The notes under the pieces were generated by a model. The model did no database searches. It saw only the letters and a program-made list of their open reading frames with translations, and was not told where the DNA came from. DNA of 64,000 bases from Actinomycetes bacterium. GTDB lineage: Bacteria; Auribacterota; JAJCYG01. Below, in pieces: positions 1 through 64,000 of the stretch. Position numbers and translations under genes: made by a program. Numbering within the stretch: the stretch's first letter is position 1; each line of letters begins with the position of its first letter. The stretch covers positions 6,708 through 70,707 of the forward strand of contig JAJCYG010000036.1 of assembly GCA_029263055.1 (NCBI GenBank). Reading direction: 5' to 3'.

Positions 1-423
1 TTTTTCTTTTAATAGGTGTGCTGCTTGGCTATGATGAACATTCATCATTGTGCTGGCATGTTTAGGGATTTTAACATTCATTTCATTCATTAGGTAAAGA
101 AGGCCTAAATCGTGAATAATGAGAGCATCTGGCTTGAGTTCTTCTAAGTATAAAAGGTATTCTTTTAGAGAAGCAATTTCTAAAGACGTTAGAAGGCTGT
201 TAAGAGTGATATAGGCTTTGACATTATGTTGATGAGCATATTCAATGGCTTTAGCTAAATCTTCATCTTTAAAATTAAGCCAATCACCATGCTGTCTCAT
301 TGCATATCGTTTACTACTAAGATAAACCGCATCGGCTCCAGCCCGAATAACAGCTTCCAAAGCCTCTTGAGAACCTGCTGGGGCTAAAAGTTCAATTCTT
401 TTGTTTTTATTGATCTTATGCAT
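1..423 (-). CDS. Peptidase U32 family protein, N-terminal 141 aa only (gene continues beyond window start)
   Basis: Absent from the ORF track because there is no stop codon inside the window. The minus-strand frame from ATG 423..421 translates without stops to MHKINKNKRIELLAPAGSQEALEAVIRAGADAVYLSSKRYAMRQHGDW...NVKAYITLNSLL...DALIIHDLG. The LLAPAG, GADAVY and AYITxN blocks are typical of the U32 (PrtC/YdcP/UbiU-UbiV-like) family. The ATG overlaps the stop of the upstream MqnA/D-like gene (TAATG). Confidence 0.7.
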   Translation of the reverse strand, partial: MHKINKNKRIELLAPAGSQEALEAVIRAGADAVYLSSKRYAMRQHGDWLNFKDEDLAKAIEYAHQHNVKAYITLNSLLTSLEIASLKEYLLYLEELKPDALIIHDLGLLYLMNEMNVKIPKHASTMMNVHHSQAAHLLKEK

Positions 424-1282
424 ATTCAACATCTCTTTCTTTTTGAGAAAAGACAATGTCTTGTTGAGGAACGTAATCGATTAATTTTCTCTGATAAGCT
501 CGTAGATAAAGTGTTTTTAGACCTAGAAGTACATCCTCGGGCATAGATAAGGTGTCTTCATTGGCAAACATTTTGACAAAATCATTTCGAACAATGCTTT
601 TTGGACCTCGTCCAAAATGACTTGCGAATTTTAATGCTTTAACAGGATGTTTCAATGCATAAACCATGCTTGCTTGAACCATCTCTTGAATTTGTTTTAT
701 TTTTTCTTCACCTAAGTCTCTTCGAACAACATTGAGACCAACAGGAAGGGGAAGGTGGGTCTCTTGATACCACTTGTTCCCTAAGCAGCAAACTTTATCT
801 ATTGTGCGTTGCGTATAATTTAAAAGTTCTTCATGAATTAAAACTCCCGCATCGACTTCTTCTGATTCAATAGCATCAGCAATAGCATCAAAGGGAAGGT
901 TGACTACTTCAAAATCTTGGTAAAAGTATCTTAATAAAAAATAACCTGTTGTGCTGCAACCAGGAACGCCTACTTTCTTTCCTGCTAGAGAGGTGATTTT
1001 TTTCCCTTTTTTACAACCTAGTACAGGTCCGTATCCTCGACCGACACTGGCTCCTGAAGACAAAATCGCATAATCCTTATCTATCTTTGGATAAAAAATA
1101 GATGAAATCGCGCAGACATCAAATATGCCCATGAGCGCCATTTCATTTAAATCGCGGATATGACCCTGGTAAAACTTAAATGAGTATTCTTTCGAAAGGG
1201 CTATCTTGTTTTTTTCTAAAGCATAATAGTGAAAGGCATCATCGGGATCAGGTGTGTAACCTATTCTTAGAAGCGTTTTCAT
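416..1282 (-). CDS. MqnA/MqnD-family protein (futalosine-route menaquinone biosynthesis family, periplasmic-binding-protein-like fold)
   Basis: 288 aa. The N-terminal LRIGYTPDPDDAFHYYAL and the SSGASVGRGYGPV block resemble the xSPxxNDxFxFYAL and PSGASxGDGYGPV signatures of MqnA (chorismate dehydratase) and MqnD. It is coupled on both sides, sharing a start/stop nucleotide with each neighbour. Confidence 0.55.
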   Translation of the reverse strand: MKTLLRIGYTPDPDDAFHYYALEKNKIALSKEYSFKFYQGHIRDLNEMALMGIFDVCAISSIFYPKIDKDYAILSSGASVGRGYGPVLGCKKGKKITSLAGKKVGVPGCSTTGYFLLRYFYQDFEVVNLPFDAIADAIESEEVDAGVLIHEELLNYTQRTIDKVCCLGNKWYQETHLPLPVGLNVVRRDLGEEKIKQIQEMVQASMVYALKHPVKALKFASHFGRGPKSIVRNDFVKMFANEDTLSMPEDVLLGLKTLYLRAYQRKLIDYVPQQDIVFSQKERDVEYA

Positions 1283-2364
1283 TAATAAATTCCTCCCTCA
1301 ACTTTAAGTGTTAAATTATTTAAAGGCTGTGGATCTGCAATCCCATCCCATAAGCAACCTAATGCGATTGATTCTTCATTTATGGCATTTCGAATGCCTG
1401 TATCTCGTTCTAAAACATTTGGAAGAAAAACACTTTCATCTAATCGGTGAAATAAAACCTGGCCACGTTGATTGGGTTCAATAGGAGTCTTCAATCTTTC
1501 ATTTAAAGGAATGGATTTATCTAAGGAAATTAATTCAATTTGTAGTCGTTCTGAATGTGAATAATAGATGATTTGAGACGGCTCTTCTTTTAAGTCTTTT
1601 AAGCCGTGACAAACGCCAAAGAGACTGTTTCCGTAACCTGGAATAAGCACGGCATTAGGAAAGGAGTTCTTTATTTTTTTTATGGCCTCTTTTGAAATGG
1701 ACATGCCTCCAATATAAATACCTTTAATTTTTTCTCGGATGGTCTTATTTAATAGACTACTAATTGATTCTAAGACAATTGGAGTTGTAAATAAGTTCTC
1801 TATAAGTTGAGTGTTTAAAATCCTTATGGCTTGGCTTGTTACGTGATTCATGTATCGGTTTCGGGCAATAGACTTTGGGGCAAGCTTTCGATACCAGCGT
1901 GGGTCAAAGTCGATTGAAAAGGGGTCTGCACCACTTAATTTTTGTGCAATAGCATGTGAAGCTTTACCAATAACATGTGGCCCTCCGGGACCGATCCAGA
2001 GCCATCTTCCTTTGCCCGAAAACCCAAGATGTTGGGCTACTTGAGTAAAGGGATGAACGAAAATCTCTTCAAATTCATCTTTAAAGTAAGCGGTTGTTTT
2101 TGGAGTTCCTATTGTGCCACCTGTTTCGCAGAAAATTAGAGGCCGTTTTTCTTTTAAAAACTTTATAGGAATAAATTCTTCTATGGGTCTATTTGTTAAA
2201 TCGTCTAATTCCATTGACCCAAGTTTATATAGATCTTTTTTTTGTTGAATTTGATCGCGAACAGAAAAACCAAGTTTTTTCTCTTTTTTAAGCCAATAAG
2301 CACTCCCATGATTAGGATCAAAATGTAAATTGATAATAGTTTGAAGTCTAGAGAGAGATGTCAT
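1282..2364 (-). CDS. Small adenylate-forming enzyme (PaaK / coenzyme F390 synthetase / LuxE acyl-protein-synthetase-like)
   Basis: 360 aa. FCETGGTIGTPK matches the (S/T)SGTTGxPK phosphate-binding loop of small ANL-type adenylating enzymes. There are no TM segments. It overlaps the upstream MMPL gene by 17 nt. Confidence 0.5.
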   Translation of the reverse strand: MTSLSRLQTIINLHFDPNHGSAYWLKKEKKLGFSVRDQIQQKKDLYKLGSMELDDLTNRPIEEFIPIKFLKEKRPLIFCETGGTIGTPKTTAYFKDEFEEIFVHPFTQVAQHLGFSGKGRWLWIGPGGPHVIGKASHAIAQKLSGADPFSIDFDPRWYRKLAPKSIARNRYMNHVTSQAIRILNTQLIENLFTTPIVLESISSLLNKTIREKIKGIYIGGMSISKEAIKKIKNSFPNAVLIPGYGNSLFGVCHGLKDLKEEPSQIIYYSHSERLQIELISLDKSIPLNERLKTPIEPNQRGQVLFHRLDESVFLPNVLERDTGIRNAINEESIALGCLWDGIADPQPLNNLTLKVEGGIY

Positions 2365-4558
2365 TGTTTGGCTCCATTTTTGGTAAGAATTGAACTAAAG
2401 CGGGTAACATAAAAAGATCACATAAATAAGCGCTAAAAATAGCAATCATAGAGAGAATGCTGAATTGAATAATTGGAATAAAGTTGGATATTAAAAGAGA
2501 TGAAAACCCTAGACAAACAACAATAGATGTTAATCCAATAGCAGGGCCAATTTCTTTGACTGCTTCAGCCATGTTCTTTTTATTTTTATAGGTATAGAGA
2601 AGAAAAATGGTGTCATCCACAATAACGCCAATAAGAACAGCAGCGACAAAGACATTGATGTTGTTTATAGAGATGTTTAGTAAGGACATGATTCCGGCTG
2701 TAATGATAATGGGAAAAATGTTAGCGATCATAGAGATGAAGGCAATTTTAATTGATTTAAAAAGGATTAAAAAGCAGAGCGAAATAAGAAGAATTAAGAG
2801 AATAAACGTTTTGACCTGATTAGCTAAAAGTTGGGTTTGAGATTCAAGGATCAGAGGAATAATGCCTGTTATAGAGATTCTTACGTTTTCAGTTGAGATA
2901 TCTCTCCAAATGGTCTCAATGTTTTTCTTTATTTCAGGAAACCGTTTATCAGAGAAGTTTTTGAATCTTAGAGTCATTCTTGATGTCTCTTCTGACTCTG
3001 TTAAGAATATTGTTTTTGCTTGAGGAGAGCGTTGTTCGATTTTTCTCAAGGCTTTAATGAGTAAAGGATGGTTGTTATGGTTTTTATTAAGGCCTCCTCG
3101 ATGCATTTTTTTGAGTGCCTCATCCAGTGGATCAAAGATAGAGTTAATCTTAGTTAGTTCAGGGATTGTTTGCAGTCTTTGTTCAAAGGAGTATATTTTA
3201 TTTAATGAGTCTTTATTTGTTAAAGGTTGTTTGTCTAAAGATTGGAGAAGCAATTGAACCGTCAAAGTGCCTGTTAAGTTTTTTTCGGTTGATTGATAGG
3301 ACTTAATCAAAGGAGAATCTTGTTTAAAAAAGAATAATGCATCAGAATTAATTTTAAGTTTATTTAATTGAAAACCTAAGAAAAGTGTTATTAAACAAAA
3401 AAGAACAAGAATTAAGAGTGCTACTGGCTTTGACTGTTTTTGAAATCCCTTAATTTTAAATGTGAACGCTTGGATTGAGTGAAAATTTCCGTTGAGTAGA
3501 TGGTATAGGCTTGGAATAAAGAAATAGGCTGAGACAAAAGCTAAAAAAATTCCTATAGGAGCAATCCATCCAATGAGTGAAATAGCTTGCTGAGGAGAGA
3601 ATAAAAAAGCGGTTGTTCCCAGAGCAGTGGTAAAGGAAGCCATTAAACCTGGTGTAAAGGTCTCTTTATAAGCTTTTTTAAATGGGTGTGAAGCATGTTT
3701 ATTTAAGGCTATTTTATAAAAAAGGTGTATGGATAGGGTTGTCACAATACAGAACAAAAGAGGAAAAATTATTAACGAAGCTAAGGTAATAGAGACTTTA
3801 AATAGAGGGAATAAACAGAGTGTTGTTAAAACACTAAAGAGAGTTCCCATAGAGACGCAAAAGGCTATTTTAAAGCTTTTGAAGTAGAACATAAGTATTA
3901 GAAAAGAGAGAATGAGAAGCAATGGCAATATTTTAGTCAGGTCTTTTTTTAGAGAAGTCGCTAAAAATTTTGAAAAATAAATGGGCCCAGTTGTGTCAAA
4001 AGAGATATTGAGTTGTTTAAAGCGAAAGTTTAGGTCTTCATAAATGGTTTGATTTTTATTTTTTGAAGACGATTGAGCAAAAACAATAAGTGCTGATGTT
4101 TGTTTGTCCTTGGAGAGTACTAATTGGGACCATCCCTGGTGTTGGGATAGAGTTTGGATAAAGGTGTTTAGCTTAGAAAGGTGAATCGAAGGATTGGTAT
4201 AAAGTTCATTATAATTAAGGTTGTTTTCTTCTAAAAAGAGACTAATAGGATCAATAAAGTCTTCTACATTGGGATCTTTGGTCAATAGTTCTAAGAATTC
4301 AACATAATCTTTTAATAAAGAGTCATTGAGAATAGCTTGAGTATTAAAAGAAAATTGAAGGTATTCATCGTTTTTAAAGTGATGTGTGAGTTTTTGATAG
4401 CTTTGGTATAGAGGATCTTCTTTGTTTATCCAATCGTGAATATTGTTCTCTAGATGTGCTTTTGGTAATAAGAATAAAGTCCCTGTCATTAAGAGAAGAA
4501 CAATACCTGTTATAAATGGAGAGCGCTTTAAAATAAAGTCAGGAAGTCTCTTCTTCAT
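2348..4558 (-). CDS. MMPL/RND-superfamily exporter (two 6-TM bundles separated by large extracytoplasmic loops)
   Basis: 736 aa. There is an N-terminal TM helix, a roughly 190-aa soluble loop, a cluster of about 5 TM helices, a second roughly 200-aa loop and a C-terminal cluster of about 5 TM helices. This is the topology of MMPL / predicted RND-superfamily lipid exporters. The start overlaps the stop of the reductase gene by 1 nt. Confidence 0.6.
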   Translation of the reverse strand: MKKRLPDFILKRSPFITGIVLLLMTGTLFLLPKAHLENNIHDWINKEDPLYQSYQKLTHHFKNDEYLQFSFNTQAILNDSLLKDYVEFLELLTKDPNVEDFIDPISLFLEENNLNYNELYTNPSIHLSKLNTFIQTLSQHQGWSQLVLSKDKQTSALIVFAQSSSKNKNQTIYEDLNFRFKQLNISFDTTGPIYFSKFLATSLKKDLTKILPLLLILSFLILMFYFKSFKIAFCVSMGTLFSVLTTLCLFPLFKVSITLASLIIFPLLFCIVTTLSIHLFYKIALNKHASHPFKKAYKETFTPGLMASFTTALGTTAFLFSPQQAISLIGWIAPIGIFLAFVSAYFFIPSLYHLLNGNFHSIQAFTFKIKGFQKQSKPVALLILVLFCLITLFLGFQLNKLKINSDALFFFKQDSPLIKSYQSTEKNLTGTLTVQLLLQSLDKQPLTNKDSLNKIYSFEQRLQTIPELTKINSIFDPLDEALKKMHRGGLNKNHNNHPLLIKALRKIEQRSPQAKTIFLTESEETSRMTLRFKNFSDKRFPEIKKNIETIWRDISTENVRISITGIIPLILESQTQLLANQVKTFILLILLISLCFLILFKSIKIAFISMIANIFPIIITAGIMSLLNISINNINVFVAAVLIGVIVDDTIFLLYTYKNKKNMAEAVKEIGPAIGLTSIVVCLGFSSLLISNFIPIIQFSILSMIAIFSAYLCDLFMLPALVQFLPKMEPNNDISL

Positions 4559-6138
4559 TATTCCTCTACGAGCTCCTCTATGAGTCGATCGTCTAGTTGC
4601 TTGAAGTATTCACTAAAGATAAACCCCAGTTTTAAGCCTTGTGACTGGTCTCCTAAAATTTTGAGTTTTCCTTGAAAAAAGGCTTCTCTAGGATTGAGTT
4701 TGCCATGGACCATTTCTTGAAAAACTGATTCTTCAATCTCATATCCAAAATCAAAAGAAGTTTCATTTTTTATTTCTAATTTTTTAAGGTGCCCTAAATT
4801 AAATTCCAAAAGTTCTTCAGTTGTGGAATCTCCTTTAATTCGAAAGAGGACCTTTGATTGAATAAAGTCAGCTCTCTTAAGTAGGCTCGTACCAAAATCT
4901 TGATTGGCAAAGTGGTGTAAGTATTTTTTAGAGTCATTAATATTGAGAGAGTCTAGAGCTGATGAGTGAAGTGAGAAACGTTTTTTGTTTTGTTTAAAAA
5001 AGTTAAGTTCATTTAAATAACTAAGTGCAATTGTATCGAGATTTGTCTTTTGTTCAAAAGGTCTAAGTATTGATTGTTCTTGATTCAGAAGCGTTAATGA
5101 AGGAGAAGAAAAAAGGTATGCTTCGTAAGCTTTTGTTGCGCGTTTAAATCTTTGCTCAAGAGGAGATCTTATTTTATTAGCGAGCTCTTCTTTAGATGTT
5201 AGGGCCACTCCGGAGAGGTTAAGAACTCGACAAAAAGCATCTCGAATAGCACTGAGTTTAAACTCTTTAGAAGCAATAACTGAAATGGTTTTTGATTTTA
5301 TCTCTTTTTGTTCTATTTGATTTAAAACAACATGGGCTAACGTTTGAATAGGAATCAAATTGAGAGAAATGGCTGGGTTCATCACAACCCTTAGAGGGAT
5401 ATGTACTTTATTGTCTGTTAGTTGGATCTCGTATTGGGAGTGAAGTTTTTGAGTTTTTTTTAAGTCGTGTAAACAGCATCGTTTAATAAAGTGGAGGGCT
5501 TTTAAAAAGGTATATAGGGTGGTTGCTGATTGGGTTTCTCCGATTACTGTTCCACCGATAACAATGCTAGGACGGTAGATAATTATGGGTTCAGTTGCCT
5601 TTTTTGTTTTTTCTTTTAAGAAGAGTTCTGCCTTAAATTTAGATTTTTCATATGCATTTTTAAAAGATTGTCCTATGTCGAGATCTTTTGAAGTAAAAGG
5701 CCCCGAATGGTTTCCCGCGACAAAGGCAGTGCTGATATGATGAAACGCTTTGCTTTTTAAATATTGATGGAGTTCATAAGCGTGACAAACACTCAAAAAA
5801 TTATTTTGGTGGAGCTCATTGGCGTAAATATCGTCAAAACAGGTCATGCCTGCAGAGTGAATAAAGTGATCAATATTATTTTTGAGATAATCTAGATGAT
5901 TCTGCTTGAGTCCAAATCGAGGAAGGGAGATGTCCCCCTCATACACAAATAGTTGCTCTTTTATTTGACTCGATGTGAGCTGTGTAAAAGGCTGCAGCAG
6001 CTGATGTAGACGTTCTTTTAATTTGCCTTCTTTTTTTCGGACGAGAGTGTGAACTCGATATCCTTTATTAAGAAGGCCTGCTAAAAGATGTTTGCCGATA
6101 TAGCCTGTAGCCCCAGTTAAAAATATGTTTTTTACCAT
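4558..6138 (-). CDS. NAD(P)-dependent thioester/fatty-acyl reductase (NAD_binding_4 type) fused to a C-terminal SCP2 lipid-carrier domain
   Basis: The N-terminal IFLTGATGYIGKHLL Rossmann motif and YRPSIVIGG are as in male-sterility/thioester-reductase domains. The C-terminal HGKLNPREAFFQGKLKILGDQSQGLKLGFIF matches the SCP2 sterol-carrier signature. 526 aa. Confidence 0.6.
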   Translation of the reverse strand: MVKNIFLTGATGYIGKHLLAGLLNKGYRVHTLVRKKEGKLKERLHQLLQPFTQLTSSQIKEQLFVYEGDISLPRFGLKQNHLDYLKNNIDHFIHSAGMTCFDDIYANELHQNNFLSVCHAYELHQYLKSKAFHHISTAFVAGNHSGPFTSKDLDIGQSFKNAYEKSKFKAELFLKEKTKKATEPIIIYRPSIVIGGTVIGETQSATTLYTFLKALHFIKRCCLHDLKKTQKLHSQYEIQLTDNKVHIPLRVVMNPAISLNLIPIQTLAHVVLNQIEQKEIKSKTISVIASKEFKLSAIRDAFCRVLNLSGVALTSKEELANKIRSPLEQRFKRATKAYEAYLFSSPSLTLLNQEQSILRPFEQKTNLDTIALSYLNELNFFKQNKKRFSLHSSALDSLNINDSKKYLHHFANQDFGTSLLKRADFIQSKVLFRIKGDSTTEELLEFNLGHLKKLEIKNETSFDFGYEIEESVFQEMVHGKLNPREAFFQGKLKILGDQSQGLKLGFIFSEYFKQLDDRLIEELVEE

Positions 6139-6257
6139 GAATGAAAGAACCTATTATTTATGTTTTGGTTATGTTAAAGGATGGACTTAAATCTTAGATT
6201 AAAAGAGGATTAACTTTTTTTAATAATAGAGGCTGTTGTTATTTTTTTTCTTGTTCT

Positions 6258-6542
6258 TTACCAGGTGTTTTGGCAGGAATTACAAAACCATTCAGGGTAG
6301 CAGTCGTGAATAATGCACCCTCCGAGTCTAACTTTTCCTTTTTCAGCTTTTTTGAGTAGCTCGGGTCCAGGAAAACCATACACAATAGGGATGGTGTTTT
6401 TGTTTGAGTGGCACTGTCTGCAAAAGTCTCCTGGATCTTCTAAAGTTGCGTTATGAGGTTGTTTGCCATCACTCCATGACGGAGTGGGTGTCACAAGGAA
6501 CAAAATCAAAAAGAGTGGATAGAGTTTGATGAGTTGTTTCAT
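6258..6542 (-). CDS. Small secreted Cys-rich protein with a CXXCH motif (possible mono-haem c-type cytochrome or zinc-ribbon protein)
   Basis: 94 aa. Signal peptide MKQLIKLYPLFLILFLVTPTPSWS. Six Cys residues, including CRQCH (a haem c-binding-type motif) and CNSC. It is the last gene of the co-directional minus-strand gene string that begins with the two-component system. Confidence 0.45.
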   Translation of the reverse strand: MKQLIKLYPLFLILFLVTPTPSWSDGKQPHNATLEDPGDFCRQCHSNKNTIPIVYGFPGPELLKKAEKGKVRLGGCIIHDCYPEWFCNSCQNTW

Positions 6543-6585
6543 TTTACCTCAATTAATTTGACGTAAAAAAGAAGTCGATATTCCT

Positions 6586-7506
6586 CTATTTTATTCTATT
6601 AATGACAGCGTTATAGAGGAGACGTCCCTTATAGTCGATAAATTCCGCTCGCATCTGATCTTTGTTTATTGTTAGACCTAAAAATCCACAGATTCCTTGA
6701 GAAAATAAAGCCTCATCTTTGCCTGTTTCTCTTGTTTTGCAGCCTGTCCCTGAAACAAGATAATCAATCGTGCCATGTGGATTGAGGTGTTGGAGGTTGT
6801 GCTCATGGCCACAGAGGTATGCTTGAACAGAATATTTTTCTAATATCGGTTTTACATGTTTGATTAACTCTTCTGATTTTTTATATCTTGGACCTGCAGA
6901 ATAAACTGGATGATGGCCAATAACAATGTTCCATTGAGCCTTTGATTCAGAAAGTGTTTTTTCAAGCCATTTAAGTTGTCGGCCAATCTCTTGATTCTTT
7001 AAATTCTGTTCAAATTTTTTAATGGTGTAATAAAAAAGGATAAAAGGGTTGGTATCTAAAAAGATAAACCGCACTGAGTTTTGAGCATCTATTTGTTTAT
7101 CAATAAAGTAATAACGAGCCGGTAGATTCCATCGATTGCTTATCTTTGAGTAGTCAATTTGAGCTTGGAGATTGCCTGAATAATCATGGTTGCCTAATGA
7201 AGCATACCAAGGAACCATTAAAGATGGGGCAGTATAGACATCTTCAAAAGCATTGTCCCATTTGGGATCTTCAGTACTTTTAACTCCATCTGTATAAAAG
7301 TTATCACCTGTTGTGAGAATGAAATTAGACTGATATTTTTTTGCATAACGGCCCATTTGTTTAGCCACAGATCGTTGGAGGTAAGAGCCTCTTTTTCCCC
7401 AATCACCTAAGGCGATAAAATTAAGATTAGGCTCAGAAATTTGTGGCTGATAGGGTGCTTCAAAACTTAAATATTTTTCAGTAAATAAAACAAATAGACA
7501 TGACAA
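6586..7506 (-). CDS. Purple acid phosphatase-type calcineurin-like metallophosphoesterase
   Basis: GDWG, GDNFY, GNHDY and GHEH metal-ligand motifs occur in the canonical PAP order. There is an N-terminal hydrophobic signal/anchor. Confidence 0.8.
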   Translation of the reverse strand: MSCLFVLFTEKYLSFEAPYQPQISEPNLNFIALGDWGKRGSYLQRSVAKQMGRYAKKYQSNFILTTGDNFYTDGVKSTEDPKWDNAFEDVYTAPSLMVPWYASLGNHDYSGNLQAQIDYSKISNRWNLPARYYFIDKQIDAQNSVRFIFLDTNPFILFYYTIKKFEQNLKNQEIGRQLKWLEKTLSESKAQWNIVIGHHPVYSAGPRYKKSEELIKHVKPILEKYSVQAYLCGHEHNLQHLNPHGTIDYLVSGTGCKTRETGKDEALFSQGICGFLGLTINKDQMRAEFIDYKGRLLYNAVINRIK

Positions 7507-7562
7507 AATAACGAGGCAACATGTGGCAATAATAAAGAATGGCTTTGGCCTATGAGACTTTT

Positions 7563-8132
7563 TCAGTGGAGAGTGTCCTTAAGTTCATTTATTGAAACAA
7601 AAGCAGAAATCATTAATAAAACAGAACCTATGGCTTCGGTTGCCTCTTCTAAATAGTCCTCTATAGGATCAATGATGCTTCTATCTATTGAAACGCTAGA
7701 GTGTAAGGCGCCATGATCTAGAGAGTACCCTAACACCCATAGAAAAAAGGTGGTAGACCAAAGAAGTAAGAGTGTGGGTTGTTGTTTAAGAGCAGCGATG
7801 ATCAATGAGCGCTTTGGATAAGCCCAGAAAATCGCAATTAATATTAAAGTGTAATAGGGGACACTAGAAAAAGGATCCCAATTAAATTCAACGCCATGCC
7901 AGTCCCTAACAGATAAAGCCACTAAAATAGTTCCAAACCAGATAGAAAAAAGGTGTTTGTTTATCCTGTAGTTTAAAAAGCAAAAGAGTGTGCCAATAAC
8001 AAGAGAAGCAAGAGAAAGTATTTCCCAAAAATTTTTATCAAGTCCTAATTGATCTGAAGGAAAATAGAGGGCAAAAAGAATAAGGGTTATAGAAAAAAAA
8101 CCAAGTATGCTTTTAAAGAGAGCCTTCTTCAT
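7563..8132 (-). CDS. Integral membrane protein, unknown function (5-6 TM)
   Basis: 189 aa, strongly hydrophobic with multiple predicted TM helices. It lies 13 nt downstream of the ArnT-like gene on the same strand. Confidence 0.5.
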   Translation of the reverse strand: MKKALFKSILGFFSITLILFALYFPSDQLGLDKNFWEILSLASLVIGTLFCFLNYRINKHLFSIWFGTILVALSVRDWHGVEFNWDPFSSVPYYTLILIAIFWAYPKRSLIIAALKQQPTLLLLWSTTFFLWVLGYSLDHGALHSSVSIDRSIIDPIEDYLEEATEAIGSVLLMISAFVSINELKDTLH

Positions 8133-8145
8133 GTCTTAATCACCT

Positions 8146-9579
8146 TCAGTTATTGATAGCAGTGACAACATGGTACGTGTCGCTTCCAATTTTCTGAGTC
8201 ATTCGAATTGTGATCTCTTCTTTAAAAGTATCTTCCATTTTAGGCTTTTGAATTAAAGCCACATTATTTGGATTTGACTTTAAAAATTGGATGAGTCTAT
8301 TGCTATCGTCTATCTTTTTTATAACATGGTCTCCTCCTAAATAATAGAGAAAAGATTCTTTGAAAAATTGATAGCTCGCACATTCTCCATTATTCTGTAC
8401 CAAGGGCTTGATTTGATTGCAAAGGGATCGAGCTGATTTGTATTTGTCTAAAACCGGATAAAAAACGAGCAGTACAAGAGTATAAATCGATGTAGCCACT
8501 ATTAGAATGACATAAAAAGCGCGCTTTATTTTAGCTTTAGAGACTAGTTGTGAAAAGTATTGGCTTAAGAAGAGTGCAAAAGCAGGAAATAGCGGAAGAA
8601 GGTAAAGACTCCGTTTTGAGTCTGAAAGAGTAAAGAAAATAAAAACAAGGCTAAACCAGACAATGAGAAATTTATGAGAAGGCGTTAACTTTTCTTTTGC
8701 TCGGCGTAATTGAATAATGGCTAAAGGAAGAAAAAAGATCCAAGGCATTGCATCGACGGGGAAGTTAATAAAATAATAGTAAAAGGGACGTATGTGCCCT
8801 GATGGGGCTATATAGCGAAAAAAATTGTGAACAATAAAATGTTGATAAAGGTATTCAGAACCTGCTTGCTCGTAGGCAAGCCAAACCCAAACCCCTATTG
8901 TAGAGACAAGGATTAAGAGTCCTAACGGAATCCACATCTTTAATAAAAAACTGAGCTGACGTTGCCACAGAAGAAAGAAAAAGATGATGCCGCATGGAAT
9001 AAGAATGCCAATAGGGCCCTTTGTTAAAAACCCCCCCGCCAAGGTTAGGTAAAAGACAAACCATAGACACGCTTCTTTATCATCAGAATATTTTGGCTTT
9101 GAGGTATACACAGTCCAAAAGAGAGCTAAAGATGAAAGAATAAAAAAAGCGAGAAGCATATCGAGCTGACCCCATGATGCTTGCCACCAGAAGCGATAGG
9201 TGGTGGCTAAAATCAGCATGGCGATCAATCCGGTTTTTAAATCAAACATCTCTTTGCCTAAGTGAATAAGAATTAAGAGCGCCAAAACAGCTGCTATGGC
9301 TGAAGGAATGCGTGCTGTAAAAGCATTAGTTTCCCCTTTAAAAAAAAGTTTGGATGCTGCAACCGTGACCCAAACATAAGCAGGAGGTTTGTCAGTATAG
9401 ATTTCTCCGTTTAAGTGAGGAACCGTGTAGTTTTCTGTCTGTATCATTTCCCGGGCAACTTGGGCAAACCGCGGTTCGTCTGGATTCCAAAGGTCGCGAG
9501 TACTAATCCCTACGAGAAGGACAAAGCTAAAAAAGACCAAAAAGAGGCTGGCCCAACGTTTAGTGATTGTTATATCCAT
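8146..9579 (-). CDS. ArnT/PMT-family (GT39/GT83) polyprenyl-phosphate-sugar-dependent glycosyltransferase, probably modifying lipid A or core
   Basis: The N-terminal DEPRFAQVAREM...PHLNGEIYTDKPPAYVWV is the signature of 4-amino-4-deoxy-L-arabinose transferase / protein-O-mannosyltransferase-family enzymes. At least 10 TM helices. 477 aa. Confidence 0.75.
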   Translation of the reverse strand: MDITITKRWASLFLVFFSFVLLVGISTRDLWNPDEPRFAQVAREMIQTENYTVPHLNGEIYTDKPPAYVWVTVAASKLFFKGETNAFTARIPSAIAAVLALLILIHLGKEMFDLKTGLIAMLILATTYRFWWQASWGQLDMLLAFFILSSLALFWTVYTSKPKYSDDKEACLWFVFYLTLAGGFLTKGPIGILIPCGIIFFFLLWQRQLSFLLKMWIPLGLLILVSTIGVWVWLAYEQAGSEYLYQHFIVHNFFRYIAPSGHIRPFYYYFINFPVDAMPWIFFLPLAIIQLRRAKEKLTPSHKFLIVWFSLVFIFFTLSDSKRSLYLLPLFPAFALFLSQYFSQLVSKAKIKRAFYVILIVATSIYTLVLLVFYPVLDKYKSARSLCNQIKPLVQNNGECASYQFFKESFLYYLGGDHVIKKIDDSNRLIQFLKSNPNNVALIQKPKMEDTFKEEITIRMTQKIGSDTYHVVTAINN

Positions 9580-9664
9580 GAGGGATAAGATCTCTTATTC
9601 TTTTTCATGTTTAGATAAAGTCTAACTTCTATAGTTAAATGGAAGATGAACAGAAAATTAAAAT

Positions 9665-11107
9665 TTATTCATCTTTGGCTGGAAAGGTTAGGTTAAAGAC
9701 GGTTCCTTTGCCTTCTGTGCTCTCTACAGAAATTGTTCCGTTATGAGAGAGCACAATGGATTGAACTAACGAAAGCCCTAGGCCATAGCCTTTGCTGTTT
9801 CTCGATTTGTCTGTCCGGTAGAAGCGATTAAAAAGGTGTGGGAGATCTGTTGTAGAGATTCCTTTGCCATTGTCTTTGATTGTCACAGAGATCGTGCCAT
9901 TATTTCGTTTAGCTTCAACTTCAATGAGGTCTGCCTTAGCATGCTTGGCAGCATTAGATGTGAGGTTATAAAGAGCCTGGTTTAGAAGTCTATAATTACC
10001 TTGGATAGTTAATGGGATTTGTCTGTCTGTTTTTGTTTCTACTTTTGTGGATTGGTTTTCTGCCTCTAAAAGTATCTGAGTCTGTTCTTGAACTTCTTCA
10101 ATTAATTGAGTGAGATTAAATGTTTCTGTCTCCTGAGGTTTGTTTTTTCTGGCATCAAGCTTAGCAAGCAGGAGTAGGTTTTTAATAATTGCGATGAGGT
10201 GGTTGACTTCGTTTAGACTTTCTGTGAGAAGTAATTGGTATTCACTCGACGTTCTTTCTCGGGTTAGTGCCACCTCTATAGATCCTTTTAAGGCTGTTAA
10301 TGGTGTATTTAGTTCATGTGACGCAGCAGCGCTAAACTGTTTTTCTCGTTCAAAGGAGGTCTCTAGTCTAAATAGCATTTGTTTTAAGGACTCAGTTAGT
10401 TTTTGAATTTCAATAGGCCCTTTTTGAGGGAGGTCAATTGATTGAAAATTCTCTGCTTCTTTAATTTTTTCTGCTTCTTGTACGATTTTGTCTAGAGGCT
10501 TTAGTCCTTGTTTAGAAATAAAGTAAATAATGATAGAGGACAAAATTGAAATAATAGGTATCCAGACCAGTAAAGTGGCTAAAAATCGTTTTGTGGCCCA
10601 ATAAACATTTTTTAATGATTTTGCAATGATGATGTGATAAATCTGTCCCTCTTTGTCTCGGTAAAGATAATGGAGTTGTATAAGAGGTGTCTCTTTATTG
10701 ATGGCATCTGCTTTAAATGAAGTCGTATTGACTTTTAAGCCAGTATTAAAAATAGGCATCCTCTTGTTTCGTGCATTGGGAGATCTGAAAAGTTTTGTGT
10801 GGCCTTGCCTTTGAATCCAAACCAGTTCATTGATTCCTTCAAGATCTTCTTCTAGGTCGACTTCTTCTTCGGTATGACCTAGTTCTTTAGCTAGCTTAAA
10901 CTCATCATTGTCTTCATCAATAATTCGAGTGAGTAGTTTGACTTGATTGGTTAGGTTCTTTTTTACTTCTAAGTCTGTTACTTTTTTATAAGAATAAAAA
11001 AGAACAGCAACAGTCGTAATCATGGCACCGACAAGAATCAATGAGTTGAATAAGGTTAAACGTGTTTTAAAAGAGCTAAACAGATTCAGTTTTTTCTTTA
11101 AGGACAT
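9665..11107 (-). CDS. Two-component sensor histidine kinase (PmrB/BasS-like genomic position)
   Basis: H-box SHELNTPLTAL. HATPase_c block GYGLGLSLVQSIVLSHNGTISVESTEGKGTVFNLTFP. Two TM helices flank a periplasmic domain. I chose the start at the internal MSLKKK (ATG 11107), which leaves a 28-nt gap after the regulator gene. The track ORF extends to 11212. Confidence 0.8.
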   Translation of the reverse strand: MSLKKKLNLFSSFKTRLTLFNSLILVGAMITTVAVLFYSYKKVTDLEVKKNLTNQVKLLTRIIDEDNDEFKLAKELGHTEEEVDLEEDLEGINELVWIQRQGHTKLFRSPNARNKRMPIFNTGLKVNTTSFKADAINKETPLIQLHYLYRDKEGQIYHIIIAKSLKNVYWATKRFLATLLVWIPIISILSSIIIYFISKQGLKPLDKIVQEAEKIKEAENFQSIDLPQKGPIEIQKLTESLKQMLFRLETSFEREKQFSAAASHELNTPLTALKGSIEVALTRERTSSEYQLLLTESLNEVNHLIAIIKNLLLLAKLDARKNKPQETETFNLTQLIEEVQEQTQILLEAENQSTKVETKTDRQIPLTIQGNYRLLNQALYNLTSNAAKHAKADLIEVEAKRNNGTISVTIKDNGKGISTTDLPHLFNRFYRTDKSRNSKGYGLGLSLVQSIVLSHNGTISVESTEGKGTVFNLTFPAKDE

Positions 11108-11759
11108 AGCCTCTACCTCTAAGTGTGTGAATAAATTTGTTTGGACTCTCTTGACTGATTTTATTGCGTAACCGATTAATGTAGACATCAATAATATTAG
11201 TCTCTGTATCAAAGTTTAATCCCCAAACATTTTCAGCAATCATGGTTCGAGTGAGAACTATGTTGGGATTGCGCATGAAATATTCTAAAAGAGTGTATTC
11301 TTTTGTTGTTAGTTCTATAAGCTTTTCATTACATTTTGCTTGGTGTTTCACAGTATCGAGTTCTATATTTTGGATTTGAATAAGGTGGGATGTTATTGAT
11401 GTTCCTCTGCGTAATAGGGCGCGAATACGTGCCAAAAGCTCGGCAAAGGAAAAGGGCTTGGTTAAGTAATCGTCTGCCCCTGCATTAAGACCTTTGATCT
11501 TGTCTTCAACTACATCCTTAGCTGTGAGCATTAGGATTGGAGTTGAAATATTGTTTCCTCGAATCTCTTGGCAGACTTGAAAGCCATCTTTAATAGGCAA
11601 AAGGATATCTAGGAGAATGAGGTCATATGGAGCGTTAATCGCGTAATCAATCCCATCTTGGCCGTTATTAACTACATCAACGATATAGCTCTCCTCTTCA
11701 AGTCCTTTTTTGATGAAACTAGAGACTTTGGGCTGATCTTCTATCACAAGAATTTTCAT
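11076..11759 (-). CDS. OmpR/PhoB-family response regulator (PmrA/BasR-like genomic position)
   Basis: MKILVIEDQPKV...DLILLDILLP...LMLTAKD...GADDYLTKPF is a receiver domain. The C-terminus is winged-helix (LTTKEYTLLEYFMRNPN...RLRNKI). I chose the start at MKILVIED (ATG 11759) by family convention. The track ORF starts at 11792. Confidence 0.85.
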   Translation of the reverse strand: MKILVIEDQPKVSSFIKKGLEEESYIVDVVNNGQDGIDYAINAPYDLILLDILLPIKDGFQVCQEIRGNNISTPILMLTAKDVVEDKIKGLNAGADDYLTKPFSFAELLARIRALLRRGTSITSHLIQIQNIELDTVKHQAKCNEKLIELTTKEYTLLEYFMRNPNIVLTRTMIAENVWGLNFDTETNIIDVYINRLRNKISQESPNKFIHTLRGRGYVLKEKTESV

Positions 11760-11796
11760 AGCGTGGTAGTTTAGCATACAATAGGGACTCATCCTT

Positions 11797-11830
11797 ACAG
11801 ATACTTAATATTATATTAATAAGTATCTGT
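11797..11830. promoter_or_regulatory. Imperfect palindrome ACAGATACTT-N14-AAGTATCTGT immediately upstream of the response-regulator gene; candidate operator
   Basis: Ten-bp perfect arms around an AT-rich spacer, lying in the 295-bp divergent intergenic region between the regulator gene and the PilZ-methyltransferase gene. Confidence 0.35.
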
Positions 11831-12087
11831 AAATAAATATTTTATGATTATTATATTTTGATTTGTCTCAATTTTTCTTCTATGAAGAGGTGCTCGAGAG
11901 AGGCTTAAATAAATTTTTGACCCAGATCTTGGGGTAAGGTTCTTCTGACGTGGGGCTTGCTACACAATATGCTTCAAGTTATCAAATTGAGGTTATTGAC
12001 ATAATTGTAAGTATTTACAAATTTGGAATAAGTTGATAGCCTAATCGAGTTCGTTTTCTTAACCCTTAAAAGAGAAGATAGGCAGTC

Positions 12088-13899
12088 ATGAAAAACCAGT
12101 CAAACACTGTCGACCGTCGTAAGTTTAATCGAACAGAAATAGCTCCTAAAGAGAGTTATTCTTTTCAGGCTTATTCTCTTAAACGAAACATGCCAGAACA
12201 GTTAATGGGTGAATTACTCGATTTTTCTCTTCAAGGTGCTGGCATAAAACTCCTTTCAGTTCAAAACCCTTTAAATAAAGGGGATTTTCTTTATGGAATC
12301 CAATTTGGCCGTCCTGATGGCGAAGAGGTTTCCAAAGCTGTGGGTGTGATTCGCTCAACCGACACTGTACTTGATGACAGTGGCCAACCTTTTTGGAGAG
12401 TTGGCGTCGAGCTTATCAATATCCCTGGCGAGCAAAAGAATGCTGTCTCCAATTCAGAATTTCCAGTTCGTCCTCAACGTTATGAAATTGACGCTGAATG
12501 CGAAGAGCTCACCGAAGTTGCTTTTCAAATAGATAACGAATCTCTTTTCGGAAAACTACACAATGTTTCTAAATTTGGTTTAGCGGTTAAGATTGGCCGA
12601 GAAGCGCCACTAAAATTAAACGTAGGTCGTTATTTAGAGGGTGTTGAAGTTAAAGTTGATGGCGAAATGGTTTTTACAGGGTTTTTAGTGATCCGTAATT
12701 TGCGCCAAACTCAAGACTTTACTCTGATCGGTTGTGAAGTAACAGGAAGTTTAATTGATGTGGATCAAATTTTAGAAAATCAGAAAATAGTTCATTACAA
12801 ATCAAGAGCCAAAGAAAAATGTCTTTCCTTAAGTGAAATCCAACGTATTCCAAATGATTTTAAGGCTCTCGTCGCTGATTTTCGTTATTGCTTAGATAAA
12901 TTTCATAACGAACTAGAGCGTCCCTACGCCAATGATTCTAAAGATAAAGTGGTCCGAGAAGTTTATCCTTTATTTAAATCTCTTGTAGATGAAGTTTATT
13001 CAAAGTTCCGTCGTTGCGTTGAAAATATTTCAGCAGAAGAACATGAATCGTACAAAAACTATTTTCAAAAACAATTGCACCCTCTTTTATTAACCGCCCC
13101 TTTTATTAAACACACCTATCAAAAGCCACTTGGTTATGCGGGTGACTATGACATGGTGCTTAAGGTGTTAGACAAAGAGATCGAAGGGTCGACCTTTCTT
13201 TCAAAACTGCTCAACATGTATTGTTGGAATATGAACGCGGCTGAAGCCCATCGAAATCGAATCACTTATTTAGTTGATTTGCTTCAAGAGGTTGTCAGTA
13301 CTAAAGAACATCGCGAGATCTTAGTGATTGGATCTGGGCCTGCTCGGGAAATTAAACTCTTTTTAAATAAGGCTCCAGCAGATGTTGATTGTACGTTTAC
13401 GCTGCTTGATTTTGATTCAAGAGCGCTCACTCATAGCCAAGAAGAATTGCTTTCTGAGGTGTTGAAAAATCGCTCAAACGTAAAAATCAAATTTATGAAC
13501 AAAAGTGTGCGCCAAATCATTAAGTCCAAGAGCTGTGATACTAATACTGGTAAGTATGATCTGGTTTACTGCGCGGGGCTATTTGATTATCTTTCAGATC
13601 CATTCTGCGTTAAGATGCTGGAAATAATGGGATTACATCTAAAACCTACAGGGCGTATGATTGCCACAAACGTGACAGAGCTCAATTATTACCGATACTT
13701 CATGGAATTCATGGGAGAGTGGTATTTGACACACCGGTCTCTCGATGCTATGTTGAACTTAGCGACTGGTTTACAGAAAAAACATGGGATGTTCGCAGAC
13801 TGTGAAGTGGATGCCACAGGGGTTAATGTATTCTTAAATGTTCAAAAAAGCAAAGAAAACACAGGCACAGCAGACTCCAGCCTTACAAAGTGCTTATAA
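12088..13899 (+). CDS. PilZ-like domain(s) fused to a class I SAM-dependent methyltransferase
   Basis: N-terminal RRKFNRTEI ... LLDFSLQGAGIK (RxxxR plus DxSxxG = PilZ c-di-GMP-binding signature). A second, degenerate copy follows (VRPQRYEI ... LHNVSKFGLAV). The C-terminal half has EILVIGSGPAREI (motif I) and LVYCAGLFDYLSDP, typical of SAM methyltransferases. Confidence 0.55.
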   Translation: MKNQSNTVDRRKFNRTEIAPKESYSFQAYSLKRNMPEQLMGELLDFSLQGAGIKLLSVQNPLNKGDFLYGIQFGRPDGEEVSKAVGVIRSTDTVLDDSGQPFWRVGVELINIPGEQKNAVSNSEFPVRPQRYEIDAECEELTEVAFQIDNESLFGKLHNVSKFGLAVKIGREAPLKLNVGRYLEGVEVKVDGEMVFTGFLVIRNLRQTQDFTLIGCEVTGSLIDVDQILENQKIVHYKSRAKEKCLSLSEIQRIPNDFKALVADFRYCLDKFHNELERPYANDSKDKVVREVYPLFKSLVDEVYSKFRRCVENISAEEHESYKNYFQKQLHPLLLTAPFIKHTYQKPLGYAGDYDMVLKVLDKEIEGSTFLSKLLNMYCWNMNAAEAHRNRITYLVDLLQEVVSTKEHREILVIGSGPAREIKLFLNKAPADVDCTFTLLDFDSRALTHSQEELLSEVLKNRSNVKIKFMNKSVRQIIKSKSCDTNTGKYDLVYCAGLFDYLSDPFCVKMLEIMGLHLKPTGRMIATNVTELNYYRYFMEFMGEWYLTHRSLDAMLNLATGLQKKHGMFADCEVDATGVNVFLNVQKSKENTGTADSSLTKCL

Positions 13900-16399
13900 A
13901 TCCTATATAGTCCAATCTAATATCAAACGTCTCCGGGTGGGTTGCTTGCTCGGTGGTACTTTAGTGCCTCTTGGTTCTCTTTTCGATTACTTCATTTATC
14001 CAGAGCTTTTTAAATCGTTTCTTCTTGTTAGGTTATTCTTTGGCCTACTCTACGGTTTGATCTACCTTGTTTCATTTACAGAATTCACTAGAAAGCATTC
14101 TGTTGGGATGATGCTTTTCTTAACAGAGTCCATTGCCATTCCTATTGTGATGATGATCTGTTTTACCGGTGGGTATCTCTCGCCTTATTATGCGGGCCTT
14201 AATCTTATTATTTTAGGCGTAGGGGTATTGTTTACTTGGATGATCTCTGAAGCTGTGATTGTTTGTCTCTTGATCTATCTAACTTATTTAATTCCTGTTC
14301 TATTATTAGATACAATTACCGACTACCACACTTTTTTTAATAACAATTATTTTATTTCCTTTACGATTATCATTGCTGTAGTGAGTAACTACTTTGCTTC
14401 AAAATTGCGCGAAAGTGATTTTGTGAGTCGTCACAAACTAGGGGCAGCGGTCAAGCAGTTGAATGAACTTGATAAAGCAAAAACCAGTTTTTTCTCAGGT
14501 ATCAGCCACGAATTAAGAACGCCTTTAACTTTGATCTTAGCTCCTATTGAAAATTTATTAAAACAATCTAAATTAAACAAAGAAACCAGAGGTCGTTTAG
14601 AAATATGCCATAGCAATGCGCTCCGTCTTTTAAAATTAATTAACAATTTATTGGATGTGGTTCGCATTAACACAGGGCGAATGGAGTTGCGCTATTCTAA
14701 TAAAGACGTGACAAAATTGTTAAAACAAGTTGTGGTCAATGTTTCATCAATGGCTGAGAAGAAAAATATTAAAATAGAGTTTGTCTCTAAAGGAAATGGG
14801 TTCACCTTTTTTTGGGATGAAGATCAGCTGGAAAAAGTGATTGTGAATTTAATTTATAACTCTTTAAAATTTACCCCTGAACAAGGAACCATTAAGGTGG
14901 GGTGTAAAGATAAAGGGGATGAGGTTGTTATTTCTATTAAAGATAGCGGAATTGGTATTCCAGAAGATCAAGTGGGAAGAGTATTTGACACCTTTTATCA
15001 GGTCGACTCAGGGAGCAAGCGAAGTTATGAGGGGAGTGGAATGGGACTTTCTTTATGCCGTCAAATCGTGGAATTGCATGGAGGCAAGATTTGGGCTGAA
15101 AGCAAACTAGGCGAAGGAACAAAAATGATTTTCACCCTTCCTAAGAAATTGGAGGTAAATGCTTCGAAGATAAAGACTGAAATCAAGGACGAAGATTGGA
15201 CCAAGCAAGTTAGTAAAGAAGCTATTTATGAAAAAGGTGAAGTCGGTATTTTAGATAGTGAAGATAAAAAGAGGGCTGCAGAGCCTGATCAAACAAATCA
15301 TGACGGATCAGGAACCGTTTTAGTGGTTGAAGATAATCATGATATGCGTGAGTTTGTCTGTCTTGAAATGGCCAATACATACACTGTTTTGAGTGCTATG
15401 AATGGGCAAGAAGGTTTAGAAATTGCAGAGAAAGAAAGTCCTGATTTGATTATTAGCGATGTGATGATGCCGGTGATGGATGGTTATGAGTTGTGCCGTC
15501 ATTTAAAAGCAGGTGAAAAGACCAAACAAATCCCAGTGCTCATGCTCACAGCTAAAACAGAACTCGACATGCGCCTCTCAGGGTATGAACAGGGTGCTGA
15601 TGATTATGTGGCTAAGCCATTTAATTTAGAAGAGCTTATGGCTAAAGCTAAAGCTTTAATCCAAGGGCGTCGACTCGAGCGTGAGATGGAAGTTTACCGT
15701 CGCCTTGCCTCTGTTGGAGAGTTGGCAGCAGGTGTGGCCCATGAAATTAATAACGCGCTCAATGTGGCTGTATTAGCAAACTCTCGATTGAAAAAATTGG
15801 TCACTAATCAAGCTGGAGGTGAGCAGTTACAGGTTGAAACGTTTTTAAAGGAATCAGGCAAAGGAATAGACCTCTTAAACGAAGGGATTGGTCGTGCACA
15901 TGGTGTGGTAAAAAGTCTCTTAACTTTTTCACAAAAAAATTCAGAAGGATTTAAAAAACAAAATATTCAAGAAGGTTTGAATTCTACTTTAACCATGCTT
16001 GAGAGTGATCTCAAAATAAAAGCAAAAGTAGTTAAAGTTTATTCTAAAGAAAATGAAGCTTATTGTGATTTAAATCAGCTGAATCAAGTCTTTCTCAATA
16101 TTTTGAAAAACTCAATTGAAGCGATTACTGAAAATGGGATAATTACTCTTAAGACGTGGGTGGATGAAGAAAATTATTTTGTGTCGATTAAAGACAATGG
16201 ACATGGTATTGCCAAAGAAGAGGTTGGCCGAATTTTTGATCCTTTTTTTACAACAAAGCCAGTGGGTCAGGGAACAGGATTAGGTTTGAGTGTGAGCTAC
16301 AATATTATGCAGGAGCATGGTGGTTCACTTATTTGCAAAAGCGAACCCGACCAAGGGGCCGAGTTCATTCTTTCGCTTCCAATCTCGTTAACTAAATAA
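13838..16399 (+). CDS. Hybrid sensor kinase with unusual HK-REC-HK architecture (6-7 TM sensor, HisKA/HATPase, receiver, second HisKA-like/HATPase)
   Basis: Six to seven N-terminal TM helices. First H-box SHELRTPLTLI plus GSGMGLSLCRQIVELHGGKIW. Receiver VLVVEDNHDMREF...LIISDVMMPVMDG...DDYVAKPF. Second H-box AAGVAHEINNALNV plus GTGLGLSVSYNIMQEHGGSL. The start is uncertain: the track ORF overlaps the upstream gene by 62 nt. Confidence 0.8.
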   Translation: MFKKAKKTQAQQTPALQSAYKSYIVQSNIKRLRVGCLLGGTLVPLGSLFDYFIYPELFKSFLLVRLFFGLLYGLIYLVSFTEFTRKHSVGMMLFLTESIAIPIVMMICFTGGYLSPYYAGLNLIILGVGVLFTWMISEAVIVCLLIYLTYLIPVLLLDTITDYHTFFNNNYFISFTIIIAVVSNYFASKLRESDFVSRHKLGAAVKQLNELDKAKTSFFSGISHELRTPLTLILAPIENLLKQSKLNKETRGRLEICHSNALRLLKLINNLLDVVRINTGRMELRYSNKDVTKLLKQVVVNVSSMAEKKNIKIEFVSKGNGFTFFWDEDQLEKVIVNLIYNSLKFTPEQGTIKVGCKDKGDEVVISIKDSGIGIPEDQVGRVFDTFYQVDSGSKRSYEGSGMGLSLCRQIVELHGGKIWAESKLGEGTKMIFTLPKKLEVNASKIKTEIKDEDWTKQVSKEAIYEKGEVGILDSEDKKRAAEPDQTNHDGSGTVLVVEDNHDMREFVCLEMANTYTVLSAMNGQEGLEIAEKESPDLIISDVMMPVMDGYELCRHLKAGEKTKQIPVLMLTAKTELDMRLSGYEQGADDYVAKPFNLEELMAKAKALIQGRRLEREMEVYRRLASVGELAAGVAHEINNALNVAVLANSRLKKLVTNQAGGEQLQVETFLKESGKGIDLLNEGIGRAHGVVKSLLTFSQKNSEGFKKQNIQEGLNSTLTMLESDLKIKAKVVKVYSKENEAYCDLNQLNQVFLNILKNSIEAITENGIITLKTWVDEENYFVSIKDNGHGIAKEEVGRIFDPFFTTKPVGQGTGLGLSVSYNIMQEHGGSLICKSEPDQGAEFILSLPISLTK

Positions 16400-16408
16400 T
16401 CTCTTTAA

Positions 16409-16822
16409 TTATTCTTTTTTCCAAACTAAACCAACAACAGCACCGAGTAATAGATACTCGATAAAACTACCCGCACCCCAGTAGATCGCTAGCATTTTAG
16501 GCATAGGTAAAACAGCATACCAACCTAATGCCATCATTGGAGCAAGCATCATTCCTATCAGTGCTCCGAATCGTAATCCTTGGCTTAAGCCACTTTTGCC
16601 CTCTTCATAGCCTTTGGAATAAATACAGACAAAAAATGGTGCAAAGATTAAGTAGCCAAGCCACATCATCCACATCATGCTTTCCATCTCTGCTTTAGAG
16701 CGCCAAAGAGCTGCGGTCTCTTCGTAGATGCCGCTTAAGCAAAGACCATGGATAACAAACTCAACAGCAAACATTGCAATAAAAACAGCAATGCTCGCGA
16801 GCAGACAGTATTTATGTTTCAT
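16409..16822 (-). CDS. Small integral membrane protein (4 TM), unknown function
   Basis: 137 aa, hydrophobic, Met/Trp-rich. Confidence 0.5.
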   Translation of the reverse strand: MKHKYCLLASIAVFIAMFAVEFVIHGLCLSGIYEETAALWRSKAEMESMMWMMWLGYLIFAPFFVCIYSKGYEEGKSGLSQGLRFGALIGMMLAPMMALGWYAVLPMPKMLAIYWGAGSFIEYLLLGAVVGLVWKKE

Positions 16823-16939
16823 GAAAGAACCTCCATATAGTGTTGATGATACAAAAGTATACTATATGTAGTAGGGCTTGAGGGGTTTTGTTAAACTTTG
16901 TTCTGTAAGCTCTTCTTACTTAGTTAATTGTAATTAAGC

Positions 16940-17467
16940 TTATTTTGTTCGAGTTAGTTCGATAACAGTTGCATTTGCTCGCTTTCCTTCTTCATAATAA
17001 GCCCATTCATGCTTGATGTTCTTATTATCTTTTAAGGTAATGCTAAGGCTATGCATATGAGGTTCTTTAATCAAGTTGCGTGGATTAAGCCGTGAGTAAT
17101 CAAGAACAATTTTATTTGGTTCTGATTTTTTTAGCGTCATGATCGGTTGATTGCCTAAAGCGCAATAGTGAGTCATGATGAGCTCTCCATTGCGATCATG
17201 GTAAATAGAAACCATTTCTTGTGGCGTGCCTGGAAAGAGTGTTTCAACGATGGCGCTATCATTAGAGGTAAGTCTATACTCGGCAGTGATGGGTTGTTTT
17301 TTTTCTGTATCAGGCATAGGCATCTCGCCTTTCCAACTCCCTTTTAACATTTTGAGTTGTTCAAATTCTTTTGAACCGGTATAGGGTTCTTTGGGATGCC
17401 CTTTTTGTGCTAAGGCGGGTAGAGCTATTAATAACAGTAAAACTAAAGTGCTCATAAGTATTTTCAT
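16940..17467 (-). CDS. Secreted protein of unknown function
   Basis: 175 aa with signal peptide MKILMSTLVLLLLIALPALA. Its stop overlaps the start of the upstream transporter gene (ATGA), so the two are co-transcribed. Confidence 0.5.
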   Translation of the reverse strand: MKILMSTLVLLLLIALPALAQKGHPKEPYTGSKEFEQLKMLKGSWKGEMPMPDTEKKQPITAEYRLTSNDSAIVETLFPGTPQEMVSIYHDRNGELIMTHYCALGNQPIMTLKKSEPNKIVLDYSRLNPRNLIKEPHMHSLSITLKDNKNIKHEWAYYEEGKRANATVIELTRTK

Positions 17468-19446
17468 TTATTCTCCTTAAGAGTTTCTTGATGGGTCAGC
17501 AAAGTTGAAATCCTAATTGGAAGCACAACCATTTGTTGGCCTTCAAATTGAAGTCTGCGTTGTAGTTCAAATGAGGTGTTGTTATGTAGTATTCGTGTGA
17601 ATTGACTTTCTTGGTCAAAAATAAGTTGCCCACCAAAGAAAACACCTAAAGGAAATTCTTTAGCCACTTCCAAGCAGAGCTGCTCTAATTCAGGAAGGGG
17701 GTCTGTTCCTAATTTATAACGATATTCAGCATAATAACCTAAATCATTACAATATTTCACATATCTCTTTAAGCTTTCAGCTGTTGATTTTTGAAGATTG
17801 TGAACTTCTTTAACACCTTTGAATTGACCATAATCTAAAATCCCTGTGCTAATAAAAACAAAGTTTCTAAAATTACGTCCAAATAAGCGAATGATGTTCC
17901 AAATACAGTGAATCCCCATCCCGTCAAATTCTTTGACCATGATAATGGCTGTTGGTTTTTTAGGCTCTGGTTTTGACGTATCTTCTTGGCCATGCGTTAA
18001 AGGAGTGAGGTCGGTTACTTCTTTTAAACGGTGAATGACTTGAGAGACCCGGTTATAATGGCGTTTGATTTTAAGACAAATCCAAATGATGCCTGCGTTG
18101 ATAACAAGAGAAATCCAACCGCCATCGTAAAAGCGTGTCACAAAAATAACAACCAATGTTCCGCCAGTAATTAAAACACCGCAGTTGTTAATTAAAAATT
18201 TAACCCAAACTTTAAAACCTCTGTTGAGTCGTCTTCCCCAATGCACAGACATGCCTAGTGTGAATAAGAAAAAGGTGACAAACACATTGATACTATAAAG
18301 GATGACAAGGGTTTTTATTTTTGCACCAGTTAGAAAAATAATGGCAATAGCGGCAATCCCCATAAAAATAACACCATTACCCACAACCAATCGATCGCTC
18401 ATATTGACAAATCGACGAGGAAGCCAGCCATCTAAAGCCATGTTAGCCATGACACGAGGGCCTCCAACATAACCCGTTTGAGCCGCAACAAAGAGAAGGG
18501 CTCCTTCTGAGAGAATCGTGATAAAAACAATGCCGACTCCGATAGGTAGCCCATTTATTTCCCAGCTTCCCCATGCTCTTTGTAGGAGGGTGGCGTTCAT
18601 GGTTTTTCCTGGTTCTTCAACCAAGTCAAACAACATGTAGTTCACAAACAAACCTCCAGCAATAACAGCTAAAGAGATACCAGCATAGAGCAATGTTTTT
18701 TTAGCGGTTTGGGCTTTAGGTTCTTTTAAGATATCAGTGGAATTGCTAACCGCTTCAATCCCGGTAAAGGTACCGGCGCCTAAACTATAAGCTTTAAATA
18801 GGATTAGAAGGAGTGCTAGTAAACTCCCTGTTTCAATGGCGCTTGAAAATTCTTTTTTTGAACCTGTTATCATTTCAGGTAAATGTTCGGCTTGGGTGAC
18901 AATACCATAGACAACAAGTAAAAAGTGGGAAATGATAAAAATAAGAAAAATAGGGAGTAGGGCGATAATCGATTCTTTAACGCCTCTTAGATTAATCAAA
19001 ATCATGAGGGCAATAATGAACGCAATTGTGATCATTTTATAGGACTGAAATTCTATGGGCAAAAGACTAAAGAGCGCTTCAACGCCGCTTGTGATTGAGA
19101 TGGCAACGGTTAGAACGTAATCAACTAATAAGGCGCTTCCTGAAACCAATCCTGCTTTGGCTCCGAGTAGTTTTGAGGCAACAAGGTAGCCTCCTCCGCG
19201 ATTGGGAAAGAGCTCAACCCCTTGAGAGTAACTGGCTGTAAGAATAAAAATAGTAAAGAACATCATGAGCATTAAAGGAAAGGCTAAATAGTGGTGTTCG
19301 CCTAGCGCGATGAAAGCTTGCGCCGGGCCGTAGCAAGAGGAACTTAATCCATCAGATCCTAATCCAACCCAAGCTAAAACAGCACCAAGACTGATGCTTT
19401 TAAAGAGTTGAGGATCAAGTAAGTTATTTTTCTTTTTTTTGCTCAT
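17464..19446 (-). CDS. APC-superfamily transporter with a roughly 200-aa C-terminal cytoplasmic domain (amino-acid permease-like; a KimA-type K+ importer is possible)
   Basis: 660 aa. About 12 TM helices in the first 450 aa with APC-like glycine-rich segments, then a soluble C-terminal domain. The gene is divergent from the K+ channel gene. Confidence 0.6.
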   Translation of the reverse strand: MSKKKKNNLLDPQLFKSISLGAVLAWVGLGSDGLSSSCYGPAQAFIALGEHHYLAFPLMLMMFFTIFILTASYSQGVELFPNRGGGYLVASKLLGAKAGLVSGSALLVDYVLTVAISITSGVEALFSLLPIEFQSYKMITIAFIIALMILINLRGVKESIIALLPIFLIFIISHFLLVVYGIVTQAEHLPEMITGSKKEFSSAIETGSLLALLLILFKAYSLGAGTFTGIEAVSNSTDILKEPKAQTAKKTLLYAGISLAVIAGGLFVNYMLFDLVEEPGKTMNATLLQRAWGSWEINGLPIGVGIVFITILSEGALLFVAAQTGYVGGPRVMANMALDGWLPRRFVNMSDRLVVGNGVIFMGIAAIAIIFLTGAKIKTLVILYSINVFVTFFLFTLGMSVHWGRRLNRGFKVWVKFLINNCGVLITGGTLVVIFVTRFYDGGWISLVINAGIIWICLKIKRHYNRVSQVIHRLKEVTDLTPLTHGQEDTSKPEPKKPTAIIMVKEFDGMGIHCIWNIIRLFGRNFRNFVFISTGILDYGQFKGVKEVHNLQKSTAESLKRYVKYCNDLGYYAEYRYKLGTDPLPELEQLCLEVAKEFPLGVFFGGQLIFDQESQFTRILHNNTSFELQRRLQFEGQQMVVLPIRISTLLTHQETLKENK

Positions 19447-19559
19447 TAGCTGAAAATTTTATGCTTTTTGTCTCTGTGGCACAACTAAATAGTGATCTTT
19501 ATCATAGTATGCTAAAATAAAGGTATGAATGATCTCAACTCATTAAAAGCCATAGCCTT

Positions 19560-21251
19560 ATGAACTTTTTAGTTACTGAGGTTCTTTTGTTGCTGAGGAA
19601 TAAGTCAAGTCGCCGAAATTTATTAATTATTTTTTGGTTTCTCTTAGCTTTATTTACATTAATTTTTGTTTATACAATCGCCTTTCATTTTTTAATGGAA
19701 AGAGAGGGGAAAGAGTATTCTTTAATCACAGGTCTTTATTGGACTTTGACTGTGATGACCACATTAGGTTTTGGAGATATTACTTTTCATTCTGATTTAG
19801 GACGACTTTTTTCTATTTGTGTTTTGATGTCTGGTGTTTTTTCTCTTCTTGTGATTCTTCCTTTTATTTTTATTGAATTTTTTTATGAGCCTTGGATGCG
19901 TGCCCATACAGCGGCTCGTGTACCAAGGGGGCTGTCCGAAGAATATAAAAACCATATTATTTTAACTCATTACGATATCGTGACTAAAGCTTTGATTAAT
20001 CGATTAAATCAGTATAAGTATCCTTACATTTTGATTGTTGAAGATCTCACATTTGCGTTAAACCTTTATGATGAAGGTGTAAATGTGATGCTTGGAGATT
20101 TAAATGATCCTGAAACATATAAAAAAGCCAGGGTGAATAGAGCGGTCTTAGTTGCTTCTACTTGTCGTACATCGTCTAATGTGGCAGTCTGTTTTGCCGT
20201 GCGAACATTAAATAACATGGTGCCAATTATTACCACTTCAGAAGATACTTCGTCTAGAGAAGTTCTAAAGCTTGCAGGTAGTACGCGCACACTTTTGTTA
20301 GATGACATGATGGGCCAAATTTTAGCTCGTCGAACAAATGGTGGGGATGCAATGTCGCATTTAGTAGGGGACTTTGATTCTGTTCGAATCGCTGAAGCCA
20401 CTCCAGCTAGTGTGATGATTGGAAAGAAAATCCGTGAATTGGGTTTAAGAGAAAAAGTAGGGGTGACTGTTTTAGGTGTTTGGGAACGAGGGAAGTATAA
20501 AATTCCTGGGCCAGAGACTTTAATTAAAGAAGGGACTATTTTACTTTTAGCAGGTACAGCAGAGCAGTTGAAAAATTATGACGTTCTATTTTGTATTTAT
20601 AACGTTGCTATGGGTCCTGTTGTGATTATTGGGAGTGAGCGAGTGGGGCAAGCTACAGCGGCTGCATTAAAATCAAGAGACCTTGATTATCGAATTATTG
20701 AAAGAGATCCTGCTAAGGTGGTTGATCCTGAAAAAACAATCATTGGAGAGGCAACAGATATAGATGTGTTAAAAAAGGCGGGTGTGATGGAAGCACCCGC
20801 AGTTGTGATTACCTCAAAAAATTCAGATGTTAACCTTTACCTCACTATTTTAATTCGTCATCTGCAATCAGAGTTGCAAATTGTGAGTCGTGCTGGAACA
20901 GAGGGAAATGTGACGGCAATGCATGAGGCGGGTACTGACTTTGTGATGTCTTATGCGGCTATGGGGGCCAACACCATTATGAATTATCTCAAAAAAGGAG
21001 ATATTTTAATGGTTGCCGAAGGACTTGATTTGTTTAAAGTAAAAGTCCCTTCTTCATTAGTGAATAAAACAATTCAAGAATCTAATATTAAAGAGATGTC
21101 GGGTTGTAATGTGGTTGTGATCAATAACAATGGCTCGTCTATTGTTTTGCCTAAAGCAAACGAACGAATTCCTGAAGATTCAGAAATTATCCTCATTGGA
21201 AATGAAGAATCTGAAACTCGTTTTCTAGAAATGTTTGGAAAGTTTAAATAA
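19560..21251 (+). CDS. Potassium channel with two RCK/TrkA gating domains (Kch/MthK-like)
   Basis: Two TM helices plus a pore helix with selectivity-filter-like TTLGFGDITF. This is followed by TrkA_N-like Rossmann segments (VVIIGSERVGQATAAAL) and a TrkA_C-like C-terminus. Confidence 0.75.
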   Translation: MNFLVTEVLLLLRNKSSRRNLLIIFWFLLALFTLIFVYTIAFHFLMEREGKEYSLITGLYWTLTVMTTLGFGDITFHSDLGRLFSICVLMSGVFSLLVILPFIFIEFFYEPWMRAHTAARVPRGLSEEYKNHIILTHYDIVTKALINRLNQYKYPYILIVEDLTFALNLYDEGVNVMLGDLNDPETYKKARVNRAVLVASTCRTSSNVAVCFAVRTLNNMVPIITTSEDTSSREVLKLAGSTRTLLLDDMMGQILARRTNGGDAMSHLVGDFDSVRIAEATPASVMIGKKIRELGLREKVGVTVLGVWERGKYKIPGPETLIKEGTILLLAGTAEQLKNYDVLFCIYNVAMGPVVIIGSERVGQATAAALKSRDLDYRIIERDPAKVVDPEKTIIGEATDIDVLKKAGVMEAPAVVITSKNSDVNLYLTILIRHLQSELQIVSRAGTEGNVTAMHEAGTDFVMSYAAMGANTIMNYLKKGDILMVAEGLDLFKVKVPSSLVNKTIQESNIKEMSGCNVVVINNNGSSIVLPKANERIPEDSEIILIGNEESETRFLEMFGKFK

Positions 21252-21256
21252 ACTTT

Positions 21257-21802
21257 TTATTTTTTTTGTCCTGTCTGCTTCTCTTTAAAATCTAAAGCTC
21301 CAGAATTAATACAGTAACGTAACCCTGTTGGTTTGGGTCCGTCAGGAAATACATGGCCTAAGTGCGAGTCACAGCGAGCGCAAAGTACTTCGGTTCGACT
21401 CATAAACAGACTGCTATCTTCTTCAGTGGCAACATTGGCTTCTGAGACAGGTTGCCAATAACTTGGCCATCCTGTTCTAGAATCAAACTTTGACTCAGAG
21501 TTAAAAAGATCTAAGCCACAAGCTACGCATTGGTAAACACCTTCTTTTTTATTGTCGTGGTACTTACCGGTAAAAGCCCGCTCCGTTCCTTTTTGTCGTG
21601 TAATATAATATTGTTCTTCTGTGAGTTGCTTTTTCCATTCTTCTTCAGATTTAATAACTTTATCCATTTTAATCTCCTTACCACTTGAAGTAACAAAAGA
21701 GTTTGATTTTGATTGGTTTTGTGACCAAATAAAGTTAGCGCTTATTAAGATAAGAACGACGATAAAAATACTTCTATAAGTAGTGTTTGATTTCATTTTC
21801 AT
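21257..21802 (-). CDS. msrB: Peptide-methionine (R)-S-oxide reductase MsrB, secreted/periplasmic
   Basis: CVACGLDLF...[10 protein letters not shown]...[30 protein letters not shown] is a SelR/MsrB domain with two CxxC pairs. N-terminal signal peptide. The start is assigned to MKMKSN (21802). The track ORF starts at 21838. Confidence 0.85.
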
Positions 21803-22055
21803 ATTCCGGAAAATAGGTTGATATAATGGACAAGTCAAATTGACTCATGATTGCTTCTTTAGATTCACGCTCTAAAAGAAACTCAAAAGAGGCTTTAAGG
21901 CAGTCCTCTTTGCTTGTCTTGCCTTGAGTTAATGATTGGTAGAGAGCTTCGTTTACATGAACAGTATGTTTTGTTGAAGAATCCCCTTCTTTAACTGTCA
22001 CACAAAACTGATTTGGCTTTGAGTTGGACTGCTTTATGACTGAAATAGTAGCCAT
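21774..22055 (-). CDS. Hypothetical 93-aa protein
   Basis: ORF with no recognisable motifs. Its 3' end overlaps the msrB start and promoter region, so it may or may not be a real gene. Confidence 0.35.
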
Positions 22056-22065
22056 TTTATAGTCA

Positions 22066-22094
22066 TTGCTCCTTAATTGTTATTGTACTATAAT
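22066..22094 (+). promoter_or_regulatory. Putative sigma70 promoter for dcd (-35 TTGCTC, 17-nt spacer, -10 TATAAT)
   Basis: TTGCTC at 22066-22071 and a perfect TATAAT at 22089-22094, about 50 nt upstream of the dcd ATG. Confidence 0.3.
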
Positions 22095-22144
22095 ACGACT
22101 CTTATAAGTGATTGAAAAGAACCCCTTTAAGTTGAGGATGTGCC

Positions 22145-22693
22145 ATGATTTTGTCAGATCAAACCCTAAAGCAGTACCTTGAAGAAGGCAAACTTAAGAT
22201 CGATCCTATTGAAGATAATTCTGTTCAGCCTGCTTCTGTGGATTGCACATTAGGTTCGCATTTTTTAGTGATCGATGAAAACAGCATGGGTTTGCTTACA
22301 ATGGATGATGAAATCAAGTACCGCACAATTGAAGCTGATAGTATTACCTTGCCACCCCATTCTTTTATTTTAGCTACAACCCGAGAAGAGGTTGAACTGC
22401 CTGATGATTTAACAGCATTTGTAGAAGGGCGCAGTTCTATTGGTCGCATGGGATTGTTTATTCAAAACGCGGGTTGGGTTGACCCTGGTTTTAAAGGGCG
22501 TATTACTTTAGAACTTTATAATGCAAATTCTCTTCCTATTAAGCTTGAAGCTGGTCGTCGTATTTGCCAGCTTGTTTTTTGTAAAATGAGTAGCCGTGCT
22601 TCTAAACCTTATCAAGGTAAGTATCAAGGTCAAACAACCACTGTTGGAAGCCGTGTTTTTAAAGATGTGGATAAGGGTGCTTCTGCGGTTTAA
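22145..22693 (+). CDS. dcd: dCTP deaminase
   Basis: 182 aa. MILSDQTLKQYLEEGKLKIDP...VDCTLG...GRSSIGRMGL...DPGFKGRITLELYN is the dCTP deaminase/dUTPase-fold signature. Confidence 0.85.
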   Translation: MILSDQTLKQYLEEGKLKIDPIEDNSVQPASVDCTLGSHFLVIDENSMGLLTMDDEIKYRTIEADSITLPPHSFILATTREEVELPDDLTAFVEGRSSIGRMGLFIQNAGWVDPGFKGRITLELYNANSLPIKLEAGRRICQLVFCKMSSRASKPYQGKYQGQTTTVGSRVFKDVDKGASAV

Positions 22694-24888
22694 GCTGCTT
22701 CTTCTTTGGCTGAAGCTAAGGGGAGTGTGAAGTAAAAAATAGTGCCTTTACCCATTTTGCTTTCTGCCCAAATTTTTCCACCATGGCGAACAATAATGCG
22801 TTGCACAATAGCCAGACCTGCTCCGGTTCCTTTAAAGTTTTGCTTGTCGTGGAGTCGTTGAAAAACAGTGAATAGTTTGTTGATTTCTTTCATGTTAAAA
22901 CCAACCCCATTATCTTGAATGTAAAAGGTTAGTTTTCCTTTCTTTTCAATGGCGCCAATTTCGATTATAGATAGTTCTTGGTTCTTAGTGAATTTAATGG
23001 CATTGCCCATTAGATTGCTTATGACTTGACGAATCATGACTTCATCTCCTAAAACATGTGGAAGAGGAGAAGCTATTTTTAAAAGACAGACTCTATCTGG
23101 TTCTAAAAGTTTAAAGTCTTCAAAGACTTCTTTGCACATTGACTCAATATTAAAATCATTCGTAAGAATTTCTTTTCGACTTAATTGGGAATAGACCATG
23201 AGGTCTTCAATAAGGTCTCCCATTTGCTGAGTGTGATCTTGGATGTGGTTTAGATAGCTTTTGCCTTCTTTATCGAGCTTGTCGTGATGTGTCTCTGATA
23301 AAAGTTTGCTAAAACCACCAATTAACGTTAGAGGAGTTCTTAATTCATGAGAAATGGAATAAGAAAAAGCTTCTAATTCTTGAACCAAATCCTTTAGTTC
23401 TTCTGTTCGCTGTTCAACTCTTTTTTCTAGATCAAAGTTAAGGTGTTGGATTTTCTGTTCGGCTTTCTTCTGTTCTGTGATGTCGAGAATAAAACAAGCG
23501 CACTCATTTTGTGATTCTGGCAAAAGAGCTGCTCCAATCAAGATAGGCACTCTTGAGCCATCCTTGTAGAAGTATTCTTTTTCATAAGGAGTGGCTGTCC
23601 CTTTCATCTTAAGTTCTTGGACAGCAAACTCATCTTTTGGCTGCCATTCTTCGGGTGTGAGTTTTGTCCATTTACAAGGCATATCTTTTTCTGTAAGGCC
23701 GAGCATTTGTAGAAAAGCGTCATTGCCTTCGATTATGTTTCCATTAAAGTTGGCAATTGTGATTCCAATTATTTTTGAATTAAAGAGAAGGTTCATTCGT
23801 TCTTCAATTTTTTTGCGTGCCTCTTGTTCTTTTTTGATCTCACTTAAATCTCGAACTAAACAAATAATCCCTAAAAATTCATTTTTTTTGTCCTTCATTG
23901 AGTTGGCCGAAATACTGGCATAAATCTCTTTACCTTTATCTGTTGTGATATCTATTTCAGCTTGTTTGACGGGTGTGTCATGGTCGATTAGATTATTCCA
24001 CTGGTTTTGAGAAATGATTTGAGGTGCGATGCAATGAATCGATTTTCCGATGAGATCTTTTTCTTTTATTTCAAATAGAGTGCATGCTGTTTCATTAACA
24101 ACTCGAATGGCTCCATCTCTATCTAAAACTAAGAGAGCGTCACCTAAGTGATCCATTACCTCATTGATGCTGTAAGTAGAGGGGATATCTTGTAAATGAA
24201 AACGTCTTACAGTAAAGGCTGCAAGGAGTGCAAAGATAGAAATAGGAAGAAATCCCACAGGATAAATTGGGATGCCAAATTTAACTAAGTAATCAACAGC
24301 ACCTAGTAGAGCAATGAGAAAGGCAATTAAAAACAGAGTGACTCGATGATGGTGGCGAGAGTGGGTAGGGGTTATTTTGTAAGCATTCCAATAATGCTTA
24401 ATGCTTAAAACCATGAGTGTGAAAAAGAAAGCCAAAAAAGGAAGGCTGAGCAATCCGTATTGTGGGTAATAACCCCAGTTAAAGAGTTGGACATGTGTAA
24501 TAAATTGATTTGTAAATAATGCTGCTCCAGAAAATCCTGTGGCCATTAACATAATGCTCCAAAACCGAATTTTATAATGGGAGCTTAATTGTAAAATTGA
24601 GAGCGCAAATAAATAGATACTAACAGGAAGAAAGGGGACACCTATATAGGCAAGTTTAGACCAAGAAAGAGCCACTTCAGGAAGTTCTGCACAATACATC
24701 ATTGAAAAACAAAAGAGCCAAATAGATAGGGTTGAAGTGAGAAAAAAGAATTTGAGACTGACTTGAGAGGCTTTTTCTCGCACTAAAACAACGGAGCCAA
24801 GTGCTGTGAGAAGGACTGCGGTCAAAAACAGTGGGACCGCATGTGGGTTAAACGTATAATTTATAAAATGAAAAAACTCTCTCCACAT
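22690..24888 (-). CDS. Sensor histidine kinase with a 7-TM sensor region and PAS domains
   Basis: About 7 N-terminal TM helices and two PAS-like segments. H-box SHELRTPLTLIGGF. HATPase_c GTGAGLAIVQRIIVRHGGKIWAESKMGKGTIFYFTLP. Convergent with dcd, overlapping by 4 nt. Confidence 0.8.
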   Translation of the reverse strand: MWREFFHFINYTFNPHAVPLFLTAVLLTALGSVVLVREKASQVSLKFFFLTSTLSIWLFCFSMMYCAELPEVALSWSKLAYIGVPFLPVSIYLFALSILQLSSHYKIRFWSIMLMATGFSGAALFTNQFITHVQLFNWGYYPQYGLLSLPFLAFFFTLMVLSIKHYWNAYKITPTHSRHHHRVTLFLIAFLIALLGAVDYLVKFGIPIYPVGFLPISIFALLAAFTVRRFHLQDIPSTYSINEVMDHLGDALLVLDRDGAIRVVNETACTLFEIKEKDLIGKSIHCIAPQIISQNQWNNLIDHDTPVKQAEIDITTDKGKEIYASISANSMKDKKNEFLGIICLVRDLSEIKKEQEARKKIEERMNLLFNSKIIGITIANFNGNIIEGNDAFLQMLGLTEKDMPCKWTKLTPEEWQPKDEFAVQELKMKGTATPYEKEYFYKDGSRVPILIGAALLPESQNECACFILDITEQKKAEQKIQHLNFDLEKRVEQRTEELKDLVQELEAFSYSISHELRTPLTLIGGFSKLLSETHHDKLDKEGKSYLNHIQDHTQQMGDLIEDLMVYSQLSRKEILTNDFNIESMCKEVFEDFKLLEPDRVCLLKIASPLPHVLGDEVMIRQVISNLMGNAIKFTKNQELSIIEIGAIEKKGKLTFYIQDNGVGFNMKEINKLFTVFQRLHDKQNFKGTGAGLAIVQRIIVRHGGKIWAESKMGKGTIFYFTLPLASAKEEAA

Positions 24889-24940
24889 GAATCTAGACGC
24901 CTTTCATGTGACTTTACGCCTAGTGTTATTATACCATTTT

Positions 24941-25642
24941 TTAGTCTGTCTTGACCGACGCTGTGGGTTGAGAGTCTGCTCGGTTTGCCAGGGTTCTATA
25001 GACATGTGCGTAAGCTGTTATCGATAGCGGTATTGTGACTGCGAGTCCAATAATTAAGGCTAGGGCCCCTAATAAATTGACTCCAACTAAGACTAAGAAA
25101 AAGCAAAAAAGTTTCCATTTTGCTCCTTGGGTAATCTTGCCGCTATATTTGATTGCTTCGATGGGTCCCATGTTTTTATCGATAATGGCATAAGACCAAA
25201 AGATATATTTAAGAGCCCAAATAATTCCAGGAACAATCAGTAAAATAAGCCCACCAATAAAAATTAAAGCATAGAGAATATTTGAAGCGATATATTTTAA
25301 GAAGAGTGGAAAACAGGTGAAGAGATCTTTAATAGAGGTCTCTTTCTTGTCAATTAGGCTTAATGGGATGCGGATAAGTCCCATTGCATTGACTGTTTTG
25401 ACCACAGCTCCTGCAATCATAATGACAAAAGAAAACCCCATGAGCCCAAAGACAAGAAATTGTATTTCTTGAAATGCAGGAATAATAATTGTGGGAACAG
25501 ACGCTGTTAATTGAAAGGCAATATCAATGGCAAACATAAGGAGAAACGCCCCAATAAAAAGCCAAAACCGTGGTTTGAGTGTTTGCCAACCATCTGAAAG
25601 AGCTTGTTTGATTGAAAAGGGTGAGGCATTTGTTTCGTTCAT
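24941..25642 (-). CDS. Integral membrane protein (DUF975-like), unknown function
   Basis: 233 aa, 5-6 TM helices. Confidence 0.5.
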   Translation of the reverse strand: MNETNASPFSIKQALSDGWQTLKPRFWLFIGAFLLMFAIDIAFQLTASVPTIIIPAFQEIQFLVFGLMGFSFVIMIAGAVVKTVNAMGLIRIPLSLIDKKETSIKDLFTCFPLFLKYIASNILYALIFIGGLILLIVPGIIWALKYIFWSYAIIDKNMGPIEAIKYSGKITQGAKWKLFCFFLVLVGVNLLGALALIIGLAVTIPLSITAYAHVYRTLANRADSQPTASVKTD

Positions 25643-25732
25643 TAAGATTTCTCCTTAAGTCCAAAAGTTGATTTATCTTATCAAAATTACAAATAGTTTT
25701 CATTTAATATTCTTTTTTACTAAGCTCATAAG

Positions 25733-27025
25733 ATGTCTTTATTTCGAGCCCTCAAATACAAAAATTACCGCCTTTTTTTTATTGGCCAGTCCATCTCCTT
25801 AGTGGGAACGTGGATGCAGCATCTTGCCATGGCATGGTTGGTCTACCGGATTACTGGATCTGCTTTTTGGTTAGGGGTTGTTGGTTTTGCAGGGCATATT
25901 CCTAACTTATTATTTGCGCCAGTTGCAGGGGTATTGGCTGATCGTTGGAATCGAGTCAAAATCCTTCATCTTACCCAAGCCCTTTCACTTTGGCAGGCAG
26001 CTATTTTAGCGTTACTCACTTTAGGGGGTGTTGTTGAGTTGTGGCATGTGATTGCTTTAGCCGCTATATTGGGGCTGATCAATGCGGTTGATATTCCCAC
26101 GCGCCAATCTTTTTTTGTTGAATTAATTGATAACAAAAATGACATTGGCAATGCCATTGCTTTAAATTCATCCATGTTTAACTTTGCCCGTCTTTTAGGC
26201 CCTGCATTAGCTGGAATATTGATTGCTTTTTATGGAGAGGGGGTTTGTTTTTTAGTTAACGTTTTTACCTTTATTCCCATTATGGTTGCTCTCTTTTTAA
26301 TGAAGCTAAGCAAGCGAAAAAAGAGCCGAAAAGATGTTGCGGTGTGGAATGGTTTAAAAGAAGGGATTGCTTATATCCGAAAGTTTTCTCCCATTCAAGA
26401 AATGTTATTGCTGATGGGTTTTATCGGTCTATTTGGAATGCCCTTTACTATTTTACTACCGGTATTTGCCTCTGAAATTTTAAACGGAGGTTCTGAAACC
26501 TATGGAATGTTAGCGGCCTCAATGGGGTGTGGGGCATTAGCAGGTGCTTTATCGATGGCATCTAAGAAAAACGTTTTAGGTTTTGAAAAGATCATTGCCT
26601 TTTCAGCTGCTCTCTTTTGTATGGGAGTGATTGTCTTTTCTCAAATGAATGGACTGATCTCATCACTTGTTGTTTTGTTTATTATTGGCTTTGGTTTGAT
26701 GATGCAAATGGCTTCAACCAACACTGTTCTCCAAACCATTGTGGATGATGACAAGCGCGGAAGAGTGATGAGTTTTTACTCTATTTCAATTATAGGAACA
26801 GCCCCTTTTGGAAATCTAATGGTGGGAGCTCTGGCTAGCAGATTGGGTGTTTCGTTTGCATTGGTAGTGTGTGGCATTGTTTGTTCACTGGGCGTGCTAT
26901 TTTTTGCACGCCAGCTAAGCGCGATCCGAAAAAGAATGCAGCCTCACTATGTGCGAATGGGGATTTTACCTGAAGTAGCCAGCGCCCTTGACCAGGCTAC
27001 CAGCCTTCAAAACGCAGAAGACTAA
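25733..27025 (+). CDS. MFS transporter (EntS/YbdA-like family)
   Basis: YRLFFIGQSISLVGTWMQHLAMAWLVYRITGS...LFAPVAGVLADRWNR is the MFS signature. 12 TM helices. 430 aa. Confidence 0.8.
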   Translation: MSLFRALKYKNYRLFFIGQSISLVGTWMQHLAMAWLVYRITGSAFWLGVVGFAGHIPNLLFAPVAGVLADRWNRVKILHLTQALSLWQAAILALLTLGGVVELWHVIALAAILGLINAVDIPTRQSFFVELIDNKNDIGNAIALNSSMFNFARLLGPALAGILIAFYGEGVCFLVNVFTFIPIMVALFLMKLSKRKKSRKDVAVWNGLKEGIAYIRKFSPIQEMLLLMGFIGLFGMPFTILLPVFASEILNGGSETYGMLAASMGCGALAGALSMASKKNVLGFEKIIAFSAALFCMGVIVFSQMNGLISSLVVLFIIGFGLMMQMASTNTVLQTIVDDDKRGRVMSFYSISIIGTAPFGNLMVGALASRLGVSFALVVCGIVCSLGVLFFARQLSAIRKRMQPHYVRMGILPEVASALDQATSLQNAED

Positions 27026-27066
27026 ACGTTGACATCGGGGTCAGGCACCACCGTCAACGTTTTTAC
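27024..27066 (+). terminator. Hairpin element A (stem AAACGTTGAC/GTCAACGTTT, 19-nt GC-rich loop) followed by a T-run; probable intrinsic terminator of the MFS gene
   Basis: aaacgttgac-atcggggtcaggcaccacc-gtcaacgttttt starts 1 nt after the MFS stop codon. Confidence 0.5.
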
Positions 27067-27118
27067 TCAAATAAAGACAATTATTGTATAATTGAATAAC
27101 CAAATAACGGAGGTTGAT

Positions 27119-27310
27119 ATGTCTCTAATCAAAACAAAAGTGTGGCCCCCTTTTCAAATTGCTGTTTTAAAAACAGTCTGCTTAATTTTTGGTTTGATTG
27201 TGGGTGCTTATTACGCAGATGTGATTAAAGATTATTTATGGATTTTAGCGGGTATTGGCGTGGTTTGCTGGATTGAAGTCTTTTATTTTTACTATTTGAA
27301 AAAGGACTAA
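27119..27310 (+). CDS. 63-aa two-TM membrane protein
   Basis: ATG at 27119 preceded by a perfect SD (aacGGAGGttgatATG). MSLIKTKVWPPFQIAVLKTVCLIFGLIVGAYY...LWILAGIGVVCWIEVFYFYYLKKD has two hydrophobic helices. The track start at 27092 is a TTG. Confidence 0.45.
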   Translation: MSLIKTKVWPPFQIAVLKTVCLIFGLIVGAYYADVIKDYLWILAGIGVVCWIEVFYFYYLKKD

Positions 27311-27347
27311 ACGTTGACGATGGTGCCTGACCCCGGTGTCAACGTTT
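27309..27347. repeat. Hairpin element B, the inverted copy of element A (same 10-bp stem, loop is the reverse complement of loop A at 17 of 19 positions)
   Basis: aaacgttgac-gatggtgcctgaccccggt-gtcaacgttt lies immediately after the small ORF stop. Together with element A it flanks the 63-aa ORF. Confidence 0.45.
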
Positions 27348-27360
27348 TGAATTAAAGTTT

Positions 27361-27840
27361 ATGAACTATTATGAAGAAGTAAAACCTTTAGTTGAAAAAT
27401 TAAAGAATCGAATTCCTGCGCCACCATTGGTACCCAGTCGTGCTTGGGATCCAGATCTTTCTAAGCAGATCAAAGGTTTAGATGTGAAAGAGACCATTCG
27501 CGCCTCACTTTTTTTATGGAATGATGATCTAGATAAAGCACACAAATTAGCCCAAGACATAACAAACTCAACCGGCAGTTTAATCCACGGCATTATGCAT
27601 CGCCGCCAACCTGATTATACTAATAGCAAATATTGGTATCGCCAAGTGGGCTCACATCCTATCTTCATTAATCTGATCCAAGAATTCCCAGGCTGGGAAC
27701 CGTTCACCTTTGTCGACCAATGCGAACTCACCGAACAAAACAACGATACCAAAATCCAAAACGACCTAGAAACCGTCCAATCCCGCGAACTAGAACTTCT
27801 CACACACTATTGTCTAGAACTAGAAGGTCTAGCGACCTAA
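27361..27840 (+). CDS. Hypothetical cytoplasmic protein (159 aa)
   Basis: ORF with good coding periodicity and a terminator downstream. No family recognised. Confidence 0.5.
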   Translation: MNYYEEVKPLVEKLKNRIPAPPLVPSRAWDPDLSKQIKGLDVKETIRASLFLWNDDLDKAHKLAQDITNSTGSLIHGIMHRRQPDYTNSKYWYRQVGSHPIFINLIQEFPGWEPFTFVDQCELTEQNNDTKIQNDLETVQSRELELLTHYCLELEGLAT

Positions 27841-27891
27841 TCTTACAGAATGTGATCTGTAACTATATTCGTAAGAATAGGTTATAAAGCA

Positions 27892-27937
27892 GACTAAATG
27901 AGTCCAAATTAAAAGTGGACTCATTTAGTCGTCTTTT
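27892..27937 (+). terminator. Rho-independent terminator (15-bp perfect stem GACTAAATGAGTCCA/TGGACTCATTTAGTC, 9-nt loop, then a T-run); possibly also the Rrf2 operator
   Basis: Perfect inverted repeat followed by gtctttt. It ends 30 nt before the Rrf2 gene start. Confidence 0.55.
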
Positions 27938-27962
27938 ATAAAATAAAGATAGAGGGAATAGG

Positions 27963-28412
27963 ATGAAATTTACAACTAAAACAGAATATGGGCTTATTTG
28001 TTTGGTCTACTTGGCGCAGCATCAAGGTGGCAAACCTTTGACTGCTAAAGAGATTGTGGCTGATGAGAGCTATTCGATCGCATTTATTGAAAAGATTTTG
28101 CAAGCATTGCGTAAAGCAGCGTTGGTTGAAGCTCATCATGGCGTGCAAGGGGGCTACACATTAGCTAAGCCACCTTCTGAAATTACGTTTAAAGCGATTG
28201 TTGAAGCTTTAGAAGGAAGCACATTTGAAGTTTTTTGTGAGCCAGAAAATCGAGAAAAAATTGTTTGCACACACCTTTCTTCTTGTGGGGTGAAAACGAT
28301 TTGGCAACAGACAAAGCAGGTGTTGGACAACTTTTTTGATTCAGTTACGTTAGAAAGTTTGATGAAGAGTTCGCCAACAGTGATGTTGCATAATAAAGAA
28401 AAGGCGAGTTAA
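27963..28412 (+). CDS. Rrf2-family transcriptional regulator (IscR/SufR-like, three-Cys cluster ligands)
   Basis: [18 protein letters not shown]...[42 protein letters not shown] is the Rrf2 w[20 protein letters not shown] supplies the Cys ligands. It lies directly upstream of sufB. Confidence 0.85.
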
Positions 28413-28416
28413 GGCT

Positions 28417-29877
28417 ATGAGTAAAGAACAAACAAAAACATTAGACGATTTAGTCAATCGCGAGTATAAGTACGGTTTTAAAACTGATATTGAAACGGGC
28501 AAGCAGATTAAAGGTTTGTCTGAAGAGACAGTGCGCGCGATTTCTGCGTATAAAAATGAGCCGGAGTGGTTGTTGGAATACCGATTAGATGCGTACCACA
28601 AATGGCTTAAAATGAAAGAACCTAAGTGGTCGAGTGTTCACTATCCTGAGATTAACTATAAAGATTTGATTTACTATTCAGAGCCAAAACAAAAAACAGA
28701 CGCTGAAAAGCCTAAAAGTTTAGATGAAATCGATCCAGAACTTCGCCGCACATTTGAAAAATTAGGGATTTCTACTGCAGAGCAAAAGCGTTTGAGTGGT
28801 GTGGCTGTGGATGCGGTGTTTGATTCTGTTTCTGTGGGAACCTCTTTTAAAGAAAAACTCGAAAAGATAGGGATTATTTTCTGTGCTTTTTCTGAGGCCG
28901 TTCAAACTCATCCTGAATTGGTTCGAAAGTATATGAGTTCAGTGGTCCCGTCCAACGACAATTTTTATGCGGCTCTCAACTCTGCTGTTTTTACTGATGG
29001 TTCGTTTTGCTTCATTCCAAAAAATACAAAGTGCCCAATGGAGTTGTCGACTTACTTTCGAATTAACACAGAAGGTACGGGGCAGTTTGAACGGACTTTG
29101 ATTGTTTGCGAAGAAAATAGCACGGTCAGTTATTTGGAAGGGTGTACAGCCCCTCGATTTGACACCAACCAATTGCATGCTGCGGTGGTTGAATTAGTTG
29201 CTCTAGAAAATGCAGAGATTCGTTACTCCACAGTTCAAAACTGGTATGCCGGAGATCCTAAAACAGGCAAGGGTGGGATCTACAACTTTGTGACCAAACG
29301 TGGGGAGTGTCGCGGAAACAATTCTAAAATTTCATGGACCCAAGTTGAAACAGGTTCAGCCATTACTTGGAAATATCCTAGCTGTATTTTAATGGGAGAC
29401 AACTCCGTCGGTGAATTTTACTCGGTGGCATTAACCACAGGATATCAACAAGCCGATACAGGAACCAAAATGATTCATTTGGGTAGCAACACCAAGAGCA
29501 CGATTATTGCCAAGGGGATTGCAGCTGGTAAAGCTGAGAACAACTACCGTGGTTTGGTGCAAGTGGGCAAGAAAGCAAAGAATGTGCGTAATTTTACACA
29601 ATGTGATTCTTTATTAATTGGTCCGGCATGTGGAGCGCATACCTACCCGCATATTGATGTGCAAAATCCAACCGCTCAATTAGAACATGAAGCCTCGGTT
29701 TCGCGGGTGAGTGATGAGCAGTTGTTTTACTTTTTATCTCGTGGGATTAATGCAGAAGATGCCATGGGGATTATTATCCGTGGTTTTTGTAAAGATGTGT
29801 TCAAGCATTTGCCGTTTGAGTTTGCTGTAGAGGCGAACCAATTGTTAGGCCTTAAACTTGAAGGAACAGTTGGTTAA
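28417..29877 (+). CDS. sufB: Fe-S cluster assembly scaffold SufB
   Basis: 486 aa. [26 protein letters not shown] and the C-terminal [25 protein letters not shown] are characteristic of SufB. Confidence 0.9.
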
Positions 29878-29905
29878 CGCCAAAGACTTTGTAAAGGAGA
29901 GAAAG

Positions 29906-30676
29906 ATGTTATCGATTAAAAATTTACATGCCAATATAGACAACACAGAAATCTTGCAAGGGATTAACTTGGAGATTAAAAAAGGTGAAGTTCATGCCAT
30001 TATGGGACCCAACGGTTCGGGTAAGAGCACTTTGGCTAAAATTTTAGCTGGAGACCCTAAGTATGCAGTCACTGAGGGAGAAGTTCTTTATAACGGAAAA
30101 AACCTTTTTGATTTAGCTCCTGAAGAGCGCGCTCAACAAGGGGTTTTTATGGCGTTTCAATATCCAGTGGAAGTGCCAGGTGTGAAGAATGAACCTTTCT
30201 TGCGGATGGCTTACAACGCTAAGCTTAAAGCAGAAGGCAAAGATGAATTAGATCCGATTGAGTTTGAATCTGTGGTTAAAGAAAAGTTAAAAATTGTAGA
30301 AATGTCTGAAGATTTTCTTAAACGAAATGTGAACCATGGTTTTTCGGGTGGAGAAAAGAAACGAAACGAAATTTTGCAAATGGCTGTACTTGAGCCTAAG
30401 CTAGGTCTGTTAGATGAAACCGATTCAGGTTTAGATGTCGATGCATTGCGTATTGTTGCCTCAGGTATCAATCGTTTAAAACGAGATGACAATGCGTTTG
30501 TGTTGGTGACCCACTACCAACGTATTTTAAATTATGTGGTTCCTGATTTTGTGCATGTTCTTTATAAAGGAAAGATTGTTCGTTCTGGCGGTAAAGAGTT
30601 AGCTCTTGAAGTTGAAGAGAACGGATATGACACCATTATTAAAGAGCAGTGCAAAGTGGTGACAGGGGGTGCCTGA
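29906..30676 (+). CDS. sufC: Fe-S cluster assembly ATPase SufC
   Basis: Walker A GPNGSGKST. ABC signature FSGGEKKRNEILQ. Start at MLSIKNLH, with an SD AAGGAG upstream. Confidence 0.9.
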   Translation: MLSIKNLHANIDNTEILQGINLEIKKGEVHAIMGPNGSGKSTLAKILAGDPKYAVTEGEVLYNGKNLFDLAPEERAQQGVFMAFQYPVEVPGVKNEPFLRMAYNAKLKAEGKDELDPIEFESVVKEKLKIVEMSEDFLKRNVNHGFSGGEKKRNEILQMAVLEPKLGLLDETDSGLDVDALRIVASGINRLKRDDNAFVLVTHYQRILNYVVPDFVHVLYKGKIVRSGGKELALEVEENGYDTIIKEQCKVVTGGA

Positions 30677-32028
30677 TGAGCGACGCGATCAAAACTCCTT
30701 ATCAAGTCTCTTTAGAAGAGGACTATGAACATCAGTCTGTCGATGTCAATGAATGGTTGAAGCAAACACGTGCCACTGCTTTTGAACGTTTCCACGAATT
30801 AGACTTCCCCACTAAAAAAGATGAAGCGTGGAAATACGCTAATTTAAATCCTCTATTAAAAACCTCTTTTTCTACAGCCACTAAAAAAGAGCAAATAGAG
30901 ATTGAGCCTCAAGCCATTGAGTCTCATTTTTTAACTAAAGGGTCTCACCGTTTGACTTTTATTAATGGGATCTCTTCGCCTCAGTTTTCCTCTGCAGATA
31001 ATTTGCCTGAAGGGGTGAAACTACAATCTTTAGCTGAAGCGCTTGTGGAACAGCCTGAATGGGTTCAAGCTGAACTTAAGAGTGGTTTAAAAGAAGAGTT
31101 AAATCCTTTTGCCTCAATCAATACCTTTAGCTTTCAAGAAGGTGTTTGTTTGACGATTGCTGATGATGTTGTTGTTGATCTGCCAATTCATTTGCTTTTT
31201 GCGGGTGTGGGCAAGGATCAGTCTTTGGCTAATTACCCTCGAGTGATTCTTTCAATAGGTAATGGAGCGAAGGTAAACCTTTTGTTTGATTCTATTGGTA
31301 TCACTGCTTCTTCCCGTTTTTCTAATAGTTTGCTTGATTTGCACTTAGGGCGTAATTCACGTCTGGATTTTGTGCTGTTGCAACGCGAAGAGGCAAAAGC
31401 TTTTCAGTTTTTTACAACGCGCGCACGTTTGCAAGAAGGGGCTACTTTGGACTATGTGGGCTATTCTCGTGGTGGCGAAATCTTGCGCAATGAAGCGGTC
31501 ATTGATTTTGAGGGAGAAAATGCTTTTGCTGATCTGCGCTTTCTTTCGGTCTTGTCTGAAAAGACAAAATTTTACAATCATATAGTGATGAATCATAAAG
31601 TGCCAGGGTGTACGAGCCGGCAATTAAGTAAAAATATTTTAGCGGATAAAGCACAAACAGAATTTAATAGTTTGGTTTCAGTTTTTCGCGATGCCCAAAA
31701 ATCAGATACAGATCAGCTTAATCGAAATTTGTTGTTGTCTGATTCAGCTCGCGCATATTCACGCCCTCAATTAAAGATTGATGCTGATGATGTGCAGTGC
31801 GCACATGGAGCCGCAACAGGTCATTTGGTTGGAGACGAACTTTTTTACCTTCGAAGCCGCGGCATTGATAAAAAACTAGCCAGTTTTTTATTAACCTATA
31901 GCTTTGCTGATGAAGTCTTAAATTCGATTCCTTTTCCTGAATTGCGTTACTTTCTTGAAAATGAAGTGCATCATGAATTAGATTCTATTTTAGAAAAAGT
32001 GCAGCCAGAAAATATTGGAGTGGTTTAA
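30676..32028 (+). CDS. sufD: Fe-S cluster assembly protein SufD
   Basis: The SufB/SufD beta-helix family C-terminus has ...DADDVQCAHGAATGHLVGDELFYLRSRGI. The ATG overlaps the sufC stop (TGATG). Confidence 0.85.
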   Translation: MSDAIKTPYQVSLEEDYEHQSVDVNEWLKQTRATAFERFHELDFPTKKDEAWKYANLNPLLKTSFSTATKKEQIEIEPQAIESHFLTKGSHRLTFINGISSPQFSSADNLPEGVKLQSLAEALVEQPEWVQAELKSGLKEELNPFASINTFSFQEGVCLTIADDVVVDLPIHLLFAGVGKDQSLANYPRVILSIGNGAKVNLLFDSIGITASSRFSNSLLDLHLGRNSRLDFVLLQREEAKAFQFFTTRARLQEGATLDYVGYSRGGEILRNEAVIDFEGENAFADLRFLSVLSEKTKFYNHIVMNHKVPGCTSRQLSKNILADKAQTEFNSLVSVFRDAQKSDTDQLNRNLLLSDSARAYSRPQLKIDADDVQCAHGAATGHLVGDELFYLRSRGIDKKLASFLLTYSFADEVLNSIPFPELRYFLENEVHHELDSILEKVQPENIGVV

Positions 32029-33264
32029 GTGAGTACAAAGACAGAAATTATCAATATTGAGCAAATCCGAAAAGACTTTCCGATTCTGAGCACTCAGATG
32101 AATGGAAAACCGCTTGTTTATTTGGATAATGCAGCAAGCACGCAAAAGCCTCAATCTGTGATTGATCGTCTTACAAAGTTTTACCGTGATGAATATGCAA
32201 CGGTGAGTCGGGGTGTGTATGCGTTAAGCCAGCAAGCCACGATTGAGTGTATGCAAGTGCGTGAAAAATGTGCGCAATTACTTAATGCCGCTAAATCAGA
32301 AGAGATCGTCTTTGTTCGAGGCGCTACCGAAGGAATTAACTTAATTGCTTCAGCCTATGGTGAAAAATTTTTAAAGCCAGGCGATGAAGTGATTGTGAGT
32401 AATATTGAACACCATGCTAATTTTGTGCCGTGGCAACAACTCTGCAAGAAAGTAGGGGCTGCGTTTAAAGTGATTCCTGTTAATGATGCAGGGGAGCTTC
32501 TTTTAGATGAATACAAACAGCTCTTAACGGATAAAACAAAAATTGTGGCAGTGGGCCAAGTTTCTAATGCATTGGGCACCATTAACCCTATTAAAGAAAT
32601 CGTTGCTTTAGCTCATGGAGTGGGAGCTATTACGGTGATTGATGGGGCCCAAGGTGTCCCTCATTTAAAGACTGATGTGCAAGATATTGACGCTGACTTT
32701 TACGTTTTTTCAGGTCACAAAATATTTGCTCCAACAGGAATTGGTGTTGTTTACGGTAAAGAAAAGCTTTTAGAGGCAATGGATCCGTACCAATATGGTG
32801 GAGAAATGGTTCAAAGTGTTTCAATCGAAGAGACTACTTTTGCTCAAGTCCCACAAAAATTTGAAGCAGGAACCACTGCTTTTGCGCAGATCATTGGCTT
32901 AGGTGCCGCATTAGATTATGTAAACAAGATTGGTTTGGATAACATTGCTGCATATGAACATGAGCTCTTACTTGAAGCAACCAAAAAGCTAGAAGCGGTT
33001 GAAGGTCTTCGCATTATTGGGACGGCTGTTAACAAAGCTTCAGTGATTTCATTTGAATTGAAAGATATTCATCCTCATGATATTGGAACGATCGTTGACC
33101 AAGAAGGGGTGGCCATCCGAACAGGCCATCACTGTGCTCAACCCACCATGCAACGTTTTGGCGTGCCTGCCACAGCCCGTGCCTCATTTTGCTTTTACAA
33201 CACAAAAGAAGAGATTGATGCGTTGGTTGCTGCTATCGAAAAAGTAAAACAGGTTTTTTCATGA
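32029..33264 (+). CDS. sufS: Cysteine desulfurase SufS (PLP-dependent, class V aminotransferase fold)
   Basis: GTG start directly after the sufD stop. ...LVYLDNAASTQKP...SGHKIFAPTGIGVVYGK (PLP-Lys region)...RTGHHCAQP (active-site Cys loop). Confidence 0.9.
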   Translation: MSTKTEIINIEQIRKDFPILSTQMNGKPLVYLDNAASTQKPQSVIDRLTKFYRDEYATVSRGVYALSQQATIECMQVREKCAQLLNAAKSEEIVFVRGATEGINLIASAYGEKFLKPGDEVIVSNIEHHANFVPWQQLCKKVGAAFKVIPVNDAGELLLDEYKQLLTDKTKIVAVGQVSNALGTINPIKEIVALAHGVGAITVIDGAQGVPHLKTDVQDIDADFYVFSGHKIFAPTGIGVVYGKEKLLEAMDPYQYGGEMVQSVSIEETTFAQVPQKFEAGTTAFAQIIGLGAALDYVNKIGLDNIAAYEHELLLEATKKLEAVEGLRIIGTAVNKASVISFELKDIHPHDIGTIVDQEGVAIRTGHHCAQPTMQRFGVPATARASFCFYNTKEEIDALVAAIEKVKQVFS

Positions 33265-33710
33265 TTCCTGACGCACCCGAACCCAAACTTAGTTCTCTGT
33301 ATCAAGAAGTTATTTTAGAGCACAACCGAAAACCACGTAACTACAAAGAAATCGCTGATGCTAAAAACTACGCACATGGTGTGAATCCGTTATGTGGAGA
33401 TGACTACCATCTCTATTTAGTTTTAGATGATCAAGGTGTGGTACAAGACGTCGGTTTTACAGGAAGTGGTTGTGCGATCTCCAAATCAAGTGCCTCAATC
33501 ATGACCACTATGGTCAAAGGTAAAAAAGTAGAAGAGTGTCAAACCCTTCTAAAATCATTCTTAGAAATGATGACCCAAGACGAAGTTTCTGCAGAGTCTA
33601 AAGAAAACATTGGCCGTCTCTCTATGTTCGGCGGCGTCAAAGAATTCCCCATCCGCGTCAAATGCGCCACCCTTATCTGGCATGCTCTTGCCGATGCTTT
33701 AAAAGGTTAG
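33261..33710 (+). CDS. sufU: SufU/IscU-like zinc-dependent sulfur-transfer protein
   Basis: NPLCGDDYHLYLVLDD...GFTGSGCAISKSSASIMT carries the SufU Cys ligands. 149 aa. Overlaps sufS by 4 nt. Confidence 0.85.
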   Translation: MIPDAPEPKLSSLYQEVILEHNRKPRNYKEIADAKNYAHGVNPLCGDDYHLYLVLDDQGVVQDVGFTGSGCAISKSSASIMTTMVKGKKVEECQTLLKSFLEMMTQDEVSAESKENIGRLSMFGGVKEFPIRVKCATLIWHALADALKG

Positions 33711-33777
33711 ATCCTTTACTTTGTCCTGAATGGCTCGCATTACTTATTTAAAATGGTTCTTGGTGTTTATTTGAGTG

Positions 33778-33806
33778 TTGACAAAAGGCATACATTGTAT
33801 TAATAT
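33778..33806 (+). promoter_or_regulatory. Sigma70-like promoter (-35 TTGACA, 17-nt spacer, -10 TAATAT) ending 6 nt before the brnT ATG, giving a predicted leaderless transcript
   Basis: TTGACA at 33778-33783. TAATAT at 33801-33806. The brnT ATG is at 33813. Confidence 0.4.
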
Positions 33807-33812
33807 GAAGTT

Positions 33813-34109
33813 ATGCTTATCTACTCTTGGAATATTGAAAAGAATAAACAATTAAAGAAAGAGAGAGGTGTTTCTTTCGAAGAGGTGGTTTGCCGTTTAG
33901 AGGAGGGAGATGGGTTGGATGTTGTGACTCATCCGAATCAAACAAAGTATAAAGGGCAAAAAATGTTGATTGTTCGGATAAGTGATTATGTTTATTTGGT
34001 TCCTTTTGTAGAAAATAAGGGAGAACGGTTTTTAAAGACAATTATACCTAGCAGAAAAGCGACAAAGATGTTCATAAAGGACGGTGAAGAAAATGACAAA
34101 GCTAACTAA
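33813..34109 (+). CDS. brnT: BrnT-family type II toxin (DUF497 ribonuclease)
   Basis: MLIYSWNIEKNKQLKKERGVSFEEVV... follows the BrnT consensus (WDxxKxxxNxxKHGVSFEEA). 98 aa. Confidence 0.8.
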   Translation: MLIYSWNIEKNKQLKKERGVSFEEVVCRLEEGDGLDVVTHPNQTKYKGQKMLIVRISDYVYLVPFVENKGERFLKTIIPSRKATKMFIKDGEENDKAN

Positions 34110-34371
34110 AGAAGAAAAAGAATTGTTAGAGTCTTTTGAGAGTGGAGAATGGAAGTCTGTTAAGAATAAAAAAGAGCAGTTGAAAAAATATGCTGAAATT
34201 GCTCGGGCAACACTTCAAAAAGATAAGAGAATTAACATTCGTCTTACCACGAAAGATCTGTCTGATATTAAAGTCAGGGCAATGGAAGAGGGGCTTCCTT
34301 ATCAGACGTTGATTTCTAGTGTGATTCATAAGTATGTGAATGGACGTTTGGTTGATAAAAAAGCCTCTTAG
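34084..34371 (+). CDS. brnA: BrnA antitoxin (ribbon-helix-helix)
   Basis: ...KRINIRLTTKDLSDIKVRAMEEGLPYQTLISSVIHKYVNGRL is the BrnA C-terminal signature. It overlaps brnT. The start is GTG 34084 or ATG 34093. Confidence 0.8.
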   Translation: MKKMTKLTKEEKELLESFESGEWKSVKNKKEQLKKYAEIARATLQKDKRINIRLTTKDLSDIKVRAMEEGLPYQTLISSVIHKYVNGRLVDKKAS

Positions 34372-34376
34372 AAAAA

Positions 34377-35339
34377 TTAGTGTGATTTTTTTCTGAAGGG
34401 GAGAAGGCCGAAAAGAGCTGAGCCTAGAAGGAAAAGTGTGGCTGGTTCTGGGACAGGTTCTGAAGCTTCTCCTAAAAGAGCTAATTGTCCTGGATTTGAT
34501 AATCCTGTTACCACGTTTTCTATGTTTGAGTTTAAGCCGTCAAAATCTGCACGCCTAATACTCTTTGCTGCGCCGTCATCAGTATAATAAATTTTTCCAG
34601 CTGTGATATCTAAGTCAATCCCATAGGGAATGCCTAATCCTGTTGTTATGACACTTTCTATATTTGAATTTAAGCCATTCATATTTGCGCGGCTAATATC
34701 GCCACTTCCTGAATAATAGACCTTTCCAGCATCGACGTCTAATGTCACATCATAAAGGCTAGCTACTCCTGTGACAACGTCTTCTACGTTTGATCCATCT
34801 AAATTTGCACGTTGTACCTTATCTGTAGTAATATCTGCCCAATATATTTTTCCATTGGTTGAGTCTACATCAATTCCATATGCCCCTGATAACCCGCCAA
34901 TGCCTAAATCTTCAACATTCGATCCATCTAAATTTGCTCGTTTGATAAAGTTGTTTCCAAAATCTGTAAAGTACATTTTTCCACCTGCTACATCTAAGTC
35001 TAAGCCCCAGGTGTTGGAGAGTCCTGCTGCTGCGGTTACTAATGTTTCAACATTATTACCATCAAAATCAGCTCGTTGGATTAAATCTGTTCCATAATCA
35101 GCCCAGTAGACTTTTGAGTTGACGGAATCAACTGCTATAGCGAATGGGTTTGATAATCCAGTTACAATGTCAGTGACATTAGATCCATCTTTATCACCAC
35201 TGGTTATTTTGCCTGTGGCCCATTCAGCCCAAAACATTTCAGCAGCTTTTGCTTGATGGGTGAATCCGAATATAAAAAGAAGGATAAGGCAGGAAATTGT
35301 AATAAATGATACATGTCTCAAATGTTTGATTTGTTTCAA
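34377..35339 (-). CDS. Secreted YWTD (LDL-receptor class B)-type beta-propeller repeat protein with a PEP-CTERM sorting signal
   Basis: Signal peptide. Five to six repeats of the form KVYWADYGTDLIQRADFDGNNVE or KIYWADITTDKVQRANLDGSNVE. C-terminus ...VPEPATLFLLGSALFGLLPFRKKSH (PEP motif, TM helix, basic tail). Confidence 0.7.
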   Translation of the reverse strand: MKQIKHLRHVSFITISCLILLFIFGFTHQAKAAEMFWAEWATGKITSGDKDGSNVTDIVTGLSNPFAIAVDSVNSKVYWADYGTDLIQRADFDGNNVETLVTAAAGLSNTWGLDLDVAGGKMYFTDFGNNFIKRANLDGSNVEDLGIGGLSGAYGIDVDSTNGKIYWADITTDKVQRANLDGSNVEDVVTGVASLYDVTLDVDAGKVYYSGSGDISRANMNGLNSNIESVITTGLGIPYGIDLDITAGKIYYTDDGAAKSIRRADFDGLNSNIENVVTGLSNPGQLALLGEASEPVPEPATLFLLGSALFGLLPFRKKSH

Positions 35340-35430
35340 AACATCCTCACTTTGTATAACTTAAATATACCACATTTCTGAGGGTTTATAAAGGGCTTGG
35401 ACCGAACGTTACAGTGAGTCATAAAAGGTG

Positions 35431-37170
35431 TTATTTCAGCTTTTTTCTGAAGGGGAGGAGGCCGAAAAGAGCTGAGCCTAGAAGGAAAAGTGTGGCTGGT
35501 TCTGGGTTGACACCGACTCCAAATGGAGATAAAGAAGCACTGGCAAAGGATGCTGTGAGTGTGTTGCCCACAGTGTCTCGGCTAAGAATCGTTCCTTGTT
35601 CAAGTGTGACCCCACCAATCAAATGGAAAATTTGAAGTTGTTCTTCAGTATAACCAAGTGCGCCGATTTGGGCATCAAAGTCTGCTTGTTCATAACTTAA
35701 GACAAGCGTCATTCCGTTTCCTGCAGTGAATGTGGCTGTGGAAGCAATTTCAAAAATCGATGTGCTGATTAAAGCTCCTACCGCATCATCGCTAAGAAAG
35801 GAATCAATTACACCTTGATCCACAACAAGGGTTTTAGTGGTGTCTCCATTAGCAGTGACAGTGCCAAACTGAACCGTGTCATCTCCAACTAAATCGACTA
35901 AAACATCAGTCCCTATGAGAGTGTTATTAAATGTGAGGAGGCCTGTTTCAGCATAAACATCATTTCCTTTATCAAATGTGTCGACAAAGTTTGTCCAGGT
36001 AATAACCCAGTTGCCTGTATCATTGAGGGCCACTTTAGGACGTGGCAAGTTTTGTGAAAAGTCACTACGCGTATCATGAGTTGTTGTATCAATGGAGAAT
36101 TGTCCTCCGTTGGCTGTTCCGCTAGAATCAAATGAGCGAGCGTAAACCGTGTCTGTTGTGGCCCCGTCATATCGGTTCCAAGTGACGATAAAGTTACCAC
36201 TTGAATCAATAGCAATATCAGGATGTTCATTGTTTGAAAGAGCAAGGTCATTGACTTGGAAGTCTGCTCCTAATGCGTTCCCAGAACTATCGAATCGACG
36301 AGCTTTGATGTTTCCATCTGTTGCTGCCCAAACCGCAATAAAGTTTCCTGCATCATCCATTGCGACTTGTGGATCGCCTGTAGATGAATTTGTTCCTGTT
36401 GAAGAGTTGATTTGAAATTGAGATTTGCCATTAATGATGGTGTTACTTGAGTTATATAAAGAACCAAAGAGTGTGCCGCTAGATGACCAAAGAGCTAACG
36501 CGTTTCCGTTTGCAGCAAGCGTAATATCATTAGAGAAAAAGTTAGCAGATAAATCTGCTCCTGTAGCAGCAGTAATTCTACTCCCAACAGCTGTACCAGA
36601 AGAATTATAGCGTTGAAAATTATGGATCGCACCACTGTGCACCATCCAGCTAACGATTGAGTCACCTGAATCATTAATCGCAACAGAAGGAGCGCTTTGA
36701 GCACCAGCTCCGCCATGGACTGTGACTTCAGTTCCGGGTAGTCCTGTACCAAAAGAGCCTAAATTTCTAAAAAGATCTGTTCCTGAAGCAAAAGGGTTAA
36801 TTGATATTCCAACAATATAATTTCCTGAAGCATTCATGGCTGTGCTAGAGGTTGAATAATTATAGTTTGAAAGATGAGGACCTTTTAAAGAGACTTCTGT
36901 GCCATCGACTGCTGTTGTGTTTGCATTAAAGCGTCGTGAATAAATTTGTGCAGTTGGACTTCCGGTTCCTAGACTGGGTACGTCAAAGTTAGAATCATCA
37001 TTCCACGAAATAAGAAATTGCCCACTCGAATCAATGCCAACTTCAGGACGGTATTGGTTAAAGGCATCAATGGTGTTTACTTTAAATGCTGCTGAAAAGG
37101 ATAGAGAAGGAAAGAGGACTCCTAGAACAAAACTTCCAAAAACCACTGCTGAAAAATTCTTAGATAACAA
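35431..37170 (-). CDS. Large secreted repeat protein (DSSGNF-x-V-x-W-type propeller-like repeats) with a PEP-CTERM sorting signal
   Basis: Signal peptide. Recurrent blocks IDSSGQFLISW, INDSGDSIVSW, MDDAGNFIAVW, IDSSGNFIVTW, LNDTGNWVITW. C-terminus NPEPATLFLLGSALFGLLPFRKKLK. Confidence 0.65.
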   Translation of the reverse strand: MLSKNFSAVVFGSFVLGVLFPSLSFSAAFKVNTIDAFNQYRPEVGIDSSGQFLISWNDDSNFDVPSLGTGSPTAQIYSRRFNANTTAVDGTEVSLKGPHLSNYNYSTSSTAMNASGNYIVGISINPFASGTDLFRNLGSFGTGLPGTEVTVHGGAGAQSAPSVAINDSGDSIVSWMVHSGAIHNFQRYNSSGTAVGSRITAATGADLSANFFSNDITLAANGNALALWSSSGTLFGSLYNSSNTIINGKSQFQINSSTGTNSSTGDPQVAMDDAGNFIAVWAATDGNIKARRFDSSGNALGADFQVNDLALSNNEHPDIAIDSSGNFIVTWNRYDGATTDTVYARSFDSSGTANGGQFSIDTTTHDTRSDFSQNLPRPKVALNDTGNWVITWTNFVDTFDKGNDVYAETGLLTFNNTLIGTDVLVDLVGDDTVQFGTVTANGDTTKTLVVDQGVIDSFLSDDAVGALISTSIFEIASTATFTAGNGMTLVLSYEQADFDAQIGALGYTEEQLQIFHLIGGVTLEQGTILSRDTVGNTLTASFASASLSPFGVGVNPEPATLFLLGSALFGLLPFRKKLK

Positions 37171-37203
37171 TATGATTTACAACTCCTTCTTATATAAATA
37201 AAT

Positions 37204-37223
37204 ATACATTAATATTAATGTAT
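37204..37223. promoter_or_regulatory. Perfect 20-bp palindrome ATACATTAATATTAATGTAT in a divergent promoter region; candidate transcription-factor operator
   Basis: Exact reverse-complement symmetry. It lies 34 nt upstream of the PEP-CTERM gene start and 91 nt upstream of the citrate synthase ATG. Confidence 0.4.
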
Positions 37224-37314
37224 TGTCAATTTGGTTTATAGGCCTGATGCTTAGAGGTTGCCAAGCTGAGGGGTTTGTGGCACAATTTTGGGCTCTAGAT
37301 GAGGGAATATAGGT

Positions 37315-38622
37315 ATGTTGGAGGAATTGGTGGGCGAGTCGACAAGTGTGAATCTAAATGGGAAAGTAGTTGAGCTACCTGTAGTTACAGGAAGCGAAGG
37401 AGAGAAAGGGCTTGATGTTTCTCAACTTCGTAAAGAGAGCGGCTATATTACCCTAGACCCTGCCTATGGGAATACAGGGGCCTGCGAAAGTTCGATCTGC
37501 TTTATTGATGGGGAAAAGGGAATCTTGCGTTACTGGGGAATCCCAATTGAGCAGCTCGCAGAAAAATCTAGTTTTATTGAAACAACTTATCTTTTACTTT
37601 ATGGCAAATTACCTAGCCAACAAGAACTGACTCAACTGAGTCAACGAATTTCAAAGAATTTAACCATTCCTGATTTAGTTAAAAAACTTTATTCAAATTT
37701 TTCAGATGAAACTCATCCTATGGCTTTGCTTTCTGCGGTTGTTAGTGCGTTGTCAGGCTATGATAAAAAACAATCTTCATTAGAACAATCAGAAGTAGAT
37801 ATTGATGAAACGTCCATTCGATTGATTGGTCAGTTTCCTGCGATTGCTGCTGCGATCTATCGTAAAAAAATTGGCAAAGAATTTATTGAGCCAGATCCCA
37901 AAGCAACCTATACAGAAAATTTAGTTCGCATGATGTTTGGTGAAACTGATTTAGAAAAACAAATCACACCTGAAGCGATTGAAGCTTTAGATATGTTGTT
38001 GATTCTCCACGCTGATCACGAACAAAACTGCTCTACTTCAGCGGTACAATTGGTTGGAAGCAGCCGCACGAATTTGTATGCTTCGATTGCTGCTGGCATT
38101 GCGGCGTTGTGGGGGCCTTGGCACGGTGGAGCTAATCAAGATGTAATGGTAATGCTGCAAAAGATTAAAGATTCAGGTGGCGATGTTCAAAAATATGTTG
38201 AGATTGCTAAAGACAAAAATTCTAAGGTTCGTCTTTCTGGTTTTGGCCACCGTGTGTACAAAACATTTGATCCACGTGCTAAAGTGATTAAATCAGTCTG
38301 TGACAAAGTGCTTGAAAAGATGGGGGTCAATAATCCTTTACTTGAGATTGCTAAAGAATTAGAACAAACCGCACTTCAAGATGAATACTTTATTCAGCGT
38401 AAGCTCTACCCTAATGTTGATTTTTACAGTGGGATTATTTATAAAGCGATTGGCATTCCGACAGATATGTTTACTGTGATGTTTGCTATGGGACGCTTGC
38501 CGGGTTGGATTGCGCATTGGAAAGAAATGCTCACCAGCAAGCCATCTCGTATTGGTCGCCCACGTCAAATTTATGTGGGACCAACTAAAACAGATTACAC
38601 GCCTGTAGACCAAAGAAGTTAG
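37315..38622 (+). CDS. gltA: Citrate synthase
   Basis: GFGHRVYKTFDPRA (catalytic His region), LHADHEQNCSTS, and the N-terminal ...LDPAYGNTGACESSICFIDGEKGILRYWGIPIEQLAE. Confidence 0.9.
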   Translation: MLEELVGESTSVNLNGKVVELPVVTGSEGEKGLDVSQLRKESGYITLDPAYGNTGACESSICFIDGEKGILRYWGIPIEQLAEKSSFIETTYLLLYGKLPSQQELTQLSQRISKNLTIPDLVKKLYSNFSDETHPMALLSAVVSALSGYDKKQSSLEQSEVDIDETSIRLIGQFPAIAAAIYRKKIGKEFIEPDPKATYTENLVRMMFGETDLEKQITPEAIEALDMLLILHADHEQNCSTSAVQLVGSSRTNLYASIAAGIAALWGPWHGGANQDVMVMLQKIKDSGGDVQKYVEIAKDKNSKVRLSGFGHRVYKTFDPRAKVIKSVCDKVLEKMGVNNPLLEIAKELEQTALQDEYFIQRKLYPNVDFYSGIIYKAIGIPTDMFTVMFAMGRLPGWIAHWKEMLTSKPSRIGRPRQIYVGPTKTDYTPVDQRS

Positions 38623-38638
38623 TTGTTGAGATGTTGTT

Positions 38639-39121
38639 ATGAAAAATTTATTTTTATTTTTGTTTGTTCTTTCCTTTTTGTCTTCGGCGGCTTCTTTAGC
38701 CTATTCTCAAGACCAAGTTTCTAGTGAAGATGCTAAAACCCTTGAGAAAATGGAGTGGATCATTGAGACTCCTGAAGAAGTTGTGAATTTGTGCAATCGT
38801 TTTATGGACGCGATCTACTTAGGGGAAGTGAATGAAGCGTTTGAACTTTTAGAGCCTTACTTCCCTAATTCCGAAGAGAGTTTTCCCGTTCTTAAGGAAA
38901 AAACATGGAAGAAACTCCGTTATGTTGATTTAAAGATCGGTCGGATGCTCGGCTATGATCTAGTTCGTCAAGATGTGCATGGAGGCCGTATTGGCCGGTT
39001 TGTTTATGTGACCCGTTATGATGACTATATGTTTCAGTGGACTTTTATCATGATGAAACCTGATAAGACCTGGAAAGTGAAATCTGTTTCTTGGGATGAA
39101 AAAATTAAAGAGATTTTCTAG
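38639..39121 (+). CDS. Secreted protein of unknown function (160 aa)
   Basis: Signal peptide MKNLFLFLFVLSFLSSAASLAYS. No known motif. Confidence 0.5.
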   Translation: MKNLFLFLFVLSFLSSAASLAYSQDQVSSEDAKTLEKMEWIIETPEEVVNLCNRFMDAIYLGEVNEAFELLEPYFPNSEESFPVLKEKTWKKLRYVDLKIGRMLGYDLVRQDVHGGRIGRFVYVTRYDDYMFQWTFIMMKPDKTWKVKSVSWDEKIKEIF

Positions 39122-39755
39122 TCTATTTTTTCTTCTTTCAAGTCTGGCTTGGGGTGAAAATCAAATGACCATTGTTGCCTTAGGTGATTCCATTACAGCA
39201 GGGACCCCTGCTTTTTTATCTCCCGTAGAATCTCCCCCTAATGGTTTTGGTAATGAGAAAAGCCAATATGGTTATTGGGTTATGCAGCAGCACCCGCAAT
39301 GGACCCTCTTAAATCGAGGTGTGGGTGGAGAGCGTTCAGATGAAATATTAAAGCGCTTTGATCGAGATGTGTTGCAAGTTAAACCCAAAGTCGTGATTGT
39401 TTTAGCCGGAGTGAATGATCTTTATCAAGGTTATGAGCCTGAGTGGGTGATCAAAAACTTAGAGAAAATCTACGCTAAAGCTGAAGCAGAGCAGATAAAA
39501 GTTTTAGCCTGCACCATTCTTCCTTATAATGGTTCGAGTCTTGAAGTACAAGAAGGAATGAACCAGATCAACCAGTGGATTCAATCTTATGCAGAAGAAA
39601 CAGGATTTGGTTTCTGCGACACGCACACATTGATGGCCCATCCTAATAATCCAAATGATTTGGTTAGTGAAGTCGATGGCATTCACCCTGATGTAGAGGG
39701 ACACAAACGATTAGGTTTGGGTATTGCTCAAGCATTAGAGAAACTGATTCAGTAA
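39096..39755 (+). CDS. SGNH/GDSL-family hydrolase (arylesterase / lysophospholipase-like), secreted
   Basis: IVALGDSITAG (GDS(I/L) block I with the catalytic Ser), GVNDL (block III), and the C-terminal DGIHP (Asp-His). Signal peptide. Confidence 0.7.
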   Translation: MKKLKRFSSLFFLLSSLAWGENQMTIVALGDSITAGTPAFLSPVESPPNGFGNEKSQYGYWVMQQHPQWTLLNRGVGGERSDEILKRFDRDVLQVKPKVVIVLAGVNDLYQGYEPEWVIKNLEKIYAKAEAEQIKVLACTILPYNGSSLEVQEGMNQINQWIQSYAEETGFGFCDTHTLMAHPNNPNDLVSEVDGIHPDVEGHKRLGLGIAQALEKLIQ

Positions 39756-40489
39756 TGGATATTCAACTTAAGCGACTCTCTTTTCAATATCATCCTAAAG
39801 GAGCTCATATTCTCAAAGATGTGAGTCTCAAAATAAAGTTTGGTGAATCCTTAGCCATTATTGGGCCGAGCGGAACCGGCAAAAGCACGCTTCTTAAAAT
39901 GATCAATGGTTTACTCCTTCCTCAAAAGGGGAGTGTTCTCTTAAACAAAGAACCTTTGCATCTGTCTCAAATCCATGCACTGCGACGAAGATTTGGTTAT
40001 GTGATGCAAGAGGCAGGACTCTTTCCTTTTTTAACGGTAGAAGAAAATATTACGTTTATGGCTCGCTTGGATGGGTGGGACCGCGAAGAGATAAAGAAGC
40101 GGCTTAATGAAGTGTTGGATTTGGTTGATCTTGCCGGGCGACCTCTTAGAAAAAGAATGCCTGATCAATTAAGTGGGGGGCAGCGCCAAAGAGTTTCAAT
40201 GGCGCGCGCGCTTTTTTATGATCCCCCTGTTCTTTTATTAGATGAGCCCTTTACCTATTTAGATTCTTTGGTGAGCGAAGAGCTGCTTCGTGAGTTTTTA
40301 AAAGTTAAAGAGCAATTGAACAAAACAATTATTTTAGTGACGCATGATTTAAGGCGAGCTTGCCGCTTGGCTGATCGTATTTGCCTGCTTTCAAATGGTG
40401 TGATTGAGCAAGACACTTCAGTGCAAAAATTTTTAACTTCACCTAAGTCACATCTAGCGAAGCTATTTGTGCAGACATTGGAAAAATGA
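39755..40489 (+). CDS. ABC transporter ATP-binding protein (osmoprotectant/choline-type, no CBS domains)
   Basis: Walker A GPSGTGKST. Signature LSGGQRQRVSMARAL. Walker B LLLDEPF. Confidence 0.8.
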   Translation: MDIQLKRLSFQYHPKGAHILKDVSLKIKFGESLAIIGPSGTGKSTLLKMINGLLLPQKGSVLLNKEPLHLSQIHALRRRFGYVMQEAGLFPFLTVEENITFMARLDGWDREEIKKRLNEVLDLVDLAGRPLRKRMPDQLSGGQRQRVSMARALFYDPPVLLLDEPFTYLDSLVSEELLREFLKVKEQLNKTIILVTHDLRRACRLADRICLLSNGVIEQDTSVQKFLTSPKSHLAKLFVQTLEK

Positions 40490-42021
40490 AAAGACTTTTA
40501 ATTTTTATTTTATTCTCTTTTGTTTTTCTTCTTCCAAATGCATGGGCTAAGGAGCCTATTCGTATAGGAAGCAAGCATTTTACAGAGAATTATCTTTTAG
40601 CTGAAATGATGTCACAGCTTTTAGAAGCACGAGGCTATTCTGTTGAAAGAGTGCAAGGATTGGGTGGCACCATGGTCTGTTTTGAAGCACTTCGTAATGG
40701 AGAGTTAGATGTTTATCCAGAATATACAGGAACTCTTTTAAAACAGATCCTTAAAATTAAGAATGAAAATAAGATGAGCTCTGTTTTAAAGGAGCGATAT
40801 GATTTAGAAATTCTCCCTGCTTTTGGATTTAATAATTCTTATGCGATTGCTTTAAACGAAGACTTGGCTGAAGAAAAGGGTTTAAAGAAAATCTCTGATT
40901 TGAAATATCAGTATAAGTTAAAAGGAGGGCTTTCATATGAGTTTCTCCGACGAGAAGATGGTTGGGAAGACTTGGCTGCAGCCTACAGGTTGAGTAACCG
41001 TGTTATGGGGATGGAACATGGTTTAGCTTATGAGGCGCTAAGACATGACCAAACCAACTTTACAGATGCTTACACCACTGATGCTAAAATTGAGCGATAT
41101 AATTTAAGGCTCTTAGAAGATGATCTGAACTTTTTCCCTATCTATAAAGCCGTTCCTTTTGTTCAATCAAACCTTCCTGAAAAAGTAAAATCGATCTTAT
41201 CTCTTTTTGAGAATCAAATCGATGAAGCCACTATGACTCGATTGAATGCTCAGGTAGAGATTAATAAATTTTCGTTTGCAGAAGTGGCGCGTACCTTTTT
41301 AAAAGAAAAGGGTTGGATTAAAAAGAAACTGATTCCAGTGAAACTAAGTGCTCAAAGTCCGATTGTTGTCGCGCCACAAGCAGAAAAAAAGAATAAGGCA
41401 AATGTTTCGCTTCTTAAAGAGTTGTCACAAAATTGTTTTGAACATCTTTTTATGGTTTTGGTGGCACTTTCTTTGGGAGTCGTGGTTGCCATTCCAATTG
41501 GAGTGCTTGCTTACCGAAATGAACAATGGGCTCACTTTATTCTTCCTTTAACAGGATTGCTGCAAACCATTCCTAGTATTGCTTTGTTGGCTTTAATGAT
41601 TCCACTCTTTGGTATTGGAATGTTACCTGCGATTGTGGCGCTCTTTCTTTATAGCTTGCTCCCGATTGTTCGCAATACCTATGTGGGGTTGAATGGAATT
41701 GAAGCGGTCTATAGAGATACAGCCCGTGCGTTAGGAATGACGCCTAAACAACGGTTATGGGAAGTGGAGCTGCGTTTAGCTTATCCTACTTTGCTAGCAG
41801 GAATCAAAACAGCCGCAATCATCAATATAGGCACAGCTACCTTAGCAGCATTTATTGGAGCAGGGGGCTTGGGTGAACCGATTGTGACGGGATTGGCATT
41901 AAACAATCACCAGCTTATCTTACAAGGCGCCATTCCAGCAGCAGTGCTTGCTATTGGAGTGGAGTTGCTTTTTCGATTATTTGATCCAAAAAAACAACTT
42001 AGTCTTGAACAGTCACTTTAA
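40486..42021 (+). CDS. Fused substrate-binding (N-terminal) and permease (C-terminal) subunit of a glycine-betaine/choline-type ABC transporter
   Basis: Signal peptide plus an OpuAC/OpuBC-like binding domain (residues about 25-290). This is followed by 5-6 TM helices with the ABC permease EAA-like loop ...ARALGMTPKQRLWEVELRLA. Confidence 0.75.
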   Translation: MKRLLIFILFSFVFLLPNAWAKEPIRIGSKHFTENYLLAEMMSQLLEARGYSVERVQGLGGTMVCFEALRNGELDVYPEYTGTLLKQILKIKNENKMSSVLKERYDLEILPAFGFNNSYAIALNEDLAEEKGLKKISDLKYQYKLKGGLSYEFLRREDGWEDLAAAYRLSNRVMGMEHGLAYEALRHDQTNFTDAYTTDAKIERYNLRLLEDDLNFFPIYKAVPFVQSNLPEKVKSILSLFENQIDEATMTRLNAQVEINKFSFAEVARTFLKEKGWIKKKLIPVKLSAQSPIVVAPQAEKKNKANVSLLKELSQNCFEHLFMVLVALSLGVVVAIPIGVLAYRNEQWAHFILPLTGLLQTIPSIALLALMIPLFGIGMLPAIVALFLYSLLPIVRNTYVGLNGIEAVYRDTARALGMTPKQRLWEVELRLAYPTLLAGIKTAAIINIGTATLAAFIGAGGLGEPIVTGLALNNHQLILQGAIPAAVLAIGVELLFRLFDPKKQLSLEQSL

Positions 42022-42568
42022 TCATTTGGATTGTTTCTAAAGGCTTATCACTACCATCGCGTTGTGCTTTAGAAATAGCGTGAACCACATCCATCCCTTT
42101 AGTCACTTCACCAAAAATAGCATGACGGTTGTCTAACCAAGGAGTGGCTGCCACTGTGATAAAGAATTGGCTTCCGTTTGTGTTAGGCCCTGAATTGGCC
42201 ATGGAAAGCATTCCTTCTTTGCTATGTTTGAGGTTGGCTCCAAATTCATCTTCAAATTGATAGCCAGGGCCACCTGTGCCTGTTCCGGTAGGATCGCCTG
42301 TTTGAACCATAAAGTCTGGAATCACGCGGTGAAAGATAATCCCATCATAAAAACCTTTTTTAGTTAGAGTGACAAAGTTCTCAACGGTTTTAGGGGCATC
42401 TTTAGCAAAAAGTTCAATTTCAATGTTTCCAAGTGTTGTTTCAATTGTAGCTGTCATTTTTTCCTCTTTCTGAATAGGTGTTACCACAGAAGTGGTCGCT
42501 TGTTCTTTGGGAATGCATCCGAGAATAAATAATAAAAAAGCGAATATATAAAATTTCTTCTTGATCAT
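41999..42568 (-). CDS. Cyclophilin-type peptidyl-prolyl cis-trans isomerase, lipoprotein
   Basis: FHRVIPDFMVQTGDPTGTGTGGPGY...MLSMANSGPNTNGSQFFIT is a cyclophilin fold. The N-terminus has lipobox LFILGC. Confidence 0.85.
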   Translation of the reverse strand: MIKKKFYIFAFLLFILGCIPKEQATTSVVTPIQKEEKMTATIETTLGNIEIELFAKDAPKTVENFVTLTKKGFYDGIIFHRVIPDFMVQTGDPTGTGTGGPGYQFEDEFGANLKHSKEGMLSMANSGPNTNGSQFFITVAATPWLDNRHAIFGEVTKGMDVVHAISKAQRDGSDKPLETIQMIKVTVQD

Positions 42569-42626
42569 GATGGGGATAATGTAGCTTAATTAAGCTTCAA
42601 ATTAAAGAAAAAAATAGGTTTAGTTG

Positions 42627-42688
42627 CGTCATCCTGAGCAAAGCGAAGGATCTTGGATAGATTCTTCGGCTTCGCCTCAGAATGACGA
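42627..42688. repeat. Dispersed palindromic repeat: two inverted arms of GCGTCATCCTGAGCAAAGCGAAGGATCTT (arm 2 is CGTCATTCTGAGGCGAAGCCGAAGAATCT on the opposite strand)
   Basis: Arm 1 at 42627-42653. Inverted arm 2 at 42659-42688. Intergenic, between the cyclophilin and EVE genes. A third arm occurs at 54463-54492. Confidence 0.5.
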
Positions 42689-42718
42689 ATAAAAAGAAGA
42701 TAGCTAATGAGGTTTGGT

Positions 42719-43174
42719 ATGAATTATTGGTTAATGAAAAGTGAGCCGGCTGTCTATTCAATAGACCATCTTAAGAAGGAAAAGGTCACTTATTGGGATG
42801 GGGTGCGCAATTACCAGGCCCGTAATTTTATGCGGGATAAGATGAAAAAAGGGGATAAAGTCTTCTTTTATCATAGTAATGCAGAGCCACCTGGAATAGC
42901 AGGAATTGCAGAAGTTGAAAAAGAAGGGTATCCAGATCCGTCACAATTTGATAAAAAAAGTAAATACTTTGATCCAAAAAGTAAAAAAGAAAACCCTACC
43001 TGGATATTAGTCGATATAAAATATGTAAAGAAGTTTAAAGATTTGCTCTCTTTGGATCTGTTGCGATCTGTGAGTGGTTTAGATGAGATGTTGCTTTTAA
43101 AGAAAGGTCAGCGTTTGTCTATTCAGCCTGTGAGTAAAGAAGAGTGGAACGTTATTCAAAAAATTGCGGAGTAA
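42719..43174 (+). CDS. EVE (PUA-like) domain protein
   Basis: MNYWLMKSEPAVYSIDHLKKEK...WDGVRNYQARNFMRDKMKKGDKVFFYHSN matches the EVE/DUF55 N-terminus. GAGG lies 6 nt upstream of this ATG. Confidence 0.75.
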   Translation: MNYWLMKSEPAVYSIDHLKKEKVTYWDGVRNYQARNFMRDKMKKGDKVFFYHSNAEPPGIAGIAEVEKEGYPDPSQFDKKSKYFDPKSKKENPTWILVDIKYVKKFKDLLSLDLLRSVSGLDEMLLLKKGQRLSIQPVSKEEWNVIQKIAE

Positions 43175-43175
43175 A

Positions 43176-44009
43176 ATGCATAAAGATTCAAAAAAATTAC
43201 CTCATTTGATAAAGCTGCTTGATGATGATTCTGAGTTAGTTCAAAAAGCAATTGCTAAAGAACTGGCTGAGTATGGTCCTTGGCTTAATGCTGAGCTCTC
43301 TCTCTTAGATCAGCCATTAAGTGACAAACAAAAAAAGAGTGTGACCAACTTATTAAAAATACATAACCATATTCTTTTACAAGAAGAGTGGAAGAATTGG
43401 GATGAAATTTTTAATGAAAAAGAAAAGCTTGAAAGAGCGATGTCTTTGCTAGCCCAGTTTCAAAATGGGGTGACCTACCCGCGCTCCTTAAAACAAATTT
43501 TAGATACATTGGCCGAAGAGTTTATCTCAACACGTTCTGTGATTGACCCGTTTGAATTAGCTAACTTTTTGTTCATAGAAAAGGGGCTTAAAGGGGCAGA
43601 AAAAGACTATTATGACCCTTTAAATAGTAATTTGGTTTATGTGATCGAAAATAAAAGGGGTATTCCTATTAGCCTCGCTGTTATTTATATGCTGGTAGGC
43701 GATCGGGTTGGCTTGAACATTGAAGGTTGTAACTTTCCGGGCCATTTTTTAGCACGCGTTGAAGGAAAAGATGGTTATATTCTTGTTGACTGCTTTAATC
43801 AGGGACAGCTCTTGCATGAAAAAGTAATCACCAAAGTAGATGTGCAGCACTCTGAATCAACACGAGAAATTATACACACCCCAGCTACAGCCAATGTGAT
43901 TATGCGCCGATTTTTGCGCAACTTAATTGAAGCATATAAGCGAGAAGAAGATTTAGATACATGTGAAGTCTTTTTTGAACTTTATCATTCGATTGAAGAA
44001 GAGGATTAG
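43176..44009 (+). CDS. Transglutaminase-like / SirB1-family protein
   Basis: GIPISLAVIYMLVGDRVGLNIEGCNFPGHFLARVEGKDGYILVDCFNQGQLL is a transglutaminase-like core with a Cys. The start is taken at ATG 43176. The track start at 43164 is a TTG. Confidence 0.5.
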   Translation: MHKDSKKLPHLIKLLDDDSELVQKAIAKELAEYGPWLNAELSLLDQPLSDKQKKSVTNLLKIHNHILLQEEWKNWDEIFNEKEKLERAMSLLAQFQNGVTYPRSLKQILDTLAEEFISTRSVIDPFELANFLFIEKGLKGAEKDYYDPLNSNLVYVIENKRGIPISLAVIYMLVGDRVGLNIEGCNFPGHFLARVEGKDGYILVDCFNQGQLLHEKVITKVDVQHSESTREIIHTPATANVIMRRFLRNLIEAYKREEDLDTCEVFFELYHSIEEED

Positions 44010-44012
44010 GAA

Positions 44013-44366
44013 ATGGTTCAGTTTTTTGGTTATGACAAATGTGGGACATGCCGCAAAGCAAAAAAAGTTTTAGATGGTAAGAAAGTAAAGTATCAAGACA
44101 TTGATATAACTGAAAAACCACCCACTAAAAAATTACTTCAAACCATCTTAAAATCAGGCGAGTATTCGATTTCAGACCTATTTAATAAATCAGGTTTGCT
44201 TTACCGAGAATTTAAAATGAAAGATAAGATTAAAGTCTTAAAACAGACTGAGCTGGTTGATCTTTTAGCTAAGCATGGCAAGTTAGTGAAGCGTCCGATT
44301 ATTACCAATGGTAAAGAAGCGACTGTTGGTTTTGACGAAACCCGTATTAAGAAGCTGTGGCTGTAA
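44013..44366 (+). CDS. ArsC/Spx-family protein (YffB-like)
   Basis: MVQFFGYDKCGTCRKAKKVL... has the CxxC redox motif at the N-terminus. 117 aa. GAGGA lies 7 nt upstream. Confidence 0.75.
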   Translation: MVQFFGYDKCGTCRKAKKVLDGKKVKYQDIDITEKPPTKKLLQTILKSGEYSISDLFNKSGLLYREFKMKDKIKVLKQTELVDLLAKHGKLVKRPIITNGKEATVGFDETRIKKLWL

Positions 44367-44683
44367 TGGAGCCTTCCATTTCAGAAGTGACTATTGAAGA
44401 AGCTAAAAAGAAGTGGGAAGAAAAGACTGCTACGTTTTTAGATATTAGAGATCCTCAATCTTACGAAATTGCCCACATCCCTGAAGCCCACCATGTTGAT
44501 GAACAAAAAGCTAAAGAGATTATTAGTGAGTGGGATAAAAGCCAAGAGCTCATTGTTTATTGCTACCATGGCAATACAAGCTATGGCGTGGCGGGTTACT
44601 TTATTGAAAACGGTTTTATAAACGTTTCAAGCATGAGTGGCGGGTTTGAAGTTTGGAAAATTAGTTCCCCAATTACCCAATAA
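44366..44683 (+). CDS. Single-domain rhodanese (sulfurtransferase)
   Basis: Active-site loop IVYCYHGNTS. 105-108 aa. ATG at 44366 overlaps the ArsC stop (TAATG). The track ORF begins at GTG 44357. Confidence 0.8.
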   Translation: MEPSISEVTIEEAKKKWEEKTATFLDIRDPQSYEIAHIPEAHHVDEQKAKEIISEWDKSQELIVYCYHGNTSYGVAGYFIENGFINVSSMSGGFEVWKISSPITQ

Positions 44684-44689
44684 ATAAAT

Positions 44690-45034
44690 TTATACTGTGA
44701 CTGATTCTGTTGGCGGAAACGTAGTTGTTTCTAATTCTGATTTGTATGGGAATTGGTTTGGGGAAGAAGTTTGGTAGGCATTGAGTTCAATGTCTTCCGC
44801 AGGGCCTTCTTTTAAAAATTTGTGAACAATGTAGACAAACATTGCTTTTTTCAACACATCGATTTCTTCTAAATCCCATTGTCCGATCAAGGTGTCTGAA
44901 ATACGGATGTTGTAATCAATCTCTTCAGAGGTTTCTTGGTTTTTAAATTTGTAAGTAAAGCGTTCAAAACCTGGTTTGTAAGGATGTTGAATTAGTTCTA
45001 AATAGTTAAATTGGGCACTCATGTTTGTCTCCAT
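44690..45034 (-). CDS. Hypothetical acidic 114-aa protein
   Basis: ORF only. Convergent with the rhodanese gene. Confidence 0.4.
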   Translation of the reverse strand: METNMSAQFNYLELIQHPYKPGFERFTYKFKNQETSEEIDYNIRISDTLIGQWDLEEIDVLKKAMFVYIVHKFLKEGPAEDIELNAYQTSSPNQFPYKSELETTTFPPTESVTV

Positions 45035-45093
45035 CTAAATCAAAAGTAATAGTTTAAGATCAGTATCTTACCATACTTATTCATAGAAGAAAA

Positions 45094-46374
45094 ATGCTTA
45101 AACTCAGGTCAAGATTTGTGTATCATAGCCAAATGACTAAAGGGATTCTCTCTTATCAGGATGTGCGCCAGCAAACAGTGGCACTCTGTGCTTCGCTTAA
45201 AACAGAAGATTTTTGTGCTCAAAGTATGCCTGATGTCAGTCCCACTAAATGGCATTTAGCCCACACCACTTGGTTTTTTGAAACCTTTATTTTATCTAAA
45301 GCAATGGCACGTTACCGCTCTTACAATGACTGCTTTAAATATCTTTTTAATTCTTATTATAATGGAATTGGAGAGCAGTTTCCTCGTGAAAGCCGCGGTC
45401 TTTTGTCGCGTCCAACCGTTGAAGAGGTGCTTGATTATCGTAAAAAGATTGATCAGCAAATGGTTGCACTTCTACGTAATAAGAAACAGAAAGAGAAGTG
45501 GAATTATTTTGTGCAATTAGGATTGCATCATGAGCAGCAGCATCAAGAATTAATCATAACGGATATTAAGCATGTTTTTTCTTTAAATCCACTCCAACCT
45601 GTTTACAAAAAGAAGGCCCCAAAAAGAAATGTTTCTGTAGGAAAAATGAACTGGGTTCGTTTTAATGAAGAAGAAACATTATTGGGGCATGAGGGTGTGG
45701 GGTTTCATTTTGATAATGAAGGGCCTTTGCATCGTGCGACGTTAATCCCTTTTCAGATTGCGAATCGCTTGGTTACTAATGGAGAATACCTTAAGTTTAT
45801 CGAGGCAGGTGGTTACAAAAAGTCTCAGTATTGGCTTTCTAAAGGTTGGGAAGTGGTGCAAAGAGAAAAGTGGAATGCTCCTCTTTATTGGAAAAAAGAG
45901 GGGAAAGAGTGGTTTGTGATGACGCTGACAGGCATTAAAAAAGTAAATACAAGTGAGCCAGTCTGCCATGTCAGTTATTATGAAGCCGATGCGTTTGCCA
46001 GTTGGATGAATGCGCGATTGCCTTCTGAAGCAGAGTGGGAGCGTGCTTCGCAAGAGGTTTCGCTAAAAGGAAATTTTGTGCAGAAAAAAAGTTTTCATCC
46101 TCAACCCGTTGAAAAAAAGAATCAACAGGTTTTGGATCAACTTTTTGGAGATGTGTGGGAGTGGACACGTTCGCCTTATGTTCCTTATCCTGGTTATGTG
46201 GCTTCTAAAACAGCTGTTGGAGAATACAATGGCAAGTTTATGTGTAACCAAATGGTGTTGCGCGGTGGATCGTGTGCAACCTCTCAAGATCACATCCGTT
46301 CAACATACCGAAACTTTTTTTATCCAGAAGATCGCTGGCAGTTTAGCGGGATTCGATTGGCAAAGGACTTATGA
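45094..46374 (+). CDS. egtB: Ergothioneine biosynthesis sulfoxide synthase EgtB (DinB_2 plus FGE-sulfatase domains)
   Basis: The N-terminal WHLAHTTWFFETF has DinB/EgtB iron-ligand His residues. The C-terminal GDVWEWTRSPY...LRGGSCATSQDHIRSTYRNFFYPEDRWQFSGIRLAKD is an FGE-sulfatase fold. 426 aa. Confidence 0.8.
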   Translation: MLKLRSRFVYHSQMTKGILSYQDVRQQTVALCASLKTEDFCAQSMPDVSPTKWHLAHTTWFFETFILSKAMARYRSYNDCFKYLFNSYYNGIGEQFPRESRGLLSRPTVEEVLDYRKKIDQQMVALLRNKKQKEKWNYFVQLGLHHEQQHQELIITDIKHVFSLNPLQPVYKKKAPKRNVSVGKMNWVRFNEEETLLGHEGVGFHFDNEGPLHRATLIPFQIANRLVTNGEYLKFIEAGGYKKSQYWLSKGWEVVQREKWNAPLYWKKEGKEWFVMTLTGIKKVNTSEPVCHVSYYEADAFASWMNARLPSEAEWERASQEVSLKGNFVQKKSFHPQPVEKKNQQVLDQLFGDVWEWTRSPYVPYPGYVASKTAVGEYNGKFMCNQMVLRGGSCATSQDHIRSTYRNFFYPEDRWQFSGIRLAKDL

Positions 46375-47291
46375 GTTTTAAAGAAGATGTGGTTACAGGA
46401 TTAGAAAAAGAGCGAAAAGAATTATCGCCCAAATATTTCTATGATCAAAAAGGGTCGCAGCTGTTTGACCAGATTTGCGATTTAGAAGAGTATTATGTCA
46501 CTCGAACTGAATTGGAGATTATGGAGCAGAGTCTTCCTGAGATTGTTGATTTTTTAGGGGAAGAGAGCTTGTTGATTGAGTATGGTAGCGGAAGTAGTGT
46601 AAAAACACGGATGCTGCTCGATGAACTGAAAAAACCTGCTGCTTATATCCCGGTTGATATTTCTCATAAACATTTACAGCAGACAGCTGAAACATTGTCT
46701 CAGAGCTATCCTGATTTAGAGGTGAACCCGGTTGCAGCTGATTTTACCAAGCCATTTTCATTGCCTGAATGTTCTCAAGCCCACGCCAAAAAAGTGATCT
46801 ACTTTCCTGGGTCAACGATAGGCAATTTTAGCCCGACTCAAGCAGAAACAATTCTAAAAGAGATGGCTCATTTGTGTGAGCCTGAAGGAGATCTTTTGAT
46901 CGGCGTTGACTTAAAAAAAGACCGGTCTATTTTAGAATCTGCCTACAATGATTCAAAAGGGGTGACTGAAGCATTTAATCTAAATCTTTTAGAGCGGATC
47001 AATAATGAATTAGGGGCTAACTTTCAATTAGATCAATTTCAGCATCAAGCCATTTATAATGAAAAACAGTGCCGCATTGAAATGCACTTAGTGAGCCAAA
47101 AAGAGCAGGAAGTCTTGATTGAAGAGACACTGATTCGATTTGAACAAAATGAAACTATTTGTACGGAGCATTCATACAAATACTCCATTGAAGAGTTTGA
47201 GCAACTAGCGCAAAAAGCATCCTTTCAATTAAAGAAAGTCTGGACCGATGCCAACCAGCTTTTTAGCCTCCAATATTTGAGCCTAACATGA
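46371..47291 (+). CDS. egtD: L-histidine N-alpha-methyltransferase EgtD
   Basis: KYFYDQKGSQLFDQICDLEEYYVTRTELEIM...LIEYGSGSSVKTRMLLDEL...YIPVDIS is the EgtD signature. The ATG overlaps the egtB stop (ATGA). Confidence 0.85.
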   Translation: MSFKEDVVTGLEKERKELSPKYFYDQKGSQLFDQICDLEEYYVTRTELEIMEQSLPEIVDFLGEESLLIEYGSGSSVKTRMLLDELKKPAAYIPVDISHKHLQQTAETLSQSYPDLEVNPVAADFTKPFSLPECSQAHAKKVIYFPGSTIGNFSPTQAETILKEMAHLCEPEGDLLIGVDLKKDRSILESAYNDSKGVTEAFNLNLLERINNELGANFQLDQFQHQAIYNEKQCRIEMHLVSQKEQEVLIEETLIRFEQNETICTEHSYKYSIEEFEQLAQKASFQLKKVWTDANQLFSLQYLSLT

Positions 47292-47410
47292 AAAAAGCCC
47301 TCCTCCTTTTAGCGCTGCTTTTTTTAACGGGCTGCGCTTCTAGTTTAACCAATCAAGATGACAATTTTGAGGTCCGTGAAGAGGGCGCCGGGTTCTTTTT
47401 TGGCTTCTAG
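47288..47410 (+). CDS. Putative 40-aa lipoprotein, translationally coupled to egtD (below the ORF-track size cutoff)
   Basis: ATGAAAAAAGCC... encodes MKKALLLLALLFLTGCASSLTNQDDNFEVREEGAGFFFGF. It has the lipobox LTGC. The ATG overlaps the egtD stop (ATGA). Confidence 0.35.
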   Translation: MKKALLLLALLFLTGCASSLTNQDDNFEVREEGAGFFFGF

Positions 47411-47581
47411 TCTGACAAATTTGTACATCCTCTTGCAGAAATGTTCCTAACCTAAAATTCCAACATAGATTGTAAGTCACTCAATATAAGCTAATTATAA
47501 CCTTATCTATTTAAACTCTTTTCCTCTCAAATGGCTCTTTTTGCGGTATGGAAGTTGCATATTAATGGGGTAGGGGGAAAT

Positions 47582-48721
47582 ATGGAACAAAATTTAAAAT
47601 GCTTAGTTGTGGATGATGAAAAGAGCAACTTAGATGCATTTTTGACTGTTTTTGGAGATGACTTTGATTTGGTGCCAGCCCTGAGTGGACGTGAAGCACT
47701 CACTATTTTAGATGAAGATCAATCGATTGCTGTGGTGGTTTCAGATCAACGCATGGATGAAATGACAGGTGTGGAATTGCTTGAAGAGGTAAAGAAAAAA
47801 TACCCTGAAATTGTGCGCATTGTTTTAACGGGATACAGTGATTACCAGGTTTCGATTGATGCGATTAATAAGGGGGATGTTTTTCGTTATCTGCATAAGC
47901 CAATTGATATGGACGAAACAACCAATGCCATTGAAGAAGGTCTTAAAAAATATAAAAAATCAGTTGAAGAAAAAAAGAGCATTGAAGATACCAAAGAACA
48001 AATCCGAAAACGTTTTTTAGAAATTAATGAATCGCTTGGGGCTGGCATTGCCCATTACGTGAACAATGGACTTGTTCCGGCTAAAACGTTCTTAACATTT
48101 CTTCCAGAAAAAGCAAAAGAACTTAAAGAAGGAAATTACGACTCAACCTATTTTGAAAACTTTTTAGAAGAAGCGGTTAAAAACATTGAAGGGATTGAAG
48201 GTTTAACTGAGTCGTTGTTATGGGCGCACAATGCGCAAATAGAAGGTTTTGAGAGTGTGCCTGTTTCAGATGTTTTTGACTTAGAAGCCTCTGAATTTAA
48301 GGATCTTTTATCAAAAAAGAATTTAAAAATTAATAGTGAAATGGAAAGAGATCTTCCTTCTCTTTTTGTCGATAAAATAAAAGTAAAAGAGATGTTTGTG
48401 CTTTTATTAAAATTTTGTGCAGTAGCCTCTTCAGAAGGACAATCCATTGAAATAAGAGCGTCAAAAACCACAGATCAACCGGATGTTTCTTCCGTCCGTT
48501 TTGAAATCGGCTATCATGGAAAGGGGTATGCCCCTAAAGACATTCCTCGTATTTTTGACCCTTTTTACAAGTTTGACGAACAGCTCAATACCGAGGTCAA
48601 AGGGCTCGAACTAACCAACTGCTATATCACCTCGCTCAAACATGGTTTTGAGCTTAAAGTCGAGAGTGACCCGGGTAAAGAGACTGCTTTTATCGTGGAT
48701 CTCCCGTTTCTTGTCTCTTAA
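47582..48721 (+). CDS. Response-regulator receiver fused to a histidine-kinase-like module (REC-HisKA-like-HATPase)
   Basis: Receiver CLVVDDEKSNL...VVVSDQRMDEMTG...IVLTGYSD...K. Then GAGIAHYVNNGL (H-box-like) and a C-terminal HATPase-like GxG region. Start at MEQNLK (47582), with GGGGGA upstream. Confidence 0.65.
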   Translation: MEQNLKCLVVDDEKSNLDAFLTVFGDDFDLVPALSGREALTILDEDQSIAVVVSDQRMDEMTGVELLEEVKKKYPEIVRIVLTGYSDYQVSIDAINKGDVFRYLHKPIDMDETTNAIEEGLKKYKKSVEEKKSIEDTKEQIRKRFLEINESLGAGIAHYVNNGLVPAKTFLTFLPEKAKELKEGNYDSTYFENFLEEAVKNIEGIEGLTESLLWAHNAQIEGFESVPVSDVFDLEASEFKDLLSKKNLKINSEMERDLPSLFVDKIKVKEMFVLLLKFCAVASSEGQSIEIRASKTTDQPDVSSVRFEIGYHGKGYAPKDIPRIFDPFYKFDEQLNTEVKGLELTNCYITSLKHGFELKVESDPGKETAFIVDLPFLVS

Positions 48722-48736
48722 GCCTCCTCTCTTTTC

Positions 48737-48764
48737 TTGACGTCTAACCCCTCTCTGCTATACA
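48737..48764 (+). promoter_or_regulatory. Putative sigma70 promoter (-35 TTGACG, 16-nt spacer, -10 TATACA) for the 48790-51523 operon
   Basis: Motifs lie 25-50 nt upstream of the ATG at 48790. Confidence 0.3.
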
Positions 48765-48789
48765 CTCTAAAGTTCTGAATGGGAAGGCT

Positions 48790-49827
48790 ATGAAGAAAAA
48801 AGTTTTTGCAATAATCCTGACTGTTTTGCTGGTGGGCGGGCTCTTGTCTCAGATCCAAATTAAAGATCTGGGGGAGTTTGTCCGGGGCTTTTCTATTGCT
48901 GGATTGATTTTGGCTTTTTTGTTTTATGCTATGAGCTATTTTTTCCGGGCTTTGCGCTGGCGCCAGCTTATCTATTCTAAGGCAATTGGGCTAGGCGAGC
49001 TGATGATGATTACTTCAGCCCATATTATGTTTAATAATTTGCTCCCTTCCCGGTCAGGAGAATTCTCCTATATTTATTTGCTTAAGAAGCGCCAAGGTAT
49101 TTCAGGGAGTGAAGGATTGGCTACATTAGTGGCAGCACGGTTTTATGATTTTGCAGTGTTGTCTTCTTTCTTTTTGATCTCAGCCTTCTTTTATATTGGT
49201 AGTTCTAACAAAATGAGTTTGGGTGAAATTGCTATTGGCGCTGTTTTTATTTTGAGCGTGGCAGTTTTAGCGATCTTCAACTTAGAAAAAATTATGGCTG
49301 TTATTTTGTCGGTGGTTCAAAGAATAGGGAAGAAGTTTCGTTTAACTGAAAAAAAATGGATGTCCTTTTTGGTTTCAAAAGGGAATGATGTGTTAGAGAG
49401 TTTTTCTGCCATTAAATCAAAGAAAAAGTTTTTACCTGTGGTCTCGATTTCGTTTCTTGCTTGGGGTTTTAAGTTTTTTGCTTATCTGATTATGTTGCGT
49501 GCCATGTTAGGTGTTGAAGGCGTTTATCCGACATTCTGGATGATTGTTTTGGGAACAACAGCCGCAGAATTGACCACTATTTTGCCTATTCATGGCATAG
49601 GGGGATTTGGCACCTATGAGTCAGCCTGGGCAGGGGCTTTTTACTTGCTCGGCTTTGCTAAAGAGTTGGCCATTAAGACGGCTTTTAGTTTTCATTTGCT
49701 GGCTTTGCTTTACTCTGTTATTTTAGGGGTGGTTTCACTCCTTTTACTTAACCTTAAAAAGGAAAATAAAACGAGTCAAAAAACCGAAAAATCTGATGTA
49801 GAAGGACACATTAAAGTTAATCATTAG
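48790..49827 (+). CDS. Flippase-like membrane protein (lysyl-PG synthase TM-region / UPF0104 family)
   Basis: 345 aa, about 8 TM helices. A conserved RALRWRQL loop follows TM2. It lies directly upstream of an ArnC-like GT2, a common pairing. Confidence 0.55.
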   Translation: MKKKVFAIILTVLLVGGLLSQIQIKDLGEFVRGFSIAGLILAFLFYAMSYFFRALRWRQLIYSKAIGLGELMMITSAHIMFNNLLPSRSGEFSYIYLLKKRQGISGSEGLATLVAARFYDFAVLSSFFLISAFFYIGSSNKMSLGEIAIGAVFILSVAVLAIFNLEKIMAVILSVVQRIGKKFRLTEKKWMSFLVSKGNDVLESFSAIKSKKKFLPVVSISFLAWGFKFFAYLIMLRAMLGVEGVYPTFWMIVLGTTAAELTTILPIHGIGGFGTYESAWAGAFYLLGFAKELAIKTAFSFHLLALLYSVILGVVSLLLLNLKKENKTSQKTEKSDVEGHIKVNH

Positions 49828-49835
49828 GAGCTATT

Positions 49836-50816
49836 ATGTATTTGTCAGTTGTTATTCCAATTAAAGATGAAGAAGAGAGCGTTAAAGAACTCTATACTGA
49901 ATTAGTAGGGGTTCTAAAAAATTTAAATAAGAACTATGAAATCATTATTACAGATGATGGTTCCTCTGACGGCACTTTTTCAGTCTTAAAAGAACTTCAA
50001 GCAAAAGATCCTCATTTAAAAGTGATTAGCTTTCGTAAAAACTTTGGTCAAACTGCGGCCATGGCTGCAGGGTTTGATTATGCGATTGGTGAAATCATTG
50101 TGACCATGGATGGGGACATGCAAAATGATCCCGCTGATATCCCGCGCCTCTTAGAAAAAATTGAAGAGGGGTATGACTTGGTCAGCGGCTGGCGTTATGA
50201 CCGCAAAGATAAATTTTGGACTCGTCGTTTTCCTTCTAAGGTAGCGAATTGGTTGATCTCTCGAATCACCGGTGTGAAGTTGCATGATTATGGTTGCTCG
50301 CTTAAAGCCTTTAAACATGAAGTGATTAAAAATATTGCCCTTTATGGTGAGTTGCACCGCTTTATTCCGGCTGTGGCTGCGTTGATGGGAGTGACCGAAG
50401 CCGAGCTTAAAGTGAACCACCGTTATCGCACCAAAGGAAAATCTAAATATGGATTATCCCGTATTGTGCGTGTGTTTCTTGATTTGATTACAGTTAAGTT
50501 TTTACTCAGCTATTCAACCAAGCCGATTCAAATTTTTGGATTCTTTGGTTTGATCAGTGGGTTTATTGGCTCTGCAGGGGTGGCCCTGGTGATTATTCAG
50601 CGTCAATTCTTTGGCATGAGTGCGGATCGCCCACTCTTGTTGCTGGCCATCTTAATGATTTTTACAGGCTTTCAATTTATTACCTTAGGGTTGATTGCTG
50701 AAATTCAAATCAGAACATATCACGAGTCTCAAGAAAAACCAATCTATGCGGTTAAAGAGGTGCTTGACTCACAATCTCCTGCTGAAAAACAAGAGGACAA
50801 TGAGGTTCTTATTTGA
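49836..50816 (+). CDS. GT2 polyprenyl-phosphate glycosyltransferase, ArnC/GtrB-like (undecaprenyl-phosphate sugar transferase)
   Basis: LSVVIPIKDEE...ITDDGSSDGT...DGDMQNDPADIPRLL...YDRKDKFWTRR...HDYGCSLKA, plus two C-terminal TM helices. Co-linear with ArnC. An SD AGGAG lies 6 nt upstream. Confidence 0.8.
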   Translation: MYLSVVIPIKDEEESVKELYTELVGVLKNLNKNYEIIITDDGSSDGTFSVLKELQAKDPHLKVISFRKNFGQTAAMAAGFDYAIGEIIVTMDGDMQNDPADIPRLLEKIEEGYDLVSGWRYDRKDKFWTRRFPSKVANWLISRITGVKLHDYGCSLKAFKHEVIKNIALYGELHRFIPAVAALMGVTEAELKVNHRYRTKGKSKYGLSRIVRVFLDLITVKFLLSYSTKPIQIFGFFGLISGFIGSAGVALVIIQRQFFGMSADRPLLLLAILMIFTGFQFITLGLIAEIQIRTYHESQEKPIYAVKEVLDSQSPAEKQEDNEVLI

Positions 50817-51523
50817 GCTACGCTTCATTCCCGGTAGTGGTGCTACCAACCTATAACGAGAAAGAAAATATTTCTCACATATTGCCTGAAATTTTAAAGC
50901 AAGATAAACGGATCCACGTCTTAGTTGTGGATGACCATTCCCCAGATAAAACCGCAGACGCAGTTAAAAAAATTCAAAAAAAATATTCTAAGCGTGTTCA
51001 CCTCATCTCTCGCAAAGGGAGAGGGCGTGGAGCAGCTGTGCTCAAAGGTTTTAAAGAAGCACTCAAATTAGGGGCCACCTCCATTTTTGAAATGGATGCC
51101 GACTTTTCGCATAATCCTAAAGACCTGCCTCGTTTTCTTAAAGAAATTGAAAAAGTAGATGTAGTGATTGGCTCTCGTTTTGTGAAGGGGGGCAAGATTG
51201 AACAGCGCGGTTGGCTGAGGAATGTGTTAAGCGATATTTTAAATGAAATGATTCGTTTGCTGCTCGGTTTGAAAATCCATGACACCTCTACAGGGTTTCG
51301 TCTTTTTCGATCTGATGTGATTAAAAAGATAAACACAAAGAAGATTGTTTCAAAAAACTACTCTCTTTGTCCTGAATTACTCTATCGCGCCACTCAATCA
51401 GGCTTTTCCCTCAAAGAGATTCCCATTGTCTTTGTGAACCGCTACGCAGGCAAAAGTAAGGCAAACCTTCACATTGCGATAGATTATTTCTTAACAATCT
51501 TCCGTATCCGCTTCTCTAAGTAA
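50813..51523 (+). CDS. GT2 polyprenol-monophosphate glycosyltransferase (Dpm1/Ppm1-like, soluble)
   Basis: VVVLPTYNEKENI...VVDDHSPDKT...EMDADFSHNPKDLPRFL. 236 aa. TTG start overlapping the upstream stop. Confidence 0.75.
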   Translation: MSYASFPVVVLPTYNEKENISHILPEILKQDKRIHVLVVDDHSPDKTADAVKKIQKKYSKRVHLISRKGRGRGAAVLKGFKEALKLGATSIFEMDADFSHNPKDLPRFLKEIEKVDVVIGSRFVKGGKIEQRGWLRNVLSDILNEMIRLLLGLKIHDTSTGFRLFRSDVIKKINTKKIVSKNYSLCPELLYRATQSGFSLKEIPIVFVNRYAGKSKANLHIAIDYFLTIFRIRFSK

Positions 51524-51532
51524 ATGTTGGTT

Positions 51533-52585
51533 TTATTTTAAAAGTTTCAATCTAGAGACATGTAGCACTTCTTCCACAGAAACATCTTCCATGGCATTTT
51601 GATTGTGGAAATCTTTGGCTTTGATGACCGTTGCTTTGGGGTTGTTGGGATCATTAACGATCGGGTCAGTCGGACCAAAGATGGCGATTTGATTTGAGGC
51701 CATGGTGGCGGCAATGTGCATAGGGCCTGAGTCAGCGCTGATAAAAAGATCAATGCGCGAAGTGAGTTCGGCAAACTGTTTTAAGTCGAGTGTGGGTGCT
51801 AAAAAAACATGATCGCTCTGTTTGATTTGTTGTTGAACAGATTCAGCGAGTTCTTTTTCGCCAGGGCCCCAGGTTAAAATAATATTGACGTTTTCTGTTT
51901 CAATCAACCCATCCGCTAGTGCGACAAACTTTTCAGTTTGCCATCGTTTGTGTGGTTTGCTGGCGCCTGGGTGAATAATCACATTTTTTGAAGTGGTTCC
52001 ATTTTTTTGGTTCATCTGAATTTCGTTTAGAAAAACAGAAATCTTTTCTTGGTCTTTTAAAGAAATATACATAGGTGTGGGGTCTGAGGCCACATTGGGA
52101 ACCCACTTTTGAATCAGAGCTTGATTGCGATCATATCGATTGAGGTCAGGGCTGGCTAAAGGGATTTTCATATTAGTGAAAAGCCAGCTCCATTCTTTGA
52201 CAAACTCGCGTCTAAAGCCGACACGGATTGGGGCTTTGCTTGCCCATCCAATCAAGCCTGTTTTAAAAATGCCATGAAAGTCGAGAACCAGGTCAAAGTC
52301 ATAAGATCTAAGTTGGGCTACAAATTTTTTCCACTCTTGATAAAATGCAGGCCAATTCTTTGGATTTTTACTGAGTTTGGTGAATGTTTTTCTTGGAAAA
52401 AGGATGACCTGGTCAATAGAGGGGTCCCCTTCTAAAACAGGGAGCGATTTCTCTTCAACGCACCACGCAATAAAGGCGCAAGGGTGGTGTTTGCGCAATA
52501 GTGAAACAGCGGAAACGGTTCTGGCCACGTCTCCTATAGCGCTTAAGCGTAGAACTAAGAGTTTGCTTTTAGGTTTAAGTTCCAT
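51533..52585 (-). CDS. GT9-family glycosyltransferase (ADP-heptose:LPS heptosyltransferase-like)
   Basis: The N-terminal LVLRLSAIGDVARTVSAV is typical of WaaC/WaaF/WaaQ. 350 aa. Confidence 0.75.
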   Translation of the reverse strand: MELKPKSKLLVLRLSAIGDVARTVSAVSLLRKHHPCAFIAWCVEEKSLPVLEGDPSIDQVILFPRKTFTKLSKNPKNWPAFYQEWKKFVAQLRSYDFDLVLDFHGIFKTGLIGWASKAPIRVGFRREFVKEWSWLFTNMKIPLASPDLNRYDRNQALIQKWVPNVASDPTPMYISLKDQEKISVFLNEIQMNQKNGTTSKNVIIHPGASKPHKRWQTEKFVALADGLIETENVNIILTWGPGEKELAESVQQQIKQSDHVFLAPTLDLKQFAELTSRIDLFISADSGPMHIAATMASNQIAIFGPTDPIVNDPNNPKATVIKAKDFHNQNAMEDVSVEEVLHVSRLKLLK

Positions 52586-52682
52586 AGTGATTTTTAATGA
52601 AAGATGCTATGATACCAGGTTTAAATAATCGATACTACTAGTTAATGCAAACAGGTTTAAAAGAATAATGCACTTTTAGGAG

Positions 52683-54497
52683 TTGGGCAAAGAAATGCAC
52701 GTCAAGGCGATTCCTCCTGAGTTTGATTTGATTAAGCAGGAGAACAAAACATTTATCTTAAGAAAAGACCTCGCAGCCCAGCTGCTTGATTTAGATGTGG
52801 GGAATCTTTGGGATTGGACAAACGATCCTGAAAAAGAGGTTCAGTACTATAAGGGGCGGATTCCGGCAGCCGCTGTGACGCTTCCTATTGAGGGTGGATT
52901 GCGTGTGGTTTTGCGCCGTTATCATCATGGTGGGGTTTTGGGGCATTTCCAAAAAGATCGTTATCTTTTTTCGTTCCCTCCTTTAAAAGAAATTGCAGCT
53001 TGTGCGTTTGCTCATGATCAAGGTGTGCCTGCGGTTGAAATTTTAGGTGCTGTTCAAGAAAGAGTGGGGCTGTTTAATCGAATCTACTTGATTACGAAGC
53101 ACCTCCCTGAAGGCTCTGATCTAGGCGAGTTTTTTCGTAAACAATATGAACGGGTTAATTGGCGAGAAAAACATCAAATTATTGAAGAGACAGGTAAGCT
53201 GATTCGTAAGATGCACAATGAAGGGCTTTTTCATTCTGATTTGCACTTAAAAAATATTTATATGTCTCAACAGAACGGGACTAAACAGTTTTATTTACTC
53301 GATTTTGACAAAGCACATGTGGTGCCAAACCTTTCTAAAGAGATGCGTTTAAAAAATCTATTGAGACTAGAACGCTACCTGGCTAAATACTTTTCTGAAA
53401 CCTCTATTTTTACTGCTTCTGATCGCATTCGGTTTTTACGTGCTTACTTTGGTTCAAATCAAGAAGCGCGTGAGTTTGTTGAGCGACATATAAAACAGTT
53501 TCAACGTCATGTTAAAACCCATCAACTTTTGTGGTGGAAAAAAGTAGGCGACCCCCATTGGTGGAGCTATATTTGTATAAGAGGGATGGTTGCTGTTTTA
53601 AACTTAGTTCCTGAACAGTTTTCGTACTCATGCTTTGTGCTTATCTCTAAGATAGCTTACCGAATAGTGCCTAAATTACGTCGACGGATTATGAATAATC
53701 TTAATCTTGTTTATAAAGAAACAATGTCACCCGAAGATAAAGAGCGTTTAGCAAAAAATATAGCAAAGCATCTTGCGTTCTCTTTTGCTGAGTTTACCCG
53801 TTCTTTTTCAATGTCGCGAAAAGATCTGCTTAAGGCTCGAGAAAAGTATGAATTTATTGGCAAAGAAAATGTAGAAGAAGGGCTTAGAAGAGGTAAAGGG
53901 ATTTTGTTTTTGGTTTCGCATCTGGGAAACTGGGAACGGCTTAATTTAGTGGAGTCGTGGTTTGATTTTAAATCTTATGCCTTGGCAAAGCAGATAAAAA
54001 ATAAGTGGTTTGATCAATGGGTGCTTGATATCCGTTCGCGGCTTGGGATTAATGTTTTAAAAGCAAATCGAATGAATCGTGAGATTTTACGCGTCTTAAA
54101 AGAAAATAATACCGTAGCTGTGCTGATTGATCAAAACCCTGGAGCGGGTCGGGGTGAAATGATTCCCTTTATGGGAGTTCCGGCACCGACTAACACCGCT
54201 CCTGCCTTTTTTGCGTTAAAATCAGGAGCAACGGTTTTGCCTGCTTTTTGTTTGCGTAAGAGCCCAGGAGTATTTAAGTTTATTATTGATCCTCCTGTTG
54301 AGTTGATCCAAAAAGAGACTTTTCGAGAATCTTTAACAGCGAATACGGAGCTCTTTGCCAAAAACTTAGAAGAGTATGTGCGTAAAGACCCCGAGCAATG
54401 GTTTTGGGTGCACAACCGTTGGAAAGTGAAAACCAAAAAAGTTAAGAATGACTCCAAAGAGACGCGTCATCCTGAGCGTAGCGAAGGATCTAGTTAA
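52683..54497 (+). CDS. Fusion of a Kdo/WaaP-family LPS kinase domain (N-terminal) and an LpxL/HtrB-family lipid A late acyltransferase domain (C-terminal)
   Basis: Residues about 1-270 have LFHSDLHLKNIYM...YLLDFDKAH (kinase catalytic and metal-binding loops). Residues about 300-590 have FLVSHLGNWER and the C-terminal DPEQWFWVHNRWK, as in lipid A lauroyl/myristoyl acyltransferases. The last 9 codons (TRHPERSEGSS) are encoded by a copy of the dispersed palindromic repeat. Confidence 0.7.
   Translation: MGKEMHVKAIPPEFDLIKQENKTFILRKDLAAQLLDLDVGNLWDWTNDPEKEVQYYKGRIPAAAVTLPIEGGLRVVLRRYHHGGVLGHFQKDRYLFSFPPLKEIAACAFAHDQGVPAVEILGAVQERVGLFNRIYLITKHLPEGSDLGEFFRKQYERVNWREKHQIIEETGKLIRKMHNEGLFHSDLHLKNIYMSQQNGTKQFYLLDFDKAHVVPNLSKEMRLKNLLRLERYLAKYFSETSIFTASDRIRFLRAYFGSNQEAREFVERHIKQFQRHVKTHQLLWWKKVGDPHWWSYICIRGMVAVLNLVPEQFSYSCFVLISKIAYRIVPKLRRRIMNNLNLVYKETMSPEDKERLAKNIAKHLAFSFAEFTRSFSMSRKDLLKAREKYEFIGKENVEEGLRRGKGILFLVSHLGNWERLNLVESWFDFKSYALAKQIKNKWFDQWVLDIRSRLGINVLKANRMNREILRVLKENNTVAVLIDQNPGAGRGEMIPFMGVPAPTNTAPAFFALKSGATVLPAFCLRKSPGVFKFIIDPPVELIQKETFRESLTANTELFAKNLEEYVRKDPEQWFWVHNRWKVKTKKVKNDSKETRHPERSEGSS
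54463..54492 (+). repeat. Third arm of the dispersed palindromic repeat (CGCGTCATCCTGAGCGTAGCGAAGGATCTA), inside the 3' end of the kinase-acyltransferase CDS
   Basis: 28 of 30 nt are identical to arm 1 at 42627. It supplies the stop-proximal codons of one gene and the SD region of the next. Confidence 0.5.
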
Positions 54498-54498
54498 T

Positions 54499-55506
54499 AT
54501 GAAAATACTTGTCCGCATGACCAACTGGGTAGGGGACTGTTTGATTGCCACACCTGCTTTGCGTCAAATCAGAGCGCTTTATCCTGAGGCTCAAATAGAT
54601 GTACTGGTGCATCAAAAAGCCGTTTCGATTTTTGACAATAATCCCCATATCAATAAGGTGATTGGATTTCATTTTTCAAAAGGACTTAAAGGAATTAAGC
54701 AACGCTTTGATTTGGCTTATTCATTAAAAGAAGAAGCTTATGACAAAGCGTATATTTTTCCTCGTTCTTGGGATAGTCTGTTGCTCCCTTTTTTAGCAAG
54801 AATTCCTGAACGAATTGGCTATGCCAATCAAGGTAGAGAAATGTTGCTGACTCAATCCAAAAAAAGAGTTCAGTCGGTTCGTCAAGGACATCAAGCAGGC
54901 TATTATTGGAATTTAGTGACAGGAACGTCTGCGATTCCTAAAGAAGAGATTAAAGCAGACTTTGTTTTGGATATATCCGCAGAAGAATGGGCTAAGGAAA
55001 CATTTAAAGAAAGCTTTTCAGGAAAAAAAGTGATTGGGATTGCGCCAGGGGCGACTTTTGGTTCAGCAAAAATGTGGCTGCCTGAGCGGTTTGGTGCCGT
55101 GGCTAAAGAATTATTGCGGGATCCGAATATGGCCGTGGTCTTTTTTGGAGGCCCTAAAGAAGCTGGTTGGATTAATGCTTTAGCTGATAAAATACCTCAT
55201 GTGGTTTCGTTTGCTGGTAAGACTCAGTTGCAAGAATTAGCTGCTTTAATGAAAGCGTGCAATGTGGTGTTGACCAATGACAGTGGGCCTATGCATGTGG
55301 CAGCAGCGGTAAAAGTTCCTTTAGTTGTTTTGTTTGGCTCGACTAATTATGAAAACACCGCTCCAATGGGTGGACATACATTGATTCATAAACGTGTAGC
55401 TTGCAGCCCTTGTTTGTTAAGGCATTGTCCTATTGACCATCGGTGCATGAAACAGATTGAAGTTAATGAGGTTGTTGAGGCTTTACAGGAGAAAGTAGCA
55501 TCATGA
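54499..55506 (+). CDS. GT9-family glycosyltransferase (heptosyltransferase II / WaaF-like)
   Basis: MKILVRMTNWVGDCLIATPALRQI... and the C-terminal ...LVVLFGSTN...LIHKRVACSPC. Start at 54499; AAGGA upstream lies within the repeat. Confidence 0.75.
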   Translation: MKILVRMTNWVGDCLIATPALRQIRALYPEAQIDVLVHQKAVSIFDNNPHINKVIGFHFSKGLKGIKQRFDLAYSLKEEAYDKAYIFPRSWDSLLLPFLARIPERIGYANQGREMLLTQSKKRVQSVRQGHQAGYYWNLVTGTSAIPKEEIKADFVLDISAEEWAKETFKESFSGKKVIGIAPGATFGSAKMWLPERFGAVAKELLRDPNMAVVFFGGPKEAGWINALADKIPHVVSFAGKTQLQELAALMKACNVVLTNDSGPMHVAAAVKVPLVVLFGSTNYENTAPMGGHTLIHKRVACSPCLLRHCPIDHRCMKQIEVNEVVEALQEKVAS

Positions 55507-56693
55507 AGATTGCCATTGTGATTAAAGACTGTGCGTTTGCAAAAGGGGGAGCTGAACGGTATGCTTCGCGGTTGTTGTGGCGTTTGTCTGAATCAACCAC
55601 GCATGACGTGCACCTTTTTTCTCATTCGTGGGATGCTAAGTTAGAAGAGCGGATTCAATGCCATTTTGTTTCTTATACACATAAGCCTGGTTTTTTAAAA
55701 CAGATCAGCTTTGCTAAAAATGTAACCAAACAACTTGAGAAATATAACTTTGATTTGGTTTTAGGGCTGACTCAGTTTTTACCTATGGATATTTTTAGAA
55801 CCGGAGGTGGGTTCTTTTTATCTTATATAGAGCATCGTTTTACTGATTTAAGAACACGTTTCTTAAAGCGATGGACCCCAAAAGCAGCAGCCATGATTCG
55901 ATTAGAAGAAAAAATTGTGCATTCGCCTAAGACGTATTCTTTTATGGCTAACTCACATATGTGTCGTGATGAACTTGTGAATCGCTACAAGGTCAATTCT
56001 GATCGCATTCATGTGATTTACAATGGAGTGAATCACAAACAGTTTAATACGGTTCATATGCGTCGGCATCGTCAGGCGATTCGCAAGCAATATGGTATTT
56101 CAGAAGAAGAGGTCTTAATTTTATTTGTGGGTAATGGGTTTAGCCGAAAAAATTTAGACACTGTGATTCAGATGGCTAGTAAATTAGGTGAAGATCTAAA
56201 TCGTTTTCGATTTGCAGTTTTAGGTAAAGGGCGTATTGGTCTTTACCGAAGAAAAGCCAAAGAGTTAGGGGTTGAGTCTCAATTTCTTTTTGTTGGTCCC
56301 CAAGAAAATGTGCATGAGTGGTATTTGGCTTCTGATGTGTTGATGCACCCTGCCATTTATGATCCTTGTTCCAATGCTTGTTTAGAAGCGCTCTCATGTG
56401 GTTTGCCTGTGCTCACCACAAAAACCAATGGAGCTTCTCACTGGATTGAAAATGGAACCAATGGATATGTGATTGAGGATCCGCGCGATGCGGTTGCTTT
56501 TGCTGAAAAGGCAAAAATATTTTTAGACACGGTACGAAAAGAACGGATGCGTCATGACGCCCCAGGAACCGTGGTTTCTTTAACTGATGAAAACCATGAT
56601 GCTGCCTTGATTGAACTGCTTGAAAAAACATATCAACTCAAACAAAAAGTTGAACATTTAAAAGTAGAGTCTCCTTTTTATGCCAAGCATTGA
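55503..56693 (+). CDS. GT4-family glycosyltransferase (WaaG/RfaG-like)
   Basis: C-terminal E-x7-E region ...PCSNACLEALSCGLPVLTT. Confidence 0.7.
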   Translation: MKIAIVIKDCAFAKGGAERYASRLLWRLSESTTHDVHLFSHSWDAKLEERIQCHFVSYTHKPGFLKQISFAKNVTKQLEKYNFDLVLGLTQFLPMDIFRTGGGFFLSYIEHRFTDLRTRFLKRWTPKAAAMIRLEEKIVHSPKTYSFMANSHMCRDELVNRYKVNSDRIHVIYNGVNHKQFNTVHMRRHRQAIRKQYGISEEEVLILFVGNGFSRKNLDTVIQMASKLGEDLNRFRFAVLGKGRIGLYRRKAKELGVESQFLFVGPQENVHEWYLASDVLMHPAIYDPCSNACLEALSCGLPVLTTKTNGASHWIENGTNGYVIEDPRDAVAFAEKAKIFLDTVRKERMRHDAPGTVVSLTDENHDAALIELLEKTYQLKQKVEHLKVESPFYAKH

Positions 56694-57513
56694 AATCTTT
56701 CAACCTTACAAGCAAGCCTTTCTAGAAAAAGACCTAGAAACCTTTGAACAAGTCATGGCTCTTGTTAGTGATCAAACCTTTAAAGAAAATAAACACCGCA
56801 GTGTGGTTAAGTTTTCTCTTTGGTATGAAGACAAAGAGAGTGCTTTCTTTTGCAAACGCCATTTCAAACCAGAAAACAAAGACAAGTGGAAAGATCTCTT
56901 AGCCTTTAAATGGTCTCCATCCGACGGAAAACAAGAATTAGATAACATTAAATTAGTGACTGAACTAGGTATTCCAACCATGACCCCTGTTGCATGGGGA
57001 GAAGAAGAAGGCTCTTCTTTTAATCGAAAATCATTTTTAGTTACAGAGAGTTTAGGTGAGCTAGAACGCTTAGAAGATTATCTCGTGCGTAAATACGGCA
57101 AAGAATTAAATGCTCAAGAACGAAAAGAAAAACAAGCCTTAATCCAAAAAGTAGCAGAGATGGCAAAAAAGTTTCACGGTGCCAACCTCTGCCATCGCGA
57201 TTTTTACTGCGGCCACTTTCTAGTTAAAGAACAAAAAAACGATTTACCGATTCTTTACTTAATTGATTTGCAACGTGTGCGTAAGTATTGTTATTTAAGA
57301 CGCCGCTGGAAAACCAAAGACTTAGCCGCCTTAAACTTTACCGCCTTTCCCGAAGCCATCTCAAAAACCGACCGCCTTCGATTCTTCTACACCTATTTAA
57401 ACGTAATGAAACTAACCCGCTCCCACAAACGCTGGATTAACCAAATCCTCACCCGCACCCAAAAAATGGACCGCCACACCTCCAAAAAACGCCAAAAGTA
57501 CCTAAATTCTTAG
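56680..57513 (+). CDS. Kdo/WaaP-family lipopolysaccharide kinase (InaA/KdkA/WaaY-like)
   Basis: LCHRDFYCGHFLV...ILYLIDLQRVRK. 277 aa. Confidence 0.7.
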   Translation: MPSIEIFQPYKQAFLEKDLETFEQVMALVSDQTFKENKHRSVVKFSLWYEDKESAFFCKRHFKPENKDKWKDLLAFKWSPSDGKQELDNIKLVTELGIPTMTPVAWGEEEGSSFNRKSFLVTESLGELERLEDYLVRKYGKELNAQERKEKQALIQKVAEMAKKFHGANLCHRDFYCGHFLVKEQKNDLPILYLIDLQRVRKYCYLRRRWKTKDLAALNFTAFPEAISKTDRLRFFYTYLNVMKLTRSHKRWINQILTRTQKMDRHTSKKRQKYLNS

Positions 57514-57642
57514 GTGAGATGTATTGAGAGAAAACAGGTGTTTCTGTATCTTTTTGCACTCTAATAACTTAGGACTTTACCGTGGTGATTTTGAGGTAAT
57601 TGCGGTATGCTAGTACGCTTGAAACCTGAAGGATGAGGGATT

Positions 57643-58338
57643 ATGACATTAACTTTAGAAACAGAAGAAGAGACCAAAATGAAAGATAAAGTGGTTACCA
57701 GTTGGAGTCATCTTTATAAGCGCCGTAGAGAGATCTATAAAGCATATCCTGATTTTTGGAAAATCAAGGTTAAGAAGAAAATCGTTAACATTATTTATGA
57801 AACGATTGAAGAGTATAAGCAAGATGATGTGAGTAAGATCTGTGCTTTAGATGTGGGGTCGAATGACCGCGTCATGGGCGAAAAGATCAAGAAAAAGTAC
57901 CCTCAGTTTAATTATGAGAGCATGGACATTGATCAAGAGCAACATCATGATTACTATGACTTGGATAAGATTGATAAAAAATTTGATTTGGTTCTTTCTT
58001 TTGAAGTGATTGAGCACATTGTGTTTGATGAAGGGATTGAAATGCTCCAAAAGGTTTATGATTTGCTTAAGCCGGGTGGGAAGCTGATTGTTTCAACACC
58101 TAATGTGTTTCATCCTAACCGCTACTGGGAATATTCTCATAAAGTTTCTTACCGATATGATGAGCTCGGGGGAATTTTGCTTTCGCTCGGTTTTAAGATC
58201 AACCACATTTATCGTATTTATAATGATGCTTACTTCAAGCGTCTTTTTAGATTGTGGTTTGCAGCACCGCTGCATCAATATCTCTGTGTTGATTTTGCCA
58301 AGTCGATTCTTGTGGTGGCTGAAAAACCAGCTGATTAA
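57643..58338 (+). CDS. Class I SAM-dependent methyltransferase
   Basis: ALDVGSNDRVMG (motif I) ... LLKPGGKLIVSTPN. Confidence 0.7.
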   Translation: MTLTLETEEETKMKDKVVTSWSHLYKRRREIYKAYPDFWKIKVKKKIVNIIYETIEEYKQDDVSKICALDVGSNDRVMGEKIKKKYPQFNYESMDIDQEQHHDYYDLDKIDKKFDLVLSFEVIEHIVFDEGIEMLQKVYDLLKPGGKLIVSTPNVFHPNRYWEYSHKVSYRYDELGGILLSLGFKINHIYRIYNDAYFKRLFRLWFAAPLHQYLCVDFAKSILVVAEKPAD

Positions 58339-59328
58339 ATGAAAATTTGTTTTCTCATCCAGCGCTTTGATAAGCCTAGCAGTCGTTATCGCGTTCTTCA
58401 ATTTCTTCCAGAGCTTGAAGCTGCTGGTTTTGATGTTGAAGTAATGGAAACCTCTGGAAAGTTTTGGCAACGACTTAAAGTTTTAAAAAAAGCGCAACAA
58501 TTCCCTCTCGTGTTTATTCAAAAAAAATTATTCCATGCTTTTGAGTTGAAATGGCTCAAGGCAAAAGGGGCGCAGCTCTTTTATGATTTTGACGATGCGA
58601 TTATGTTTCGGCATAAACCTGTTCCTGGAAGTTATTCTGCAACGCGCCATAAAGAATTTGTTTCTATGGTCAATGCCTGTCAAAAAGTTTTTGCGGGTAA
58701 TCATTTCTTAGAAGAAAAAGTTAAAGAGCTTTCAGGCGATGCTGTTTATTTGCCTACAGTGGTTGATTTGGATCAACATCGGATGAAGACAAATTGGGGT
58801 GACTTGCAGTCTATTACACTCGGATGGTTGGGAAGCCCTTCTACATTAATTTATTTAGATCAAATACTACCTGCTCTAACCGAGTTGTCTAAAAAATACC
58901 TACAGATTGAATTAAAAGTTGTTTCAAGTGCTTTTCCTGAAGTGAATGGTTTGCCGTTGATTAAAAAAGAGTGGTCTAAAGAAGAGGAAGAAGCTGATCT
59001 GCATTCGTTTGACATTGGGCTTGCCCCTTTAAATAATGATCCCTGGTGTGAGGGGAAATGCGGATTGAAGTTGTTGCAGTATATGGCGTGTGGATTGCCT
59101 ACAGTGAGTTCTCCTTTTGGAGGCCAACGCGATATCATTGAAGATGGAAAAAATGGGTTTTCAGCTAAGACGCTTGATGAGTGGCAAGAGAAGTGTGCAA
59201 CATTGATTGAAGATGTGGCTAAGAGAGAATCACTCGGTCGTGAGGCAAGAAAAACAGTTGAAGAAAAATTTTCAAAAAAGCAAGCAAGTCAAAAATTAAT
59301 TCAGGTGTTAAATGAAGTCAAAAATTGA
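58339..59328 (+). CDS. GT4-family glycosyltransferase (C-terminal GT-B domain recognisable)
   Basis: LGWLGSPST...KLLQYMACGLPTVSSPFGGQRDIIEDGKNGF. Confidence 0.65.
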   Translation: MKICFLIQRFDKPSSRYRVLQFLPELEAAGFDVEVMETSGKFWQRLKVLKKAQQFPLVFIQKKLFHAFELKWLKAKGAQLFYDFDDAIMFRHKPVPGSYSATRHKEFVSMVNACQKVFAGNHFLEEKVKELSGDAVYLPTVVDLDQHRMKTNWGDLQSITLGWLGSPSTLIYLDQILPALTELSKKYLQIELKVVSSAFPEVNGLPLIKKEWSKEEEEADLHSFDIGLAPLNNDPWCEGKCGLKLLQYMACGLPTVSSPFGGQRDIIEDGKNGFSAKTLDEWQEKCATLIEDVAKRESLGREARKTVEEKFSKKQASQKLIQVLNEVKN

Positions 59329-60292
59329 TGTGAGCATTTGTATTGTTAATTGGAATGCTGGAGATTTTTTGGGTCGATGCTTAAAGTCTATCCAAGAGAC
59401 AACGGCGAATCTTTCTTGCGAAACGCTTGTGGTGGATAATGCTTCATCAGATGGTTCCCAAATTGGCATTGCAGAAAAATATCGCAATGTCACGCTCATT
59501 GAAAATAAAGATAACCGTGGGTTTGCCACAGCAAACAATCAAGCGTTAGACATTTCAAAAGGGGAGTGGGTCTTTTTTCTTAATCCTGATACAGAGTTGT
59601 TGCCGCATTGTTTAGATGATTTGCTTCTGTATTTAAAAGAACATTCTAGTGTGGGGATTGTTGCCCCAAAGTTGCTTAATTCAGATGGATCAATACAGCG
59701 TTCTGTGCGCCGCTTTCCTAATTTTAAAACAGCCTTTTACCGTTATACGTTTTTAAAAAAACTAGGTCTGTTTAAAAAGGATGAATTGCTGAATAAAATG
59801 AAGGGGTTTGATTTTTCTAAAGAGCAGTCTGTGGAACAACCTGCGGGAGCCGCTCTTTTTATGCGCAAAGATCTTTTGGATAAAGTGGGCTGGATGGATC
59901 CCGAGTTCTTTCTCTTTTATGAAGAGGTTGATCTTTGCTATCGAGTAAAAAATAGAGGCTATGAGATTACTTATTATCCTAAAGCAGAAGCAATACACCA
60001 TAGTGGAAAGTCGCGGCAGAAAAATAGAAAGAATATCTTTTTGCCCACTGTAAAGAGCCTTTTTCACTATTTTAATAAAAATGTAGGCATTAAACAGACT
60101 CGTCGTTTTAAGTGGGTCTTTAAACCCTTATTTATTCTTTCAACCATTTGGGATGTGTTGGAAGAAGCGCTCTCTTATCTTGTTTACCGAATCAAAAAAG
60201 ATGAGTATAGAGCAAATCGTAAAAAACAACTTTTTTCATTAAAAGCAGAATTCTTAAAAAAAGATCTGTTTGAATTTTTATTTAAGGCCTAA
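59312..60292 (+). CDS. GT2-family glycosyltransferase (paralog of 61515..62459)
   Basis: VSICIVNWNAGDFL...VVDNASSDGS...NRGFATANNQAL...FFLNPDTEL. Confidence 0.75.
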   Translation: MKSKIDVSICIVNWNAGDFLGRCLKSIQETTANLSCETLVVDNASSDGSQIGIAEKYRNVTLIENKDNRGFATANNQALDISKGEWVFFLNPDTELLPHCLDDLLLYLKEHSSVGIVAPKLLNSDGSIQRSVRRFPNFKTAFYRYTFLKKLGLFKKDELLNKMKGFDFSKEQSVEQPAGAALFMRKDLLDKVGWMDPEFFLFYEEVDLCYRVKNRGYEITYYPKAEAIHHSGKSRQKNRKNIFLPTVKSLFHYFNKNVGIKQTRRFKWVFKPLFILSTIWDVLEEALSYLVYRIKKDEYRANRKKQLFSLKAEFLKKDLFEFLFKA

Positions 60293-60294
60293 TT

Positions 60295-61539
60295 ATGCGT
60301 CTTTTTCATAAAATTTATATGAGTCTATTTTTTCTAGCTCTCACCGCTCTTTTGTTAAGAGGGAAGGCGTTAAAATGGTCTGTGGGCTCTATTGATATTA
60401 GTTGTTCTTCTGTTAAAAATATCCTCTTTGTTTTATTGGGACTCGGCCTTGTGTTTTTTATCACATCAAAAATGTGGCAAAAGATTAACTGGAAATCACC
60501 TCTTTTGATTTGCAGTGGTCTGGCTTTATCTATATCGGTTTTCTTCTCTGAAAACATTGGAGAGAGTGGGGCTACATTGGGTGTGGTTGCTTGTTATGTG
60601 GGATTCTACTTTATAGTACGGGGCATTCTCCAAACAAAGCAGCATTTGATTTGGTTGATTGCTCTGTGGAGCGTGCTCTCGGTTTTTGTTTGTTTCTTTA
60701 ATATCGGCTATTTTTCATATGTGGCTCTGAATTCGCCCGTGGTCCCCATCTTAGAAGACTTTCCTTTTTGGCCTGGTAAAAATATGCAGGGTATCTTCTT
60801 GGTTTTAAACGCTTCCTTAGCACTGGGGATATTATTAGAAGCAAAAGATCTTAAGAAATCGATTCGATTGTGGGCCTTTTTTGTTCTCTTAGTCAATTTA
60901 GCTGCACTGACCATTACATTTTCTCGAGGAGCCTGGGTAGCTATGGTGGCGGTCTTTGTGGTGCTTATTTTTCACCGCCCTAAAATATTTGCTCCTTTAT
61001 TTGGAATTGGAATCGTGTTGTTTTTGTTCTTTGCTCCTTATGGTTTAAAAGGGCGATTGACTTCTATTGTTGATCTTAAAGAACACAATATTCAAGAGCG
61101 TTTTAATATTTGGCAAAGTGGCTGGGATATGGTTCAAGACCATCCGTTTACCGGCGTTGGTTTGGGTAATTTTTACGAGCAGTATGTGAACAAGTATAAA
61201 ATGGATGGTATTCGATTAGAATGGGCAGGGGAACATGCTCATAATCTTTTCTTACATGTGCTTGCTGAGATGGGGCCTTTAGGGCTCATTGTTTTGCTTT
61301 GGTTGTTTCTTCGATTCTTTATTCAAGGGTGTCGTAACTATGCTCAACAAGAAGACCTCACTTTAAAGGCAATTATTTTTGGAGCCAAGCTTGCTTGTGT
61401 TGGCTTCTTTGTTTATTCATGGGTTGATTCCACATTTAATGGAAATTTTTCTCATACATCAATGTTTCACGTAAATTTATGTTTTATGATTATTCTTGCA
61501 CTTATGGTATTTAAATGGCCGAAATCTCAATCATCATAG
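60295..61539 (+). CDS. O-antigen ligase-family (Wzy_C / WaaL-like) membrane protein
   Basis: About 10-12 TM helices with the FSRGAWVAMV loop motif and a periplasmic loop ...GVGLGNFYEQY...HAHNLFLHVLAEMG. Confidence 0.7.
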   Translation: MRLFHKIYMSLFFLALTALLLRGKALKWSVGSIDISCSSVKNILFVLLGLGLVFFITSKMWQKINWKSPLLICSGLALSISVFFSENIGESGATLGVVACYVGFYFIVRGILQTKQHLIWLIALWSVLSVFVCFFNIGYFSYVALNSPVVPILEDFPFWPGKNMQGIFLVLNASLALGILLEAKDLKKSIRLWAFFVLLVNLAALTITFSRGAWVAMVAVFVVLIFHRPKIFAPLFGIGIVLFLFFAPYGLKGRLTSIVDLKEHNIQERFNIWQSGWDMVQDHPFTGVGLGNFYEQYVNKYKMDGIRLEWAGEHAHNLFLHVLAEMGPLGLIVLLWLFLRFFIQGCRNYAQQEDLTLKAIIFGAKLACVGFFVYSWVDSTFNGNFSHTSMFHVNLCFMIILALMVFKWPKSQSS

Positions 61540-62459
61540 TTAACTGGAACACCGTTCAGTTGCTGCAGAAATCTCTTCAATCGATAGAGGGTTTGAAGAG
61601 CTCTCTATCGATTGAAACGATTGTGGTTGATAATGGTTCTTCTGATGAAAGTGTGGCTTTGGTTAAAGAAAAGTTTCCAAAAGTTCTCCTTATAGCCAAT
61701 TCAAAAAATGAGGGATTTGCTACAGCCGTTAATCAAGGACTTCAGAAAAGCCAAGGGCAATCCATTTTATTGCTTAATAGTGATGCGCAATTAGTTGAAG
61801 GAACCTTGGAAAAATTAAAGAAAGTTTTAGATTCAGAGCCTAAAATAGGGATGGTTGGAGCTGATTTAGTTTATGAAGATGGCCGTCATCAAAATTCAAT
61901 CGATCATTTTCCCAACTTGGCAACAGAGCTCTTTAATAAAAGTGTGCTGAAACTCTTTTTTTCTAAGTGGTATCCTGGCAAACGTTCAGGTTTTGATCAG
62001 CCGATTAAAGTCCCTTCGTTGATAGGGGCAGGTCTCTTTCTTAAAAGAAAAATGGTTGAAGAGATAGGTCTCTTGGATGAAGGTTATTTTTTCTTTTTAG
62101 AAGAGACAGACTGGTGTTATCGAATGAGACAGCAGGGATGGACGTCATTCTTTGTTCCTGAAGCTAAAATTATTCATCTTCAAGGGCAAAGTGCTAAAAA
62201 GCATCCGTGGCGTTCACGTGTTGAATTTTATCGTTCACGTTATCGTTTCTTTAGAAAGAACTATGGTTTCTTTTCATATTTGATTTTGCTTGTTGGATTG
62301 AATATTCGTATTTTGTTGGAGCTTCTATTTACAGGATTAGTTGTGTTACTTTCATTAGGGTTTTGGCGTGATGGTCGAAAACGATTTTCACGTTATGCTG
62401 CTTTATTGGGTTGGCATCTTATGGGGTGCCCAAAAAAGATGGGGCTTTCGGTTTTGTGA
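61515..62459 (+). CDS. GT2-family glycosyltransferase (paralog of 59312..60292)
   Basis: ISIIIVNWNTVQLL...VVDNGSSDES...NEGFATAVNQGL...LLLNSDAQL. Confidence 0.75.
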   Translation: MAEISIIIVNWNTVQLLQKSLQSIEGLKSSLSIETIVVDNGSSDESVALVKEKFPKVLLIANSKNEGFATAVNQGLQKSQGQSILLLNSDAQLVEGTLEKLKKVLDSEPKIGMVGADLVYEDGRHQNSIDHFPNLATELFNKSVLKLFFSKWYPGKRSGFDQPIKVPSLIGAGLFLKRKMVEEIGLLDEGYFFFLEETDWCYRMRQQGWTSFFVPEAKIIHLQGQSAKKHPWRSRVEFYRSRYRFFRKNYGFFSYLILLVGLNIRILLELLFTGLVVLLSLGFWRDGRKRFSRYAALLGWHLMGCPKKMGLSVL

Positions 62460-64000
62460 TGAAAAATGAAACAGTAGAGATTAATACAAAAGGGGTTTTG
62501 TGGCATACCACAGAAGAGTATCGTTTTTTAATCGATGCTCTAGATGGAACCTTGGCTCAAGTTGAGAAAAAAGATGTGGTGAAGAGTTCTTCTATTCGTC
62601 GTGTGGTTACAGTTAAGATCCCTCGAGAAAACGACGAATTTGAAATTTTTGTCAAACACCATCGTCTGCCTTGGAAAGAGGCGCTAAAAGATTTGCTCCA
62701 TATATCAAAGGCTAGGAATGAGTGGAAGTTTACGCATCAAATATCAGACCTTCAAATTAAGACTGTTGTCCCTCTAGCGATGGGTGAAAAGAGAAAATAT
62801 GGTCTTTTGCGTGAAAGTTATTTTATTTCAAAACGTATTCCTAAATGTGAGACTTTGCATGAATTTGTGATGAAGGAATCTGAAAAAAAACATGATTTAT
62901 CTTTTATAAAATGGAAAAGAAAACTGATCAAAGATTTGGCTATAATGCTTTCTGATATCCATAAAAAAGGAATTGAGCACAGAGATTTGCATGCAGGTAA
63001 TATCTTAATTGAATGGATAAATGATAAAGAATATAAATTAAGACTTTTAGATTTAGATCGAGCCCATATTTATCCGAAGCTTTCATTTAAAAAGAGAATG
63101 GTTGAGCTGACTCTTTTTAATATGTTTTTTACGCTATTTATTAGTCGAACAGATCGTCTTCGGTTTTTTAAAGAGTACTATCGACAGGATCCAAATCCTT
63201 GGCGTGGGTATCAAAGAGGGGCTCGTCAAGTTGAGGCAAAAACATTTAAAATGGTAAACAAGCTTTACCGCCGACGAGATAGAATGTGCCTTCGTCGAAA
63301 TAAGTATTTTTCTCGATTTTTAGTTGGGTCTATTTCAGGTTATTGCCGAAAAGAACCTGCTCAAACAGCGTTACTCGATCTTTTGAAACACCCTGAAGAT
63401 CTTTTAGACCCTATTCATTCAGAGCCGATTAAAAAGGCGAGTGAGAAATCAGTTCGTAAGTATCCACTTAAATTAAAAGATAAAACTTTGGATGTGGTCA
63501 TTAAGAGTTATCAAACAGCAGATCGGTTTGGTCGATTTAAAGATCTTTTTAGAAATTCTCGAGCCAAGCGAAGTTGGATTGCCGCCAATGCGCTTTATCA
63601 AAGAAAAATTCCAACTTCTTTTCCGCTTGCTTGTTTTACAGAAAACCGGTGGAGCTTTTCTAAAAAAAGTTATTTTATTTCAGAGTTTATCCCAACAGCA
63701 TCGGTTTTAGTTCTTTATTTCAATAACCGATTTAAAGGACCTTTAAGTAAAGAAGAGCGCTTTATCAAAAAAAGACTTTTAACTCAATTTGCGCGCTTTG
63801 TGCGCCACATTCATGAACTGTGGATCTATCATGGAGATTTAAAAGCGAGCAATATCCTAATTGAAGAAACATCACCGGGAGAGTTTCAATTCTATCTCAT
63901 TGATTTAGATCATGTAAAAATCTGCTGCACCATTAATCGTTTTCAACGCTATCGTAATTTAATGCAGGTCAATAAGTCCTTTTTAGACCGCTCAGCCCTT
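62459..64000 (+). CDS. Tandem Kdo/WaaP-family LPS kinase protein, partial (more than 513 aa; runs off window end)
   Basis: Absent from the track because it has no stop. ATG at 62459 overlaps the upstream stop (TGATG). The frame stays open to 64000. Domain 1 has IEHRDLHAGNILIEW...LRLLDLDRAHI. Domain 2 has IYHGDLKASNILIEE...FYLIDLDHVKI. Confidence 0.65.
   Translation, partial: MKNETVEINTKGVLWHTTEEYRFLIDALDGTLAQVEKKDVVKSSSIRRVVTVKIPRENDEFEIFVKHHRLPWKEALKDLLHISKARNEWKFTHQISDLQIKTVVPLAMGEKRKYGLLRESYFISKRIPKCETLHEFVMKESEKKHDLSFIKWKRKLIKDLAIMLSDIHKKGIEHRDLHAGNILIEWINDKEYKLRLLDLDRAHIYPKLSFKKRMVELTLFNMFFTLFISRTDRLRFFKEYYRQDPNPWRGYQRGARQVEAKTFKMVNKLYRRRDRMCLRRNKYFSRFLVGSISGYCRKEPAQTALLDLLKHPEDLLDPIHSEPIKKASEKSVRKYPLKLKDKTLDVVIKSYQTADRFGRFKDLFRNSRAKRSWIAANALYQRKIPTSFPLACFTENRWSFSKKSYFISEFIPTASVLVLYFNNRFKGPLSKEERFIKKRLLTQFARFVRHIHELWIYHGDLKASNILIEETSPGEFQFYLIDLDHVKICCTINRFQRYRNLMQVNKSFLDRSAL

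Follow-up and report, generated by a model that had tools for sequence, protein, structure and literature searches.

Five overlapping genes on the minus strand of the 64-kb window (the whole stretch of DNA analysed) form one tightly coupled operon, which is a fragment of a larger conserved cluster. In order of transcription they encode a reductase fused to a lipid-binding domain (TR::SCP2), an MMPL exporter, an adenylating enzyme of the ANL superfamily, an MqnD-type protein and a U32-family Fe-S protein (Table 1). Our favoured, still tentative, reading is that the cluster branches off the futalosine (mqn) route, where 1,4-dihydroxy-6-naphthoate or a lipophilic derivative would be adenylated and reduced to an aldehyde; transamination would usually follow, together with O2-independent ring hydroxylation by the U32 protein and export. 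We infer all of these chemical steps from family membership. The initial annotation recognised no described pathway in this combination, and we found no published description of the cluster in the literature; the cluster and its proposed branch off the futalosine pathway are undescribed.

Table 1. Features of the operon and its upstream region, with window coordinates.
Feature	Position (nt)	Strand	Evidence
U32-family Fe-S protein, N-terminal 141 aa, open frame cut by window edge	1..423	-	Peptidase_U32 E 1.6e-12
MqnD-type protein, 288 aa; 1,4-dihydroxy-6-naphthoate synthase family, cluster-associated clade	416..1282	-	PF02621 (VitK2_biosynth) E 3.4e-61
IHE motif with conserved His, MqnD-type protein (residues 149-151)	830-838	-	alignments A2, A4
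EhpF-type adenylating enzyme, 360 aa; ANL-superfamily N-terminal domain only	1282..2364	-	PDB match to EhpF
P-loop GGTIGTPK of adenylating enzyme (residues 82-89)	2098-2121	-	
MMPL/HAE3-type RND inner-membrane exporter, 736 aa, two hydrophobic blocks	2348..4558	-	Pfam MMPL E 4.7e-22
TR::SCP2, 526 aa, first operon gene; NAD(P)H-dependent terminal 'thioester' reductase domain plus C-terminal SCP2	4558..6138	-	Pfam, NCBIfam, PDB
NAD_binding_4 domain of TR::SCP2 (residues 7-215)	5494-6120	-	Pfam E 4.3e-41
SCP2 lipid-binding domain, C-terminal in TR::SCP2 (residues 454-508)	4615-4779	-	Pfam E 2.2e-7
AT-rich non-coding stretch, 119 nt, upstream of first gene; presumed promoter region	6139..6257	-	

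The operon and its five proteins

The ORF list and the junctions read from the sequence agree that each gene overlaps the next, by 1 nt at TR/MMPL (TAATG), 17 nt at MMPL/ANL, 1 nt at ANL/MqnD (again TAATG) and 8 nt at MqnD/U32 (ATGCATAA). Purine-rich, Shine-Dalgarno-like stretches precede the starts of the MMPL, ANL and MqnD genes, the junctions leave no space among the five genes for a carrier protein or any other additional gene, and a scan found no credible terminator within the operon. The presumed promoter region yielded no site in a sigma-70 consensus scan of the minus strand. The single operon of the initial annotation is confirmed with the gene boundaries of Table 1, and its five family assignments are borne out by the Pfam and NCBIfam profiles and by the PDB match to EhpF.

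TR::SCP2 matches the NCBIfam model Thioester-redct (E 1.4e-33) and carries the motifs GATGYIG (residues 9-15) and YEKSK (residues 163-167), while its SCP2 domain scores 31.6 bits against a Pfam cutoff of 21.3 bits. Its PDB matches comprise the reductase domains of MxaA, PKS, Nrp and CAR proteins as well as SCP2 structures. The nearest solved relatives of the reductase are aldehyde-forming terminal reductase domains, and the domain is about equally close to fatty acyl-CoA reductases and to other reductase domains. The exporter matches HAE3 (TIGR00921, E 1.4e-47) and, more weakly, HpnN and BstA, all below the equivalog cutoffs; it shares 31% identity over its full length with the cluster MMPL of a related locus (L004).

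A Pfam search with the 360-residue adenylating enzyme returned nothing significant, but EhpF (PDB 3l2k/3hgu) aligns with it end to end (E 5e-28; query 7-349 against chain 24-354 of 366), which makes it an adenylating-enzyme homolog, as assigned earlier. The ANL C-terminal subdomain is missing. Further motifs are GYGN at residue 243 and HRLDES at residue 306, and the motifs are invariant in alignment A1. The family is small and rare (427 representative clusters at E<=1e-3 out of 1.84 billion), and its natural fusions, SCP2::ANL (n=4), hydrolase::ANL and aminotransferase::ANL, tie the parts of the cluster together. Bera et al. 2010 (Acta Cryst D) reportedly proposed that EhpF and EhpG act together, through an adenylate, in reducing phenazine-1,6-dicarboxylate to the 6-formyl compound. 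The gene adjoining ehpF encodes EhpG, annotated as an aldehyde dehydrogenase (PMC11278526). The sole characterised relative of the adenylating enzyme acts on an aromatic polycyclic acid.

The product of 416-1282, described initially as MqnA/MqnD-like, is a strong PF02621 member rather than an ABC substrate-binding protein. It is of the MqnD type and not the MqnA type, as judged from the alignments and from PDB matches that include AF1704 (E 1e-53) and the MqnD TTHA1568 (E 1e-38) and no MqnA structure. The U32 protein is UbiU/TrhP-like, with scores far below the cutoffs, and shares 66% identity with its 677-aa counterpart in the cluster of an Omnitrophota MAG. Inspection beyond coordinate 1, as had been suggested, was possible with Logan contig L001, which is 100% identical to window positions 1-2086 and reaches 203 nt further; it extends the U32 gene to 211 aa and brings into view the motif CX6CX15CX3C, which binds [4Fe-4S] in UbiU. 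Relatives are ∼650-680 aa long, with two tandem U32 modules. Known U32 relatives use prephenate in aromatic-ring hydroxylation (PMC10990095).

Distribution of the cluster and its futalosine neighbours

A search for the block in other genomes recovered the gene set, with syntenic genes, in 80 species-level genomes, placing it in at least 80 bacterial species and at least six phyla; such an arrangement is far beyond chance. Hosts are anammox bacteria, other Planctomycetota, Gamma- and Betaproteobacteria, Desulfobacterota, Omnitrophota and Hydrogenedentales. Among the 80 loci, TR occurs in 64, a class-III aminotransferase (AT3) in 61, MMPL in 59, a hydrolase in 48, U32 in 44 and MqnD in 28. The five genes proposed as a module are all present here, but they are only part of the cluster, since relatives usually add the aminotransferase, a small alpha/beta-hydrolase and the lipoprotein 'p515' (a helical domain and an NLP-like beta-sandwich); none of these three was found within the 64-kb window. 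Secreted TPR, START and lipoprotein partners are encoded in relatives, and anammox loci carry a split cytochrome b and two multihaem cytochromes within the cluster. U32 and MqnD occur together in only 2/80 loci plus the window and so are not an obligate pair; a P450 takes the place of U32 in three loci, and Hydrogenedentales have a P450 at this position.

The window MqnD falls in a clade seen almost only inside the cluster: 31/35 MqnDs from cluster contexts group in one clade of a neighbour-joining tree (built without support values), and none of 80 ordinary MqnD loci examined as a control had any cluster gene. In four lineages the cluster has an MqnD-type gene embedded within it. Moreover, 11 related loci have mqnA, mqnC and mqnE, and one PNP_UDP_1 gene, directly adjoining the cluster. 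One of these, from Hydrogenedentales, is a single same-strand operon of mqn and cluster genes, and in locus L087 the adjoining mqnC-mqnA-mqnE-PNP set has no mqnD of its own. Together with the aromatic substrate of EhpF, these neighbours strengthen the menaquinone/futalosine link drawn initially. No homologs of mqnA/C/E or of UbiA, UbiD or UbiX lie within the 64-kb window, which is thus not simply a standard menaquinone locus. No MqnD gene lies within 10 kb of the cluster in loci from anammox bacteria and Desulfobacterota, and a naphthoate link in these lineages assumes mqn genes elsewhere in the genome.

The lack of a prenyltransferase, reported for the five-gene block, extends to the whole distribution: no prenyltransferase (UbiA/MqnP) or UbiX homolog is near any cluster locus, and a UbiD homolog is near just two. 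The lipophilic part implied by SCP2 and MMPL is consequently unexplained, and the suggested modified menaquinone stays a candidate only.

A proposed pathway and comparison with known systems

In the proposed pathway, MqnD would provide 1,4-dihydroxy-6-naphthoate, perhaps with a lipophilic group already attached and bound by the SCP2 domain, and the adenylating enzyme would convert the ring carboxylate to an acyl-adenylate. The genes include none for a carrier protein, and the subdomain that forms thioesters is missing from the adenylating enzyme; the most likely substrate of the reductase is therefore the adenylate or a short-lived CoA ester, from which it would make the aldehyde with NAD(P)H. 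In most relatives the aminotransferase would then yield a primary amine; here its gene probably lies just beyond coordinate 1. The two-module U32 protein would hydroxylate the aromatic ring without O2, with prephenate the probable oxygen donor as in UbiU/UbiV, and the amphiphilic product would leave the cytoplasmic membrane via the MMPL pump, where periplasmic partners (p515, TPR, START or DUF547 proteins) may take it up. The initial proposal of acid activation, reduction to an aldehyde or alcohol, possible hydroxylation and export is partly supported, but the class-III aminotransferase of most relatives makes an amine the more likely end product. The product may be an envelope lipid, an electron shuttle or a redox cofactor working in the periplasm.

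One close precedent comes from Pantoea agglomerans, whose D-alanylgriseoluteic acid (phenazine) pathway includes EhpF/EhpG, which are related to ThnN/ThnO of thienamycin. The cluster ANL shares with EhpF full-length homology (at <30% identity), the absence of the C-terminal subdomain and an adjoining reductase gene, and the proposed conversion of an aromatic carboxylate to an aldehyde through an acyl-adenylate also dispenses with a carrier protein. However, the cluster pairs the ANL enzyme with an NAD_binding_4 terminal reductase joined to SCP2 rather than with an aldehyde dehydrogenase, and aminotransferase, U32, MqnD and MMPL genes are present without phenazine genes. Whole lineages keep the present cluster, whereas the EhpF/EhpG antibiotic cluster is plasmid-borne. 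Carboxylic acid reductases (A-PCP-R) combined with omega-transaminases (PigE-type chemistry, for instance) achieve the same net conversion of acid to aldehyde to amine, with the same reductase-domain family and, in the cluster, a class-III aminotransferase; yet the cluster places adenylation and reduction on separate proteins, with no carrier domain, phosphopantetheinyl transferase or ANL C-terminal subdomain.

SCP2 and U32 parallel UbiT and UbiU/UbiV of O2-independent ubiquinone hydroxylation (PMC6747719). Both systems have an SCP2 module, two U32 Fe-S modules with CX6CX15CX3C, a quinone-type pathway setting in anaerobes or microaerophiles and, as we infer for the cluster, prephenate-dependent ring hydroxylation. 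They differ in that the cluster U32 modules are fused in one ∼650-680 aa protein, share just 28% identity with UbiU and fall far short of the UbiU/UbiV cutoffs; the SCP2 domain is fused to the reductase and only marginally similar to UbiT (E 0.009), and the context is the futalosine rather than the ubiquinone pathway. With the futalosine pathway itself (MqnD and the predicted MqnP/MqnL/MqnM) the cluster shares an MqnD-type enzyme, the adjoining mqn genes and taxa that use this route, but its MqnDs form their own clade, prenyltransferase, decarboxylase and methyltransferase genes are not linked, and carboxylate reduction, transamination, hydroxylation and export are added. The pump resembles HpnN and BstA-type HAE3 lipid exporters in lying within a lipid-type biosynthetic cluster with periplasmic TPR, START and lipoprotein partners in relatives, although it scores far below the HpnN and BstA cutoffs and the lipoprotein is unlike BstB or BstC.

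Alternative readings

An aliphatic lipid pathway is unlikely, although several features suit it. Adenylation and reduction of a fatty or isoprenoid acid would give a fatty aldehyde, from which transamination would make a long-chain amine (or further reduction an alcohol); the product would be exported as an envelope lipid, and MqnD and U32 would be neighbours for other reasons. The reductase is similar to fatty acyl-CoA reductases and to PRK07201-type enzymes; SCP2, START, the lipoprotein and the MMPL/HAE3 pump each suggest a lipid, four proteins join SCP2 directly to the adenylating enzyme, and one locus adjoins phosphonate-lipid and CDP-alcohol transferase genes. The missing prenyltransferase also fits. 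However, this leaves unexplained both the dedicated MqnD clade and the mqn genes next to the cluster, while all characterised U32 proteins target aromatic rings, as does the adenylating enzyme's characterised relative. Rather improbable is that the cluster serves ordinary menaquinone, either in place of the predicted late steps (MqnP/MqnL/MqnM) or as a maturation and trafficking system. Those late steps have never been directly shown (PMC3914697, PMC4746308), the UbiT/U/V quinone machinery resembles SCP2 and U32, and the anammox version contains cytochrome b genes. The planctomycete MqnD gene is located in the cluster, where it may be the only copy, since five planctomycete proteomes contain five MqnDs in total. 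Yet naphthoate becomes menaquinone by prenylation, decarboxylation and methylation, not by carboxylate reduction, transamination and hydroxylation; the cluster genes are absent from ordinary mqnD loci with UbiD/UbiX-like genes, and a quinone of the cytoplasmic membrane is not expected to need an exporter or periplasmic partners. [quoted passage not shown]

Most doubtful is a diffusible secondary metabolite (an antibiotic, siderophore or soluble redox shuttle) made from a chorismate-derived aromatic acid by EhpF/EhpG-like logic, with MMPL as an efflux pump. Known extracellular shuttles include aminated naphthoquinone carboxylates (ACNQ), the adenylating-enzyme family is rare, and its named relatives, EhpF and ThnN, come from antibiotic pathways. 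Against this, the loci inspected show none of the resistance, NRPS/PKS or regulatory genes that usually mark antibiotic clusters, and SCP2, START and the lipoprotein partners favour a membrane-bound product. Accessory antibiotic clusters are usually patchy, whereas the present cluster is kept in stable synteny across whole lineages, including all sampled anammox genera and many Gemmataceae.

Operon structure and encoded proteins

The five minus-strand genes at the start of the window were described in the initial annotation as translationally coupled, and both the ORF positions (see table) and the overlapping junctions, read from the sequence, prove this correct. The reductase and exporter genes share a single nucleotide in a TAATG junction, the exporter and adenylating enzyme genes overlap by 17 nt, the adenylating enzyme and MqnD genes are again joined by TAATG, and the MqnD and U32 genes have 8 nt in common, ATGCATAA. 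Purine-rich ribosome-binding stretches lie ahead of the exporter, adenylating enzyme and MqnD starts, and there is no space between the genes for a separate one, such as that for a carrier protein. In consensus scans, no terminator turned up within the five genes, nor did the 119-nt spacer upstream of them show a convincing sigma-70 promoter; promoter-like sites in 1-8200 are rarer than in shuffled sequence. Rfam and tRNA scans of the whole window returned no RNA feature.

Coordinates of features in the window and at related loci on other contigs (L-numbers)
Feature	Contig	Position	Strand	Source
U32 protein, open frame past the window edge	window	1-423	minus	ORF list
MqnD-type protein (predicted), complete ORF	window	416-1282	minus	ORF list
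EhpF-type ANL enzyme (predicted), complete ORF	window	1282-2364	minus	ORF list
MMPL protein (predicted exporter), complete ORF	window	2348-4558	minus	ORF list
Reductase::SCP2 fusion, complete ORF	window	4558-6138	minus	ORF list
94-aa Cys-rich protein (predicted secreted)	window	6258-6542	minus	
ArnT/PMT_2-type GT-C glycosyltransferase	window	8146-9579	minus	
OmpR-type response regulator and HAMP histidine kinase	window	9665-11792	minus	
PilZ domain fused to methyltransferase	window	12088-13899	plus	
SUF iron-sulfur assembly operon (SufB, SufC, SufD, SufS-like class-V aminotransferase)	window	28417-33264	plus	
PEP-CTERM-anchored protein with LDL-receptor class B repeats	window	34377-35339	minus	
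Ergothioneine genes egtB (576 bits, cutoff 360) and egtD (417 bits, cutoff 291)	window	45094-47291	plus	
Lipoprotein p515	L096	5042-6604		
Lipoprotein p515	L002	6828-8375		
Lipoprotein p515	L004	13249-14802		
Regulator/kinase pair	L002	3421-5500		
PMT_2 glycosyltransferase	L034	1828-3324		
P450 at operon end	L083	12347-13867		
Phosphonate and lipid gene set	L004	1465-8481		

The reductase displays a Rossmann GATGYIG motif at residues 9-15 and a catalytic YEKSK at residues 163-167, and matches NAD_binding_4 (PF07993, E 4.3e-41), with a TIGR01746 score of 116.7 bits, below the 213-bit cutoff. Among solved structures, it is nearest to the terminal reductase domains of MxaA, a PKS, M. tuberculosis Nrp and a carboxylic acid reductase, and fatty acyl-CoA reductases are about as close to it as reductase domains of other kinds. 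The C-terminal SCP2 domain scores 31.6 bits (Pfam cutoff 21.3), with PDB SCP2 domains matching residues 463-515, and at least 50 related loci have such a domain, either fused or encoded on its own by a 131-aa gene. Whereas type I carboxylic acid reductases (A-PCP-R) hold a carrier domain between their parts, Pfam found no carrier (PCP) domain in any of the five proteins. The product of the next gene matches MMPL in two stretches (PF03176, 78.8 bits; cutoff 20.5) and HAE3 with E 1.4e-47, without reaching the NCBIfam equivalog cutoffs for HpnN and BstA. Two hydrophobic blocks give it a two-fold transmembrane architecture, and we predict it to be an MMPL/HAE3-type RND pump serving as an exporter.

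The adenylating enzyme has no significant Pfam match, including to AMP-binding (PF00501, which does match some of its homologs), and a weak NCBIfam acyl-CoA synthetase match (E 2e-4). Despite this, the earlier description of a small ANL-type enzyme holds, given full-length homology to EhpF (PDB 3l2k/3hgu; phmmer E 5e-28, residues 7-349 on EhpF 24-354 of 366) and a phosphate-binding loop, GGTIGTPK, at residues 82-89 (expected pattern (T/S)(S/G)G(S/T)(T/S)GxPK), with T81, G83, G86 and P88 invariant across 13 homologs. In ANL enzymes, the C-terminal subdomain carries out thioester formation. The window enzyme lacks this subdomain, as does EhpF; like its homologs, which have lengths of 345-395 aa, it stops at a conserved G(I/L)Y, here residue 360. 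We assign it to the EhpF type and predict that it adenylates a carboxylic acid. This family is rare, with an exhaustive HMMER search of 1.84 billion representatives yielding 427 clusters at E<=1e-3, of which 79 reach E<=1e-30. Bera et al. reportedly proposed in 2010 that EhpF and EhpG convert phenazine-1,6-dicarboxylate to a 6-formyl compound via an adenylate, making this pair the closest precedent for activation followed by reduction. As EhpG is an aldehyde dehydrogenase (PMC11278526) and not an NAD_binding_4 protein, we ruled out an ehp-type pair, and the present enzymes are a variant of that pair rather than a member.

Of the initial label 'MqnA/MqnD-like' for the 416-1282 product, only the second half stands: the closest PDB matches are AF1704 (E 1e-53) and the MqnD TTHA1568 (E 1e-38), and no MqnA structure was matched in the same search. 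The protein is a strong PF02621 member (E 3.4e-61), which places it outside the ordinary ABC substrate-binding families. Alignment with both solved MqnD-type proteins revealed invariant H150 (the conserved IHE histidine of MqnD), E151, P11, D15, N46, G85-P86, T111-T112 and L177-P180. Its predicted activity is that of the 1,4-dihydroxy-6-naphthoate synthase family, which forms the naphthoate from cyclic dehypoxanthine futalosine.

Positions 1-423 encode the first 141 residues of the U32 protein (Peptidase_U32 E 1.6e-12 on those residues). A Logan contig of 2,289 bp that matches window 1-2086 with 100% identity lengthens the gene to 211 residues and, outside the window itself, adds a CX6CX15CX3C motif (C-ISQSAQ-C-FHSGIATEMSSNRGK-C-LKS-C); the CX6CX15CX3/4C motif of UbiU binds [4Fe-4S] (PMC6747719). 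Full-length relatives are 650-680 aa and comprise two tandem U32 modules with a cysteine cluster in each (Peptidase_U32 E 1.3e-93 over two stretches for one of them). NCBIfam scores were 72 (cutoff 440) for UbiU and 68 (cutoff 534) for TrhP with the window protein, and 163 and 190 against the same cutoffs with a full-length relative, and the relatives are only 25-32% identical to RlhA, UbiU and TrhP. By these comparisons, the protein falls in none of the characterised subfamilies (UbiU, UbiV, TrhP, RlhA). RlhA orthology was ruled out: the 32% identity is limited to a single domain, and it is the first RlhA domain that both modules match.

Distribution of the cluster and adjoining futalosine genes

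Searching with an adenylating-enzyme alignment gave 80 species-level loci, onto which reference proteins were mapped by tblastn. The block is not confined to this genome but belongs to a larger cluster conserved among these loci. Counting genes up to 10 kb from the adenylating enzyme, where many absences reflect contig ends, we found the reductase in 64 of the 80 loci, a class-III aminotransferase in 61, MMPL in 59, a small alpha/beta-hydrolase in 48, a two-module U32 in 44, an MqnD-type gene in 28, and a secreted protein or lipoprotein without Pfam family (p515/p368) in 24. The loci belong to Brocadiales (anammox, 34), other Planctomycetota (17), Gamma/Betaproteobacteria MAGs (15), Desulfobacterota (7), Hydrogenedentales-like bacteria (3), Omnitrophota (2) and Magnetococcales (1), with one short contig of doubtful label. 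Cluster-bearing genomes include Frigoriglobus tundricola (CP053452) and Ca. Brocadia pituitae (AP021856). Two labels, an 'uncultured Klebsiella' MAG (L050) and a 2.4-kb 'Maribacter' contig (L081), are implausible taxa for the cluster and are probably binning or labelling errors.

The closest homologs of the window proteins are from an Omnitrophota MAG (57-66% identity), and the closest related loci (L095 and L096) read TR::SCP2 - ANL - MqnD - aminotransferase - p520 - hydrolase, where TR is the terminal reductase. The 64 kb of the window contain none of the cluster's aminotransferase, hydrolase or lipoprotein genes; should this genome have them, they would lie beyond coordinate 1. Natural fusions of the adenylating enzyme (SCP2::ANL in four proteins, hydrolase::ANL, aminotransferase::ANL and Zn-ADH::ANL) indicate that the cluster parts work together. 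Among two further fusion records (P0384 and P0383), one with a zinc alcohol dehydrogenase and one with an MMPL fragment, the latter may have arisen from faulty gene calling.

The aminotransferase is a generic class III enzyme, close to ArgD, GABA-AT and phospholyases, and the hydrolase resembles uncharacterised COG2945-type proteins. The lipoprotein p515 has an invariant lipobox cysteine and many other invariant residues, with no sequence match in Pfam, NCBIfam or the PDB; its AlphaFold model (pLDDT 81.7) comprises a helical domain and a beta-sandwich like that of NLP cytolysins, and its invariant CGC and HAGHPRQR stretches suggest a functional site. In 22-23 anammox loci (including L016, L034, L044 and L061), a split cytochrome b, with a b6-like N-terminal part (PF00033) and a subunit-IV-like C-terminal part (PF00032), lies with two multihaem c-type cytochromes between the aminotransferase and hydrolase genes; no Rieske gene was seen with this module.

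The U32 and MqnD genes mostly take the same slot after the adenylating enzyme and occur together in only 2 of the 80 loci, the window being unusual in carrying both. Lineages with U32 are anaerobic or microaerophilic (anammox, Desulfobacterota, Sedimenticolaceae, Omnitrophota), the mostly aerobic Gemmataceae-type loci are without it, and in Hydrogenedentales-type loci (L083, L077 and L080) U32 is absent and a P450 closes the operon. This distribution resembles the choice between O2-independent and O2-dependent hydroxylases in ubiquinone synthesis (PMC6747719, PMC10990095), and by this analogy suggests that the cluster pathway includes a ring hydroxylation.

The futalosine pathway is regarded as leading linearly to menaquinone; the steps beyond 1,4-dihydroxy-6-naphthoate have never been directly demonstrated (PMC3914697, PMC4746308). 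Genes for this pathway adjoin the cluster in 11 loci from three lineages. At L087 (identical to L013), from a gammaproteobacterial MAG, the cluster (MqnD - TR::SCP2 - MMPL - ANL - aminotransferase - DUF547) lies back to back with a futalosine set that has no mqnD of its own, namely mqnC, an MqnA-type gene, mqnE and a PNP_UDP_1 gene; the second PF02621 gene here resembles chorismate dehydratases, unlike the MqnD-type one. In Hydrogenedentales, mqnA-mqnC-mqnD open a single same-strand operon that continues with x - TPR - p361 - DUF547 - TR - SCP2 - MMPL - ANL - hydrolase - TPR - P450, where SCP2 is the separate 131-aa gene. In a recent survey of quinone pathways, Pseudomonadota genomes were reported to lack the futalosine pathway (PMC11707229). 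The gammaproteobacterial MAGs carry early mqn genes together with the cluster.

Within the window, tblastn of all 64 kb found no homolog of MqnA, MqnC, MqnE, UbiA, UbiD, UbiX or UbiE, which agrees with the initial observation that mqnC, mqnE and a prenyltransferase are missing from the block and shows no standard menaquinone locus within these 64 kb. No UbiA or UbiX homolog lies near any of about 90 loci, a UbiD homolog lies near only two, and the anammox and Desulfobacterota loci have no MqnD gene close to the cluster.

In a neighbour-joining tree without support values, 31 of 35 cluster-context MqnDs, the window's included, form one clade, separate from 79 of 80 ordinary MqnDs and both solved proteins. 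The four outside the clade are of the ordinary type and stand beside the cluster together with mqnA and radical SAM genes. The ordinary MqnDs (36-46% identical to the window protein) came from a control in which metagenome contigs were scanned with an alignment of MqnDs, both solved proteins among them. None of these 80 control loci has the adenylating enzyme, reductase, MMPL, hydrolase, p515 or U32 near MqnD. Four contain mqnC-mqnA-mqnE, two of them with a UbiD-like gene and one of these also with a UbiX-like gene, which by homology would correspond to the predicted MqnL and MqnM.

A candidate pathway and competing explanations

Considering the observed gene content, coupling, homologies, synteny and fusions together, we infer a route in which MqnD would supply 1,4-dihydroxy-6-naphthoate or a lipophilic derivative, the adenylating enzyme would activate its carboxylate, and the reductase would convert the adenylate, or a transient CoA ester, to an aldehyde, since there is neither a carrier protein nor a thioester-forming subdomain. 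The aminotransferase would then make the amine, U32 would hydroxylate the ring without O2, probably drawing the oxygen from prephenate, and the MMPL pump would pass the product on to partners in the periplasm. This full reading is tentative, with somewhat less than an even chance of being right; much more secure is its general core, a conserved cluster for acid-to-aldehyde(-to-amine) conversion and export. The weak points are the missing linked prenyltransferase, the anammox and Desulfobacterota clusters without a nearby MqnD, and a reductase about as close to the fatty acyl-CoA type as to others. An aliphatic lipid pathway would account for SCP2 and MMPL, yet leaves the dedicated MqnD clade and the adjoining mqn genes unexplained, and we judge it clearly unlikely.

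The cluster might instead serve late steps or trafficking of ordinary menaquinone, an explanation that appears quite improbable as the chemistry does not fit and the cluster is absent at ordinary mqnD loci. That the product is a diffusible secondary metabolite is very improbable, with lineage-wide conservation and membrane-type partners speaking against it. Carrying the naphthoate route to its product, the cluster could make a new class of naphthoquinone-derived compound, such as a hydroxylated 6-aminomethyl- or 6-formyl-naphthoquinol, possibly lipid-anchored, that branches from 1,4-dihydroxy-6-naphthoate, is exported to the periplasm or outer membrane and, in anammox bacteria, works with the cluster-encoded cytochrome b and multihaem module; this is possible, although on the unlikely side.

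The enzyme families are all known; their combination and the implied futalosine branch are not. Full-text searches, which covered few of the subscription journals, found no description of the cluster, consistent with the initial remark that the combination matches no described pathway. A dedicated MqnD clade coupled to reduction, transamination, O2-independent hydroxylation and export would give 1,4-dihydroxy-6-naphthoate a second fate. If the naphthoquinol reading is true, anaerobes would have a second, envelope-located quinone-type cofactor, and the two-module U32 subfamily its first assigned function outside RNA and ubiquinone. A testable function would also be offered for three groups that are poorly understood: EhpF-type enzymes without the C-terminal domain, the fused two-module U32 and the lipoprotein with the NLP-like domain. 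The hosts (anammox bacteria, Gemmataceae, sulfur-cycling Gammaproteobacteria, Desulfobacterota and Omnitrophota) are ecologically important and mostly uncultured or hard to study; the predictions are directly testable because some cluster-bearing planctomycetes are culturable and genetically tractable.

Neighbouring genes in the window and at related loci

Directly upstream of the operon, the Cys-rich protein contains CRQCH, a haem-binding motif of the CxxCH form; neither Pfam nor NCBIfam matches the protein, and its homolog is absent from the related loci. The glycosyltransferase lies 2 kb upstream, and PMT_2 genes are also near the cluster in nine Brocadia loci (including L034), which could be coincidence or a tie to polyprenyl-phosphate chemistry. 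The OmpR-type regulator and HAMP kinase, further upstream, may regulate the operon; a similar pair is upstream of the cluster in L002, from the closest Omnitrophota relative, followed by DsbD_TM and thioredoxin-like genes. A Rieske ring hydroxylase beside the L087 cluster was dropped as a candidate, being conserved in no other locus. In most gammaproteobacterial loci and in Hydrogenedentales, the gene after the aminotransferase or U32 gene encodes a secreted DUF547 protein with a CxxxxC-like motif (L007, L011, L013, L087 and 14 other loci). In L004, from one MAG, the cluster comes after phosphonate genes (PEP mutase, a phosphonopyruvate decarboxylase-like gene and an aminotransferase) that are accompanied by LPG_synthase_TM and CDP-alcohol phosphatidyltransferase genes, a set that looks like a phosphonolipid module.

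Follow-up and report, generated by a model that had tools for sequence, protein, structure and literature searches.

A reductase joined to an SCP2 domain, encoded in one operon with a U32 protein, raises the question of what the enzyme reduces and whether the pair belongs with UbiT-UbiU-UbiV, the O2-independent ubiquinone hydroxylation system (Pelosi et al. 2019, PMC6747719). In the 64 kb stretch of DNA analysed here (the window), the fusion, termed TR-SCP2, is a 526 aa open reading frame on the minus strand (4558..6138). A first-pass annotation had claimed such a fusion, and profile searches confirmed it: Pfam NAD_binding_4 matches aa 7-215 (E 4.3e-41, 141 bits vs a cut-off of 20.1) and SCP2 matches aa 454-508 of the whole protein (E 2.2e-7, 31.6 bits vs 21.3). 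When the C-terminal 180 aa were scanned alone, they still matched SCP2 over profile positions 26-100 of 101 (E 7e-8). The N-terminal part (∼aa 1-360; 5059..6138, minus strand) is a reductase domain of the extended-SDR terminal thioester-reductase type, matching the TIGR01746 thioester-reductase domain (E 1.4e-33) and, at aa 3-215, the PDB terminal reductase domains 4U7W (MxaA) and 8V1X in sequence searches. Foldseek with an AlphaFold2 model (pLDDT 83.6, pTM 0.82) likewise returned the PKS/NRPS R domains 8V1X and 4U7W as top matches, with 8V1X, the thioreductase domain of a Streptomyces coelicolor PKS, ranking first; a plant FAR structure, 7EOZ, also matched. The Rossmann motif and the putative Thr/Tyr/Lys catalytic positions are conserved in the aligned fusion proteins, with TGxTGxxG, S136/T137, Y163 and K167 invariant across 8/8 aligned proteins (alignment A1). 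The SCP2 domain (∼aa 390-526; 4561..4971, minus strand) contains the peptide HGKLNPREAFFQGKLKILGD at aa 475-494 and matches the PDB SCP2 domains 4UEI, 1QND, 2C0L and 1IKT at aa 463-515 (sequence search). In the AlphaFold2 model, aa 367-526 form helices, then a five-strand sheet and C-terminal helices, a predicted alpha/beta topology that is SCP2-like. Although the two domains are joined as claimed, the fusion is less unusual than suggested: of the top 150 cluster representatives (50% identity) from an exhaustive HMMER search, ∼80 matched through the SCP2 end, and 10/10 sampled representatives contained both NAD_binding_4 and SCP2.

TR-SCP2 is the first gene of a translationally coupled five-gene operon on the minus strand, followed by an HAE3/MMPL exporter, an EhpF-type adenylating enzyme, an MqnD-type protein and an Fe-S U32 protein. 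All genes are co-directional and every junction overlaps by 1-17 nt; the SCP2 module and the U32 gene are co-operonic, as the first-pass annotation had proposed. The exporter gene (2348..4558, minus strand), whose start shares 1 nt with the stop of TR-SCP2, encodes a 736 aa RND-superfamily protein of the MMPL/HAE3 type (Pfam MMPL E 4.7e-22); the HAE3 model TIGR00921 matched at E 1.4e-47, below its cut-off, and the HpnN and BstA models were much weaker. The next protein (360 aa; 1282..2364, minus strand) is a stand-alone adenylating enzyme of the EhpF/ThnN type, without a C-terminal ANL subdomain. No Pfam family matched it above threshold, and its aa 7-349 match positions 24-354 of the 366 in EhpF (PDB 3L2K/3HGU, E 5e-28). 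An ETxGTxGxP loop and the motifs DFDPRW and GYGN are conserved in a family alignment (A2), which contains no conserved Cys; JGI labels relatives as 'ThnN' or 'PaaK-like'. The 288 aa MqnD-type protein (416..1282, minus strand) belongs to the 1,4-dihydroxy-6-naphthoate synthase family (Pfam VitK2_biosynth E 3.4e-61). Its best PDB matches are AF1704 (1ZBM, 1e-53) and the MqnD TTHA1568 (2CZL/3A3U, 1e-38), its IHE motif aligns with TTHA1568 His145, and the same PDB sequence search gave no match to MqnA structures. No aminotransferase, hydrolase or further mqn genes were found within the 64 kb window.

The U32 gene, which overlaps the MqnD-type gene by 8 nt, is cut by the window edge, leaving the N-terminal 141 aa of a two-domain Fe-S U32 protein (1..423, minus strand; Pfam, NCBIfam). 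This fragment (423..1) matches Peptidase_U32 (E 1.6e-12) and the UbiU (E 4e-20) and TrhP (E 5e-19) models. Contig L088, which matches the window at 100% identity across 2086 nt, continues the gene for another 203 nt, and these carry CX6CX15CX3C (reading ...CISQSAQCFHSGIATEMSSNRGKCLKSC); the four-Cys Fe-S motif that the first-pass annotation had suggested looking for is thus retained. Orthologues of 677-711 aa in L001, L004 and L005, whose N-termini share 56-66% identity with the window protein, contain two U32 domains as well as a second set of conserved Cys residues. RlhA (E. coli YdcP), a two-domain U32 23S rRNA hydroxylase, has a similarly long architecture, with 32-36% identity between its N-domain and the cassette U32. 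However, the gene context of the cassette U32 is quinone-related, and its second half aligns to the RlhA N-domain and not to the RlhA C-half, which makes it a protein with tandem U32 domains rather than an orthologue of RlhA.

TR-SCP2 opens a widespread, previously undescribed gene cassette in menaquinone (futalosine-pathway) operons of anaerobes; we found no description of it in the literature searched. A census gave 92 loci, 67 of them non-redundant and 35 well flanked (at least 3 kb on both sides). The cassette recurs in the 67 non-redundant loci, mostly with a class-III aminotransferase, and the 35 well-flanked ones contain a TR in 31, an aminotransferase in 29, MMPL in 27, U32 or MqnD in 33 and an alpha/beta hydrolase in 20 cases. 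Carriers include Omnitrophota, Magnetococcales, Gammaproteobacteria, Planctomycetota (Gemmataceae) and probably the anammox Scalindua. U32 and MqnD take the same slot, with the adenylating enzyme or hydrolase on one side and the aminotransferase on the other, and, among the well-flanked loci, exclude each other (U32 only 21, MqnD only 12, both 0, neither 2; Fisher p = 1e-7 on loci that are not phylogenetically independent), the studied window being the only locus with both. Both cassette types are intermixed on the TR-SCP2 tree. Seven related loci encode SCP2 on its own, in a gene placed between those for TR and MMPL (six confirmed by Pfam, distinct reading frames checked in three). These SCP2 proteins are 121-195 aa long, with Pfam E-values from 1e-10 to 2e-15; in Scalindua-type loci the separate SCP2 gene adjoins the reductase gene. 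As SCP2 stays with the reductase in cassettes where U32 is absent, the reductase is its first partner. Exporter type varies by lineage (MMPL, MacB-like ABC or ABC-2), and ABC-exporter lineages additionally encode a periplasmic lipoprotein and a DUF547 protein, both with signal peptides. Genes for the hydrophobic-ligand proteins YceI and START were seen near some cassettes.

The canonical futalosine pathway proceeds through MqnA, MqnE, MqnB, MqnC and MqnD, followed by prenylation, decarboxylation and methylation. Beyond the MqnD-type gene of the operon, several related loci tie the cassette to this pathway. It adjoins MqnE, MqnA, MqnC and a PNP_UDP_1 gene in L002, lies near a CofH_C radical-SAM gene and a second VitK2 gene in L008, and directly follows an MqnA-type gene in L071. 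Five loci (L117, L130, L150, L160, L165) share the order MqnA – MqnE::MqnC fusion – TR-SCP2 – MMPL – ANL – hydrolase – U32 – aminotransferase, and L129 and L167 share it in part. In related loci MqnA and MqnE::MqnC exceed equivalog cut-offs (in L150 with both radical-SAM halves), and in operons that have them no MqnD was found within 10 kb, U32 being present instead. Downstream of cassettes there are often multihaem cytochrome c genes with MtrC/ExtKL-like domains and, in some loci, a cytochrome b gene and a petD-like gene. The published futalosine pathway, however, has no place for an adenylating enzyme, TR-SCP2, aminotransferase, U32 or exporter.

The echo of UbiT-UbiU-UbiV noted in the first pass holds in part. 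The SCP2/U32 pair recurs in 21/35 well-flanked loci in a quinone setting, the U32 proteins of both systems share CX6CX15CX3C, both systems occur in low-oxygen organisms (PMC6747719), and some cassettes have a small, stand-alone, UbiT-like SCP2 protein. Nonetheless, the cassette is not that system, as the UbiT, UbiU and UbiV NCBIfam equivalog models all score far below their cut-offs. A UbiT identity of the SCP2 domain was rejected at 13 bits vs 47, and a UbiU identity of the U32 protein at 163-176 bits in full-length orthologues vs 440. Whereas UbiU and UbiV are a pair, the cassette combines two U32 domains in a single polypeptide. Its SCP2 is joined to a reductase or encoded next to one, the genes linked to it belong to the futalosine/menaquinone pathway and not to the ubi set, and a third of cassettes lack U32.

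Closer precedents exist for the reductase. EhpF/EhpG (Pantoea phenazine; EhpF structure reported by Bera et al. 2010) and GriC/GriD (Streptomyces grixazone) are two-component reductases that convert chorismate-derived aryl acids into aryl aldehydes; EhpF-related GriC forms an acyl-AMP, which GriD reduces (PMC10179220). Like EhpF and GriC, the cassette adenylating enzyme is stand-alone, ∼360 aa long, without the ANL C-terminal subdomain and encoded beside an NAD(P)H reductase. EhpG carries an ALDH-family annotation, whereas the cassette reductase is an SDR-type TR fused to SCP2, and EhpF/GriC sit in antibiotic clusters whereas the cassette lies among respiratory-quinone genes and adds an aminotransferase and exporter. 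For the amine branch there is firm precedent: primary amines arise when an omega-transaminase acts after a terminal reductase (PMC5365063). In the coelimycin example, CpkC-TR/CpkG, an R-domain fold likewise precedes a class-III aminotransferase and takes the carboxyl level through aldehyde to primary amine; the cassette differs in having no PKS or carrier protein, its acyl group being activated by a free-standing adenylating enzyme.

Together, these comparisons suggest, with about even chances, that TR-SCP2 supplies the reductase half of a two-component carboxylic-acid reductase in a conserved futalosine-linked tailoring-and-export cassette, which probably converts a ring carboxylate to an amine for export. 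Judged by the EhpF-like enzyme and the MqnD-type gene, the substrate that is reduced is more likely an aryl carboxylate than a generic lipid thioester. Our best reading is quinone-head tailoring from aryl carboxylate via aldehyde to aminomethyl, with a UbiT/U/V-like partnership of SCP2 and U32. The aryl carboxylate would come from MqnD-type chemistry and be hydrophobic, either 1,4-dihydroxy-6-naphthoate itself or one of its derivatives, which may be prenylated or bear another lipid tail. The EhpF-type enzyme would adenylate it. The TR domain would then use NAD(P)H to reduce the activated acyl group to the aldehyde while SCP2 grips the hydrophobic substrate, much as UbiJ and UbiT are thought to hold hydrophobic ubiquinone intermediates. 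A class-III aminotransferase, whose gene in the studied genome would fall past the window edge, could form the aminomethyl group; the two-domain U32 would act on the same rings without O2, by UbiU/V analogy in a hydroxylation, and the MMPL pump (an ABC system in other lineages) would remove the product from the cytoplasm or inner leaflet. Against the acyl reduction, TR domains normally act on thioesters, and the cassette has neither a carrier protein nor a CoA-ligase C-terminal subdomain. Direct reduction of an acyl-adenylate has itself been put forward, for EhpF/EhpG, as a proposal only. The partners of EhpF and GriC are ALDH/LuxC-type and not SDR-type reductases, which also counts against the proposal, as does the window's lack of aminotransferase, hydrolase and further mqn genes, and we know of no aminomethyl-naphthoquinone. 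In the 10-kb flanks, tblastn with E. coli queries found no UbiA/MenA-type prenyltransferase near any cassette, which leaves a polyprenyl tail held by SCP2 unsupported, and no UbiX-type gene. It did find a UbiD-like decarboxylase gene, near two cassettes only; ordinary decarboxylative menaquinone synthesis may therefore run alongside, with the cassette making a side product.

We weighed four other readings. If the core were instead a UbiT/UbiU/UbiV-like O2-independent quinone hydroxylase, with SCP2 presenting a polyprenyl precursor to U32 and the reductase an add-on, then the Fe-S motif, the stand-alone SCP2 genes, the quinone-biosynthesis context and two U32 domains mimicking a UbiU-UbiV heterodimer would follow, as would the frequent U32 genes, including a shorter U32 that adjoins TR-SCP2 in L114, L115 and L168. 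This is quite unlikely, as 12/35 cassettes have SCP2 and TR without a nearby U32, SCP2 joins or adjoins the reductase and not U32, the Ubi models fall far short, and canonical futalosine menaquinone synthesis requires no ring hydroxylation. The strict exclusivity in one slot, the mixing of both types on the tree and the MqnA plus MqnE::MqnC operons that have U32 but no MqnD within 10 kb could alternatively mean that the long U32 is no hydroxylase but a non-homologous MqnD substitute, or that it reaches the same aryl carboxylate by another route, the window being transitional. We regard this as unlikely: the window carries both genes with an 8 nt overlap, MqnD could sit elsewhere in U32-type genomes, as loci with flanks were examined, and the loci lack phylogenetic independence. 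Moreover, the MqnD reaction is non-redox, and we know of no U32 protein with such chemistry.

A non-quinone lipid pathway would have the hydrolase free a fatty acid for adenylation, reduction by TR-SCP2 to a fatty aldehyde, conversion to a fatty amine and MMPL export, in a LuxCDE-like manner. NAD_binding_4 is a fatty-acyl reductase family with the plant FAR among our matches, SCP2 domains bind acyl chains, MMPL/HAE3 pumps export lipids and a hydrolase is common in the cassettes. Yet we hold this reading to be very unlikely: MqnD or U32 lies inside 33/35 cassettes, several of them joined to MqnA/E/C genes, the adenylating enzymes lack a conserved Cys for a LuxE-type acyl-enzyme, and known members of the EhpF type use aryl acids (PMC10179220). 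Finally, the product might not be a membrane quinone but a soluble, non-prenylated aminomethyl-naphthoquinone that is exported to serve the neighbouring multihaem cytochromes, in the periplasm or outside the cell, as a redox shuttle or cofactor. This would fit the exporter present in every case, the signal peptides of the lipoprotein and DUF547 partners, the MtrC/ExtKL-like cytochromes downstream and the failure of tblastn to find a UbiA/MenA prenyltransferase in the 10-kb flanks of any cassette. However, SCP2 and the YceI and START neighbours suggest a lipidic ligand, and a prenyltransferase may be encoded elsewhere, so we consider a soluble shuttle unlikely.

The 526-aa protein encoded at 6138..4558 on the minus strand (TR-SCP2) had been read as a thioester reductase joined to an SCP2 lipid-carrier domain, and this reading proved correct. 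Pfam placed NAD_binding_4 (PF07993) at aa 7–215 (E = 4e-41; 141.2 bits against a threshold of 20.1) and SCP2 (PF02036) at aa 454–508 (E = 2e-7; 31.6 bits against a gathering score of 21.3), both above their gathering scores. PDB sequence matches split likewise, with the N-terminal part matching the terminal R domains of MxaA (4U7W), a PKS TR (8V1X) and CAR (5MSP), and aa 463–515 matching the SCP2 domains 4UEI, 1QND and 1IKT. Scanned alone, the C-terminal 180 aa still matched SCP2 over profile positions 26–100 of 101 (E = 7e-8, 33.2 bits), and relatives of the protein covered positions 14–100 of 101, with E values as low as 3e-13. The NCBIfam thioester-reductase model TIGR01746 gave E = 1e-33 and 116.7 bits, under its cut-off of 213. 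Eight aligned fusion proteins share an invariant Rossmann motif TGxTGxxG (T8–G15) and invariant S136/T137, Y163 and K167 at the Ser/Thr-Tyr-Lys catalytic positions. An AlphaFold2 model built from eight fusion homologues (pLDDT 83.6, pTM 0.82) retrieved PKS/NRPS R domains as top Foldseek matches (8V1X, 4U7W/4W4T; E about 1e-16), and the SCP2 domain is predicted to adopt an alpha/beta topology. The first-pass annotation's view that the fusion is unusual was only partly right. Although a word-indexed search had returned only eight proteins, an exhaustive HMMER search showed the fusion to be common: ∼80 of the best 150 cluster representatives (50% identity) matched through the SCP2 end, and both NAD_binding_4 and SCP2 were present in 10 of 10 sampled representatives.

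TR-SCP2 heads an operon of five co-directional genes that overlap by 1–17 nt at each junction, followed in order by a 736-aa MMPL/HAE3-type RND pump, a 360-aa protein, a 288-aa VitK2_biosynth protein and a U32 protein. The 360-aa protein lacks any Pfam domain; it matched EhpF crystal structures over nearly its entire length (E = 5e-28; aa 7–349 of 360 against 24–354 of 366). Members of this adenylating-enzyme family are 345–395 aa long and lack the C-terminal ANL subdomain, and as no conserved cysteine was found in the family alignment, a LuxE-like enzyme working through an acyl-Cys intermediate was rejected as unlikely. The VitK2_biosynth protein (PF02621, E = 3e-61, 207 bits) matched AF1704 (1e-53) and Thermus MqnD TTHA1568 (1e-38), with the His145 position kept, and matched no MqnA structure in a PDB sequence search; in contrast, the VitK2 paralogues of two related loci (L002 and L071) do match MqnA structures. 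By these matches, the window protein is of the MqnD type, nearer to MqnD than to MqnA. A hopanoid HpnN/HpnO system was also considered for the pump and rejected, as HpnN models gave only 43–69 bits against cut-offs of 752–1100; no hopanoid genes were seen near it. Within the 64 kb of the window, tblastn with MqnA, MqnC, MqnE and MqnB found no matches, nor did tblastn with the aminotransferase, hydrolase, DUF547, lipoprotein, YceI and START proteins. A promoter/terminator scan gave fewer sites than in shuffled sequence, and the window holds no tRNA or Rfam element.

The U32 gene beside the SCP2 fusion (423..1, minus strand, cut by the window edge) is real, matching both Pfam and NCBIfam models. 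A 2.3-kb Logan contig, 100% identical to window positions 1–2086, lengthens it by 203 nt, and the added stretch carries CISQSAQC-x15-CLKSC, that is, the CX6CX15CX3C motif found in most U32 families by Pelosi et al. (PMC6747719). The four-Cys motif, whose fate the first-pass annotation had left to be checked in the missing C-terminal part, is therefore kept; it is also present, as a putative 4Fe-4S site, in all U32 orthologues. Homologue searches with the 141-aa window fragment returned short fragments only, with no full-length protein among the matches. The orthologues in L001, L004 and L005/L086 are 677–711 aa long, are 56–66% identical to the window protein in their N-terminal part, and contain two U32 domains, the second with five conserved cysteines. 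The first domain is about equally far from E. coli RlhA-N, TrhP and UbiU (28–36% identity). As the second domain aligns to the RlhA N-domain and not to the RlhA C-half, the protein is a tandem U32 rather than an orthologue of RlhA; the second halves of the two proteins are not colinear.

The fusion belongs to a widespread, quinone-linked cassette, hitherto undescribed, whose chemistry is predictable in outline. Literature searches combining U32 with futalosine, SCP2 with menaquinone, MqnD with aminotransferase, ThnN and similar terms did not find a description of it in the library searched. The first loci came from Magnetococcales, Gammaproteobacteria MAGs, Omnitrophota, Gemmataceae (including the cultured Frigoriglobus tundricola) and other Planctomycetota. 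They share TR-SCP2, the adenylating enzyme and a class-III aminotransferase, usually accompanied by MMPL, an alpha/beta hydrolase, a periplasmic DUF547 protein and a lipoprotein without a Pfam domain. A metagenome scan seeded by the adenylating-enzyme alignment added 80 loci, giving 92 in all, which dereplication at 90% identity reduced to 67. Thirty-five loci had flanks of 3 kb or more on each side; in these, TR was found in 31, the aminotransferase in 29, MMPL in 27, a long U32 in 21, the hydrolase in 20 and an MqnD-type gene in 12. This larger census overturned the impression, gained from the first sample (4 of 12 loci), that U32 is a rare accessory gene. In seven loci, a separate gene for SCP2 (121–195 aa) stands between those for TR and MMPL (six of the seven ORFs Pfam-confirmed, separate reading frames checked in three), indicating that the window protein is a fusion of two otherwise neighbouring genes. 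These seven loci probably derive from Scalindua, because their 379-aa adenylating enzymes resemble ones bearing that name.

A variant cassette (L114 5086–6291, L115, L168 7027–8445) has a shorter U32 (401–472 aa) directly upstream of TR-SCP2; the genes after TR-SCP2 encode the adenylating enzyme, YceI, a hydrolase and an ABC-2 exporter. Aminotransferase and MMPL are both absent, and the chemistry of this variant may end at an aldehyde or alcohol. The lipoprotein without a Pfam domain, ∼370–530 aa long, travels with the cassette in L004, L005/L086 (for example, L005 7121–8668), L062, L071, L087 and others; it bears a lipobox Cys, is conserved in its C-terminal part, which includes a CGCY[YF]K motif, and often stands alongside the DUF547 protein, which has a signal peptide. 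Both probably act with the exporter from the periplasm.

U32 and MqnD-type genes share one operon slot, and their distribution is mutually exclusive: among the 35 well-flanked loci, 21 carry U32 only, 12 MqnD only, none both and two neither (Fisher p = 1e-7); in one of these last two, a shorter U32 immediately precedes TR-SCP2. No locus other than the window was found to carry both. One explanation of this distribution is that the two genes are alternatives, but the pattern could also arise if the missing gene sits elsewhere in the genome, or from the sampling of related lineages; on the TR-SCP2 tree, U32-type and MqnD-type cassettes are intermixed. Exclusivity in one slot poses a sharp question that whole-genome surveys can answer.

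Several loci tie the cassette to futalosine-pathway genes and to respiration. In L002 it adjoins MqnE, an MqnA-type gene, MqnC and a PNP_UDP_1 gene, and in L008 it lies beside a CofH_C radical-SAM gene and a second VitK2 gene. In L071, an MqnA-type gene (5600–6430) immediately precedes TR-SCP2, and the cassette itself contains a tandem pair of MqnD-type genes (12058–12951 and 12985–13878), at least one of which may have a non-housekeeping function. In L117, L130, L150, L160 and L165 (partly also in L129 and L167), a single strand reads MqnA, an MqnE::MqnC fusion, TR-SCP2, MMPL, adenylating enzyme, hydrolase, U32, aminotransferase and multihaem cytochromes. In the first five of these, aminofutalosine synthase (MqnE) and cyclic DHFL synthase (MqnC) form one protein of 694–740 aa with two CxxxCxxC radical-SAM motifs; in the L150 copy (4061–6283) the two halves reach 710 and 787 bits, exceeding the equivalog cut-offs of NCBIfam. 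Scalindua-type loci have genes for cytochrome b and two multihaem cytochromes c, along with a petD-like gene, downstream of the cassette. Proteins that bind hydrophobic ligands (YceI and START) recur near cassettes. Two Gemmataceae-type loci encode a UbiD-like decarboxylase a few kb from the cassette, on the other strand (L062 5890–6948 and L143 3445–4527); these proteins are 31–32% identical to E. coli UbiD and are candidates for MqnL.

The co-occurrence of SCP2 and U32 in one operon had been taken as an echo of UbiT-UbiU-UbiV. As an analogy this is good, since both systems pair SCP2 with U32 and the four-Cys motif is common to the window U32 and that system, but membership in the Ubi system does not follow. 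The UbiT model NF047962 gave only 13.2 bits for the window protein and 22.2 bits for its L001 relative, against a cut-off of 46.9, and the alignment to E. coli UbiT covers 50 aa at 30% identity. Likewise, full-length U32 orthologues scored 163–176 bits against 440 for UbiU and 62–78 against 275 for UbiV. Neither component is thus orthologous to its Ubi counterpart, and the neighbours of the cassette are mqn rather than ubi genes; tblastn for Ubi proteins near cassettes found only weak matches to UbiE-like methyltransferases near three loci and the UbiD-like proteins near two.

A second comparison concerns substrate activation. EhpF is reportedly an ANL adenylating enzyme without the C-terminal subdomain, and a role for EhpF with EhpG in converting a phenazine carboxylate into its aldehyde via an acyl-adenylate has reportedly been proposed. 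GriC is reportedly an enzyme of the same type. The window adenylating enzyme is a full-length EhpF homologue that likewise lacks the C-terminal ANL subdomain, whereas the partner reductase differs, being an SDR-type TR in place of EhpG, which is annotated in the ALDH family (ALDH/LuxC type). In the GriC/GriD system, 3-amino-4-hydroxybenzoate is reduced to the aldehyde through an acyl-adenylate (PMC10179220).

The most economical reading of the cassette would be conversion of a carboxylate through an acyl-adenylate and an aldehyde to an aminomethyl group, because aryl-carboxylate activation of the EhpF/GriC kind, aldehyde release by TR and precedents for a reductase followed by a transaminase, a logic known from polyketide alkaloids (PMC5365063), fit together. 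The carboxylate would be supplied by the futalosine pathway, on 1,4-dihydroxy-6-naphthoate, the MqnD product. The part of SCP2 would be to bind the hydrophobic substrate and offer it to soluble enzymes, a role also proposed for UbiJ and UbiT; U32 might catalyse an O2-independent step, and the pump would relocate the product. The carboxylate-to-amine scheme nonetheless has weak points. Neither the window operon nor related cassettes include a carrier-protein gene for the TR domain, and a CoA-binding subdomain for the thioester reductase is likewise lacking, although CoA may be the thioester carrier. No prenyltransferase was found near any cassette, a UbiD-like gene does occur near two loci, and the window holds no aminotransferase; the scheme predicts one, and probably an alpha/beta hydrolase, past the U32 gene outside the window. 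We know of no amine-bearing product of the predicted kind. Extended further, and here we are distinctly tentative, the scheme would describe an unrecognised branch of futalosine (menaquinone) metabolism in anaerobes, probably including anammox bacteria, in which the ring carboxylate, instead of merely being lost, undergoes reduction and amination, yielding a new, exported, amine-bearing naphthoquinone used with the adjacent cytochrome b/multihaem complexes; the two-domain U32 would then be either the first O2-independent naphthoquinone hydroxylase or a non-homologous replacement for MqnD.

If the model holds, organisms of the nitrogen, iron and sulfur cycles (Gemmataceae, Omnitrophota, Magnetococcales, sulfur-cycle Gammaproteobacteria and probably anammox Scalindua) would make a quinone-derived molecule so far undescribed, and O2-independent quinone chemistry with SCP2 and U32, as in UbiT/U/V, would reach from ubiquinone to menaquinone. 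The EhpF-type adenylase and SDR-type TR would constitute a second, non-homologous two-component carboxylic-acid reductase, of interest for biocatalysis, and one of the many orphan U32 subfamilies would gain a testable function. As F. tundricola is a cultured carrier, the model is open to experiment.

Other genes lie upstream of the window operon. On the same strand, 120 nt upstream of the TR-SCP2 gene, a 94-aa secreted protein (6258–6542, minus strand) contains a single CxxCH motif for haem binding (CRQCH) together with additional Cys pairs, and gave no Pfam or NCBIfam match; cytochrome c or cytochrome-maturation genes adjoin the cassette in L004, L005/L086 and Scalindua-type loci. A PMT/PMT_2 glycosyltransferase (ArnT-like, polyprenyl-phosphate-sugar dependent; 8146–9579, minus strand) lies 2 kb upstream of the operon, and in L127 the gene for a 512-aa PMT_2 protein closely precedes that for TR, with a 527-aa ORF at the equivalent position in L136. 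Further upstream are an OmpR-type two-component pair (9665–11792, minus strand) and a large hybrid histidine kinase (12088–16399, plus strand), the latter preceded by a 603-aa protein without assigned function; the cassettes of L002, L005/L086 and L009 likewise have two-component pairs beside them.

Follow-up and report, generated by a model that had tools for sequence, protein, structure and literature searches.

A long PhcB homologue with two PilZ-type barrels beside a PhcS-PhcR fusion kinase: a probable phc-type quorum-sensing module with putative c-di-GMP input

Introduction

The gene at 12088..13899 raises the question of what a SAM-dependent methyltransferase with PilZ-type barrels at its N-terminus might produce, and whether its activity could be under the control of c-di-GMP. 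Quorum sensing and c-di-GMP are the two main systems by which bacteria choose between a motile life and a sessile or virulent one, and to our knowledge they are linked by way of transcription or of receptors with GGDEF/EAL domains. In Ralstonia the diffusible autoinducers methyl 3-hydroxymyristate and methyl 3-hydroxypalmitate are products of PhcB, and in BcsA (cellulose synthase) and Alg44 (alginate synthesis) the binding of c-di-GMP to the PilZ domain switches the output on. A PilZ module in an autoinducer synthase would link c-di-GMP to signal output post-translationally and in the opposite direction, and no description of such a link was found. From the analysis of a stretch of 64 kb (64,000 nt, the window) we read the locus as a phc-type quorum-sensing module with c-di-GMP input on the signal synthase, a reading to which we give a probability of roughly 60%.

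Results and Discussion

Architecture of the gene product

The gene 12088..13899 (this and all features given below are on the + strand) encodes a protein of 603 aa with the order PilZ domain, PilZ-like barrel, helical region and class I methyltransferase, and constitutes a long-form homologue of PhcB. The AF2 model of the whole protein has a pLDDT of 87.8, and both N-terminal barrels are present in it. Barrel 1, a canonical PilZ domain, is encoded by 12112..12447 (aa 9–120), and is followed by the disordered inter-barrel linker with the residues R128-P129-x-R131 at 12430..12480 (linker aa 115–127, pLDDT <50; RPxR at nt 12469–12480) and by the PilZ-like barrel 2 at 12469..12759 (aa 128–224). 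The helical region is located at 12760..13302 (aa 225–405, helices of the AF2 model), and the Rossmann-fold SAM methyltransferase domain at 13303..13863 (aa 406–592). No NCBIfam model matched the 603-aa protein in a profile search, and sequence searches against PDB chains with the single protein, an N-terminal profile and a family profile found no PilZ or PhcB structure, only the comparison of folds giving a match. The scan for promoters and terminators gave generic consensus matches only.

The methyltransferase and its relation to PhcB

A class I methyltransferase had been proposed for the C-terminal half in the preliminary description, and this assignment stands, with a Methyltransf_12 match that narrowly passes the Pfam threshold (30.5 bits, threshold 30) and with a Rossmann fold; Methyltransf_25 was also matched. 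Motif I reads IGSGPAREI (aa 414–422, nt 13327–13353; family consensus GCGPAxE), and the acidic residue D441 at the end of strand 2 is invariant. With the whole model Foldseek gave 734 PDB matches at E ≤ 0.001, mainly methyltransferases among the matches listed, and the structural neighbours of the methyltransferase include PKS C-methyltransferases, small-molecule O-methyltransferases and protein N-terminal methyltransferases.

Residues 312–582 align with residues 185–457 of PhcB from the phcBSRQ operon of a Ralstonia/Cupriavidus locus (L080), with 35% identity over 277 aa (E 6e-54). The ORFs of this operon are 463, 453, 377 and 333 aa long, in agreement with the published sizes of PhcB, PhcR and PhcQ (PMC8578825). 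The label of L080, 'Ralstonia pickettii', is doubtful since a Cupriavidus necator record contains a PhcB almost identical to that of L080, but both are still within the clade where phcBSRQ was defined. More than 2000 homologues were found, many of them named '3-hydroxypalmitic acid methyl ester biosynthesis protein' by JGI. The residues P347, G349, Y350, G352, D353, R389, N390 and R391 are invariant in 57 family members, and the motifs PLGYAGDY (nt 13126–13149), HRNR (nt 13249–13260), YCAGLFDYL (nt 13567–13593) and EW..YR, all located outside the SAM site, are common to Burkholderiaceae PhcB and the 12088–13899 protein.

Judged by its sequence the enzyme is a member of the PhcB family, and for this reason its substrate need not be regarded as open. 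The preliminary description had spoken of an unknown substrate, such as a protein, a polysaccharide or a small molecule, and this view finds no support here, since the homology to PhcB covers the catalytic part as well as the helical region and barrel 2. The identity to characterised PhcB is only 27–35%, and the product may therefore differ from that of PhcB. Ordinary PhcB has about 465–480 aa, and in it an N-terminal beta-barrel is followed by a helical region and then by a Rossmann methyltransferase. The 12088–13899 protein falls outside this architecture with a single, motif-less barrel, and is a variant in which a PilZ domain has been added and the motifs are kept in the shared barrel.

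The sensor kinase and the gene order

The methyltransferase gene had been described as co-directional with, and overlapping, an HK-REC-HK gene, and a joint signalling unit had been suggested from this. The overlap is 62 nt and is the same in an orthologue of 71% identity, in agreement with that description. The domains of the neighbour are likewise real, but it is no generic hybrid kinase: by its alignments to PhcS and PhcR and its Pfam matches the gene 13838..16399 encodes a PhcS-PhcR fusion of 853 aa. It is composed of a membrane sensor (13838–14437, aa 1–200), and of three parts recognised by Pfam, namely a HisKA-HATPase with H224 (14477–15148), a REC domain (15317–15649) and a second HisKA-HATPase (15662–16387). 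Residues 1–436 align with PhcS 1–451 (E 3e-31), the membrane part included (SPYYAGLNL and SPYYVGLNL respectively), with H224 at the position of the published H230 of PhcS, and residues 493–848 align with PhcR 10–366 (E 2e-18). The MASE8 match in the membrane sensor is weak (Pfam E 0.66), but MASE8 is recorded for the orthologues. LvrA, the best NCBIfam name for the kinase, was rejected with a score of 347 against a threshold of 1200; a Leptospira origin, which this name had brought into consideration, was rejected with it, also because most of the named relatives of SufB are MAGs of Omnitrophota. The kinase is the putative cognate sensor of the methyltransferase product.

A displaced PhcR-like partner of 396 aa with Pfam REC and HATPase_c domains is encoded at 47531..48721. 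Its product shows 46% identity over the full length (E 4e-132) to the corresponding neighbour in related locus L005, 45% (E 5e-121) to the one in L002, and 30% over the receiver (E 6e-22) to Ralstonia/Cupriavidus PhcR, and in related loci the gene that immediately follows the synthase-kinase pair encodes a member of its subfamily. Methyltransferase, PhcS-like kinase and REC-HATPase succeed one another in this order in L002/L003, L004, L005, L006 and L007/L008, and in L009 the order is methyltransferase, kinase, REC and REC; the linkage of the methyltransferase to a PhcS-type sensor is kept in every related locus examined. Among the ORFs of the window no phcQ-like gene was seen adjacent to the 12088–16399 pair. 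Because of the PhcB homology and the PhcS-PhcR neighbour, the most suitable reading of the unit is that of an autoinducer synthase/receptor pair that has a probable c-di-GMP input.

The N-terminal PilZ domain

The two PilZ signatures pointed out earlier are present in barrel 1: RRKFNR is found at aa 10–15 (nt 12115–12132, with R11 to R15 at nt 12118–12132) and DFSLQG at aa 45–50 (nt 12220–12237), 30 residues apart. The residues R10-R11-K-F-N-R15 and D45-F-S-L-Q-G50 thus give an RxxxR upstream of a [D/N]hSxxG motif. The PilZ HMM (PF07238), which the preliminary description had proposed as a check, matches with 33.1 bits (gathering cut-off 22.5; E 7.4e-8), and with 37.2 bits when aa 1–245 are searched alone. 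In the AF2 model the strands within aa 25–109 form a six-stranded beta-barrel of the PilZ type, and by Foldseek the barrel resembles the PilZ domains of YcgR, Alg44 and BcsA with a TM of about 0.6. The helix expected after a PilZ barrel is absent, the disordered linker following right behind the last strand in the AF2 model; that helix is lost in the N-terminal barrel of tandem PilZ pairs diverging towards two-barrel (YcgR-like) receptors (10.1101/814665).

The second barrel and the two-barrel module

The second copy, described at first as degenerate, is real and forms a six-stranded barrel at aa 128–224, but is less degenerate than claimed. It carries a [D/N]hSxxG motif, N159-V-S-K-F-G164 (nt 12562–12579), and has the linker sequence RPQR in the place of the canonical RxxxR, so that the arginines of R128-P-Q-R131 are spaced i, i+3, an arrangement that is invariant but non-canonical. 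Pfam reported a second weak PilZ stretch when searched with aa 1–245, and no PilZ match with aa 131–245 alone.

By hhalign, barrel 1 is related to barrel 2 with a probability of 94.1% (E 1.2e-7) and with both xSxxG motifs aligned on each other, and barrel 2 is related to the N-barrel of ordinary PhcB with 97.8% (E 6.7e-13). Compared directly, barrel 1 and the classical PhcB barrel gave no significant match, and the link between these two is thus a transitive one through barrel 2 only. The classical PhcB barrel has lost the NxSxxG motif and the RPxR linker, whereas barrel 2 of the 12088–13899 protein keeps both. The uncharacterised N-terminal domain of ordinary PhcB appears, from these profile alignments, to be a degenerate relative of PilZ, and this relationship appears to be new, as does the extra canonical PilZ domain on a PhcB scaffold.

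With the N-terminal 250 aa the best 27 Foldseek matches are all PilZ receptors. The two-barrel PDB matches, namely MrkH, MotI, YcgR, PP4397, VCA0042 and PlzA, are aligned over about 230 columns that include both barrels.

Conservation among the long forms

Homologues with the extra PilZ domain were collected by an exhaustive phmmer search, and only about 20 sequence clusters of this long form were found. In the 20 long forms, with 26–71% identity to the query, R11, R15, G50, R128, R131 and S161 are invariant, and P129, N159 and G164 are nearly invariant (N159 and G164 conserved to at least 90%). The serine of the DxSxxG motif in barrel 1 is kept in the 12088–13899 protein and replaced in 6 of the 20. 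Pfam PilZ is matched independently by 17 of these sequences, and weak matches to the CheR family are seen in four. When the N-terminal 243 aa were used by themselves as the query, a word-indexed search for homologues gave nothing, but this should be a limit of the index since the query's own cluster was missed too. The conservation of the motif residues suggests selection on candidate ligand-binding residues, and is counted in support of the c-di-GMP input.

c-di-GMP enzymes and riboswitches in the window

Genes for GGDEF, EAL or HD-GYP proteins were not found in the 64-kb window by an ORF motif scan and Pfam, and Rfam gave no match at all in the window and hence no c-di-GMP riboswitch. Simple pattern matches to 'EAL' or 'GYP' in four ORFs of the window were rejected, these being an amino-acid permease, a GDSL lipase, a glycosyltransferase and an EVE-domain protein according to Pfam.

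Proposed function and alternative explanations

In the proposed mechanism c-di-GMP would bind to the PilZ module, in barrel 1 and/or in the cleft between the linker and barrel 2, and the barrels would close round the ligand as in known two-barrel receptors, and would displace the long helix between barrel 2 and the catalytic domain. The methyltransferase activity would then change, by activation or inhibition, and the release of a signal, presumably of the fatty-acid-methyl-ester type, would track the cellular level of c-di-GMP. Reception of the signal should fall to the membrane domain of the PhcS-PhcR fusion kinase, whose gene is translationally coupled to that of the synthase, and the signal might be relayed through this kinase and the PhcR-like protein 47531–48721, giving the locus a presumptive role in quorum sensing in this organism. 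The more specific proposal, that c-di-GMP gates autoinducer synthesis via the tandem PilZ domains and that the N-terminal domain of PhcB is a relic of a PilZ module, is made tentatively and at slightly less than even odds.

In Ralstonia PhcB the adaptive R22C substitution, which lies outside the methyltransferase domain and 'outside known functional domains', leads to reduced or delayed signal synthesis (PMC6989110). R22 maps into the N-barrel in the alignment with the 12088–13899 protein, and the N-barrel is taken to matter for signal output, which is also counted in support of the proposed function. For Ralstonia PhcB the comparison offers a testable structural hypothesis on the N-terminal domain, where R22C lies. 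If the gating is true, the intracellular state of a second messenger would be broadcast to neighbouring cells via a phc-type circuit, and either phc quorum sensing began as c-di-GMP-gated or the PhcB barrel, including that of the Ralstonia virulence switch, remains a regulatory handle.

Points against gating by c-di-GMP are the RPxR of barrel 2, which is not RxxxR, the variable serine of barrel 1 (6 of 20) and the absence of c-di-GMP enzymes from the window. The same points would fit a PhcB-type synthase-sensor pair in which the PilZ barrels do not bind c-di-GMP and serve as a structural, dimerisation or protein-docking module, much as PilZ-type domains without binding and the degenerate PhcB barrel do; a receiver domain, either the kinase's or that of the PhcR-like protein, could be what docks there. 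Ordinary PhcB is active with its motif-less barrel, and the barrel may therefore have a role apart from c-di-GMP; PhcQ may also act on PhcB through its receiver domain (PMC6989110). However, no other N-terminal residues are as well conserved as RRxxxR, the linker arginines and NxSxxG in 20 sequences that share as little as 26% and at most 71% identity with the query, which is to be expected of ligand contacts and not of a scaffold, and non-binding barrels are considered unlikely, if still a serious alternative. A chance match or an annotation artefact could be suspected because the PilZ motifs are short, and the PDB-sequence profile search without PilZ and the empty word-indexed N-terminal search might point the same way. 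The match is nevertheless not fortuitous, since the Pfam score is above the gathering score here and 17 of the 20 long forms have PilZ matches of their own, the independent structure prediction and fold search lead to PilZ receptors only, and the motifs are kept in the 20 homologues; this explanation is counted as already refuted.

It might also be that c-di-GMP controls a methyltransferase whose target is other than a diffusible signal, for example the adjacent kinase, another protein in a CheR-like manner, or a lipid or polyketide intermediate, which comes close to the effector of open substrate in the preliminary description. The low identity to characterised PhcB, the CheR-family matches in four of the 20 members and the protein N-terminal and PKS C-methyltransferases among the structural neighbours are compatible with such a target, and in MapZ-CheR1 there is a precedent for a protein methyltransferase being controlled in trans by c-di-GMP. 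Against it stand the four motifs common to Burkholderiaceae PhcB, the JGI name carried by many homologues, and the linkage to a PhcS-type membrane sensor in every locus examined, as expected of a synthase-receptor pair, and we regard a different target as improbable. The phc-type module with c-di-GMP input on the signal synthase is thus the reading that is retained in the comparisons below.

Comparison with known systems

The preliminary description held a PilZ-methyltransferase fusion to be an undescribed architecture, and no description of one was found by us either; the nearest case is MapZ-CheR in trans, and CheR bound by MapZ is the sole methyltransferase mentioned in a review preprint on PilZ (10.1101/814665). 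MapZ-CheR1 of Pseudomonas aeruginosa resembles the present protein in linking PilZ to a SAM methyltransferase, and PDB entries 5xly and 5y4r are among the Foldseek matches, but the two are separate proteins, and c-di-GMP-bound MapZ inhibits a chemoreceptor methyltransferase of the CheR family and not one of the PhcB type. BcsA and Alg44 likewise combine PilZ with a catalytic domain, in one polypeptide or one complex, and are structural matches with a TM of about 0.6 and 21–24% identity. Their PilZ domains are C-terminal or membrane-associated and control polysaccharide synthases, whereas the tandem studied here is N-terminal on a soluble SAM methyltransferase whose product would be a signalling molecule.

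YcgR, MotI/DgrA, MrkH, PP4397, VCA0042/PlzD and PlzA share with the 12088–13899 protein two consecutive six-stranded barrels and an arginine-containing linker. These two-barrel receptors act on the motor or on DNA, while here the module is part of an enzyme by fusion. YcgR-like proteins have a degenerate N-terminal and a canonical C-terminal barrel, and this order is reversed here, with the canonical barrel first and the RPxR barrel second. The resemblance to YcgR-like proteins is structural only, as neither PilZN nor YcgR of Pfam (PF07317/PF12945) was matched by the 12088–13899 protein. Tandem PilZ-PilZ proteins of the Bll4394 type, as defined in 10.1101/814665, are similar in that the motif residues are kept in both barrels.

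PhcB of Ralstonia/Cupriavidus is homologous over the barrel, the helical region and the methyltransferase, has the same invariant motifs and is followed by a PhcS-type and then a PhcR-type partner. The protein described here is longer, with 603 aa as compared with 464–468 aa, because of the extra N-terminal canonical PilZ domain. Differences to the phc operon are that PhcS and PhcR are fused (853 aa), that the phcQ-type gene is not adjacent and that the host is no betaproteobacterium but an uncultured bacterium with a probable relation to Omnitrophota. Modules of the phcB-phcS-phcR type extend well beyond the plant-pathogen clade where they have been studied, to Verrucomicrobiota and to the lineage of this uncultured host.

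Domain architecture

The ORF at 12088–13899 (+) encodes a protein of 603 amino acids. It belongs by homology to the PhcB family of quorum-signal synthases and carries an integral tandem PilZ module, a putative c-di-GMP input. The PilZ motifs reported in the preliminary description, RRKFNR (aa 10–15) and DFSLQG (aa 45–50), are present and are covered by a Pfam PilZ match (aa 9–120, 33.1 bits with a gathering cut-off of 22.5, E 7.4e-8), and the C-terminal class I methyltransferase proposed there is found as Methyltransf_12 (aa 412–523, 30.5 bits with a cut-off of 30). An AlphaFold2 model built with 57 homologues as input is confident (mean pLDDT 87.8), and consists of a six-stranded barrel 1 (aa 16–110), a disordered linker (aa 115–127), a six-stranded barrel 2 (aa 132–220), a helical region (aa 225–405) and a Rossmann fold (aa 409–592). 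A separate model of aa 1–250 was used for a fold search against the PDB, in which PilZ c-di-GMP receptors take each of the first 27 places. Those with two barrels, MrkH, MotI, PP4397, YcgR, VCA0042 and PlzA, align with it over about 230 columns, and after them come YcgR, Alg44 and BcsA with a single PilZ domain each (TM about 0.6, 21–24% identity). Barrel 2, earlier taken for a degenerate second copy, is a real PilZ-like domain since it is homologous to barrel 1 in a profile-profile comparison (94%, E 1.2e-7) that places NVSKFG over DFSLQG. It is less degenerate than proposed, as [D/N]hSxxG is kept; the RxxxR motif is replaced by a non-canonical R128-P-x-R131 in the linker.

Relationship to PhcB

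Full-length relatives, of about 600 aa, were few in the first homologue search, which also gave over 2000 shorter proteins (about 470 aa) aligning with two-thirds of the sequence. Many of the shorter proteins are named [quoted passage not shown] by JGI, the KEGG name for PhcB. In the alignments they correspond to the long protein from barrel 2 through the helical region to the methyltransferase, with PLGYAGDY, HRNR and YCAGLFDYL invariant, and have no barrel 1. A reference PhcB was reached by way of a homologue on a Paraburkholderia plasmid, which led to phcBSRQ-type operons in Cupriavidus and in L080, a record labelled Ralstonia pickettii. The successive ORFs of L080, of 463, 453, 377 and 333 aa, agree with the published sizes (PhcB 464–468, PhcR 368–374 and PhcQ 336–337 aa; PMC8578825) and with the domain descriptions (PMC8578825; Pfam). 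The methyltransferase shows 35% identity over 277 aa to the PhcB of L080 (E 6e-54), and the identity to characterised PhcB is modest, 27–35%. The preliminary description had the architecture and a combined signalling unit right, but the substrate is not as open as it held: the homology points to a PhcB-family autoinducer synthase with a fatty-acid-methyl-ester type of product as the likely one. Sequence searches against PDB chains found no solved structure of the family.

In the alignment the PhcB of L080 (titled "Ralstonia pickettii strain RAL3") hardly differs from that of L060 ("Cupriavidus necator strain EM36"), so a species label may have been misassigned, and that of L080 is doubtful. 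Both records belong to the clade in which phcBSRQ was defined.

Barrel 2 of the long forms also matches the barrel at the N-terminus of the 470-aa proteins (hhalign 97.8%, E 6.7e-13), in a set that includes Ralstonia, Cupriavidus and Paraburkholderia sequences; direct profile comparison of barrel 1 with the same barrel was not significant. Because barrel 2 is homologous to both, transitivity makes this N-terminal domain, uncharacterised in PhcB, a degenerate PilZ relative. A literature search found no paper linking PhcB to the PilZ fold. [quoted passage not shown] In the alignment R22 falls on a strand of the barrel, five residues ahead of the asparagine position of NxSxxG, and a regulatory role of the barrel fits the published genetics.

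Conservation of the long form

In an exhaustive phmmer search with aa 1–245 against 1.84 billion cluster representatives 15 matches reached E ≤ 0.001, and about 11 of these have a length of 586–613 aa. Together with earlier matches this gives 20 long forms with 26–71% identity to the protein, and 17 of them have a Pfam PilZ match on their own sequence (best E 2.6e-23). R11, R15, G50, G106, R128, R131, S161 and A166 are invariant in the N-terminal part and conservation is 90% or higher for P129, Y132, N159 and G164, while the serine of the barrel 1 DxSxxG is replaced in six of the 20. As conservation is concentrated on ligand-contacting positions, it argues for nucleotide binding and against a purely structural role.

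The best N-terminal match outside the protein's own cluster is P0248, a stand-alone protein of 131 aa with 34% identity to barrel 1 (aa 6–107), and the additional PilZ domain could have come from a protein of this kind. One long-form relative, P0250 (796 aa), has about 200 additional N-terminal residues with a further RRxxxR...DxSxxG pair (RRISERR...DISPEG), apparently making three PilZ-type units before the PhcB core.

The coupled kinase and gene order

The HK-REC-HK gene at 13838–16399 (+) is, as had been noted, co-directional with the phcB-like gene and overlaps it; the overlap measures 62 nt. Residues 1–436 of its product align end to end with PhcS, membrane sensor included (E 3e-31), with SPYYAGLNL matching SPYYVGLNL and the phospho-acceptor H224 aligned with H230 of PhcS, and residues 493–848 match PhcR over its entire length (E 2e-18), indicating that it is a PhcS-PhcR fusion. 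The order methyltransferase, MASE8-type (PhcS-like) kinase and REC-HATPase was found in every related locus examined. It is kept around the 71% identical orthologue in GCA_040960315.1 (locus L002), where the 62-nt overlap is identical, and it is also kept in two more distant long forms and in 470-aa forms from Prosthecobacter and a large metagenomic contig. One of the two distant long forms, at locus L005, belongs to a set of three separate genes of 603, 440 and 382 aa, as phcB, phcS and phcR. The phcB-phcS-phcR-like triads of L006 (Prosthecobacter sp.) and L007/L008 (JGI metagenome contigs) consist of a methyltransferase, a MASE8 kinase fused to a REC-kinase, and a REC-HATPase, and such triads occur in a Verrucomicrobiota genome and a large metagenomic contig.

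In the window no REC-HATPase gene directly follows the kinase. A stand-alone REC and HATPase protein of 396 aa (Pfam) is encoded at 47531–48721 (+), with 45–46% full-length identity to the REC-HATPase following the pair in L005 (E 4e-132) and L002 (E 5e-121) and 30% to the PhcR receiver, and probably represents the PhcR-like third member of the module, displaced from the other two. L002 contains a second MASE8-HisKA-HATPase-REC-HATPase paralogue of 846 aa (7254–9794) immediately upstream of its PilZ-PhcB gene, besides the one downstream; the window has no upstream copy.

Proposed mechanism and comparison with known systems

The mechanism proposed is modelled on two-barrel receptors and on the enzyme-fused PilZ domains of BcsA and Alg44. 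Binding of c-di-GMP to the tandem module would make the barrels close, and the long helix after barrel 2 would carry the change to the catalytic domain. The output of a fatty-acid-methyl-ester-type autoinducer would then follow the c-di-GMP level, and the coupled PhcS-PhcR kinase would read it, giving a presumed quorum-sensing role in the uncultured source organism. We hold the identity of the parts with high confidence and consider c-di-GMP gating an even bet; the combined explanation has a probability of about 0.6. No GGDEF, EAL or HD-GYP protein is encoded in the 64-kb window.

Reviewed PilZ fusion partners include REC, GGDEF, EAL, HD-GYP, MCP, CheC, HlyD (Alg44), BcsA and Ser/Thr kinase, and the sole methyltransferase mentioned in that preprint is CheR, bound in trans by MapZ (10.1101/814665). 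The PilZ and methyltransferase combination is already visible in precomputed Pfam annotations; no description of it was found in the searchable literature. Searches for an autoinducer synthase under c-di-GMP control via PilZ, and for phc systems outside Burkholderiaceae, gave only general reviews or Ralstonia/Cupriavidus papers, and phc quorum sensing was discussed there only for Ralstonia, Cupriavidus and relatives.

Other features of the window

Overlapping ORFs at 9665–11792 (-) encode an OmpR-family response regulator (REC and Trans_reg_C) and a HAMP-HisKA-HATPase kinase, a classical two-component pair transcribed divergently from the phcB-like gene, and a similar pair is present near the orthologous locus, L002, at a distance of a few kb. 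An AT-rich palindrome at 11795–11832, with 19-nt arms, no spacer and 89% complementarity (TTACAGATACTTAATATTA / TATTAATAAGTATCTGTAA), lies 3 nt upstream of the response-regulator start in the intergenic region common to this ORF and the phcB-like gene, and may be an operator. The sensor kinase at 22690–24888 (-) combines a membrane region of the 7TM type (HisKA_7TM) with PAS domains and HisKA-HATPase; it matches a diguanylate-cyclase-like sensor domain weakly, below the threshold, and has no GGDEF. Rfam at gathering score detected no family, and no tRNA, rRNA or riboswitch, in the whole 64-kb window. Taken in 2-kb windows over 1–64000, the GC skew is positive throughout, which suggests that the window lies on one replichore. 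The named relatives of the source organism's SufB, a single marker, are mostly Candidatus Omnitrophota MAGs with 71–77% identity.
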